From positions 1 through 56,412 of the forward strand of contig RDEW01000124.1 of NCBI GenBank assembly GCA_011109175.1: DNA of 56,412 nucleotides, written 5' to 3'. This document shows, piece by piece, positions 1 through 56,412 of the stretch. The translations under genes and the position numbers were made by a program. This DNA is from Dicyema japonicum. Its lineage: Eukaryota; Animalia; Dicyemida. The number at the start of each line of letters is the position of its first letter. Within the stretch, counting starts at the first letter, position 1. A model generated the notes under the pieces. The model worked only from the letters and a program-made list of their open reading frames with translations. It did no database searches and had not been told where the DNA came from.

Positions 1-59
1 CGACATATAGAATTCTAATAAGTTTCGTCAATGTGAATACATTGCACAATTGCATGCCA

Positions 60-465
60 ATTTACTCTGGATATTAAAATAACCATAGATATAGTGTATA
101 AACAGGTTTTCCGACATCAGGTAATTTGCATAATGGCGGCTACCGAATGGGTGTTGGTACTGAAAATCCCAATTGTCAGAATAACTATCATGAGGCACTC
201 CAACTCACTATTCTTATTATTACCACCAGGATCACTGAGTCAAAAAGAAAAAAATAAAAAATTCTCAACTAATTAAGTGATCCCAGACAGACAAGGGAGC
301 AAAATTTCTGAATGATTGTATATATTTCGATAGTGTATGGAATAAGATCATCTCGGTAAACTAGCCACCTTTAAGAGTTTCCGTTGTAATTCGATTAAGA
401 AATTTTCAATTGGCTGGATTTTGTGTTGTGGTCAATTATTCTTATTGCGGTCTCCTCGATTGCGG
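60..465 (-). mobile_element. Degraded LINE (jockey/I-like) remnant; dispersed repeat
   Basis: About 225-465 is the reverse complement of 19560-19860 and 32760-33060 (e.g. attatccgcaatcgagga...ttccatacactatcgaaatat). Weak GVP/YADD-like remnants near 60-220. Confidence 0.5.
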
Positions 466-575
466 ATAGAACTCACTAAAATACAAAAATTAAAATTTTA
501 TAACAACAAATTTCAGTAAACACTCACAAACTTGCCATTTTTGCGGCAAATTTTGGAATTGGCAACTTTCAGAAT

Positions 576-925
576 TTAATTAATAATTTTAAAATAGTTA
601 CTAAATTTGATTTTATTACGAAAAAAAATTAATTTTAAAAATGAAGTATTAATTTTTAGCGAAATAAAATTCAATTCCCATTTGCTTCTTTTTTGTATTT
701 CTGATATTTGCAATAAATCTTCGAATAGATGAAATAGAGACGACGTCCTCTTCGATTTCAACGTTCTAAGAAGATCCTTTTCAATTTCCCTTAACTTGGA
801 TGCTATTTCATTCTTTTTTAGGGGTTTTTTAGTAGTTTCTTTATGCATAATTATTTCATTATCATTAAGTAATGATGTTATTTCTTCTTCATCTATTGCA
901 TTTTTTCAGAAGAATTTATAGACAT
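576..925 (-). CDS. Possible orphan coiled-coil-like coding remnant
   Basis: ATG at 925 joins the 576-848 ORF if one A is added to an A6 run, giving MSINSSEKNAIDEEEITSLLNDNEIIMHKETTKKPLKKNEIASKLREIEKDLL... No homology recognised. Confidence 0.25.
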
Positions 926-1760
926 TAATTCTTAGATTTCAATCAGATCGTGAATATCCGTATTAGATAATCCGAATGTCGAAATTCGCTGCGAGATGTC
1001 TTTACAAATAAGACTGCACGTACTGAATGGATGCCGACCCCGCTCGGTGCTGTCATCTGGCTGAATTCAGTAATCGTTCTTATCATATTCTTAAAAAAGA
1101 GGTGTTCTGGGATATCGAACATTGTCGTTTAACATTTTGAATGATATAAATTGCTTAACTGCAACCCTCCAATCTGGCGAACTCAACTAGTAGGTGGATG
1201 TAAGGTCTGAGTCCTAAATTATAGTCAAGAAAACAAGCAGAGTGAGGGAAAAACCCCATGGTATGTTCGAAACGACGAAACGACAGTAGGAAGCCAAAGG
1301 TAGAATTAATATGTAGGACAAGGTTTAGTGATCGAAAACGCTGAAATTAAAAAAAACAATACTAAAGAGAAATATGAGACTCCAAAAAAAACAACCAACC
1401 ACAACAAAATAATAACTTAATATCCTTGCGGGATGTACCAACAAATCATAGATTCTAACAATAACACATTATTTGTTGGAAATAGTAATGAATGAATATC
1501 GCCGTTATTTTCGGAACAAAGGGATTTCAGAATTAACAATTCAAAATACAGAATAAGGAAAAAGAGTCACGTATAGCTCCTAACGATACTTCGACTAAAA
1601 TCAAACAACTTCAAAAAAATCGGTAAAAATAGAAGTGGAAAATGACATAGAATATATAAAAGTAGAACTAAAATGTTAAATCATCAGTCTTTTTAATAAA
1701 AAAATAAAAGAATAACATAATTATTGATGACCTACTCGGACAAACAGTAAGCAAAGATAC

Positions 1761-2140
1761 ATTGTGCACACGAGGACCATTCAATTTTTGGACCATCAGC
1801 CATTACCTTCCAAAACTGTTATCCGTTAGTGACCAGTCTCGTCATGACCTCTATCTCACTTCTTATAAAAACTAAGGCCTGTGAGAATCTCGAAAATCGT
1901 TGTGTCAATATCTAGTATTGTGCACACGTGGTGTCACGTGGTCAAGTCAAGTTTTGGGCCATCATCCAGTACCTCCCAAACCTGTTATCCGGGGAAACCA
2001 ATCTAGTCATGACCTCTACTTCACTACTTTCAAATACTGTGATCTGAGAGATTCCAATAATCGTTGAGTTGTTTGCCACAATTGTCCTCACTTGCTGTCA
2101 CGTGGTCCATTCATAATGTCGGACGATATCCAGGGATCCC
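1761..2140. repeat. Degenerate ~160-165 bp tandem repeat, about 2.4 copies
   Basis: Units start at 1761, 1917 and 2081 (attgtgcacacg.../attgtcctcac...). The anchor gtcatgacctcta lies at 1841 and 2006; ctgttatccg is also shared; several CACGTG motifs. Confidence 0.75.
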
Positions 2141-2179
2141 TGAATTTGTAAGTAAAACCGATGGAAGAAAGACAAATCC

Positions 2180-3200
2180 ACTGAAGGCAGTTTGAAGAGG
2201 TCATGTCTGAGTGCTACATTAGTAAGCATTTTTGGAAGGATGAGATTTTCATGAAGTTGGGGAACTCATTTACACATTGTGGCGTTTCCACAGTCCTTCA
2301 TTCTCCAATTTCAAGCAGGCGTAATATTCACGTAAATTATCCTTTTTTGCCTATTTCAGAGTACCTACAAATTCTAATGCAGTCGCACTCTATACTTCAC
2401 AATCCAACTTGAACTTTTGTCTTCAGAGTCTTAAAACTATCCACAATCTGATTGAATATCTCCCATGACTTAATAAACACTTAAAACATTCGTTTTACTG
2501 AGTTTCCGAACAATTGTGGATGAATTGAGTGCCCTTAATATAATCCGAATGTCATACTGTCATCATTGTAGATATAGTGCAGACATTTTTATAATGTCTC
2601 CCACAATAATTCTTGATATGGCTTAAATGCTGATTATATCTACCAGTCTTTGTAGTTTCTCTAGAAATTGTTAATCCAACACTATAGAACACGGTGAGAG
2701 AGATTTCTGAGATATTGAGAGGAATGCGTTTAAGCGTAAAAAATCTTTATTATTCATGTTTATAAAGTTCGTGCAGTAGTTAATAAACCGAAACACCAAA
2801 TTCAGGAAATTCCGTGAAAATCGACCTCTTCTTTGAGTGGACTTGATGAAGTTGCTAATAATTTGACTATTTCTCTTTATTTTATTCAAGGTTTCAGTAG
2901 TTCCAAATCCTCGAGGATACTTCCCCTGGATTTTGTTAAATTCTAATTCAAATCAATCTCTGCCAGAATTAAAGAATCTTCGCGGTGGATAAACTCCAAA
3001 GACATACAATTCCCCGATTCTACCAATTCTCCCAATTCAAATGCAACATTAGGTTTTTCATGTTTATAGTAAGTTCCAGAAGCTAAGAGATAAATAAATC
3101 AGTCACGTGGTTTGCAAGACCTGTCTTGGAAGTATAAAAATTAATAATCGACATGAAATCCTTCATACCAGGTTGGACTTTCAAATCGAAACTTCTTGAT
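2180..3200 (-). pseudogene. Axonemal dynein heavy chain fragment (DHC_N2 region, DNAH1-like), with many stops and frameshifts
   Basis: Frame pieces in the expected order: SAFKPYQELLWETL (cf. EFQPYLDLWTTA), LKLENEGLWKRH (cf. LRNPGMRxRHW), SFQKCLLM (cf. TFARCLEM). Candidate 28-nt GT-AG intron at 3125-3152. Confidence 0.55.
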
Positions 3201-3289
3201 CACCACAATTCCATAAAATACAGTTTATTATTTTTTTTAAATTTGTTAAAATTATGCCAATAAATAAAACAATTTATATCATGTTATGG

Positions 3290-3800
3290 ACGCAAGTAGG
3301 AAGAAAACTGAAAACAGCGAGGATCTGGTTGATCTGAGGGCGGATGCGAGAAACATGGGAGTATGGAAATGACTCACAGCGCATGTCCAGAGATGCATGG
3401 AAAAAGTGGAATCTCAAATTAGTTAACTTTTCTGGTTCCACGGACATTGCCATTAATAATAACAATAATATGGAGGCAAGTAACCAGTGTCCGCCAAAAA
3501 GTGGAAGCACGCACTTTGTAGGATAGTGTCGTTATCCTGGGAACGTTCGAATATTAGGGAGAGCACATAGTTTGAGTGTATGAATGTCTTCTGTCCACGT
3601 GAACGCTCATAACGGCTGTCTTTCAAACAAGCCACTGACAGAAATCCACTACTTTTCTCTGGTGGTCGCATTTTAATGACATGTCCACCCCAATGTCGTC
3701 GAATGTGTAACAATCCCTCGTGCTGGGAGCACGCCTGCTAGCAGAAGACCGCCTGTTTGACATGCTTGTTCTGAAGATCTCATTTTGTCCAATAGTTTAT
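3290..3800. mobile_element. Two short RTE LINE remnants (3' end on +, about 3290-3430; internal piece on -, about 3500-3800)
   Basis: DLVDLRADARNMGVWK resembles the RTE C-terminus; minus-strand LHIRRHWGGHVIKM resembles the RWRLFGHILR region. Confidence 0.5.
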
Positions 3801-4966
3801 CCACCCAGTTCAATCGTCCGGTGGAGACTGTAAATCGAGAATTATTAGAAACCATAGATTTTTATTTCCCGCTGTATATTGATATAAAATCGGTTCAAAT
3901 TTATCAGCTTTCAACACTGCCAACGTTTTGCAAAATCGTTCTTTTTTGTAAAGAATTCAAATATTTGTTGTTTTATAAACTCTATTTTTGGATAAATATT
4001 CTTAAACCAAGAATTCGAACTCTCTGATGGATCAACAAAGTAAGGGATCATAACAGCCTTGAACTGAATAGATATTCAACCTGAGATGCCATAAGCAGTT
4101 CTCATCTCGCACCATGTTATTCAAATATAAAAGAGAAAGTTAGTCTAAATATGCTAATATAATTAATAATATAATTATTTATTTTATTATTTCTTATTTT
4201 CTCGAAAGTAAAATAATTATTTATTATTGTCTCGAAAAAAATAGCTTATTAAACTGCAACATTACCATCTACACAACGGGGAAGGTTTTTTCTTGTATCT
4301 CGAGTATTCGTCTAGATATAGTTTGATGTTCAGCTTGAGGAAATGGTCAGGATTTCGTACAACTAAGAAACCTTCGGTCAAATTAATAATTAGCGATTCC
4401 TTCGGTTTTTCCTGAACATAAGAATCCACAATGTTTATTTTGAATCCAAATTTTAATTTGTAAGACGTTCTCTAAAAGAGTTTCATCGTCATCCTAGTCA
4501 CGTTAAGTACTTGGTCATGCCAACAAATTCATTTTTGCATATGACTCCTAGTAGATATGCTACGAACGGTCTGAGGTAATTATTAATTACTGAGTCTAAT
4601 GGGTGGTCCAAATTATTTTCTAATACGTAGATTTAGTAAAGGGCCAAAACGCATTCTTGATGATTCTATCCAAATTTTCCTTTTAAAGTAGTTTCAGTAA
4701 AGACCTAGATCAAAGATTCATACATTTGGGCTGAAAATGGTGTCTAAAATAGTTTGTTGTCTGAAATATAATAGCCATTATTATAAAGATCCAAACTACT
4801 ACGACATTGCATCCATGTTTCTCTTATTCAGAGAATTTATCTTAGGTTTCTGAATTTGTCATTTCATCCAAAAGGCTGTAGGAGGGAAGACATAAGAGTA
4901 CCAAATGAGGTTATGCCCATAATTAATTTAGCGTTAGACTCCTCCTCACTCTACTAGAGATTACGA

Positions 4967-5340
4967 TTATTCATGGCTGTCTGAGTCCTTAGTTGTTTTC
5001 CATGTCCGAGTTATCACCACGTTCCCAAGTTTTAGAGCAGTATCGGTAGGACGAAAGCGTACTTTAATATCAGCAGCGTCGAAGAGTCTCTTCAGTGCAA
5101 TTATTGACAATATCTTTCTTGGTTGAACATCCTCCAGGTCACCAAGCAAAGATACGATTTTTTTTGCTCTCTGCATATCTCATCGGTAAGTTTGCTTTTT
5201 TGTTTTAAACTCGGTTTTTGTTGGTTCATTTACAAGAATCGCTCTCCAAATAATTTAGGAGCATGATTAAGAGCAATATTGAAATTTTTGATGTCGTCGG
5301 AGACAAAATCTACGTTATCCGTCGTAAGTACGATTTCTTC
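4967..5340 (-). mobile_element. RTE LINE RT remnant
   Basis: KKIVSLLGDLEDVQPRK matches the LGSLLGDxEDxxRRK motif of the other RTE copies; degenerate xDDVDFVS near 5310-5330. Confidence 0.65.
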
Positions 5341-5692
5341 ATGTATTTTTTAAACATACGTGCAATTGAGAAACGTCATTACTTCAGCCAGAGAAGTTAT
5401 AGAAATGACCCATAAAAAAAACATAAATTACTTAAATTAAACTTAAATTTTCAACAAGTAAACCACCGTCATTTCCAGAATGAAAAAAATTCAGGTGATC
5501 TCGTCTTCCTATATCAATCTTCGACATGCTCGGACTTGAAAGAAGTGCCCTCCAGGAGGAACTCTTATGGTTGTTCACTGATAAAGACGTCACTCGTGAA
5601 GCCAAATCTTCGTATGTGCGTGGAACTTTAACCGAAATGTATAGCAGCGGGATTTTAACTAGGGACCATCATCTTTAAACGGATATTAACAA

Positions 5693-6170
5693 ATGAAAAT
5701 AGAAGTTACAAGCACAGTCAGAACCCAGAAAGTAGCATTCACAGCCGCATTAAGAGAATATGATTGAACGATGAGGGAAATGCTCTCATTGAATAGACTC
5801 AAGCACGTAAAGTAACTATTTTTAAATAACTCAGGCATGAAGGATCATTGTCGACACAATCAAAAGTGAGAAAATTAGTGGTCGAGCAGTGCTCTTGGCT
5901 TATCCCCCTAGAACTGGTAAATCCGCTATCGCAATAGCATTAGCTCTGAAGCTCGGCAAAAGTCCTATTTTGTACTATATTGGGGAATGAAGTTTACTCT
6001 CTAGGAATTAAAGAAAACTGAGGTGCTGATAGAAAATTTGTAAAGGTCGACAGGATTGAGGATCAAGGAGTTGAGGGAAAGTATATCCGGATAAAACGAG
6101 AAAATGCTTTGTGGAAATTCGAAGATAATAAGCTACATGGTGATCACTTTGATGACGACGAAGGGTATGC
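5693..6170 (+). pseudogene. RUVBL1: RuvB-like 1 (Pontin) 5' fragment, unprocessed pseudogene
   Basis: MKIEVTSTVRTQKVA.HSRIK..LNDE; QARK | 23-nt intron 5812-5834 | A*RIIVDTIKSEKISGRAVLLAYPPRTGKSAIAIALA (decayed Walker A); FCTILGNEVYSLGIK.TEVLIENF; GLRIKE; SYMVITLMTTKG. Stops and frameshifts throughout. Confidence 0.9.
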
Positions 6171-6304
6171 TTATGTTACAGGTAAGTGCTCCCATGAAAT
6201 AAAGAGTGCAGTTCCTTACAGTAAAGCAGAAAACCTAGCCCATTGTTTATAGTCACAATCTTTTATTTATTTATTTATTTAACAGCCAAAACCACGGAAA
6301 AACC

Positions 6305-6560
6305 AAAACTAACTATCACGTGATCCCGATGCGCACAGCCAAAATCCTCATTCTTTCCCGGTGCTTTTCCCTCGTACCCACACAAGCTCGTACAGGGCGG
6401 CTGACTGTATTTGCAGGGCCACCTTCCCGCATGCCGGAGTTTTGTTTAATGAGGGCCTCCAGAGTAGTCGATCCGGTTTTGTGTCTCCCACAAGACCACC
6501 GTTCCGTCATTCTGAAGAATAGCAATGAATGCAAAATCCTTACAAAAAATTAAAATTATT
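6305..6560 (-). mobile_element. RTE LINE 3' end with TAGTT-type tail
   Basis: Same terminal motif (cacgtgat..tagttagtt) as 17285-17480 and 30480-30690; decayed RTE C-terminal ORF. Confidence 0.5.
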
Positions 6561-6647
6561 ATTTATAAATTAATAATTATTATCGAAAATAAATTAGCGA
6601 GAGTTTATTTAATTTATTGTCTATTGTTGTCTTTTCATTAGCGAAAT

Positions 6648-7152
6648 GAAACCCATACTACTATATAACGCTGGTACCTGGGCCTGCTCAAGAAATGAAC
6701 TGAAGAGGCTTAATGCGTTTCATAGAGACCAACTACGGCATATGATGTTTGAAAGAAGTGATACGAGGATGTCATCTAATCTTCTCTATAAGAGGACGAA
6801 GACCTCAGAAATTTCTAATGAGATTCTGGATACACGATGGAGGCTTTTCGGCCATATTCTGCGACTGGACCTAGATGCCCCCGCGAACGTAGCCATGGAG
6901 GATTACTTCATGTTGGAGGCCCCCCGTTTCCGTGGTCGCCCAAGGACGACACTGGCAGTCGTTCTCGACGAGGACCTTAAAGAAATGGGACGGCATCTTG
7001 CAAGTGGAGAGGATCTGGACTGGTTGCGCGCTGCGGCTATGAATAGGAGGAAGTGGATGAAACTAACCAGTGATTTGCTAACTCGTGTTGCACATGCTTT
7101 GTCAAGTCCTATGACATAGCGATAAGTGCTTATAATAATAATAATAATAATA
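6648..7152 (+). mobile_element. 5'-truncated RTE LINE with (ATA)n tail and 8-bp TSD
   Basis: ORF PILLYNAGTW...RWRLFGHILRL...RGRPRTTL; (ATA)n tail at about 7133-7152; AGCGAAAT at 6640-6647 and at 7153-7160. Confidence 0.9.
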
Positions 7153-8229
7153 AGCGAAATTTATATGACAACTTTAATATATATGGACATAAATTTTTTG
7201 GATTTATCCCCATAGATCTCATAAAAGAATGTAAATTCGATTTCTTACTCTAATAGTGGTTCAAATAACGATAGAAGAACTCGATAACCAGAAAAATAAC
7301 TTACTCCCCCTTAGAAAAGAGGTACTTAATCAAAGTAACCGAATAAGAACATTTCCGAGAAGGACTGGACTGACTTTATCGAGAATGCCTACAACAAATC
7401 TATTGAACGACTTCATTTTTTATCATTTGTACAATTCTGTCTAACCCAAGAACTCAATTACGTCAATTTTACGATCCCCAACCACGTGGCCCTCCCGTGT
7501 GATAAAGAAGGCGACATATATACTACAGAATGCCACCCTTCTGACAATGAAGTAAATGAGTTGGTGGAAATAGCCTCTCAGGTTGTTTTTGTGGTCACCT
7601 AGAATTCGCTTGAACTCAGTGATAATAATGAGTATATATGGAGCTTGAAAATTGTATTGAGAAACTGGAGTTTTTGTTGAATGACGTTTAGTTTCTTGGT
7701 GTTTTTTGTTAGATTTGCTTTCAAATGTAAATTCGGTGATTTTTAGTCCATTAGTTAAGTTTGTTACCGATTTCCCTGACAACCATTGAACATTCAACGG
7801 AGACAAAGATTTTGAGTTGTCTTAAAGGACACGATTAGATGGACTATCAGAGTTTGTTGCAACAGAAACAGTAAAGGACGATACACTGCTGTTTATTTTT
7901 CAGGTTGCAACTCTATGGCATGAAAGTGCACTCGTGCAGCACTCGAGACAATCTTCCGAACTAACTCTTTCTAATTTCCTCGATCGTAAGACAGTTTCCT
8001 CAACTCGTCCAAATTGTCTCCACTTCTTGGACTTTTTTTATAAGTTTTAGATCTGTGTTTCTGGAAGTGTAATATGTCGTGACGCGGAAACTCGGTTCTT
8101 TACGATTGTCTGACGATATATAATTCCGATTGTTTCATTTATATTTACTGGGGTATTCTGACTAAGAGCTCGTGTGACATTTATCTTCTGCAGTCTTTTG
8201 GCGAAAACTTTTTAGGCATGGAAGGTAAA

Positions 8230-9120
8230 ATTAAGCTGCCTGTCGTAAGTCATTTTTAGGATTGAGAGTTTTCCTTTGACAGGTATTCGAGTATGTCCGA
8301 TGAAGATTTATGGTCCTTCTTTGCACCTACGGTCGGAGGTGAATGGAGTGCATGATGTGTTGCAATTACCTCTTTTTGCTATTCAGCAATCAGTTGTATC
8401 TTGCCATTTTTGTCTTCGATTATTATTCGTTTTTTTCCGGTTTGTGTGCCGTAGTATGTGAGCGGCCATATACAATTGTGAATTATCTCTTAGTTTGGAT
8501 ACTTCATTGATTTTGCAAAGCAGGTCTGCTTGGTGGAGTGTCTTGTTCAAAATCCTGATTTTTTACGGATTTGGTCCTGCCCCTGAAGGGCTTTTCTCTT
8601 GTTATAGTCTTTTTTCGTTTAGATTTTTGTATGTATTTCTATTAACTCTTTTGCTAGTTCTGTATGTATCGTCCAATCCTTACTGTCCATCTCCCACGTG
8701 CCGAGGTACTGGCTTGCAGCTTCGTTTATTATATTATTTGTGCGATCCCACGAACCTCCTACTGTTAGGTCCTTTAGATGAGAGCAGATATATTTTTGGT
8801 AATTTATGACTGTATCTGGATGAGACATCAGTTATTCCGTTGCGTATCCATTTCTTGTATTCTCATTATTATTGTTTGTGTTACAATAACCATTCTGTGA
8901 TCGCTGACAGTTGTTGAACTTTCGAATGAGCGTGCGTTTATAAGAGAGCGTTTGTCGTTAATATTGGTTGTATATAGGGACTAGCTTTCTGGGTTTCTTC
9001 GTTCGCCCATCCAAGTGGTTATGTGGCATGCAAGACGAGAGAATGCAGTATTGCAAAAGAACAATTTGTTGCCGTGCAGAAATGACCAAGCTCCCTGATA
9101 GGTCATAATGGAGACTGTTT
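8230..9120 (-). mobile_element. RTE LINE endonuclease/linker remnant
   Basis: INARSFESSTTVSDHRMVIV (APE endonuclease SDH motif) followed by a decayed linker region. Confidence 0.6.
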
Positions 9121-10393
9121 AAACAGTCGTAATTGAATGAGACAGAGCAGATCACTTCAATGCCACCTAAGATGTTGATAAAATTGACAAAAAGGCAAAA
9201 AATGTCAAACGGCAGTTTCCTCGGTCCATTTCTACATGAATTGGTTTCAACTATAATATATCTAAGATATATTCTAAAGTATGAGCCTAATCATTATCAG
9301 ACAGAAAACCTGACGATGTCAATTTTATTAATTTGTTTTTTCTTTACTGGAGTCAAATTTTGAATATAAAATACAGATAAGACAGAATTCCTTCCCCTCT
9401 ATTTACTTTTCAGACAGTATTGAATCTGAACAACTCCCATGAGGAATCTAGCGAACCCAACACCAAGGCTGATAGAAATATGACAAAAATCAACATAGAT
9501 TTAATGTTCATTAGTAGAATCATGAGTTACCCGAACTCATCAAGTTTACGAGATAAAAGATTCTCCCTGCAGTATGGTCCCATGAATTTTTAATTGTCGG
9601 CATTTTAGCAAATCATAACTTCAATTAGTAAAATTAATTATTATATTGAGCGAGTTCAATAACCAGGTATTTTACCTTGCAAAATACAATCTCGAAACAA
9701 TCAGTCCCACGAGATCCTAGGCGATATTAATGATCTTCGTCGTCATGAACTGAATATCAGCTAAATTTGTTGGAGAGTGTTTTTAACACGTGTAACGCAC
9801 CAAACCATGTTTCCACCATTATCGAATGGGAATATTGCTATCCCTTCGGGGCGTTACCATCCAAAGAAGAAACTAGTAGTGACCAGCATAGAAAGTGCAT
9901 TTTTAATGTCAAGTTGTGACATCATGTATGGGAACAGCCATAAATCAGCTTAAAAGATGATAACCATCGATCCAACGTCCTCGAGGATATTTTCATTTAA
10001 CACAAAATTAAGGTTAAGACAGAGCGAGGCAGCTATTCTCACTGCCTTGTCTTCAGAAGGTTGCTAATTTTATCACATAGATAAACATTCAAACAAGCAT
10101 TTGTTGAATAATTTCTAGTCATCTTGAAGCAGACCTTCTAGCATCATATTGCTCTCAAGAAACTCTCTCTTTTTCAAAAACACATCGTAATGAGATTTCA
10201 GATTAATTCGGTCATTTAGATCATTAAGGAAATATCCTCCTTAACGTCCACAGATCATAAACCATGGCATTTACATTTGGTTGCAAATAAGATAAGGATA
10301 CTAATCGCATATATAGTCATCAAATATAGTTAAAATTACTTTAACGGTTGACCTAATTTTACTGTCAAGGAGAAATATGACCTATTTTTACTT

Positions 10394-10581
10394 TCAAATA
10401 GAAAAGAACTTAAGATGTTAAAAATCTTTTGGTCCTGATAGATCAATCTGTAGCAAAAATCGCACAGAAAAATATTTTTGTCATCAATCAAATAGAAAAG
10501 AACTTAAGATGTTAAAAATCTTTTGGTCCTGATAGATCAATCTGTAGCAAAAATCGCACAGAAAAATATTTTTGTCATCAA
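10394..10581. repeat. Perfect 94-bp tandem duplication
   Basis: 10394-10487 equals 10488-10581. Confidence 0.9.
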
Positions 10582-10859
10582 GCGATCACTTTTAATATTT
10601 CACATAAAACCAATTCGAGAGTGCGGATGATGATAATTCGTTACTTAGAACCATATCATCTATTTGATTCTAAAAAAGGCAAAAGATTCTCCTATCATAC
10701 TCAGGCTAACTACTTCATACTGGTTTGTGTTAACTTCACGTATAATCCTCCAAAATTAGACCAAGTAAATTACATTGCAGCACTCTTGTCTGAAAAAATA
10801 ATTTCAATTACCCTGCAGTACTCTTGTCTGAAAAAGAATTAGATATCATCATAGTTCAA

Positions 10860-10990
10860 AACCAAAATCCAGGTCATCCACATATTTTATTTCCTAGATA
10901 GAAGTAGGACAATTTTTAGCTCTTAGATTACGAAGAGCAACTTCCAGATAGACAACAAGAGGATTGGTTATTGTGAGTCACCTTCTGAAC
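10860..10990 (-). mobile_element. Short RT remnant (YVDDLDF); family also at about 15605-15700, 28850-28940 and 49620-49750
   Basis: Reverse complements read YVDDLDF and RIIYADDLDF; shared +strand motif aaaatccaggtcatcc(a/g)cata. Confidence 0.55.
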
Positions 10991-11236
10991 TGTCAATGTG
11001 TGTAGCCTCTTTTCAGATTCACTTAAATTTTGATTTCGCGCAAATTGACCTGTAATTAAACATTATTCAAAAAGCTATTAAACTTTTGACACAATTTCTA
11101 AACATTTTGATAGAGCTATTAAACATTGTGGCAAAGTTATTAGACATTTTTGACAATTTTATTAAATTTTATGGTAAAATTATTAAACAAATCGGAAAAC
11201 CATGTTAATTGTGTAAATGTAATTAAATTATTTTTT

Positions 11237-11430
11237 AATTTTATTTATTTAATCCAACACTTTATTTAATAAAATTAAAATTAATTATGACGACTGTTAA
11301 TCATGTAATAATTTTAATTTCTTGTGGTTACTAAATTTTATTTATTTAATCCAACACTTTATTTAATAAAATTAAAATTAATTATGACGACTGTTAATCA
11401 TGTAATAATTTTAATTTCTTGTGGTTACTA
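11237..11430. repeat. 97-bp tandem duplication private to U0
   Basis: 11237-11333 equals 11334-11430; single copy in U1 and U2. Confidence 0.9.
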
Positions 11431-11463
11431 GTATATTCATCATTTCGGTATTTAATTTTATAG

Positions 11464-12350
11464 ATGTTCAATTTTATCATCTTATACCTTCCATTTGGCA
11501 TTTTGACACAGAAAAATTGTCAAGAAATAAATCAGTTGCAATTTCTGTATTATATATTAATTATTAAGATATTTGATTAATTGTACATTTTCTGGCCTAC
11601 AAGTTGATTCTAAAGTAATATCTTTACGAACCTAATACATTACATTTGAACATGGTTTCAATTTTTCTATTATACAATCGAATGTGACGGATTTGTATTA
11701 AATATTACTTATTATAGTCACTGTTTGGAAGAAAGTTTAAAATATATAAAAAAAAATACTTTTCCATCTACTATTTATTCTTTGTTATATATATTATTAA
11801 ATTAATAGGGATTTGCGACGATGCAATTCCCTCTTATACATCGCAATTGATTTTGCCGAACATTTAACATCACTTAACGAAATGTAAATTTTTTTAATTA
11901 ATGTAGTTACTTTCCACAGAGAATAGAGGTTATTCAAGAATTTAGAGTTAGTTCCAATTATGCTGAATTAAATATGTATTTTTAATTATAATGTAGTTTG
12001 ATTGTGTGCAGGGATTCATTCGGTGTATTCAAGAATTTAGAGTTGGTTCCAATAATGCTGAATTAAATATGTATTTTTAATTATAATGTAGATTGATTGT
12101 GTGCAGGGATTCATTCGGTGATGCAGAGGCGTATGATATTATATTTATCATAGGTATAAAGCTATACGTAATCAATTCATAATTTTCCAATATAATAACA
12201 TGTATATGTTCGAAAGTAATATATTTAGACAATACAGCAAGCAGACAAGTAAAACATGTAATTAATAATGTTATTTCAGACTGCAGTGCCATTGTGAATA
12301 AGTACAATGTAATGGGCTTTTGCGGAGTTACTAACATTTTACTAACTTAA
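11464..12350 (+). CDS. Secreted BspA/LRR_5-like leucine-rich-repeat protein, copy 0 (8 exons, ~210 aa; one TAA and a 95-bp duplication as assembled)
   Basis: GT-AG introns at 11547-11568, 11695-11717, 11784-11808, 11884-11906, 11976-11996, 12131-12153 and 12258-12279. Spliced, skipping the duplication: MFNFIILYLPFGILTQKNCQEINQLQFLYLINCTFSGLQVDSKVISLRT*YITFEHGFNFSIIQSNVTDFHCLEESLKYIKKNTFPSTIYSLDLRRCNSLLYIAIDFAEHLTSLNEIYFPQRIEVIQEFRVSSNYAELNILIVCRDSFGDAEAYKAIRNQFIIFQYNNMYMFESNIFRQYSKQTSKTYCSAIVNKYNVMGFCGVTNILLT*. AATAAA at 12368. Confidence 0.8.
11931..12120. repeat. 95-bp imperfect tandem duplication inside LRR copy 0
   Basis: 11931-12025 vs 12026-12120 with about 3 mismatches; includes a 21-nt intron, so the net 74 exonic nt shift the frame. 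Confidence 0.85.
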
Positions 12351-12404
12351 TTGGTTCTTTTATCGAGAATAAAATTTGGTTTTAATTAATTCAAATTTAT
12401 TATN

Positions 12405-12815
12405 GAGAGATTACGGTACCCTCTTCCATATTTTCCCATACAGACTTCGTCGTGCCTTCTCATGCCAGCCTTGGCATTCCAGTCACCACAGATAAATATA
12501 AGTGCAGATCGATGAACTCGCATATATATATTAGATAGGATTTGATAAAACTCTTCCAACTCATCCATATTTTTGGAAACTCTGTCCATGTGTGGGGCAT
12601 ATACATTGATAACAGTCATCATAGTATTGCTTGTAGATGATAAACACAATTACATAACGGCAACACGATCACTGACTGTCCATACTTTATGCAAGCAGTT
12701 CACTAGGTTCGAGTTAATTGCAAAACCAAGACCGTTAATGTCGATTTTCTGATGGGAGTAGAAGAATCCGGTAGTTACCAATGGTTTCATCGGATCCTAA
12801 TAATTTAATGGTAAT
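12405..12815 (-). mobile_element. 5' part of the junction RTE element (U0/U1 junction)
   Basis: INVYAP...ICGDWNAK endonuclease; nearly identical to 25655-26065 and has the same junction sequence cggatcctaataatttaatggtaataattttatgg. Confidence 0.9.
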
Positions 12816-13016
12816 AATTTTATGGTAAAATTATTAAACAAATCGGAAAACCATGTTAATTGTGTAAATTTAATTAAATTATTTTTTAATTTTATTTATT
12901 TAATCCAACACTTTATTTAATAAAATTAAAATTAATTATGACGACTGTAATCATGTAATAATTTTAATTTCTTGTGGTTACTAGTATATTTATCATTTCG
13001 GTATTTAATTTTATAG

Positions 13017-13788
13017 ATGTTCAGTTTCATCATCTTATACCTTCAATTTGGCATTTTGACACAGAAAAATTGTCAAGAAATAAATCAGGTGCGATATCTG
13101 TATTATATATTAATTATTAAGATATTTGATTAACTGTACATTTTCTGGCCTACAAGTTGATTCTAAAGTAATAATTTACAAACTCACTACATCACATTTG
13201 AACATGGTTTCAATTTTTCTATTATTCGATCGAATGTGCGGATTTGTATTAAATATTACTTATTATAGTTACTGTTGGAAGAAAGTTTAAAATATGTAAT
13301 CAATAATACTTTTCCATCTACTATTTTTGCTTGTTATATATATTATTAAATTAATAGGTATTTAGAACGATGCAATTCCCTCATATACATCGCAATCATT
13401 TTGCCGAACATTTAACATCACTTACGAAATGTAAATTTTTTTAATTTATGTAGTTTCTTTCCACAGAGAATAGAGGTTATTCAAGAATTTAGAATTAGTT
13501 CCTTTGCATTAATAAGTATTTTCAATAATAATTTAGTGTTATTGTGTGCATGGATTCATTCGATGATGCAAAAGCGTATGATAGTATATTTATCATAGGT
13601 ATAAATCTATACTGATATCCATGTTCTCAATAATAACATGTATATGTTAGAAAGTAATATATTTAGACGAAACAGCAAGCAGATAAGTAAAACATGTAAT
13701 TAATAATGTTATTTCAGACTGCAGTGCCATTGCGAACAAGTACAATGTAATGGGCTTTTGCGGAGTTACTAACATTTTACTAACTTAA
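13017..13788 (+). pseudogene. Secreted LRR gene copy 1 (frameshifted as assembled)
   Basis: Same exon/intron layout (intron 1 at 13100-13121, intron 4 at 13431-13453); exon 1 and the last exon are in frame; several 1-7 nt deletions at variable sites; AATAAA at 13805. Confidence 0.75.
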
Positions 13789-14479
13789 TTGGTTCTTTTT
13801 CGGAAATAAAAATTGGTGTTAATTAATTCAAATTTATTATGATTTAAATAATTTCCTGGTTGGCCAACTGAATCACATATCTCTACTCTTGACTTTGAAA
13901 GAATAATTTTATTTAAAAAAATGATGAGGAAATGAATCGAATATTGTGGGTTGTAAAGAACGGATAGGTTTCCTTAGATTTATGAATGACGTGAGCATTA
14001 TCCCAATTAATTTATTTAGTTTTGATCCCTGTCCATATAATTGTAACTTAGTTCTTTCTCAAGATATTCAAGGAATTCAATTATATGAACACAATTTTCT
14101 TTGAGAGAGTCAAGCGTCCAAATTTCTTAAGAATATTCCTTGTCGGAGTATTTAAATGTATTGCTATAACTTCTTTTGTTATCCGGTGTCAAACTCCACG
14201 GATCAACACCCTGAAACAAAATCACACAATAAATGACAAAGGACTTTTGGATTACGAATTCTGAGTCAGTCGCGGTAGAAAATATACCTTCCCCTACAGA
14301 AACTGCTCAAGCCTTCCATAGAACGTCCACGGAATTGTATCCCGTCAATTTATACACTTCGATTTCTTTATTTCATCTCATTGACCACCAAGATGTCGGT
14401 CTTGGAGGCACTAGAAAGTAATACTAGTTCATTATGCCTTTTCCTTAGGGATCAAGCATTTACTAGAACTATTTTTAAT

Positions 14480-15140
14480 CTTTGTTTCAACATTTTGGTG
14501 ACCTTTTGAAGTAATTTTGTATTAATTTTTCCAGCCATAGCTTGATGTTCGGATGTAAGTTGGAATTAAAAATTTTTTGCGTTATGAGTTTCTTCGAAAC
14601 AGAATCATAGGCCTTCTGTAAATCGATAGATTTTAGGGCCGTCCGTAACTGTGTTCTCATGTTAAAGCTGTCAGTAGTAAACTGAGAGATAGAACCCAAA
14701 TGAATCACTGTAGAATTGTCTGTTCTGAAACCATGTTGAAATTCTGGTAGATGTAGAACAGGAGAGATGCGCATTAATACAAGCTTTTCCAGCACTTTTG
14801 ATAAAACACAAGTAATTGAGATGGGCGGTAAGAAGAGGGAACGTCTTTTGGTTTTCAAAGCTTTAGAATTGGCGTAATCAGAGAGTTTTTCCATATATTA
14901 GGTACCGTATGGTAGTTGATAGATTCGTTGTACAGTCTTGATAGATGATCCGTGCCTGAGGTCCAAGGTGTTTGAGGTGAATAATGCAAATACCGTCGGG
15001 ACCACAAGCACTACTGGGACGTAGCAAATTTAATACCTTTGTCAAATATCTAGAAAATGAGGGGAATCTATGGAGAATGAGACCGTCCCCGTGTTTACCA
15101 GTTCTGTTGGAACTTTGAGGACCCAAACGACAGACAGAAC
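14480..15140 (-). mobile_element. Jockey/I-like LINE RT remnant (U1)
   Basis: PISITCVLSKVLEKLVL...FQHGFR...SIDLQKAYDSV; DGICIIHLKHLGP. Confidence 0.85.
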
Positions 15141-15879
15141 CCGGAAAACCGGGAAACTTAGTTAGTAGTTAACGATTAACTTTTTCTAATCCGGTGATCT
15201 TGGGGTAAAAAAAAGAAGTTCTTGGTAACAATGTCTGATAAATTTTCATAGAAAACTGAAAATTTATCTTTTAACCTCCAATTCATCATGTTGTAATGAA
15301 TATGATCTACAATCTAATCGGAATAGTGAAATTAGGTCAGCTGTTAAAGTGATATACCTGTACTTTTATATACTAAGTATTCTAGCAACTGTTAATAAGT
15401 TCATTCTGTAACATCAGAAATAGAATTGAGCTCACATTTGTCTTTTTTATTTGGATATTATGATTAACTCTTATTCTGAACTAAACATATCTATGTCACC
15501 ATCAGAAGACATGAACATTTGTAAGGACGTATCAATTAACGACTACGCAAATCAGAAATCGCAATTAATAGAGGAGAGAGTTACTTGCAATTCTGATACC
15601 ATTGATGTCCTAGAAAACAAAATCCAGGTCATCCGCATATATTATTCTTAGATTGAAGTGGAAAAATTTTAGCTTCAAAAACTTATAGAATCCGATAGAA
15701 ATTATCTGCAGACATAAAAGAAGATACTTCTGGTGTGCAGTTAGATCGCTGGGAGAATTCGAAGAGTAGTTGAGAGATGTTGGAAACTGGGATCACCAAA
15801 TTATTGAGTTAATACTTTTTTGGTAGTCTAGGGATTTAAATAAATAATTAAGTAACCTAGTTGGTCGAAAGGATACTAA

Positions 15880-16440
15880 CCTAATCTTTCTTGGATCTTG
15901 ACCCTGAAGAACATAATCGTATACGGGGATTTCAATGACAGGAATCCTGTTGGTCCACTAATGGTAAATTGTATAAACGAGGGGAGTGTGTCTCGTTATA
16001 AATTTAAACCCTCGTCATTTTAAATAACCCTCTCCAACAAGTATGCACAGTTTTGAGACAAAACGAATCTAAACCACTCCCAGATATCTCCATTTGCTCT
16101 CCGAGCATCTTTCTCTAGATTTCCAGTCGGTGGTGTATAACCTTAATTCAGACCTCAACCTAATATTATGGTAGGTCGAAGATTCAATCAAAGTTGATTC
16201 GGAAAAAAGACTTTCATTAATTACAAACGCTAATTGTGATTAAAATTCAAACAAGAATTTAAATGATGCTTTTCATACTTTTCAGTCAAATATTTACGCT
16301 CGGCTGATTCTCTGAAGAAGACGAAACTCTTGGATTACAGAAACGCTGATTGGAAATTTTTTGCAACACATGTGGACATAAACTTAGCAGATTTTAACAT
16401 AATATGTATCACATTCACGATAATGCAATTTCTCATGTTA
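15880..16440 (+). mobile_element. LINE APE endonuclease remnant (U1; U2 counterpart about 29100-29600)
   Basis: IIVYGDFND, PDISICSPSI, DYRNADWKFF. Confidence 0.65.
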
Positions 16441-17847
16441 CCAGAAAATGATAATCACCATAAATAGTTCAGAGAGTGCCTAAACTATTCCAGACTCGTA
16501 CTGAAACAACAATTTATGGTATACAGCCAGGTGACACAACGCAGGTTACTTTTACACAGTAAAACTCAACTGCACCACTTACACAGAGGCATTAAACGCA
16601 TTGTATTTCTCTGTTTTTAGCTTACCAACCTAGGAATTTTTAGTTATTGGAGGTTATTAACCTGCAATGATTATCTCGTTTTTTAATTCCGCGAGTGATA
16701 CTTTGACAGAGTCTGAGATCTCTAGTCTTCCATAACAATAAGCTCAAACGCCTAGCTAGACATTCGAAGTGACTCATCTCTTAGTTACGTCACCGAAATA
16801 ACAGGTGGGCTTGTTCATATGACTTTGATGTTGTTCATGTGGTTTCTTTCGGTAGAATCATGACAAGTGGTACGGATCATTTACATGGGCTAATGATACA
16901 TGTGCAAATATACCCAATAAGTTTACCTCTGATATTAAAAATAGTTGATGATTTTTTTTCTACCATGTTCCACTGCGTGTTCATTCAAAATAGTTTATTT
17001 TAGGATGGCCTTCAACCTTCCACAGTCGTACTTGCGAAAATAACTTTAACTAAATTTCATCCAAAATCATATTTGTTTAAACTAAAGAAAATGATTCGGC
17101 CACGTGAGAAAGAGCAAATGATCTTTTTTAATTGTCATCCTCAAACTGCGTGACTCCTTAAGACAGATGAAGCCAGGATAAATCAACGACGAAACGGACA
17201 GAGTATTGTAAAAGAATTTTCGGCAAACTAAGAAACTGGGATTTTCAAAAATAATAATAACAACACCGAGACACGATTACACAAACTAACTAATCACGTG
17301 ATCCAAGTATACACTAGCAGAAAACACGTATCGGCCAAAAAACTGGATATTTGTAGTCACGACAGCACGTTCCATAGTTTATGCGTATCATGTCACCAAG
17401 AGGATTTGGTGGCTGAAATAATCCAGAAATACATCGTTCCATGATTTTGAAGGCTCTTTTTCGGCTAGCCTCGATCGTCATGGGAAATGTCGCAATATGT
17501 AAAATAATAAATAAAATAAAGATCAGGAAATCTAAAAAAACTATAATAAATTTTTAAAATTAAAGATTGAATAACATTTTAAAAATGTTAGCGCCGTCAT
17601 CTGGTTCACCATTTCTGGTGGCGCAAGATATAATCCTAAAATATATTAAAAAAGGACCATTAGTCAACAACAATCCCGAGGAGTTCCCCCCCGACAGGAT
17701 TCCTTAAAGTCCGAGCATGATTGTTGAAGGAGGCTGAGAGCAGATGCATTTTTTTCTATAACGGTGTTTTGCTCGTTCAAAAAATATAATTTAAAAGTTA
17801 ACAAGCTATTTATTGAATTGATGTAATGCACTTATTTTAAATAGTAG

Positions 17848-19200
17848 ATGGAATTAAAGCAGAATGCAACAACGATTAACGGGATATAAGTTCAGTACCC
17901 TTACATTCCGTATCACCCATAGATAACCTACAAATCCTCAGTTATTCAATGCATGATGAAATGTATGTCTTGTTTATTATGGCAGAATACAAACGGACTT
18001 TTAGAATGCCAGAGAGGAACCGGGAAAACTTTAACGCTGCCTTCCGCGACATTTCGCGGCATTACCACGTTAAAACTCAACCAGAATACTTGGAACCAGG
18101 GACGGCAATTTTGCAAAAATAAAATACACCTCTCTCACACATTCTCAACTTGTCACGTGGCAGTTGAACTCAAGAGACAATATTGGCTGATTGTATATTT
18201 GATGGGAATATAGTAGAGTGAATACGTGTTGTTGCCTTGAGAGACCAAATATGCATTCATCCTTGCCGACAAACGCGTCGGTCAACATTTACTGACTCAA
18301 AGTGCACGTGCACGTACTTCAACTAGTCGAAGGTAAAATTTTTTGTCAAAAATATTTTATTTATTTTTTTCAAATATCAGTTATTTTTAAAATTATCATT
18401 GTTGAGATATTTTTTTAAATTTTATTTAAATTAATCGTTTTAATCATTTCTTATTTTGCAAAAGTAAAATACGAGGATCTGGCTGAATGACATAATCGAT
18501 ATCATACAGAAGGGAACTGAACTGACGTATTTAAATTTAGTAATACACAGATGCTGCCATATTACCTGGCTAAAAATGAAGGAAAGTGCCTACATAATTT
18601 TTTATTCTTATAACTTCTAATCGACTCACGTGTTTTATGATCTGCTAATGTCTAGTTGAGATCGAAACGTGGCGTTGAATTCAAAGGAAATGTCCTAATA
18701 TTTTAAGAAGTTTATAATTTGGTTGATTTATAAAAAAGAGTGTTTGTAAGAAAATTCAGTCGTTTAACTTTCCTTCATTAATTTTTGCTGTGGCTATTAT
18801 TGAGTAGACTACATTTATGGAATTCTAGAGCGAATACAGGTTGAGAATGTAAACTCTGAGTAGTTGATTACCGATTGGGTATGGGATATATTACTACTTA
18901 GCCATACTGCGAATGAAATGATGCGGTTAAATTGGAAGATATTTAATTGACATTTTTTCTAGTGTTATTTTCACGGTCAATTGTTCAGTTTATAATAGCA
19001 TTAATTGACGAAAAGCGACCTCGATTCGGAGAAACCATCACCTTGGATTTTGGAACACCCTCAATTTTTGAACACTTGGTAGGATCGGTACTAAAGTGGA
19101 AAAGACCCTATCAGGTAAAAAACCTCGATTTAACAAAATTAACATAAAAAATCTTCTCTCCCGAGGGACATCCGGGTAAACCTGGCTCGTCTAATATTTG
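17848..19200 (+). pseudogene. RTEL1: RTEL1-like Fe-S DEAH helicase 5' fragment, unprocessed pseudogene (U1)
   Basis: INGI*VQYPYIPY...VIQCMM | 23-nt intron 17963-17985 | NTNGLLECQRGTGKTLTL; KIKYTSLTHSQL; RDQICIHP; ELT | 24-nt intron 18527-18550 | C.PYYLAK..AYIIFYSYNF; FKGNVLIF*EVYN (dead DEAH). Weaker GKPGS match near 19175. Confidence 0.88.
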
Positions 19201-19989
19201 GTGACCACCCCTCTTTACCAACTACGTACGTAAACTGGATGATGTTAAAGATCCTCTGTTCATTTTGCAACCTTTCCTAATTGATAGAAAACTACCTTTT
19301 TGAATGTCCTTGAATTATTAACTGTTCGTCTAAAATACCAAGACTGACCGATCTATGAGAGCGACCGTCATTCCCGCATTCTATTTAATAGCCGCTGGCC
19401 TTTTACAAGTTAATGAGGATGAGGTTACTTAACTAACTATACAAAAATAAATGGCATTTATCCACTCTGAAATATTTACTGAGTTGGATATATTGAACAA
19501 TTCTTATTTAGACACTACATGAGTTAATGAGATATTAACATGCAATCCTCCTCATTAAAATTATCCGCAATCGAGGACACTGCAATAAAGTTTATTGGAC
19601 CAGACACAAAATCTAGCCAGTTAAAATTTCTTTATCGAATTACAACGGAGACTCTTAAATGCGGATAGTTTACCGACTTGCCCTCTATTCCATACACTAT
19701 CGAAATATTTACAATCATACATATATTTTTGAGCCGATGTCATGTCCAACTTGAAGAGCTGTTCAGGATTCTCGACCCCGCCGGACTCGTCCCTGTGATC
19801 ACTTAGTTAGATGAGAACTTTTATTTCTTTCTCTTTGACCCTGTGATCCTAAAAGCAAAATGATAATAATAACTTGTGAGAATTTAATCTTTCTTCCCAA
19901 ACGAGGTGTAGAAATATTATGTGGGTTTTGAAAGAAATTGCGTAAACTAGACATATTTTGATTAAGCTTAAATTTGCAATGAAATAACA

Positions 19990-20300
19990 AACTCACCAAA
20001 TTTCTGGGGTGAGAAATTTTGTTCAGTTAATAGTAACCCAAATTCGATCTCTAATATTTTGCGACTTAAATTTGGGGGTAAAATATAATTTCCAATCCAA
20101 AAATCCTCTTTTTTTCGAGCTAGTGAACATCGAATTCAGCTTCTCCACCACTCGACCTCACTCACACAATTAATTCTACGTGAATGTCCTAATAATGTTA
20201 GCACTGTCTCAGAATTTAATATAAGTCTAGGAACTCATTTACACGTGGTGCCACTAAGGTCGTCAAGATTTTCATTTAAGACTAGTTTTTCAGTCAGTCA
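19990..20300 (-). pseudogene. Possible WD40-repeat remnant (U2 counterpart about 33200-33500)
   Basis: TVLTLLGHSRRINCV followed by decayed SS..FW-like residues; nothing else recognised. Confidence 0.3.
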
Positions 20301-20939
20301 AGCATGCAGGAGAGTATTCTGGCCTCCAAAATCGGGTTGTTAGCAATTCCCTGACATCTTGAATTACTGGTTTTACAAAATGAACATTTAGAATACTTAA
20401 ACAGTAGATCTGGCAAACAAAACTAATTTTGATCGTTCTTGCAGTACATAAAACCAACTTTCAGTTAATGAGGCAAAAATTCGACGTCCCCTTATAGTCT
20501 GGAATCACTTAGAAAAATCTTTTCATTTGGTCGGCAATTACAATACTTAACTCACAAGGATGATCCTGTGACTAATCTTCTACCCTTCAATATTTGAAAC
20601 GGCAAGGTTTTCGTATTTTTTCTCGAAATATTCCGTAGTGTGATATCTGCTGGTGTTCTTGAATTTTTTCATAAATTGTTACCAAACAGTTTTTTACACG
20701 CTTCTGTGATTATACCTATGACTAGAGCCAGTTTTGTCAATAAAATCAAAAATTAAATGTTCTTAAAAATTTTTAAACTTATAAAAAATTTATTAATTTT
20801 TTGATTTTTATTTTTAAATAAAATAATAGCGTTGATCAATTATCATTATATCTACTGTGGTATGATATCCACTGTTGAGGTATAACTTGCATTTATTATA
20901 CGGCTGAAAAAGTTTTTGTTTTTTTAGACGAAACCATTA

Positions 20940-21470
20940 TCGGGAGCAGAAATACACAGTGTTCGAGTGCGTGTTGGAAAATGTATGTCGCGAGAATTCG
21001 TGACGACAGTGGCCACACATCGAGAAGACACCCTCCCTCCAGTATTGTTCGCTGTATACCTTGAATCGATTCTACGAGATCTGAAATATTAAGGGACTAT
21101 ATTATGGAAATTCTTACGCCGATGATGTTGAATTTATCTCGAGTACAAAGATGCAATCATACTTCAACTGGAGGTAGCACCCTCGCGCCTGGCTAAATGG
21201 TGTGTATTTATGAGCGCTTCGAAGATAGATGTCGTCAATACAAGGGGATGGAACCAGCAGTACCAAAAAACAGGAGGAAGACCATAAAACAGTCTTGCTT
21301 CTTGGGGTCTCCAAAGTCAATGCCAGAAGAAATTTGTTATTTACGGTGACCATGCAAAAGCTTTTCGAAAGGATGGATCTAAAGGCGTCCGACTCAGATT
21401 GTATGAGGCAACCGTGAAACTAACTCTGGAACATGGGGAATCTCGAAAACCGAGGATAAAAATTCGACTA
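20940..21470 (+). mobile_element. RTE LINE RT remnant (U1; U2 counterpart about 34140-34690)
   Basis: LPPVLFAVYLESILRDL...YADDVEFIS. Confidence 0.8.
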
Positions 21471-21913
21471 CTTACAGATATGAATCAACTTCGGTCTTGG
21501 GATTGAAATTGCTAGTAAGGGTGATGTATGGTACAAAAGATGCTCCTCCTGAGCTCTGCTTATTTCTTAATAATTTGTATTAATGCCATGACAAATTTTA
21601 TGAAAGTGTACAACTGAGATAAATAACTTTTTTTATATGCAAACTATATTTCTAAACTAAGATAAAAAACTATTTTTTAATATGCAAACTATATTCTTTA
21701 TAAAACAATAAAAATTAAAGCATTAAAATTACTAGTTAAAGCAATATGAAAACCAGTTTTCTAGGTATCAGAACAAAGGGTAATCCCAACCAACACGGGG
21801 TACCAGAAGCCATTGCTGTGATCGCAGCCACAACCATTAAATGTCATTAAATCAGATTTAGAAATACAGCATACCTTATGAAAGATTTAATTGCAAGAGA
21901 CTCTTTTATAATA

Positions 21914-22110
21914 TACAGGGTGACTTAGTGGTTAGGTGTCGGGCTTAAGTGGCTTAGGCTATTGGTTCGAATTTCGCTGCTGTTCACCTGGTGGAAGGTT
22001 CCACGCATCTACGATGCAGAAAGGGTTTGACGAGTGACGCCGTCATCAGTGAATACTCACTGCGGAACTGGATAGTCTAGAAAGGACACTCACACAAGAA
22101 AAAGAAAAAA
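21914..22110 (+). mobile_element. tRNA-derived SINE
   Basis: A box TGACTTAGTGG at 21921-21931, B box GGTTCGAATTT at 21964-21974, ~130-nt body, A-rich tail; homologous to 37491-37697 and 53632-53803. Confidence 0.8.
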
Positions 22111-22399
22111 GTAGAACTTCAAAAGAAGTGAAGTTCTACGATTAGTTAAAATTAACTGTTCTTTACTTTTATGGTTATCTTAAATTCTTAAAACTCAGGT
22201 TTCGCAATATATGAAGCGATAGCTAAAAACTGACACACATAATGAAATGTCCTCGAAATAATTACTTTTCCCATTAGCCACACCTTATCGGCATGTTAGT
22301 TTCTGTCCTTACGTAATTTAAATCAAGAACCATTATTCACATAATCTCCGTCAAAATGTTCGTTTCGGGATTGTGGCGAGTAACGGAGAATTTTAATTA

Positions 22400-23230
22400 C
22401 GTATTCACATTACTTCGAGGATTTTCCACTAACCTGATAATCCTACAAACCTGGAACATCGCATCTTAGAAGAGAAAAAATTCAATGCAGTAGTTAACTC
22501 GTTGCAGTTTTTGTGAGCCTTAATTAGTAGCTTTTTTAGATTATTGACGTTTGTGATCGGCATATAGAAAGGTTCTCTATCCTCATAGGATCTGGGAGTA
22601 ATAATACCTGAGCAAATTGGCAATAAGTAAAAAGATGTTTAAATAATGCTTTTCTTTTACATAAAAATGCATTGTGTACGAATTTGATACTGTCTTTCGC
22701 AGTTGTTGTCCACCACTTTTTATCCATAAATTCTGTAAACATCTTGCTACTACAAACCAGTTAAATCCTCGGAGGTTTTAACGTATTCGAATTCTACGGT
22801 TTATGCGTATGAATCAGAGACTATTATACTATTTTATATTAACATTGGCCAAGTGTTGGGTCGGAATCGAGCTCAAATATTGGAATCAACTTACTTATGA
22901 CTCATGTTTGTTGGTCATATTGTCAATGAAGTAGTCGAACAATTGGAAAGTCAACTCTGTAGTCAGGAAGCTATTCCTATATATCTTAGTCTTACTTCAT
23001 CCTGGGACAGACAACTTCCAAACAGCCAAACGAAAGAAAACACAAACTATATCTCGTAGAGTTTATTTGAACAGTCCAGGGAGTGATTTGGGATTAGCAT
23101 AATTTCCAGTAAAATGCAGAACATTTAAAGAATCAATTTGAGGTTGAACCTAGACGTGTACAATATCTGAGATTGGAGTAATCTTCTTGAATCGGGTCCT
23201 CGGAATTTCCAAAAAACTCAGGACATATTT
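22400..23230 (-). mobile_element. Very degraded Ty3/gypsy pol remnant (U1; continues past the U2 end to about 38930)
   Basis: KWWTTTAKDSIKFVHNAFLCKRK resembles the integrase Zn-finger WWPxMxKDVxxFVxxCxxC; VIKLDM*GVF at about 38880-38910 resembles RT KLDLxxAF. Confidence 0.4.
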
Positions 23231-26050
23231 AAGTTAGTTAGTTAAGAGCTCTTTCGCGTGGCCCTAATAGGGGTTCGCTTGAGCCATGTTTTGCAGCCAT
23301 TTTCCTCGCCATCCTCGCCCACGCCATCTTGTTCCTGGCCCTCATTCGAACATCATCCAGATCGTCCGCTGTCACCAATTTACGACTATTTTGTTCGTAG
23401 TCATCTTTTAAGCAGGTTGGAAGTGTGTTTCTTGGTCTGCCTCGAAATCCGCGACTTCCGGCGTAGTAGAAATATTCTTCCATTATTCTGTTACATGGCG
23501 TAGTCGGGTCCAGTCTGAGGATATGTCCAAATAGTCGCCATCTCGATAAAATAACATCGGTGCTGAGTGGTCTGGATTTACATCGTGAATATAGATTTTC
23601 ATTTGAGATTTTTCTCGGCCAAAAAATTCCAATCAACATGCGGAGTTGGTTCCTGTGAAAAGTATCTAGCTTCTCTAAATCAATTTTAGAACATGCCCAT
23701 GTTCCGGAATTGTATAGCAAAATTTGTTAAAAAAACGTGTCGTTTAGTCTGACACGAAGTTTCAGTGATACATGTTTTTTCCTTATCCAAATTTGGTACA
23801 TTTTTTTGAAGTATATGGTGCCAGCATTTTCCTTCGACAAATATCCTCAGCATCACCTAGCAGTGAGCCAAGTTTTTGGTATGTCTCCAGCACTCATCGT
23901 TCCTTGATTCTGCTCGTTCGACTCGTGTATAATCAGTTTTTTTAATGTTTATGCGTAAATCCTAATTCTTAAAAATACGTTCGGCTTGAAGTAAAATTTG
24001 GTCAAGTATTTCTTGGTCGGTAGACACAAAGTCTACATCATCCGCATAAATTAACTCTGTTATGTCCCGGTATTTAGGACCTATGACATTTCTCAATTCC
24101 TTGAGCGCAGCTTCGAGGTAAACAATAAATATAATTGGGGACAAGGAATCTCCTTGTGGAGTGCCCATGTTGGTACTGAAACTCTTCGAATGCTTTGTTC
24201 CTATTCTCACGGATAGGTCAGTTTCAGAAAGTAATAAACTTATTAGTCTCAGGCAGTCCTCGTCAAGCAGTTCCTTTAGAACAATCATGAGTTTTTCTCT
24301 ATTGATGCTGTCAAAAGCCTTCGTTAGATCAATTCCTAGGATGTAGATTACTTTCGTGTATTTTTGACATATTGATGTGAGCCATCGATGACTCCACACA
24401 ATATCTGAGTTGATCTTCCACTTCTAACCCACTTTGACTTAGGGAAAGGTATTTTTCCACTGGCTCTCGTATACGGTTAAGCACTATGATCGATAAGGTT
24501 TTCCTGATAACTGACAATAGAATAATAGGTCTTAGTCCGTCCAACGACCCTTCTTTTTTCCCAGGTTTATGTATTGGAATTAAGACTCCATGTCCCAAAG
24601 GAAGTGGACAGTGAAGTTCCATCGACTCATTTAAGATATTCGTGATTATATTCCCAACAGTAACCGGGGCATGTTTTAGTAACTCACCCGGAATGCCATC
24701 ATAACCAGCCGACCGATTTCCCTTTAGATGCATAAATGCATCGGTTACTTCCTTTATTGTAATTTTGTTTGTAAGGGGTCTCGGATATCCAATAAATTTA
24801 GGTACATTCATCCCTTCAGATTTAAACAACGACTCGAAGTGTCTAGCAATATAATTTGCTTTATCCTCAGGGTTTTGAAGATATTGACCTTCGTCGTCAC
24901 AGACTTTCAGTGGTTTCTTTGCAGTTCCTCGTGTAAGTAGTCTAACAGCAGAGAACATTCGTCTTCCATACTGACAGTTTTCGATTTCAGTTGCTTTATC
25001 GTCCAAATATTTGTGCCAAAGGATATTTGATCGTCTTCTTATCAGATGCGATATTTGATTGCGTTTTCTCCTTAATGCACATTTATTCGAATTTGAACTT
25101 CCCAGTTTCGAACGTATTTCTTTCTGCTGCTCAGACAATTCTCGAATTAAGGGGTCATGAATCATTCGTCTATTTTGGTCTTTTTCCTGGTATCCAACAG
25201 TCTCTATCGCCGACAGTTTTAGAATATCCAAGATCTTCCCGAGTCAGTCGAGGGGGTGCCACTGGGTTCAACTCCACGTAAACGTTTAGAGACATTTTGT
25301 TGTATCTCTTTTGCCAAGTGTCAAAAGTCAACATTTCCACAGCCAAACGTTTATTTAGAGGTGTGCTTTTCCTCTTGACTGCCTCAATTCCGTAGTATCG
25401 TTTGAGATTTAATCTGGCCACCGTTAGCTTATGGTCACCGTCAGTAGTGGTTCCTCCATAACTCCTAGAGTCAGACAGAAGTCTCTTCAAGGAGATAGGG
25501 CAGATAGTGTAGTCTATTTGGTTGAATATGCACGTATGTTCGTCTTTGGATCTTCTGGTGCCGACCCAAGTAGTTTTATGCTTTGCAGGGTGTTCAAAAG
25601 TGGTGTTGCAAAGGTACAAATCTGATGAATTACAAAAATCAACAAGTGATTGTCCAAAGAGATTTCGATCCCCTGCCATGTTTTCCCATACAGACTTCGT
25701 TATGTCTTCTCAAGCCAGCTTTAGCATTCCAATCACCACAGATAAATATAAGTGCAGATCGATGAACTCGCATATATGTATTCGATAGGATTTGATAAAA
25801 CTCTTCCAACTCATCCATATTTTTGGAAACTCTGTCCATGTGTGGGGCATATACATTGATAACAGTCATCATAGTATTGTTGTAGATGATAAACACAATT
25901 GCATAACGGCAACACGATCACTGACTGTCCATACTTTATGCAAGCAGTTCACTAGGTTCGAGTTAATTGCAAAACCAAGACCGTAATGTCGATTTTCTGA
26001 TGGGAGTAGAAGAATCCGGTAGTTACCAAATTGGTTTCATCGGATCCTAA
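23231..26050 (-). mobile_element. Nearly full-length, 5'-truncated RTE-clade non-LTR retrotransposon (APE endonuclease + RT), frameshifted
   Basis: GLGFAI, INVYAP, GDWNAK, NQIDY, GDHKL; RPIILLS, DLTKAFD, TPQGDSLSP, YADD; LYNSGTW, RWRLFGH, RGRPR; (TAAC)n tail at 23231-23244. Confidence 0.95.
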
Positions 26051-26266
26051 TAATTTAATGGTAATAATTTTATGGTAAAATTATTAAACAAATCGGAAAA
26101 CCATGTTAATTGTGTAAATTTAATTAAATTATTTTTTAATTTTATTTATTTAATCTAACATTTTATTTAATAAAATTAAAATTAATTATGACGACTGTAA
26201 TCATGTAATAATTTTAATTTCTTGTGGTTACTAGTATATTCATCATTTCGGTATTTAATCTTATAG

Positions 26267-27049
26267 ATGTTCAGTTTCATCATCTTTTACCTTCCATTTG
26301 GCATTTTGACACAGAAAAATTGTCAAGAAATAAATCAGGTGCGATCTCTGTATTATATATTAATTATTAAGATATTTGATTAATTGTACATTTTCTGGCC
26401 TACAAGTTGATTCTAAAGTAATATTTTACTAATCAATACATCACATTTGAACATGGTTTCAATTTTTCTATTATGCATCGAAAGTGGAGGATTTGTATTA
26501 AATATTACTTATTATAGTTACTGTTGGAAGAAAGTTTAAAATATGTAATCAATAATACTTTTCCATCTACTATTTATACTTGTTATATATATTATTAAAT
26601 TAATAGGTATTTGCGACGATGCAATTCCCTCATATACATCGCAATTGATTTTGCTATACATTTAACATCTCTTACGAAATGTAAATTTTTTTAATTAATG
26701 TAGTTCTTTCCACAGAGAATAGAGGTTATTCAAGAATTTAGAACTAGTTTTTGGTTTATTAATTGAGTATTTTTAATAATAATGTAGTGTCATTGTGTGC
26801 AGGGATTCATTCGGTGATGCAGAGGCGTATGATATTATATTTATCATAGGTACACATCACGTCTACCTCATCAATACATGTTTCTCAAAAATAATAATAT
26901 GTATATGTTCGAAAGTAATATATTTAGACGAAACAGCAAGCAGACAAGTAAAACATGTAATTAATAATGTTATTTCAGACTGCAGTGCCATTGCGAACAA
27001 GTACAATGTAATGGGCTTTTGCGGAGTTACTAACATTTTACTAACTTAA
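26267..27049 (+). pseudogene. Secreted LRR gene copy 2 (frameshifted as assembled)
   Basis: Introns at 26350-26371, 26495-26517 and 26582-26606; last two exons in frame (YTSRLPHQYMFLKNNNMYMFESNIFRRNSKQTSKTYCSAIANKYNVMGFCGVTNILLT*); small deletions and a TAA upstream. Confidence 0.75.
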
Positions 27050-27725
27050 TCGGTTCTTTTTCGGAAATAAAAATTGGTGTTAATTAATTCAAATTTATTA
27101 TGATTTAAATAATTTCCTGGTTGGCCAACTGAATCACACATCTCTACTCTTGACTCGGAAAGAATAATTTTATTTAAAAAAACGATGAGGAAATGAATCG
27201 AAGATGGTGGGTTGTAAAGAACGGATAGGTTTCCTTAGATTTATGAATGACGTGAGCATTATCCCAATTAATTTATTTAGTTTTGATCTCTGTCCATATA
27301 ATTGGAACTTAATTCTTTCTCAAGATATTCAAGGAATTCAATTATATGAACACAATTGTTTTTGAGAGAGTCAAGCGTCCAAATTTCTTAAGAATATTCC
27401 TTGTCGGAGTATTTAAATGTATTGCTATAACTTCTTTTGTTATCCGGTGTCAAACTCCACGGATCAACACCCTGAAACAAAATCACACAATAAATGACAA
27501 AGGACTTTTGGATTACGAATTCTGAGGCAGTCGCGGTAGAAAATATACCTTCCCCTACAGAAACTGCTCAAGCCTTCCATAAAACGTCCACGGAATTTAT
27601 CCCGTCAATTTATACACTTCGATTTCTTTATTTCATCTCATTGACCACCAAGATGTCGGTCTTGGAGGCACTAGAAAGTAATACTAGGGATCAAGCATTT
27701 ACTAGCACTATTTTTAATCTTTGTT

Positions 27726-28380
27726 TCAACATTTTGGTGACCTTTTGAAGTAATTTTGTATTAATTTTTCCAGCCATAGCTTGATGTTCGGATGTAAGTT
27801 GGAATTAAAAATCTTTTGAGTTAGGAGTTTCCTCGTAACAGAATCAAAGGTCTTCTGTATGTCGATAGATACTAGGGCCGTCCGTAAATGTGTTCTCACG
27901 TTGAAGCCGTCAGTAGTAAACTGAGAGATGGAACCCAAATGAGTCGTTGTAGAACGGTCTGTTCTGAAGCCATGTCTAAATTGTGGTAGATGTAGATCAG
28001 GAGAAATGCACATTAATACAAGCTTTTCCAGCACTTTTGATAAAACACAAGTAATTGAGACGGGGCGGTAAGAAGAGGGAACGTCTTTTGGTTTTCAAGG
28101 CTTAAGAATTGGCGTAATCAGGAAATTTTTCCATATATTAAATAGTGTATGGTAGTTGATTGATTCGTTGTACAGTCTTGATAGATGATCCGTGCCTGAG
28201 GTCCAAGGTGTTTGAGGTGAATAATGCAAACACGTCGGGACCACAAGCACGACTGGGACGTAGCAATTTAATAGCTTTGTCAAATATCTAGAAAATGAGA
28301 AGAATCTATGGAGAATGAGACCGTCCCCGTGTTTACCAGTTCTGTTGGAACTTTGAGGACCCGAACGAGAGCCAAAACAC
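27726..28380 (-). mobile_element. Jockey/I-like LINE RT remnant (U2)
   Basis: HGFRTDRSTTTHL...SIDIQKTFDSV; counterpart of 14480-15140. Confidence 0.85.
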
Positions 28381-31047
28381 GGAAAACCGGGATATTTAGT
28401 TAGTAGTTAACTTTTAACTATTTCTAATCTGGTGATCTTGTAGGTAAAAAAAGAGAATTCTTGGAAACAATGTCTGATAAACTTTCATAGAAAACTGAAA
28501 ATTTATCTTTTAACCTCCAATTCATCATGTTGTAATGAATATGATCTACAATCTAATCGGAGTAGTGAAATTAGGTCAGCTGTTAAAGTGATATACCTGT
28601 ACTTTTCTATAACTAAGTATTTTAGCAACTGTTAATAAGTCATTCTGTAACATCAGAAATAGAATTGAGCTCACATTTGTCTTTTTTTATTTGGATATTA
28701 TGATTAACTCTTATTCTGAACTAAACATATCTATGTCACTATCAGAAGACATGAACATTTGTAAGGACGTATCAATTAAAGACTACGCAAATCAGAAATC
28801 GCAATTAATAGAGGAGAGAGTTACTTGCAATTCTGATACCATTGATGTCCTAGAAAACAAAATCCAGGTCATCCGCATATATTATTCTTAGATTGAAGTG
28901 GAAAAATTTTAGCTTCCAAAAACTTATAGAATCCGATAGAAATTATCTGCAGACATAAAAGAAGATACTTCTGGTGTGCAGTTAGATCGCTGGGAGAATT
29001 CGAAGAGTATTCAAGACATGTTGGAGGCTGGGATCACCAAATTATTGAGTTAATACTTTTTTGGTAGTCTATGGTTTTAAACAAATAATTAAGTAACCTA
29101 GTTGCTCCAAAGGATACTAACCTGATCTTTCTTGGATCTTGACCTGAAGAACATAATCGTATACGGGGATTTCAATGACAGGAATCCTGTTGGTCCACTA
29201 ATGGTAAATTGTATAAACGAGGGGAGTGTGTCTCGTTATAAATTTAAACCCTCGTCATTTTAAATAACCCTCTCCAACAAGTATGCACAGTTTTGAGACA
29301 AAACGAATCTAAACCACTCCCAGATATCTCCATTTGCTCTCCGAGCATCTTTCTCTAGATTTCCAGTCGGTGGTGTATAACCTTAATTCAGACCTCAACC
29401 TAATATTATGGTAGGTCGAAGATTCAATCAAAGTTGATTCGGAAAAAAGACTTTCATTAATTACAAACGCTAATTGTGATTAAAATTCAAACAAGAATTT
29501 AAATGATGCTTTTCATACTTTTCAGTCAAATATTTACGCTCGGCTGATTCTCTGAAGAAGACGAAACTCTTGGATTACAGAAACGCTAATTGGAAATAAT
29601 ATGTATCACATTCACGATAATGCAATTTCCTATGTTACCAGGAAATGATAATCACCATAAATAGTTCAGAGAGTGCCTAACACTATTCCATACTCGTACT
29701 GAAACAACAATTTATGGTATACAGCCAGGTGACACAACGCGGGTTACTTACACACAGTAAAACTCAACTGCACCACTTACACAGAAGCATTAAACGCAAT
29801 GTATTTCTCTGTTTTTAGCTCACCAACCTAGGAATTCCTTGTAATTGGAGGTTATTAACCTGCAATGATTATCTCGTTTTTTAATTCCGCGAGTGAAATT
29901 TTGACAGAGTCTGAGATCTCTAGTCTTCCATAACAATAAGCTTAAACGCCTAGCTAGACATTCGAAGTGACTTATCTCTTAGTTACGTCACGAAAATAAC
30001 AGGTGGGCTTGTTCATATGACTTTGATGTTGTTCATGTGGTTTCTTTCGGTAGAATCATGACAAGTGGTACGGATCATTTACATGGGCTAATGATACATG
30101 TGCAAATATACCCAATAAGTTTACCTCTGATATTAAAAATAGTTGATGATTTTTTTTCTACCATGTTCCACTGCGTGTTCATTCAAAATAGTTTATTTTA
30201 GGATGGCCTTCAACCTTCCACAGTCGTACTTGCGAAAATAACTTTAACTAAATTTCATCCAAAATCATATTTGTTTAAACTAAAGAAAATGATTCGGCCA
30301 CGTGAGAAAGAGCAAATGATCTTTTTTAATTGTCATCCTTAAACTGCGTGACTCCTTAAGACAGATGAAGCCAGGATAAATCAACGACGAAACGGACAAA
30401 GTATTGTAAAAGAATTTTCGGCAAACTAAGAAACTGGGATTTTCAAAAATAAAAATAACAACACCGAGACACGATTACACAAACTAACTAATCACGTGAT
30501 CCAAGTATACACTAGCAGAAAACACGTATCGGCCAAAAAACTGGATATTTGTAGTCACGACAGCACGTTCCATAGTTTATGCGTATCATGTCACCAAGAG
30601 GATTTGGTGGCTGAAATAATCCAGAAATACATCGTTCCATGATTTTGGAGGCTCTTTTTCGGCTAGCCTCGATCGTCATGGGAAATGTCGCAATATGTAA
30701 AATAATAAATAAAATAAAGATCAGGAAATCTAAAAAAAACTATAATAAATTTTTAAAATTAAAGATTGAATAACATTTTAAAAATGTTAGCGCCGTCATC
30801 TGGTTCACCATTTCTGGTGGCGCAAGATATAATCCTAAAATATATTAAAAAAGGACCATTAGTCAACAACCATCCCGAGGAGTTCCCCCCCGACAGGACT
30901 TCCTTAAAGTCCGAGCATGATTGTTGAAGGAGGCTGAGAGCAGATGCATTTTTTTCTATAACGGTGTTTTGCTCGTTCAAAAAATATAATTTAAAAGTTA
31001 ACAAGCTATTTATTGAATTGATGTAATGCATTTATTTTAAATAGTAG

Positions 31048-32400
31048 ATGGAATAAAAGCAGAATGCAACAACGATTAACGGGATATAAGTGCAGTACCC
31101 TTACATTCCGTATCACCCATAGATAACCTACAAATCCTCAGTTATTCAATGCATGATGAAATGTATGTCTTGTTTATTATGGCAGAATACAAACGGACTT
31201 TTAGAATGCCAGAGAGGAAACGGGAAAACTTTAACGCTGCCTTCCGCGACATTTCGCGGCATTACCACGTTAAAACTCAACCAGAATATTTGGAACCAGG
31301 GGACGGCAATTTTGCAAAAATAAAATACACCTCTCTCACACATTCTCAACTTGTCACGTGGCAGTTGAACTCAAGAGACAATATTGGCTGATTGTATATT
31401 TGATGGAATATAGTAGAGTGAATACGTGTTGTTGCCTTGAGAGACCAAATATGCATTCATCCTTGCCGACAACGCGTCGGTCAACATTTACTGACTCAAA
31501 GTGCACGTGCACGTACTTCAACTAGTCGAAGGTACATTTTTTGTCAAAATATTTTATTTATTTTTTTCAAATATCAGTTATTTTTAAAATTATCATTGTT
31601 GAGATATTTTTTTTTAATTTTATTTAAATTAATCGTTTTAATCATTTCTTATTTTGCAAAAGTAAAATACGAGGATCTGGCTGAATGAACATAATCGATA
31701 TCATACAGAAGGGAACTGAACTGACGTATTTAAATTTAGTAATACATAGATGCTGCCATATTACCTAGCTAAAAATGAAGGAAAGTGCCCACATAATTTT
31801 TTATTCTTATAACTTCTAATAGACTCACGTGTTTTATGATCTGCTAATGTCTAGTTGAGATCGAAACGTGGCGTTGAAATCAAAGGAAATGTCCTAATAT
31901 TTTAAGAAGTTTATAATTTGGTTGTTTTATAAAAAGAGTGTTTGTAAGAAAATTCAGTCGTTTAACTTTCCTTCATTAATTTTTGCTGTGGTTATTATTG
32001 AGTAGACTACATTTATGGAATTCTAGAGCGAATACAGGTAGAGAATGTAAACTCTGAGTTGTTGATTACCGATTGGGTATGGGATATATTACTACTTAGC
32101 CATACTGCGAGTGAAATGATGCGGTTAAATTAGAAGATATTTAATGGACATTTTTTCTAGTGTTATTTTCACGGGTCAATTGTTCAGTTTATAATATCTT
32201 TAATTGACGAAAAGCGACCTCGATTCGGAGAAACCCTCACCTTGGTTTTTGGAACACCCTCAATTTTTGAACACTTGGTAGGATCGGTATAGAAGTGGAA
32301 AAGACTCTATTAGGTAAAACCTCGATTTGAACAAATTTAACATAAAAAATCCTTTCTCCTGTGGGACATCCGGGTAAACCTGACTCGTCTAATATTTGGT
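31048..32400 (+). pseudogene. RTEL1: RTEL1-like fragment (U2)
   Basis: Introns at 31163-31185 and 31726-31749; same inactivating stops as the U1 copy. Confidence 0.88.
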
Positions 32401-34991
32401 GACCACCTCTCTTTACCAACACGTACGTAAACTGGATAATGTTAAAGATCCTCTGTTTTTTTTGCAACTTTTCCTAGTTGATAGAAAACCACATTTTTGA
32501 ATGTTTTGAATTATTAACTGTTCGTCTAAAATACCAAGACTGACCGATCTATGAGAGCGACCGTCATTCCTGCATTCTATTTAATAGCCGCTGGCCTTTT
32601 ACAAGTTAATTAGGATGAGGTTACTTAACTAACTATACAAAAATAAATGACATTTATCCACTCTGAGATATTTGACTGAGTTGGATCTATTGAACAATTG
32701 TATTTTAGACACTACATGAGTTAATGAGATATTAACATGCGATCCTCCTCATTAAAATTATCCGCAATCGAGGACACTGCAATAAAGTTTATTGGACCAG
32801 ACACAAAATCTAGCCATTTAAAATTTCTTAATCGAATTACAACGGAGACTCTTAAATGCGGATAGTTTACCGACTTGCCCTCTATTCCATACACTATCGA
32901 AATATTTACAATCATACATATATTTTTGAGCCGATGTCATGTCCAACTTGAAGAGCTGTTCAGGATTCTCGACCCCGCCGGACTCGTCCTTTCCTTTGTC
33001 GGTCTGTAATCACTTAGTTAGATGAAAAATTTTATTTCTTTCTCTTTGACCCTGTGATCCTAAAAGCAAAATGATAATAATTACCTGTGAAAATTGAATC
33101 TTTCTTCCCAAACGAGGTGTAGAAATATTTTGTGGGTTTTGAAAGAAATTGCGTAAACTAGACATATTTTGATTAAGCTTAAATTTGCAATGAAATAACA
33201 AACTCACCAAATTTCTGGGGTGAGAAATTTTGTTCAGTTAATAGTAACCCAAATTCGATCTCTAATATTTTGCGACTTAAATTTGGGGGTAAAATATAAT
33301 TTCCAATCCAAAAATCCTCTTTTTTTCGAGCTAGTGAACATCGAATTCAGCTTCTCCACTACTCGACCTCACTCACACAATTAATTCTACGTGAATGTCC
33401 TAATAATGTTAGCACTGTCTCAGAATTTAATATAAGTCTAGGAACTCATTTACACGTGGTGCCACTAAGGTCGTCAAGATTTTCATTTAAGACTAGTTTT
33501 TCAGTCAGTCAAGCATGCAGGAGAGTATTCTGGCCTTCAAAATCGGGTTTTTAGCAATTCCCTGACATCTTGAATTACTGGTTTTACAAAATGAACATTT
33601 AGAATACTTAAACAGTAGATCTGGCAAACAAAACTAATTTTGATCGTTCTTGCAGTACATAAAACCAACTTTCAGTTAATGAGGCAAAAATTCGACGTCC
33701 CCTTATAGTCCGGAATCACTTAGAACAATCTCTTCATTTGGTCGGCAATTACAATACTTAACTCACAAGGATGATCCTGTGACTAATCTTCTACCCTTCA
33801 ATATTTGAGGCGGGAAGGTTTTCGTATTTTTTCTCGAAATATTCCGTAGTGTGATATCTGCTGGTGTTCTAGAATCTTTTCTTAAATTGTTACCAAACAG
33901 TTTCCTACACGCCTCTGTGATTATACCTATGACTAGGGCCAGTTTTGTCAATAAAATCAAAAATTAAATGTTCTTTAAAATTTTTTAAACTTATAAAAAA
34001 TTTATTAATTTTATTGATTTTTATTTGTTAAATAAAATAATAGCGTTGATCAATTATCATTATATCTACTGTGGTATGATATCCACTGTTGAGGTATAAC
34101 TTGCATTTATTATACGGCTGAAAAAGTTTTTGTTTTTTTAGACGAAACCATTATCGGGAGCAGAAATACACAGTGTTCGAGTGCGTGTTGGAAAATGTAT
34201 GTCGCGAGAATTCGTGACGACAGTGGCCACACATCGAGAAGACACCCTCCCTCCAGTATTGTTCGCTGTATACCTTGAATCGATTCTACGAGATCTGAAA
34301 TATTACAGGGACTATATTATGGAAATTCTCTATGCCGATGATGTTGAATTTATCTCGAGTACAAAGATGCAATCATACTTCAACTGGAGGTAGCACCCTC
34401 GCGCCTGGCTAAATGGTGTGTATTTATGAGCGCTTCGAAGACAGATGTCGTCAAGTACAAGGGGATGGAACCAGCAGTACCAAAAAACAGGAGGAAGACC
34501 ATAAAACTGTTTTGCTTCTTGGGGACTCTAAAGTCAATGCCAGAAGGAATTTGTTATCTACGGTGACCATGCAAAAGCTTTTCGAAAGGATAGATTTAAA
34601 GGCGTCCGACTCAGATTGTATGAGGCTACCATGAAACTAACTCTGGAACATGGGGAATCTCGAAAACCGTGGATAAAAATTCGACTACTTACAGATGAGT
34701 AAACTTCGTTATCTTGGGATTGAAATTGCTAGTAAGGGGTGATGTATGGTACAAAAGATGCTCCTCCGGAGCTCTGCTTATTTTTTAATAATTTGTATTA
34801 ATGCCATGACTAATTTTATGAATGTGTACAACTGAGATAAATAACTTTTTTATATGCAAACTATATTTCTAAACTAAGATAAAAACTATTTTTTAATATG
34901 CAAACTATATTTCTAAACAGTATTTTTTTGTTCAGTTCCGTACCAATTGGTATATGGCCCACCGGTTTGGGACAACTTGTTTACACTAATA

Positions 34992-37193
34992 CAGAGGTTG
35001 TCAAACGGTGTGCCGCGGCACACTACGTGTGCCGCGAGACAATTTCTAGTGTGCCGCCTGCCAAATACAAATTTGAATAAATTTATATACATTTTTTGAC
35101 CTAATTAATTTAAAAAGATAAATAAATTAAAATAATCATTTTTTATTATATATTAAATGACATTTACATTGGTTAACCATTATTTAATAATTTTTTAATA
35201 ACGTGCGCATCAACGTGGTTATGGGTAAATCAGTTCGTCGTTCTTATAAAGATTCTTATTTGTCATTTGGATTTATATGCATAGATAAAAATAAACTACC
35301 TCAATGTCTAATATGCATGGAAGTCTTGGCAAATGATGCTATGGTTCCTAGCAAACTAAAGAGACATTTTACTTCCAAGCATCCGGACTATTCCGAAAAA
35401 TCTGTGGATTATTTTATCCATTTGAAAAAAACACAAGTATTATTTAGTTTTTACTATGAATCGTAGATCTAGTCAAATGATGTTCAGTGAAACTTTTGTA
35501 AACACAAAGGAATCATTGATATGTTCATACCTGATTTCAGAATTGATAGCAAAACAACTAAAACTTCACACTATTGGCGAAAACTTGATAATCCCTGCTT
35601 GTCGTGTTATTGCTCGGACAATGTTTGGTCATAAATATGAACAAAAAATAATGAAGATACCTTTGTCAGATAACACTGTTTCTCGTCGGATTTGTGCTTT
35701 GTCGGTTAATATTGAAAATACTGTCGCATTTTCGATTAAAGAAACTCGGTTTTCATTACAACTTAATGAATCCACGGATATTTCGGGAATGGCACATTTG
35801 TTGGCATATATACGATTTGTTTATTTTGGGAAAATTACAGAACAATTCTTGTTTTGTAAGCTCTTTTAACTACTACTCGAGCAATTGACATGTTCACGAT
35901 ATTAAACTATTATTTCAATATCAATAATATTTCATTTGCAAATTGTATTGGTGTATGTACAAATGGAGCCCCGTCAATGTCTGGTCGTATTAATGGACTT
36001 GTTTCATTAGTAAAATCTAAAAATAATGAGATAATATCAACACATTGTTTTTTGCATCGAGAAGTATTGGTTGTAAAAACATTACCTATGAATTTGAAAT
36101 CTGTCTTGGATGATATTATCCGAATGATTAATAATATAAAAAGTCGACCCAAAAAGTCTCGCATTTTTACTACTATTTACGATGAAATGGGGGCAAACTT
36201 TACAATTTGTTACTTCATACCGAAATTCGATGGCTATCAAGGGGTAAAGCATTAACGAGGGTTTTTGAATTAAAGAACGAAATGTGTGAGTTTTTTAAAT
36301 TGGAAGGGCATTCTGAATTTGTTGAAAAAATTCAGAATCCAATGTGGTCTATAAAACTTGCGTATTTATCTGACATTTTACAAATATTAAACGAGGTTAA
36401 TGCTAGTATGCAAGGAGGTTCTGAGACTATTTTATCGTCGACGGACAAATTAAATTCTTTGAAAATGAAAATCAGTTTTTGGAGAAAAAGGGTTTTAGAT
36501 GGCGATTATACTATGTTTCCTAATACGAATGGTTTATTTTATATTTTAATTATAATAAGGATATAATGGTGAATCGATACAGGGACTGATTAATGAACAT
36601 TTAATAATTTTGGAAAACAAAATGGATGCTTATTTTCCAGACTTAGAAATTGAAAAATTCGATTGGGTTATTATTTTTTAAATATTTTTAGATACGAAAT
36701 CCTTTTCTTGTGTCAGAATCAAAACACTTATCTGTTAAAGAAAATGAAGAACTTATTGCACTGTTTAATGATCGATCTTTAAAATTAATGATGACGGAGT
36801 TAGACATTGGAGAATTCTGGATATATATTCGAAACATATATCCCAGTTTATCAAAACAAGCACTGACCATAATTTTACAGTTCTCAACGACCTATTTATG
36901 CGAAACAGGTTTTCTACGCTGTATAATATGAAATATAACAAACGTGAAAGTTTGAGAAACATTGATGCTGAAATGCGGGTGGCTTTGTCAACCATTCGAC
37001 CTGATATTGATGATATATGCAAAAACAATAATAATTAAGATTTTATTTTTATTATTAATAAAAATTTGGGCATTAAATTACCAATTTTTGTACTTAGTTT
37101 TACACATCTTAAAAATTTAATTTTTTAATGTGTGCCGTGGATTATTTTTTTTACGATTAGTGTGCCGCGGGAATTATTTTTTGAAAAGCTCTG
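34992..37193 (+). mobile_element. Buster/Charlie-type hAT DNA transposon with TIRs and TSD
   Basis: Left TIR CAGAGGTTGTCAAA; right TIR reverse complement CAGAGCTTTTCAAA; TSD cactaata / ctctaata (7/8, central TA); subterminal GTGTGCCGC repeats. Confidence 0.95.
35221..37038 (+). pseudogene. hAT transposase (ZBED5/Buster-like) with three micro-introns and about four 1-nt frameshifts
   Basis: BED finger PQCLIC...LKRHFTSKH; SLQLNESTD; HCFLHRE; HTEIRWLSRG; STTYLCETGF. Introns at 35437-35466, 36532-36559 and 36667-36691; the last restores FDW|IRNPF. Confidence 0.9.
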
Positions 37194-37490
37194 CTCTAAT
37201 ACAACAATAACGTGTATAAGCAATCTTTTTATTATCTCCAAAAGTGCAATTTAAAATTGGAAACTATGTATTCTTTATAAAACAATAAAAATTAAAGCAT
37301 TAAAATTACTAGTTAAAGCAATATGAAAACCAGTTTTCTAGGTATCAGAACAAAGGGTAATCCCAACCAACACGGGGTACCAGAAGCCATTGCTGTGATC
37401 GCAGCCACAACCATTAAATGTCATTAAATCAGATTTAGAAATACAGCATACCTTATGAAAGATTTAATTGCAAGAGACTCTTTTATAATA

Positions 37491-37697
37491 TACAGGGTGA
37501 CTTAGTGGTTAGGTGTCGGGCTTAAGTGGCTTAGGCTACTGGTTCGAATCTCGCTGCTGTTCACCTGGTGGAAGGTTCCACGCATCTACGATGCAGAAAG
37601 GGTTTGACGAGTGACGCCGTCATCAGTGAATACTCATTGCGGAACTGGATAGTCTAGAAAGGACACTCACACAAGAAAAAGAAAAAAAAAGAAAAAA
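37491..37697 (+). mobile_element. tRNA-derived SINE (U2 copy)
   Basis: A box at 37498-37508, B box GGTTCGAATCT at 37541-37551; longer A-rich tail than the U1 copy. Confidence 0.8.
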
Positions 37698-39896
37698 GTA
37701 GAACTTCAAAAAAAGTGAAGTTCTACGATTAGTTAAAATTAACTGTTCTTTACTTTTATGGTTATCTTAAATTCTTAATACTCAGGTTTCGCAATATATG
37801 AAGCGATAGCTAAAAACTGACACACATAATGAAATGTCCGAAATAATTACTTTTCCCATTAGCCACACCTTATCGGCATGTTAGTTTCTGTCCTTACGTA
37901 ATTTAAATCAAGAACCATTATTCACATAATCTCCGTCAAAATGTTCGTTTCGGGATTGCGGCGAGTAACGGAGAATTTTAATTACGTATTCACATTACTT
38001 CGAGGATTTTCCACTAACCTGATAATCCTACAAACCTGGAACATCGCATCTTAGAAGAGAAAAAATTCAATGCAGTAGTTAACTCGTTGCAGTTTTTGTG
38101 AGCCTCAATTAGCAGCTTTTTTAGATTGTTGACGTTTGTGATCGGCATATAGAAAGGTTCTCTATCCTCATAGGATCTGGGAGTAATAATACCTGAGCAA
38201 ATTGGCAATAAGTAAAAAGATGTTTAAATAATGCTTTTCTTTTACATAAGAATGCATTGTGTACGAATTTGATACTGTCTTTCGCAGTTGTTGTCCACCA
38301 CTTTTATCCATAAATTCTGTAAACATCTTGCTACTACAAACCAGTTAAATCCTCGGAGGTTTTAACGTATTCGAATTCTACGGTTTATACGTATGACTCA
38401 GAGACTATTATACTATTTTATATTAATATTGGCCAAGTGTTGGGTCGGAATCGAGCTCAAATATTGGAATCAACTTACTTATGACTCATGTTTGTTGGTC
38501 TTATTGTCAATGAAGTAGTCGAACAATTGGAAAGTCAACTCTGTAGTCAGGAAGCTATTCCTATATATCTTAGTCTTACTTCATCCTGGGACAGACAACT
38601 TCCAAACAGCCAGGCGAAAGAAAACACAAACTATATCTCGTAGAGTTTATTTGAACAGTAGGGAGTGATTTGGGATCAGCATAATTTCCAGTAGACTGCA
38701 GAACATCTAAAAGATCAATTTGAGGTTGAACCTAGACGTGTACAATATCTGAGATTGGGGTAACCTTCTTGAATCGGGTCCCCGGTATTTCCAAAAAACT
38801 CAGGACATATTTGTGAACAGAATTATCAGATATGCTTTTTAAAACTGAACTTCTCTTGCAACGATCAAACTATTCACATTTTGAAGTGCTAGGAAAAACA
38901 CCTTACATATCAAGTTTGATTACAAAAATAAAAAAACCAAAATAAGGATACTAAAACATAAAATTGGTTAAACCAAATACAAAAGTAATCGAATCATCTT
39001 AGATATCTTAGCAGAATCTCGAGTAAACAACTCTGATCCTTAACACCTCAAATGCCATCACACCTCCCTTTGCCTGATCACCCCAGGGAGAGTGCACAGA
39101 AACAGTCTTATTCATCCAAACTCCAACAATAAAAACAAAGACAAACCAGTTACTATAAGTGATCCATCACACTGAAAGAAAACACAGTGGATAGGTCGCA
39201 TGTGTCCTTCCTGATAAAGTCCGGGAAAACTAGTAATCTTGTAAATAATTAATCAAACCAGCAAATAGCAAGAAACAGTCGTGGATGTGCAAACCTAGTC
39301 AAGCAACTCTGGAATGGGAATGTCCACAAGGTAGACTATTGAGGACTCAATTGTTGAATTTCAAATATTCACTCCCCATCGAAAGAACTAGAGGCCAAGA
39401 TCAGTTCCCCTGATGATCCTCATCATCTATCAGCCAAAATTACAGAATTCTTGTGAACTTAATATTAAGATGATGACTACCTTTAAGAGTCCTAAAGGGA
39501 TGAAAGTCTGTGAAACTCCAAAACTTAACGAATTAAAGGTCATTTTATCAACCCATCCTCTCCGAATAGGCCTTAAATGCTAAAAGTAGAATATAGATTG
39601 ACTCTTTCAGCTTTCATAGAAGTTTTTTACTTCTTGTAGTCGGTAGATTTGTGAACTTGGCATGCCTTGTATAATGGAGAGTGAAACCTTCTTTTTAAAT
39701 TCAAATTCAGACAATATTTCAACCTGGACAGCCGGATTCAATTTGTAGCTATGTTGACATCACAACATATTAATTAGTTATAATAAACTAACTAACCAAT
39801 CACAACAGATTATATGCTTAAATTAAAAAAATCACATTTATTTAATGCAATATTTTTATTATAATGAATATAAAATTTATTAGTAAATGTAATAAC

Positions 39897-41547
39897 TAGG
39901 GCAATTTAAGTGCTAAAATGCTATTTTTATTTTTTATACTTTTTTAAATATACAATTGAATTTGGAATAATTATTTTTTAATTTTGTTAAAAAAACATAC
40001 ATTATAAATGCTATAAGTGCTATTTTTAATTTTAAATGCTAATTTTTGTTTAAATGCTAATTTAAATTGCAGTTAATAATGTGTTTACGGATTCCGAAAC
40101 CTGCAGGTCCAATCGAAAATTTCAAACCGATCGTGCTTTTGACCACTTTGCAAAAAACATTGTCGATTACAACATTGAATTGAATATCAAATTCAGTTGA
40201 CCAATTTGTCACCAAGTCAAAGCGAATTCAGACCAGGAAAATCAACTGCTGATATAGTATGGAGTCATCGGTAGCTTACGTCAATATGTCAGAAGTACAG
40301 AAAAACAATATATACTCTGGGAGTCGGCTAATCAAAAGCATTCGACTGTGTCTGCCGAGATAAACTATTGCAAGTTCTCAAGGACATAATTGATGAGGAC
40401 TGTTTGATGATTGTGCGTTTTTTGCTGGCTGACACGAGCCTCATAGTGAAAGTGGGGAAGGGCTATTCGGAAAAATCACGACCGGCATTGGTATTCTGCA
40501 AGGGGACTCGCTTTCGCCAGTTCTCCTTGCAATCTATTTGGAAGCTGCGTTGAGGGACGTTAGGAAAGAATTAGGTCACTTAAATAATCATTTTGTTGAA
40601 TTAATGTATGCTGATGACATCAATTTTGTGTCTGAGGATGTGGTGGTACTAAGAACTGTAATAGATAAAGCCACAACAGTTCTGGCGAGGTGGTCTTTGA
40701 AGATCAATTCAGAAAAACGGAGTTAACTTCGATTCAGCGGTTCGATGAGAAATGAAAGTTTACTAAAAGGCTCGGCTCGTTTTTGGGTGATGCTGAGGTC
40801 ATTGCTCGCAGAAAGATGTTGGTATCGTGTGCACTGAAAAGATGTGGAGTATTTGGACTCGCAGAAAACTTATCTCCTTAAATCTTCGGATGCGCTTATA
40901 TAGCGCGTTCATACAACCAGTCCTATTATACAACTCGGGAACATGGAGAACATCAAAAACGGACCGTGACACATTTCATAGAAATCAATTGAGAAAAATT
41001 GCGGGAATTAAATGGCCACAGATTATCAAAAAAGACACTCTTTACAAATTATGTAAATGCAAACCGATAAGCAGAGAAGTAATTACCTCACGCTGGCGAC
41101 TTATCGGACATGTTCTGAGAATGGACGAAGTGATTCCTTGCAATCAAATCATGGAAGATTACTATTATACAAGGACTACATTTTGATAATGACAAGGCAA
41201 ATATCAAAAATTATATAAATAAAAGAATGGAGGAAAATGGATTTAAACTTATTATTGAAATGACTGAACCAAAAATTAGCCAACAAGATTATTTTTTTCT
41301 TTCACGCTGTCAGGCATCCTATGCATCTGTTGAAAGAGCTATTAAAATGCTAAAAAATTTTTAAAAAAGGATAGGAACTTCCATCCAGACAATATCAGGC
41401 AATTAACTTTTATTATATTACAATAAATAAAATTTAAATGTTTTATTTTATTATTTTAAGTGCTAACTTTTTTAATTATAATTGTTAGATTTTGTGATTT
41501 TTTAGCGCTAAAAAAATTTTTTTAAGTGCTAGAAACAACTTGCCCTA
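39897..41547 (+). mobile_element. Internally deleted hAT element with a nested RTE
   Basis: Terminal inverted TAGGGCAA / TTGCCCTA; many subterminal (G/A)TGCTA motifs; C-terminal dimerisation remnant CQASYASVERA...KDRNFHPDN at 41186-41420. No clean TSD found. Confidence 0.65.
40085..41185 (+). mobile_element. RTE LINE RT remnant nested in the hAT
   Basis: IPKPAGPIENFKPIVLL, LQGDSLSP, YADDINFVS, LLYNSGTW, RWRLIGHVLRM. Confidence 0.9.
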
Positions 41548-42079
41548 ACATAACAAAGAAGATATTAAAGTTGATATTTCATCATCTTCGCTGAATATAC
41601 TATGCGTCCATTTTTTTCAATCGTTTCGTGGATACATTTGAATCAGCAAGGTAAATGAACTCGATTGCTTTGAACTTGGAAGTTGTGAAATTAGTCAGCC
41701 ATAAATACGTTTCAATAGCTTACGGAAAGTTTCAATACTAATATTATAACTTAAATCGTTTATTTACAAAAATATTAAGTTCCCAGTATATTTCCAACTT
41801 GAGTGCCACATTTTTAATCACGAATCCGTTGATCTTTACTGTAAGTGACATTGACTGTATTCATCAATTTAAATGCCTCTTTCAAAACGGCCTCCATTCA
41901 AAATGGCCTCCGATAAATTTTTTCAGGCTTTGGATAAGTTCATCAATAAACATCACGAGATATTTTACCAAGGTCCTCGACATCTTTAGGTAAAAAAGTC
42001 ATCTTTTTTAATATTTTTGTATAACTTTAAAATGAAATATTTATTTTCAAAAGAAAAAAAGGAAAATGATTACAAAATG

Positions 42080-42950
42080 TTAATAGAATACATATTCTAC
42101 TAAATTGAATATATATTCTGTCGGATCCATATTCAGTAATATTTGTTCTTGAATAAATCTCGATATATTCTCAGATAAAGCGATATATTTAGTTTTTCTA
42201 AGAATTTTTCTCCATTTTGTAATCTTAAGAATTTTATCATTATGCCTTCTTCTTTTATCAATTTCTTTACAAAATTTCTTGGCGTCTTGTTTAGTGTCCC
42301 AAATGTACTTCTAAAAACGTTGTGCCAGCCTTCAATGGAGTTATTTGTCCGAGGTAAGTCCTCATATAAATTATCCAGATTATTCCAATAATTAATTGGA
42401 AATCTTGGAATTAATGCATTTTCTTGATTTCCGATATAATTGATCGAAAAATATTGATATAATGGATTTAGAATCTCAGGAAAATTTGATCTCGACACTA
42501 TCCAATCTAAAGTGTTTTTTACAGTATGTGTAGGAATAAGGGAGAGGCATTTCAACAGTTTTACAAATCTATCGTTAATTTTAAATCACATTTAACCTAT
42601 TTATATCTTCATTATTTATGTCGTTAAAAATTCTTAATTGCAATATTTTTTTTTAAATATTTTGTCCTAGATGGAACATGCAGCAATTTAGCCGTGCGTT
42701 TGGAAATGATTTTTGAAAAGACTTTATTGCTCCTTTTTAAAAATCTGTGACAATAACTCTTGGTTCTAAATCCGGAGTGAGACGTTTAATTATTATAAGC
42801 ATTGTGTCATATTCATTTTCAGTATTTGATGTTAAAAGACAGAACATTATTAGAATTCATGGTGATTAACTATTACCGATATTGTGAATAACTGCTTCCA
42901 AGGAATAGGGAGACATAAAAAATCCCATCAATAGACCATATTTTATGATT
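42080..42950 (-). mobile_element. MULE (Mutator-like) transposase remnant with a 28-nt intron
   Basis: WSIDG, VIVTDF*, CCMFHLGQN, PRTNNSIEGWHN; intron at 42569-42596 joins DINR|FVKLLKCLSLIP in frame. Confidence 0.8.
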
Positions 42951-43049
42951 TTTAATGGTGTCGTTATTTCAGAATTAAAAAAATAACCATATTTGTCTCG
43001 ACATCTGAAAAGTTAATCATTAATATACCAATATTTTGGCGAAAACTGT

Positions 43050-44100
43050 GTCCAACGTTCATACAATGGATCAACACACATTACACCCGAAAGACTGGAC
43101 ACTACATGCTCTACATGCGGTTTTGCCAATGCACGCAAATATGGACTTTTCTGCTCGTCTTGCCGTGACTTTTTCCACCTTGGATGTATAAAGATGTTTC
43201 AGCGGGCTGCGTGCTCGCTCTGCCTTTGACCTACAACCGGACTCTCTTGGGAAAAAGTCTTCGACGAAGCTCGTTGCGAATGGTGTGAAACTGGTTTGGA
43301 TATGCCGAACGATCCTTCGAGGCAACGTGACTGGGATGATATTTACTCCAAGAATATCTTCGACGTGCTAAAGTCTGAGGCCAACCAGCATCGTCTTGCA
43401 TGCCTCGTGTCCGCCGCCAACCATGGGAGCGGAGCGTGGCTGGATGCACTTCCGTGTTCCTCCCTGGGGACCCTATTGGACGATGATTGTATTCGGAATT
43501 GGAATCGCACAACGCCTGGGAGCTGATGTTTGCGTCGAACACCAATGTCGCTGTGGAGGGATCGTCGATGCCAAAGGGCTGCACCCGCTCTCGTGCAAAA
43601 GGAGCGCGGGCAGAGCACCCCGCCATGCTGCTATGAACAACATTGTCTTGCGAGCTCTTGAAGCGGCAGGCTTCCCGGCAGTACTGGAACCTGTGGGATT
43701 GGACCGCGGAGATGGGAAAAGACCGGATGGGTTAACTATCTTTCCGTTCACTGAGGGAAAATCGCTCGTATGGGACTGCACTGTTGTGGATTCTTTCTCG
43801 AACTCGATGATGCTCAGCTCGGCGCAGTCTGCTGGATCGGCAGCCGATCTGGCCGAGAAAATCAAGATTAAAAAATATGGCGAAATTGGAGACCGCTACC
43901 GTTTTGTACCGGTAGCAATCGAGACGTCTGGTGCGGCTGGAAGTATTACAGCCTCTTTCCTAAAGGAAATCGGGGGAAAATTGGCCCACCGCAAGAAAGA
44001 CGTGCGGGAAGCGGTCTGGCTGAGGCAAAGAATTGGTATCGCAGTTGTTCGCGGAAACGCTTACTCCGTGATGTCAGCAGCCGCTCTCCCCCATAGTTAA
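43050..44100 (+). mobile_element. CRE-clade non-LTR retrotransposon, 3' part (CCHC knuckle + restriction-like endonuclease)
   Basis: GAWLDALPCSSLGTLLDD; CRCGGIVDAKGLHPLSC; KRPDGL; WDCTVVD; FVPVAIETSG; QRIGIAVVRGNA; AT/A-rich tail. Confidence 0.88.
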
Positions 44101-44269
44101 TAAATAATATTTTATTGTTAATAAATTTTTGATAATAAAAAAAAAATTATTAGAATTATTTTCACTAATTTATAATCACTTCCATTGATGCTAAAATATT
44201 TGTTATCAAAAAAGTTCGATTGGTTATATTTTATATTTATTATTAACTTCTGAATTTCTTAATCTATTT

Positions 44270-44750
44270 TTTCGACGCTAAAGGTCTTCATGCCCTCTCC
44301 TGCTGAGCGAACGCAGATGTCCGAGGCACAGAGCCATTAACTGAGTTATTGCGTTGGGAAGAAGACACTGGATTCTCTGTCCAGTTGGATCCTCTTGGAT
44401 TGGTTTTAGTCAAAAAAGACTTGTCAACTCTCTAAGGGAAAGCAATAGGGAAAGCCTGGGATGCCACCTGTGTGGATAGATTCTCTCCTGTAACCTTTCC
44501 CTGACAGCAACCAACTCAGGATGAGCCTTAAGAAAAAGAAATACGAAAGTTTCTGTGGAAAGTTCATTTTTGAACCAGTCGCTTTCGAAACATCAAGAGT
44601 CATTGAAAGCGAATCATTAATCTTGTTGAATCAGATTGGATCGCTTATTGCGAGGAGGAAAACGGATGAGTTGTTCATTGAGCGAATTTCCTTACAAATC
44701 TTGAGGGAAATGCTTTTCGATTTTGAGATAAAAAAGTTTCGTCAATAAAG
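44270..44750 (+). mobile_element. Second degraded CRE 3' remnant
   Basis: WDATCVD, FEPVAFETS, ERISLQILR. Confidence 0.7.
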
Positions 44751-44949
44751 TTATTTAATCTAGTCACTATAAGAGATTACACATCAAACTGAGAATTTTT
44801 CTTTAAAACACAAATGAAGCGAGAAAATGGATTATTAGTATGTTTTCGGGGATTGATTTTCGACTTGCTTTGAAGCATGAACTGGGTCCAGGAAAATTTT
44901 CGGAGAATAACTATCAAACACGTAGAGTCCAAAGCCAGGTTCCGACTAT

Positions 44950-45370
44950 TAGCATAAATGAAATAACAAAAACCGAGCTTATTACAATCATAAAAGAAAG
45001 CAAACTTACCGATTAGATATGGAGGAGAGGAAAAAAAGTCGGGTCTTTGTTTGGCGACCTGGAAGATGTTCAAAGAAGAAAGATGTTGTCAACAATATCA
45101 CTGACAGACCAATTCGACATGCCTGAGATACGTGCATGTTTCAAGATCAGTAAAAGTACGAGTATACAATGCTTTCGTCAGATCCATGCTGCTCTACAAC
45201 TCGGGAACGTGGGGACTAACTCGGACATTACGATATTATGGAATCATACTTCTGCTAGGGGGTTTTTAGAGGGAAGCCACGAACAACTTCGTTTAATGAA
45301 AATCGATCTAAGACATGTTAAATGGCATTAGAAGACGCAGATGATCTAGAAAGCCAAAAAATCGTAATCT
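44950..45370 (+). mobile_element. RTE LINE remnant
   Basis: KVGSLFGDLEDVQRRK; ALQLGNV is a frameshifted LYNSGTW. Confidence 0.7.
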
Positions 45371-45419
45371 TGAAAAGAGCGTAATTTAGAACGCATTTCC
45401 CCTGACTACTGGCTGATCT

Positions 45420-47436
45420 CGTAATTTAGAACGCATTTCCCCTGACGATTTGCAAGGAAATGCGCTCAATCAGCAGCTCTTTTCTCTCCTATCATTTTTT
45501 TACGCGATGAGCGATCCGGTTCTGTTTAGCAGGATCAGTGACCTTCTTCCTATTATTCCTGACGGTTCCACTGCGACTGGTTCAAAAATGGACTGTCTAC
45601 CGAGACATAAGTATTTCTTTTTCTTTAGGGTCTCAGCCTTCTCCGAAGCAGAGCGCTTGTTAGTTGCTGGCATAACAAGGTTGGAGGGAGAAAGGCTATC
45701 CTTACAGTTGGCGTCCGAGGCAAGGTATTTACCGCTTTCCCATGGGAAGACAGTAGTTCCGTAGTTGGTTGGCTGGAGCAAGTCCAAGCGCTTCCAATTA
45801 GACAGGAAATCCGGCAGTTTTAAGTACCCAAGCAATGATCCATTGATTGCGGCGTGTCTAGGGCTCCTTCCAGCACTCTTCCAGAAGGAGAGAGCGTGAA
45901 GTCCTTTCGTGTCGACCATTCCTCCACATCTAAACCGATGGATCGTGTAAACATCCATTCCGAGGCGGACGGAAACCCCAATCCTCGTCGCGTCGTCATC
46001 CAGTAGTGTCCCAAGTGAGGTACATGGTAATACTCTGAGCTCTCGTTCATCATGCAGAAGCCAGACAAGCAAGACGATGCTGATCAAGCACAGGTTTTAT
46101 CTCTTCTATGATCTTTGAGCATAAAAGCTTGTCCCATTCTCGCTGTTTATTAGCGTTCTTACGGAATCCAACACCCAGTCGGGTCCAAACTTCCCGAGCC
46201 ATGCATACCACTGATTCAGCGTCCGATCCGTTAATGTAGCGTAGGATCTGGCGTGTGAGAGCACTGGAAGCATATGTCGAAGAAAGAGTTCTAGTTGTGA
46301 GCGTTTTCCGATTCCTCCGTAGCGAAGAGGTAGTTTGCATTAGATCCAGCCAGTTTCATCAAAGAAATATTGAGCGTTTCTTCAACGGCAGTCCTCAGCT
46401 TCTCGACGATGGCTCTTAAAAAGTTAATGTCCGTGAAACATGGGATGTCCGTAGAAGAAAAAGTTAGGCGGAAATTCCTGAGGAAAGAACAAAGCCATGT
46501 GGAGTCCAGGGTTTGTAAATTTAATGTGAATTGTAGGAGTGATGTATTTTTTCCTCCAGGAGAGCTGACACATTATTATAGTGTAGGGGAGAGTCAAAAA
46601 ATTGCATTTTCAAGTTGGGTAACCGATACATCGCGGAGGTGAGCAGAAATAGCGGCCACTGCACGGCAGAAGTCTTCCTATCCGCAAGCAACGTTTTATA
46701 ATTTTCACAGTTATACGGGTTCGGTTCCAACCCTAGTGCCTCAAGTGCAGAGATCGCAGACTTGACTTCCACCACCACAAGTTCCCAATTACCTCCGACA
46801 GCCGCGTCGTCAAGGTACCATAAATTTAATGGAGTTCGCATCGTTGATGCTGCACATTCGATACCCAAGGCGAAGAGCAGGGGGCCAAGAAGGTCACCTT
46901 GTTGAACTCCAGTTTTGGATTCAATGATGTGTTGCCCGAATATCAGGGTACATGAGGAGCCGTATGCAAGTTTCCTAGAAATGCTAACTTCTATGATTCT
47001 GTCTCTGCGAATGCTATTGAAAGCATTGCGTATGTCCAGTTTGACTATTATATTATTCGTAGTGTCTGGCGGACTGGTAGTAAAGTTCCTGATTGAGTGT
47101 ATTACTGCCTCGCATCCATGAGGAATTCCAGCCCCCAGTTGGGGACTTAGTCTTGCTCGCTGCTCTGGCATGTCTCCGATCATGACCTTCTTATTCACTT
47201 CTTTGCAGATGTCCCATTTGTCTTTTTTGATCCTAGACGGTGAGGGCGGATCATCAGCAATCGAATGACTTCTCAGTGCAGTCGTCAGGTTAACTGTCTC
47301 GTATTTAGAGGCATTTCTCTTGATGATTGAATTGAGGTTCTCTTCTTTCAGTTCGGTCGGATGTGATCCGAGGACAATAGGTGCAAAGCAGAAAAGGCGT
47401 ATCCAGGCATTTTGAGTATTGTCATCGACTGCCCTG
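45420..47436 (-). mobile_element. CRE-clade element (RT + endonuclease), runs into the assembly gap
   Basis: GCEAVIH, KLDIRNAFNSIRR, GVQQGDLLGPLLFAL, WYLDD; LPCTSLGTLLDDD, FEPVAVEPSG, ERISLQIVRGNAF; 27-bp terminal duplication at 45381-45447. Confidence 0.88.
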
Positions 47437-47783
47437 NNNNNNNNNNNNNNNNNNNNNNNNNNNNNNNNNNNNNNNNNNNNNNNNNNNNNNNNNNNNNNNN
47501 NNNNNNNNNNNNNNNNNNNNNNNNNNNNNNNNNNNNNNNNNNNNNNNNNNNNNNNNNNNNNNNNNNNNNNNNNNNNNNNNNNNNNNNNNNNNNNNNNNNN
47601 NNNNNNNNNNNNNNNNNNNNNNNNNNNNNNNNNNNNNNNNNNNNNNNNNNNNNNNNNNNNNNNNNNNNNNNNNNNNNNNNNNNNNNNNNNNNNNNNNNNN
47701 NNNNNNNNNNNNNNNNNNNNNNNNNNNNNNNNNNNNNNNNNNNNNNNNNNNNNNNNNNNNNNNNNNNNNNNNNNNNNNNNNNN
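47437..47783. other. Assembly gap (N)
   Basis: Run of N; the poly-X ORFs over it are artefacts. Confidence 1.
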
Positions 47784-47989
47784 TGATTACTCAAAAATGT
47801 ATAAGATCGTTGGGTTTTTACTTATAGCTTCTAAGTGGGGTCAGACGTCCCAGACTGTTTAAGAAGGACAGAGTTTCTACTTATTGTTCCAGTTGTCTCA
47901 AAAAGTTGCGCCCTTCGTATTTCTTCTCATTAACCTTCTTGGCTTTCTTACAACAGATAGTGTCTTTACTGCACCCTAGATGATGTTAA

Positions 47990-50150
47990 TAGGGAACAGG
48001 GAGTTGATATATGTAAAGTCTTTCTAACTCGGCCTATCAGGGTCCTGGCCGGTGGGCTCCAAGAAAGTGTAAGTTTTAGGAATTATTCAACAAAGTATGC
48101 CTTGTAAGGGATATATTAAGCAATTTCTGCGTTCCTCCAAAAGAGACGAGAGGATAGCGACCTCAATAAGAATAGGTCATTTGCGGATTTCATCCCTTTT
48201 CAGTTCATTTCTTAGGACAACCGACAAGGTTACACTTGATCTTCCGCAATCTAATGAATAAGGCAGAGCAGCAACTAATAGTTTGACCGACTAGGTAGCA
48301 ATTATTACTAAAAACTCTCCGGAGAAAACATAAAGTAATTAACTCTCCCTTATGTTGTATTCGAATCATTCTCTCCTTTAGCATCGACCTTGATTCTCTG
48401 TTGCGCGCTAGTTCTCTTAGGTCGTCCGCCGAAGTTAGTCTCATACCAACCGCCTATAGGTCTTCAATTAAGATAGTCGGAAGTGTTGTTCTTGATCTTC
48501 CATGGAATCCGGCTTCTGTGTGTGCAAAGTAATTGTCCGTTGCGACATTTGCGGGGACCTGGTCATTTAGACGTAACCACGTGGCCAAAGAGGCTCCATC
48601 CTGATTTGAAATATCATGTGACAGCAGGCCAGATTTTGCATTTATTATAAAGGTATGCATTAGAGATCTTCATAGGCCAGTTGATCTTGATTACCGATTT
48701 GAGCTGAGCTCTGTGGAAGGAGTCCATTTCCCGATTAGAGATTCCCCAAATCCTAGAGTTGTAGGTTAGTACTGGGATGACAAAGGATCTTCCTACGAGT
48801 AAACATCTTCAGAGTCTCCTAGAAGCGATCCAGCCTTCTTTTGCCTCCTCCATGACCCGTCGATCTCCGATCATTATATGTAAACGTTGTAAACTCCATT
48901 TTGTCGGGATTTACGGATAAGAACCATTTCGAAAATATGTGTGGAGTACGCTGAGCAATGTGCTGAATTATTTGAGTATCCTCAGAAACATAGTCCAGAT
49001 CCTCCGCATAAATTATTTCGTCATATTTGTTTCCAACCAGGGCCCTGGACTCTCTTAGTGAAGCTTCAAGGTAGACGACAAAAAGGACAGGGATAGCAAG
49101 TCTCTCTGTGGACCTCACCTGAAGTCGGAAAAAAGTTGGAGGCATATTTGCCAATTTTGACACGTTCGCAATAATAAATTTATATCCTTCCCGTCGCATG
49201 TGCTACCACTCGAATGATCAGGTCTATTAGATACCTCCACACTCTTTTCGAGGTTGCGATTTTTCAGAGGCTGTCTAGATCATCGTCGTCTTCTAATGCC
49301 ATTTTAAAATGTTTTAGATCAATGTCCATTATTGATGGCAAAGTCCCCCGTTCCCGAGGACGAAAGCATCGTATAGTCGTACTTTTACTCTTGAAACATA
49401 CACATATCTCAGCCATGTCGATTTTAGTCTATTTAGTGCTATTGTTGACAACAGCTTCTAGGTCGCCAAGACCCGACCTTTTTTCTCTCTCCATATCTCC
49501 AGGTAAGTTTGCTTTCCCGTTTGATTGTAATAAGTTCGGTTTTTTGTTTGTTCATTTTCAGAAACCACTCACCAAACACTCCGGGAGAATGATTAAGAGC
49601 AATTATGAGATCATTGATGTCCTCGGAAACACAATCCATGCCTCCGCATATATTAATTTCAAGATAGAAGTAGAATAACTTTAGCTCTCAAATCCCGAAG
49701 ACCAACTCCCAGATAGACAACGAAGAGAATTGGTGATCATGAGTAACCTTGTGGGTGGGCGTTTTAAATTTGCGAGGGCATTCTGAGCCAACCCAGACTT
49801 CCAAGTCCGTGTTTGAAATTATAACCTGTATCATCATGTCTTCGTCTATCAACGTTTCTAGCAGTCACATGAGCGTTCCTCTATGAAAAGTATCAAAAGC
49901 TTTCGATAAATCAATCCCCAGAATATAAACTGCCTTCTTGAACCTTTGCGTCATGGCACACACCCATCTATGTGTCCACGTGATATCCGCCGTAGACCTC
50001 CCTCTTCTGAAACCACTTTGTCCCACCGAGAACTTGTCCAAGAAGGTGATATACCATCAAGGACAAGACAGTAGTCTTCGTATAGTCGTTAGAAGAATTA
50101 TCTCAATTGAACTGATTTATCACAAAAAATCCATATTTATTGTTTTCCTT
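47990..50150 (-). mobile_element. Cluster of degraded RTE LINE pieces
   Basis: IDLSKAFDT-like segment near 49900; PVLFVVYLEASLRE..IIYAEDLDYVS; FHGRSRTTLPTILIEDL. Confidence 0.75.
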
Positions 50151-50330
50151 TGTTTCCAAGCCAATGGTAAACCACAAATGAAAAACTTGTAAGAGGGGTA
50201 GATGAGTGAGCATTTCACGCTCAATTAGCTTGTCTGAGACGCCGAATATTAAAATGTTCCATATTTTGGTGGTAGTTGTAGTTTGCGTTGTCAGGGTTGC
50301 GTATATTAGCGTCGTTTTAGCTATTATTTA

Positions 50331-50395
50331 GAACAAATAGGCATTGTTCCGCAAACAAAGTAGAAAGGTGAAGTTTTTTATAGCTGGTCTTTGTA
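50331..50395. promoter_or_regulatory. Cluster of Sox-type motifs just upstream of the SoxB ATG
   Basis: GAACAA-n7-TTGTTC palindrome at 50331-50349 (contains CATTGTT); AACAAAG at 50354-50360; CTTTGT at 50389-50394. Confidence 0.3.
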
Positions 50396-50399
50396 ATTA

Positions 50400-51334
50400 A
50401 TGGAACAAAAAAATAAATTAATGGCTATTCCATCAAATGCTAATCCAATCGAGTTAAATAATAATTCTCGTCAAAACTCATTCCATGATAGTTATATACC
50501 ACAGCAGGAGTATGTTGCCCACATGGGGTCATTGAACCAAAATGATATCTTCCTTACCCCAATAACGGACTATAGTAAGATCAATGGGCTCAGGATGGTC
50601 CCGGAGACCATGAACCAACAGAATGGATCCATTCAAATGTTTAGTGAAATGAAGGAAAAGAGTAGTGAGGTTGGAAAGAACAGAATTAAGAGACCAATGA
50701 ACTCTTTTATGGTTTGGGCGAGGGACCAGAGGAAAATAATGTCGACAGAGAATCCGAAAATGCACAATTCTGAAATTTCAAAGCGGTTAGGAGCTGATTG
50801 GAAGATGTTGAGTGAGGAAGACAAGAAGCCCTTCATTGAAAGGGCCAGATGGCTGAGGTCCGAGCATTTACGAATAAACCCCGACTACAAATACAGACCG
50901 AGAAGGAAAAACAAAAATGTAATGAGAAAAGAGCAAAATCCCCGAATGGATATGATGAATAACATCCCCCAACATTCTATAAATCGCATTCCCATGCCGA
51001 GGATGAACGCCAACGAAGGATACTACGTGGATCCTTACCACCCAAATCAACTAAATTACCAGAATTACCCCAATTTTGGAAGTGGTCATTTTCAGCCAAA
51101 TTCGAGTTCTTTTTTTCAATGCCAACAAAATAACATGCAGCAGTTTATCCACCAATTCAACGGGACCGAGAACGCCCAAGTTTCTGTTCCCGGTCATTTT
51201 GAATATTACCGGACTTCAATTCCGGAAAACGGAGACCACTCGGCCTACCTCCAGCACTACAATGGCCATCCAAGCAATCGAAATGTAATTTTATTCTTGA
51301 CTTTTAGTACTCACTGGACGGTCCCCGGATCTAA
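50400..51334 (+). CDS. SoxB: SoxB-group HMG-box transcription factor (303 aa if the 23-nt intron 51285-51307 is spliced; 329 aa unspliced, to 51389)
   Basis: HMG box [12 protein letters not shown]...[19 protein letters not shown]...[10 protein letters not shown] carries the SoxB signature; intact ORF. B1 vs B2 not resolvable. Confidence 0.95.
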
Positions 51335-51651
51335 CTTTAATTTTAGAAAACTTATAAAGTCTATTTTTTACAAAAACACTAATAATTAAATTTATTTTTA
51401 AATTAGCATCCACGTGCTGTTTCACGTTTACACGTTAATTTTTAAAATATGCTTTAACCACAACAATTAATTTCCGTAGACAGTATAATTCAAATGTGGG
51501 AAATTCACTCCCAAATTAGCTTTTGGGGGATGCAGCGTTAACACATTTCCAATGACTGGCAAAATATCGAGTCTGACGAATGGAGGAAACTGAATAAATA
51601 CTCGTCCCTTGGAGATCGTCAATCGCCTTTATAACCCACGGAACTTGGGGG

Positions 51652-52520
51652 NNNNNNNNNNNNNNNNNNNNNNNNNNNNNNNNNNNNNNNNNNNNNNNNN
51701 NNNNNNNNNNNNNNNNNNNNNNNNNNNNNNNNNNNNNNNNNNNNNNNNNNNNNNNNNNNNNNNNNNNNNNNNNNNNNNNNNNNNNNNNNNNNNNNNNNNN
51801 NNNNNNNNNNNNNNNNNNNNNNNNNNNNNNNNNNNNNNNNNNNNNNNNNNNNNNNNNNNNNNNNNNNNNNNNNNNNNNNNNNNNNNNNNNNNNNNNNNNN
51901 NNNNNNNNNNNNNNNNNNNNNNNNNNNNNNNNNNNNNNNNNNNNNNNNNNNNNNNNNNNNNNNNNNNNNNNNNNNNNNNNNNNNNNNNNNNNNNNNNNNN
52001 NNNNNNNNNNNNNNNNNNNNNNNNNNNNNNNNNNNNNNNNNNNNNNNNNNNNNNNNNNNNNNNNNNNNNNNNNNNNNNNNNNNNNNNNNNNNNNNNNNNN
52101 NNNNNNNNNNNNNNNNNNNNNNNNNNNNNNNNNNNNNNNNNNNNNNNNNNNNNNNNNNNNNNNNNNNNNNNNNNNNNNNNNNNNNNNNNNNNNNNNNNNN
52201 NNNNNNNNNNNNNNNNNNNNNNNNNNNNNNNNNNNNNNNNNNNNNNNNNNNNNNNNNNNNNNNNNNNNNNNNNNNNNNNNNNNNNNNNNNNNNNNNNNNN
52301 NNNNNNNNNNNNNNNNNNNNNNNNNNNNNNNNNNNNNNNNNNNNNNNNNNNNNNNNNNNNNNNNNNNNNNNNNNNNNNNNNNNNNNNNNNNNNNNNNNNN
52401 NNNNNNNNNNNNNNNNNNNNNNNNNNNNNNNNNNNNNNNNNNNNNNNNNNNNNNNNNNNNNNNNNNNNNNNNNNNNNNNNNNNNNNNNNNNNNNNNNNNN
52501 NNNNNNNNNNNNNNNNNNNC
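51652..52520. other. Assembly gap (N)
   Basis: Run of N. Confidence 1.
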
Positions 52521-53631
52521 TACGTACTGATGAGTCAATTACATCATCCTCACGAGGTTCTATTAAAATAGTCCTTTTGAGTACCCCGTAAGGATGTCAG
52601 TTGACACATTAGTCCAACGTGAAAAATCGCCCATAAACGGGCATACAGGGAGTTCATCGGTATCCGAAAGAAACTTTGGTAAATAATTTCCGACTCCGAA
52701 ATGGGGAAAATTCCCTAATATTGAGGTTTTCTCCAAAAATGAAGGTCTTCTTAAAAAGCGAAATAAAAAATTGTGAAAAATTACTTTTATAATAAAAATT
52801 GCTATAATTTGTATTAAAAACAAGATGAATCATCAGTAGGGCCATTTAAATGCCAATGATTTTTTAGATTTTTATTTTTTTGATGAATAAATCTGCCATT
52901 TTCATTTTTTGGTAGTGAATGCACAATATCTGCTTTAAATCTGTATAGTTTAAGAACATTGTCATGAGTTTTTTGTTTGATTACATAAAAATGCTTGTGA
53001 GAGCACGTGTCATATCATTTATCACTTCATAGTCTAAGTGTCTCGCTGCTATCTTCAATGTTAAGATTATCATAAAATGTCTCTAAATTTTATGAATAAT
53101 TAAGCTGGTGCCGTGTAGCTACCTGAAGATTTCTCTTCCTTCTTAATAATGGCGTCAACGGATCACCGTATTCAGAAGACGTCCAATGCCTCTATCTCTT
53201 TATTCCACCGGGAGGTTATTCCGTTACTTGTCGACGAGTTCTGGCTTCAACCTCAGCTTTCCGGACAATATCATCTAACCACTGTGCTTGGATGAGGGCT
53301 CTACTGGGACGCGTCAGATTATGGGATTAGTCAGAATGGTTTTACCCTTGATCTTTGGAATAACAAGAACACTGCGGCCAAAACGCTCAGTTTTGAAAAA
53401 AATGGACTTGAGAAATATCACCATAAAGAATTATGCTCAATAGGCAGGTCTCAGACTTTTTGAGATAAATGAAGTGCAATAGTTAAACTTTTTTGATATA
53501 TTCTAATAATGTATCCAAATGTACAAGCAAACGATATGATACGCATACTTCAAGTAGTCCCATCTCGAGGATATCGAGACAACTCGCTACACGTTCCTTA
53601 TATAAATTCATTTTGTCATACATCAAAAATT

Positions 53632-53803
53632 GGCCGGATGGCTCAATGTAATAAGTTACGGATCAAAACCATGAGATCCCTGGTTGAATCTCGCTGCTGT
53701 CTATTCGGTTGAAGATTCCACGCATTATAATGCTTGGTGTTAACGATGTTTCAACACTGCGAAACTCGACTGTCTTCTGGGACTCCCACAAAAACAAAAA
53801 AAA
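53632..53803 (+). mobile_element. Diverged member of the tRNA-derived SINE family
   Basis: GGCCGGA then A box TGGCTCAATG; B box GGTT-GAATCTC; shares gctgctgt, gaag.ttccacgcat, cactgcg.aact and the A tail with 21914-22110. Confidence 0.7.
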
Positions 53804-53909
53804 GAACGAGAAGTCAAGAACATTTGCAATGTTACTTCTTATAATTTATCTCTTTTTTTATTTTAAAAAATAGAATTAACAAAAAGGTCAAGCAGCGGTC
53901 GTTCTGACC

Positions 53910-54070
53910 ACTTGTCTATTCTCTCTAAGGATAGCGAGCGAGGTTTGCTCAAATAGCCAGCAGCGCTCACGGGGATTTCCTATTAGTGAAATCTGATTCC
54001 CTAGACGACTCAAGAATTCTAGCGTCGCAGGGGCAAGAGAACTAGGCGTTTCAAAAGCGAACGGAAAAAC
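53910..54070 (-). mobile_element. CRE 3' end remnant
   Basis: AFETPSSLAPATLEFLSRLG...RERCWLFEQTSLAILREN. Confidence 0.6.
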
Positions 54071-54589
54071 AAAGAATCCTCATTAGGACCGCGTACTTTG
54101 CAAGTTTTTACCTCTCGACCTTTTTAAAATAAAGTGTGATTTCTACCTAAGGTGAGGTTTAAGTAATAGAAACAATTTTTATAGAGCACAAAATGAAGTC
54201 ATAAGACTTAGACAACGTAGATTTTCACAAAATCGCATCTTCGAGGAAAATGTGAGGATACTCAATATTGCTGAGCAATATTTTTCGATTGCAATGTGTT
54301 AAGTACCCGTTCAGTTACCCTATAGAGTTTTTGGCTTAACTCCACGCCTTCTTGTGTCATTTCGGTAGAGAATTACTTTCTTTCCAGTACTGCAGTGGCA
54401 CCCTCGCATTATTAACAAATATGTTAACCACTGACTTGGAAGAGCGACAATTATTTATTAACCCCGTATACACCGAGAAAAAAGTTAAAATAAACAATTA
54501 GTTTAAATGTATAAAGTTTCCGACAACTATACAATTTTTATTTATTTTAATAACCCCGGGAACACCGAGAAAGAAAGACAAAAGAGTCA

Positions 54590-55500
54590 AACAGTTAGGT
54601 GATCCCAGTCCTCGCAATCACTTGTGCCATTCGACGTCTGTGATCTTCCATCGTCCCCACTACTTTCCGGAAGAGCCTTCTCTCGGTCTTGCAGAGGAAT
54701 CCGATCGGTGAATTTCTTATCCAATCGGTTTTCTCTTGCCACGGGAAGGATCAGGCGAAGCGGATTTCCATCTTCTTCACAGACGCGAAGAAATCCGGAG
54801 CCACGACTACGGATCTTAGCTTCCATGAGTAGTGGGTCGACTGTTGATCCATTACGTGGGCAAGCATAGTGATTGTTTTCCGGTATATCGAGTTGATTCT
54901 TTGGACCATAGACTCCGATAGCCCGAATCTCCATGCAACGGAGGCTTACTCAATGGCAGGGGCGATTGTTTGTTGGTAGAGGTAGAAACGGAAAAGTCCA
55001 TGTTCCTCGTGGTCCTCCGAACAAGGGCGCGTATAACGTTGCGCTCAGAAATAATTCGAATTTGGATTATTTATAATCTATAATTAAAATAAAATAAACA
55101 TTTATATTTTTGATAAATTAATTTTGGTGGGAATTTCGGTGGTCACCGATTTATGCGAGTGATAGGCATTTTCGTCATTCTAACTTGATAGCTGGTACTT
55201 TCTAGTGATGAATTTGTTTCGTATTGAAAGTTACTTAATTAGGTTTACCGATGCGGGGACCTGATTAACTGCTTTGGACTGCACCCAATCTCCTGTAGGA
55301 ATTTGCAGACGGAAGATGACCCGATGAGATGACGATTTTCCTCTTTGAAGCCGGGAAACCTCTTTCTGGTCACCTAACCCGACACATTCGCCCCTTGCAA
55401 ACTTCATCAAATTGCCTCTGGATCCACTATAAAGCCGACTTAACAATGGATTTCAGTTTATTCTACTCTCTATGGAGACTTTCTATGCCATAGGATCCTC
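54590..55500 (-). mobile_element. Degraded Ty3/gypsy pol (RT and integrase pieces)
   Basis: RFGLSES, MEIRFA*SFPWQ..TERRL resemble integrase core motifs; VGFIVDPEA resembles the RT LGxxI motif. Confidence 0.45.
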
Positions 55501-56412
55501 GACAGTGTAATTTCTGAATCGACTGTGGAAGTCAGATCTTTGTGATCGTACGGAATTATGTTTTGTTTAATAAATAAATTAATAAAATTTTTTGTGAAAA
55601 TGTGGGGGGTTTGCGTCGTTCCGACAACAGCTGAGGTGATGTACTTGTATGTGCTAGGAATCTGATTTTATTTGTGAACCATTGGTTTCTATAAATAGTT
55701 ATAAATCCCACATCTACTTAAGACAAATTTATTGAGCCAACATCAATGGACTGGGGTCATTGAAGTGAATGAAATACAAGAATTGGTGGATAGTTGAATT
55801 GAAAAATTGTCTTTCTTACTCTTCGTTCTGGGAAGCTCGTCATCCTTCAAGCACAAGGACATCCTAAACACCATCAACTCTAAAATCCTTAGTGGAGGGA
55901 GTCCTTAATCTTTAACTCAACGATCTAGGCTTAGGCGGTGCAAACTCATGAGCTTTAAATATGGCCTCGGCCTTAGATCTTTATCCGACATTACGCTCCT
56001 TGCTTTTCTTTTTTCATGTGCTTCGTGTGTTTTCTGTGGTCGAGATTTTACTCAACAAGATCTTTTCTTGAAAGTTTCTCAAATTGAGTTTTTAATAATA
56101 ACTAGAATTTCATTACAATTCATTGTTTATCAGTAAGTTTAAGGTTGTAGAACTAGTCACGTGGCATCCATATAGCCGGTCTATTACGAATAGATTCGTA
56201 GTGGGTGAACAATTAAGAAAAGCTGATGAGAAGATTCGTGATTTATTCTCAACTGAGAGAGTTACAGGGCAGATGGAATTATCATCGTTCTTCTCGACTG
56301 GGAAGCTCCAAGTATGAGATGTCCAGTGCAACCTCCCTCAGAATGTTGCCAATACGAAAAATTAAATTGGTGAAGTATGCTGACCTCCTTGGTGGCTTGA
56401 GTTTGTTCCTCT

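Follow-up and report, generated by a model that had tools for sequence, protein, structure and literature searches.

Three broken copies of a putative orphan micro-intron gene with conserved introns and divergent middle exons in Dicyema japonicum

Can a repeated, AT-rich stretch of DNA that ORF scanning passes over be a gene cut up by very small introns, and if so, what would it encode? The question is raised by a 56,412-nt stretch of the Dicyema japonicum genome (contig RDEW01000124.1, here called the window), in which the initial annotation had proposed a tandem family of micro-intron genes for a small secreted BspA-like LRR protein. We favour, with some reserve, a reading that keeps part of this proposal: U0, U1 and U2 would be recent paralogues, copies of one orphan (lineage-specific) micro-intron gene in an animal parasite whose introns are tiny, with patches of the middle exons replaced and every copy broken. 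In GC content, N gaps and LINE load, the window agrees with the D. japonicum assembly.

The three copies lie on the plus strand at 11464-12350 (U0, from ATG to TAA), 13017-13788 (U1) and 26267-27049 (U2), the latter two with a last exon of about 71 nt. They follow a shared upstream region, which for U0 spans 11165-11463 on the plus strand, is 98-99% identical to 12816-13016 and 26066-26266, and includes a perfect 97-bp two-copy tandem duplication (11237-11430, plus strand). The initial annotation spoke of an array unit, and a repeated unit does exist, but it is a 10.8-kb segment present twice at a spacing of 13.25 kb, of which U0 is merely a 1.24-kb head copy. The first copy of the segment (12406-23230) carries U1, and the second (25658-38812), into which 2.3 kb with a hAT-like element has been inserted (34911-37250), carries U2; between them lies a LINE fragment on the minus strand (23231-25657, with RVT_1 at 23965-24399). 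The U0 unit is cut 53 nt past the U0 stop by a single N at a contig join (12404). Overall divergence between the two segment copies is 3.0% and very uneven along their length. The copies would have arisen by a 13.25-kb tandem segmental duplication that included the LINE DNA, together with one further copy of the head. The duplicated unit was also searched for another micro-intron gene, at 16.9-18.4 kb and 30.2-31.9 kb, but neither place yielded a spliced ORF; Rfam and tRNA scans likewise found nothing in the window.

All three copies have in common an ATG, a stop and, between these, AT-rich GT..AG segments of 21-25 nt whose GC content is about 0.14, against 0.30 in the exons. These intron-like segments number 8, 7 and 7 in U0, U1 and U2, against 1.2-1.5 in dinucleotide shuffles, and such numbers turn up in 0 of 500 shuffles; the minus strand holds 0-1, making the enrichment about six-fold and restricted to one strand. 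The proposal of a multi-copy micro-intron gene invisible to ORF scanning is supported.

As assembled, U0 contains nine GT..AG segments in total, which start with GTA or GTT and finish with AG: 11547-11568 (22 nt), 11695-11717 (23 nt), 11784-11808 (25 nt), 11884-11906 (23 nt), 11976-11996 (21 nt), 12071-12091 (21 nt, a duplicate), 12131-12153 (23 nt), 12208-12228 (21 nt) and 12258-12279 (22 nt), all on the plus strand. They separate plus-strand exons at 11464-11546, 11569-11694, 11718-11783, 11809-11883, 11907-11975, 11997-12070 (a chimeric extra exon), 12092-12130, 12154-12207, 12229-12257 and 12280-12350. The segment at 12208-12228 is optional as an intron, because the frame is kept either way. 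On the same strand, the introns of U1 are predicted at 13100-13121, 13246-13268, 13333-13357, 13431-13453, 13516-13536, 13576-13598, 13646-13666 and 13696-13717, leaving exons of 83, 124, 64, 73, 62, 39, 47 and 29 nt before the last one, and those of U2 at 26350-26371, 26495-26517, 26582-26606, 26681-26703, 26767-26787, 26827-26849, 26907-26927 and 26957-26978, with exons of 83, 123, 64, 74, 63, 39, 57 and 29 nt before the last. The GT-AG introns of 21-25 nt described for U0 are there, but as nine segments and not as seven introns between eight exons. The 633-nt spliced frame given for U0 does equal the sum 83+126+66+75+69+39+104+71, which counts the 21-nt segment 12208-12228 as exon, but it skips both a TAA at 11633-11635 and the 74-nt extra exon.

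The arrangement of the U0 exons is itself gene-like. All six unduplicated internal exons (126, 66, 75, 69, 39 and 54 nt) are multiples of three, which would happen by chance with probability (1/3)^6 = 0.0014, and phase 2 is seen in seven of eight introns; in U1 and U2, this combination of exon symmetry and constant phase is lost through single-base gaps. The ancestral gene would have had about nine exons, nearly every internal one entered in phase 2 and a multiple of three in length, and since such exons are symmetrical, they could be duplicated, lost or skipped without loss of frame. Splicing leaves U0 an open run of 112 codons, where the null averages 60 (P=0.008); neither U1 (P=0.05) nor U2 (P=0.16) has a significant run. 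A codon-position composition signal is absent from the inferred frame (chi2 6.7, P=0.32), compared with a value of 38 for a Sox gene in the same window. An AATAAA lies 18 nt past the U0 stop (12368-12373, plus strand), with others at 13805 (U1) and 27066 (U2).

If spliced, the gene would yield a protein of about 203-210 aa that is rich in Ile, Leu, Phe and Asn, has 7 Cys and three NxS/T sites, and begins with a hydrophobic stretch (residues 2-15, mean Kyte-Doolittle 1.8-2.0). The initial annotation had listed the hydrophobic start, the NxS/T sites, the 7 Cys and the AATAAA past the stop, and we find all of them; the hydrophobic residues 2-15 would form a signal-peptide-like start, and judging from this start, the product is probably secreted or surface-bound. 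A word-seeded search of 5.8 billion proteins, limited in sensitivity, found no homologue (two candidates, neither at E<=0.01), and four ORFs of the window had no exact entry in a 15-billion-protein collection. Since the collection is without the genome's own proteins, the blank homologue search is weak and says little on paralogues.

The clearest pattern at the locus is the contrast between exons and introns. Whichever two copies are compared, their exons diverge by 9.9-10.5% and their introns by 0.6-3.3% (Fisher p from 0.002 to 1e-6), and for U1 and U2, exons differ from introns plus flank at p=7e-6; the flanks and the remainder of the 10.8-kb duplicate diverge by about 3%. The diversification that the initial annotation proposed finds support in exons varying far more than introns. 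Base composition was considered as the cause of the conserved introns and rejected, as the exon excess persists at A/T sites (8-9.5%) and G/C sites (13%) separately, the corresponding values in the remainder of the duplicate being 2.3% and 3.2%. The variable sites are patchy and form runs private to a single copy (40, 39 and 30 per copy), whereas little has changed in exon 1 and the last exons; the backbone of introns, first exon, last two exons and flanks is 97-99% identical among copies. Synonymous and nonsynonymous differences are close (pS 0.09-0.12, pN 0.07-0.09), and dN/dS, at 0.6-1.1, is not above 1 and gives no sign of purifying selection. Short stretches of the middle exons would thus have been replaced by copy-private sequence, and the likely mechanism, by analogy with venom genes, is either an exchange of patches with other members of the family or a faster rate of change limited to the exons. 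A bolder version, in which the broken copies are silent cassettes whose near-invariant micro-introns and end exons act as homology anchors while exon patches are copied into an expressed copy, would give a roughly 30-cell parasite conversion-driven diversity akin to antigenic variation; we consider it very unlikely.

Every assembled copy carries a lesion, as the initial annotation had stated, and no open frame is obtained under any GT-AG splicing. In U0, the TAA noted above is an in-frame stop on the plus strand in exon 2, inside a variable patch, and a 95-bp tandem duplication (11931-12120, plus strand, 2.0 copies, 96% identical) adds a 74-nt exon and a 21-nt intron, so that the frame is lost; the duplication may be genuine or may have been introduced by the assembly. 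U1 shows single-base gaps relative to U0, of which at least five, in exons 2-4, recur in U2. An exhaustive trial of all 18-30-nt GT-AG intron choices gave no intact frame from the ATG in any copy, the longest spliced frames being 150 nt (U0), 288 nt (U1) and 144 nt (U2). The published assembly was made by merging Platanus and Falcon contigs and applying GapCloser, and some lesions may be assembly errors. As assembled, the copies would be pseudogenes or partly mis-assembled, with any working members located elsewhere.

What the gene would encode is where we depart from the initial annotation, which read the product as a BspA-like (TpLRR, Pfam LRR_5) solenoid, unusual in animals, serving as a diversifying host-interaction protein. 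Some features are in keeping with that reading: a 21-residue stretch in exon 5 matches seven of eight TpLRR positions, LxxLxLxxC motifs span two exon junctions, exons 22-25 codons long could each hold one repeat, and the strict LRR motif is found four times where 1.25 would be expected (P=0.03), one match being counted twice because of the duplication. However, a protein with about 35% I/L/F/V yields such patterns by chance: residue shuffles do just as well in their best TpLRR window, in how many good windows they hold and in tandem-chain score (P 0.58-0.62), and tandem units of about 23 residues of the form LxxIxIxxxVxxIxxxAFxxC come down to that single seven-of-eight window, scoring no better than shuffles. 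For canonical LRRs, with LxxLxLxx(N/C)xL every 20-30 residues, the strict motif count given above stands beside an extended pattern (P=0.19) and a tandem chain (P=0.63) that score no better than in shuffles. In hmmscan, the central 121 aa of the spliced product (with X at the stop) and seven single exons matched no Pfam family, PF13306 included, at E<=10, a cutoff to be read with HMMER's filters dropping most matches above about 0.1. A profile of the repeat unit, made from exact translations of the exons, gave only chance matches among all PDB sequences, none of them to an LRR protein, and the search of 5.8 billion proteins, with the limited sensitivity given above, returned no BspA relative from bacteria or protists. 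With HMM, profile and pattern tests negative, BspA/TpLRR (LRR_5) identity is not supported, and we judge it very unlikely to be correct; neither a fold nor relatives of the protein can be recognised, and it cannot be shown to belong to the LRR proteins. Without the LRR_5 link, the argument that the gene is unusual in animals falls, and so does the question of a horizontal origin. The host-interaction role is a conjecture, set beside a dN/dS that does not exceed 1 and three broken copies.

Two further explanations do away with a living gene, or with a gene altogether. The copies might be dead relics only, of a gene that died before the 13.25-kb duplication, now without a role and with patches that stem from ectopic conversion or assembly mixing among repeated sequences. 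This is a possibility that we take seriously while thinking it the lesser one: the single-base gaps common to U1 and U2, the early termination of every copy, a dN/dS of about 1 and the absence of codon periodicity all agree with it, and divergence also rises, to 6.6%, in an RT fragment at 14406-15406, which is likewise a multi-copy portion of the duplicate. Neutral decay, however, should affect introns and flanks equally, whereas exon divergence is 3- to 17-fold higher, and in U2, exon 2, exons 3 and 4 combined, exon 5 and exon 8 have each changed in length by a multiple of three. That there is no gene at all, just AT-rich repeated DNA with chance GT..AG pairs and open stretches, seems to us very improbable. 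At a GC content as low as 0.27, GT..AG pairs and "proteins" rich in I/L/F/N do come easily, and the homologue and domain searches were blank, but this account sits poorly with the shuffle and strand results and with the symmetry and constant phase of the U0 internal exons. Moreover, stops cannot be avoided by splicing, and the 112-codon run of U0 is therefore not an artefact of free choice.

If transcribed, the orphan micro-intron gene that we favour would belong to an unannotated, fast-diversifying family of predicted secreted proteins in dicyemids, for which we found no precedent in the literature searched, and the venom-gene pattern of conserved introns and hypervariable exons would recur with introns of 21-25 nt. 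With the local copies broken and the BspA claim fallen, the practical value of the locus is as a lead toward a genome-wide, intron-aware census and RNA mapping.

The nearest parallel in mode of divergence is accelerated exon evolution and ASSET (accelerated segment switch in exons), described for snake-venom PLA2, serine-protease and three-finger-toxin genes (PMC7285919). There as here, introns and the signal exon (putative here) are conserved relative to the mature exons, synonymous and nonsynonymous rates are similar and segments are replaced, short exon segments in the venom genes being swapped whole between tandem paralogues (PMC7285919). The venom proteins differ in having no sequence or fold relation to the predicted product, and the introns here are 21-25 nt long, the conserved introns totalling about 180 nt, in copies that are broken.

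In architecture, the symmetrical internal exons and constant phase of U0 recall two other groups of genes. Schistosome MEGs (PMC4350168) likewise belong to a parasite, have a signal-peptide start (predicted here) and mostly small symmetrical exons, evolve faster in the mature than in the signal part, and lie in TE-rich surroundings; dicyemids reportedly have platyhelminth affinities. The exons here, however, at 39-126 nt, are at or above the MEG range, and MEG introns are not micro-introns. Aphid bicycle genes (PMC9168663) share the many small internal exons, nearly all starting in phase 2, the N-terminal secretion signal (predicted here) and a divergence rapid enough for gene structure to outlast sequence similarity, but come from an unrelated lineage and have about 17 exons against 9-10; the CYC motif (C-Y-C) is absent from the spliced read-through. 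BspA-like/TpLRR proteins (PF13306) resemble the product in being hydrophobic, repeat-like, secreted or surface-bound (predicted here) and found in host-associated organisms, with one TpLRR-like exon here, but membership is not supported. The introns themselves find their match in the organism's own genome: micro-introns of D. japonicum and of myxobolids are AT-rich, 20-27 nt long and bounded by reduced signals, 5' GTa and 3' AG (PMC13644364, PMC6736024), and the predicted introns, AT-rich GTa...AG segments of 21-25 nt, show no difference from them at the intron level, so that the micro-intron part of the gene is ordinary for such a genome.

Each of the three + strand gene copies in the window (U0, 11464-12350; U1, 13017-13788; U2, 26267-27049) contains 7-8 GT..AG segments of 21-25 nt with a GC content of at most 0.2, all on the + strand and at positions matching across the copies. 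Dinucleotide shuffles of the gene stretches produced 1.2-1.5 such segments, with the observed number being reached in 0 of 500 shuffles, and the minus strand of these stretches holds 0-1. When the whole window was scanned, + strand clusters of intron-like segments fell exactly at U0, U1, and U2. These segments begin with GTA or GTT, finish with AG, and are very AT-rich, a form of intron described in both D. japonicum and myxobolids (PMC13644364), and the genomes of myxobolid myxozoans have introns as short as those seen here (PMC13644364). The micro-intron gene family is real. As a rough control, excising two AT-rich GT..AG segments from a hAT-like element elsewhere in the window lengthens one of its ORFs to 230 codons.

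The window is TE-rich animal DNA with a GC content of about 0.35, three N gaps, and minus-strand reverse-transcriptase fragments (RVT_1) at 23965-24399 and 14490-14894. These traits, together with the micro-introns, fit the published Dicyema japonicum assembly of 67.5 Mb, with 36.7% GC, 49% repeats, abundant LINEs, and 4.1% gaps (PMC6736024). Four ORFs of the window, looked up by exact match in the protein collection, had no counterpart there. At 43231-46087, a GC-rich island (0.45-0.51) sits within the AT-rich window, and its ORFs, overlapping on both strands, have the appearance of paired, decayed copies of a single element.

By self-comparison, a 10.8-kb segment occurs twice in the window (12406-23230 and 25658-38812, 95-97% identical), the two starts being 13.25 kb apart and the intervening 2.4 kb being a LINE fragment. 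One gene head lies in each copy (U1 ATG at 13017, U2 ATG at 26267). The initial annotation's "tandem family" describes the arrangement fairly, although the gene occupies less than 1 kb of each 13-kb unit. U0 is a third copy of the head (11165-12403, ATG at 11464) lying just upstream and terminating at a single N at 12404. Because the sequence immediately past this N already matches the beginning of the duplicated segment, U0 could represent the head of a third unit, with the rest of that unit lost into the gap. The second segment copy has a 2.3-kb insertion (34911-37250), absent from the first, that contains the hAT-like element as separate + strand ORF pieces at 35456-36928 with no Pfam match. 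Divergence between the segment copies is very uneven: it stays at or below about 1% across 15.9-18.4 kb but reaches 5-7% at 14.4-15.4 kb (a reverse-transcriptase fragment) and 18.9-19.4 kb, a pattern suggesting that repeats have exchanged sequence in patches or were mixed during assembly. The least diverged part includes two + strand stretches, 16979-18406 and 30177-31936, in which several 23-27-nt GT..AG segments, all AT-rich, are conserved in both units; no spliced ORF was found at either.

With introns picked by composition alone, the U0 exons measure 83/126/66/75/69/[74]/39/54/29/71 nt, the bracketed exon being supplied by a tandem duplication of 95 bp (11931-12120, 96% identical). The length of each of the six unduplicated internal exons is divisible by three (chance 0.0014), seven of the eight introns are in phase 2, and the first six exons share one reading frame with a single TAA. 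The longest spliced open run in U0 is 112 codons, compared with an average of 60 under the null (P=0.008); the same test on U1 and U2 was not significant. An in-frame stop precedes the first ATG, which opens a hydrophobic segment (mean KD 1.8-2.0), and the AATAAA reported after the stop lies 18 nt past it in all three copies. Counting against a coding reading, along with the U1 and U2 open runs, codon-position composition in the inferred frame gave no signal (P=0.32), in contrast to the strong codon periodicity of an intronless, 329-codon Sox-type HMG-box ORF (50400-51389, + strand; PF00505, E 9e-24). From its sequence, we read the locus as a gene that was probably coding until recently; secretion of the predicted product is plausible, and a host-interaction role is a guess.

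All three copies are broken as assembled. With every GT-AG intron of 18-30 nt allowed, the longest frames are 150 nt in U0 (TAA at 11633-11635), 288 nt in U1, and 144 nt in U2. The 633-nt spliced frame originally proposed for U0 is instead a sum of eight exon lengths that leaves out the in-frame stop and the extra exon and retains a 21-nt segment (12208-12228). Compared with U0, exons 2-4 of U1 and U2 have at least five single-base gaps in common. For the published assembly, contigs from Platanus and Falcon (PacBio RS II) were combined and GapCloser was applied. Three two-copy tandem duplications lie within 1.8 kb (10394-10581, 94 bp; 11237-11430, 97 bp; 11931-12120), two with 100% identity, and their size approximates one exon-plus-intron module (90-98 nt). 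These could be gap-closing artefacts or genuine module-sized duplications, and some of the lesions may therefore be assembly artefacts.

The predicted product was also proposed to be a BspA-like leucine-rich-repeat protein. With seven single exons and the central 121 residues (X at the stop) as queries, Pfam returned no family at E<=10, no homologue emerged from a word-seeded search of 5.8 billion proteins, and a profile of exon-sized units matched no LRR protein among all PDB sequences. The strict LxxLxLxx[CN] count is slightly raised (4 vs. 1.25, P=0.03, one hit being duplicated), but TpLRR-like and extended canonical patterns, single or chained at 20-27-residue spacing, equal residue shuffles (P 0.19-0.63). 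About 35% of the predicted product is I/L/F/V, a composition that yields LRR look-alikes by chance. Membership in LRR_5 (PF13306) is not supported by these sequence comparisons and we dropped it, while an LRR-like fold is possible. With the BspA/LRR_5 label failing, the question of a horizontal origin has no foundation.

The solid result, and a more interesting one than the LRR claim, is the patchwise divergence of the exons. In each of the three pairwise comparisons, exon divergence is 9.9-10.5%, compared with 0.6-3.3% for introns, about 3% for flanks, and 3.0% for the remainder of the 10.8-kb duplicate. A/T sites and G/C sites, taken separately, both show the excess, so base composition is not the explanation. 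The variable positions are grouped in patches (the middle of exon 2 and its end, the junction of exons 3 and 4, the middle of exon 4, the exon 5 end, and exon 8), while exon 1 and the last two exons are conserved to the same degree as the introns. The changes form copy-private runs in roughly the same number per copy, so the exons are equidistant even though the introns of U0 and U2 differ at only 1 of 180 sites. The values of pS (0.09-0.12) and pN (0.07-0.09) are close. The exon-patch variability is real; selection, conversion in patches from other members of the family, and read mixing in the assembly are candidate causes that these data do not separate. The raised divergence at 14.4-15.4 kb, another multi-copy stretch, is a caution that repeats in the duplicate are subject to exchange or mixing.

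Venom PLA2 genes have conserved introns and a conserved signal exon with every codon position changing alike (PMC7285919), and the divergence among U0-U2, with pS close to pN, follows this same pattern. The exon patches also fit the "accelerated segment switch in exons" (PMC7285919). In having small, symmetrical exons of constant phase, the gene resembles both schistosome MEGs and aphid bicycle genes.
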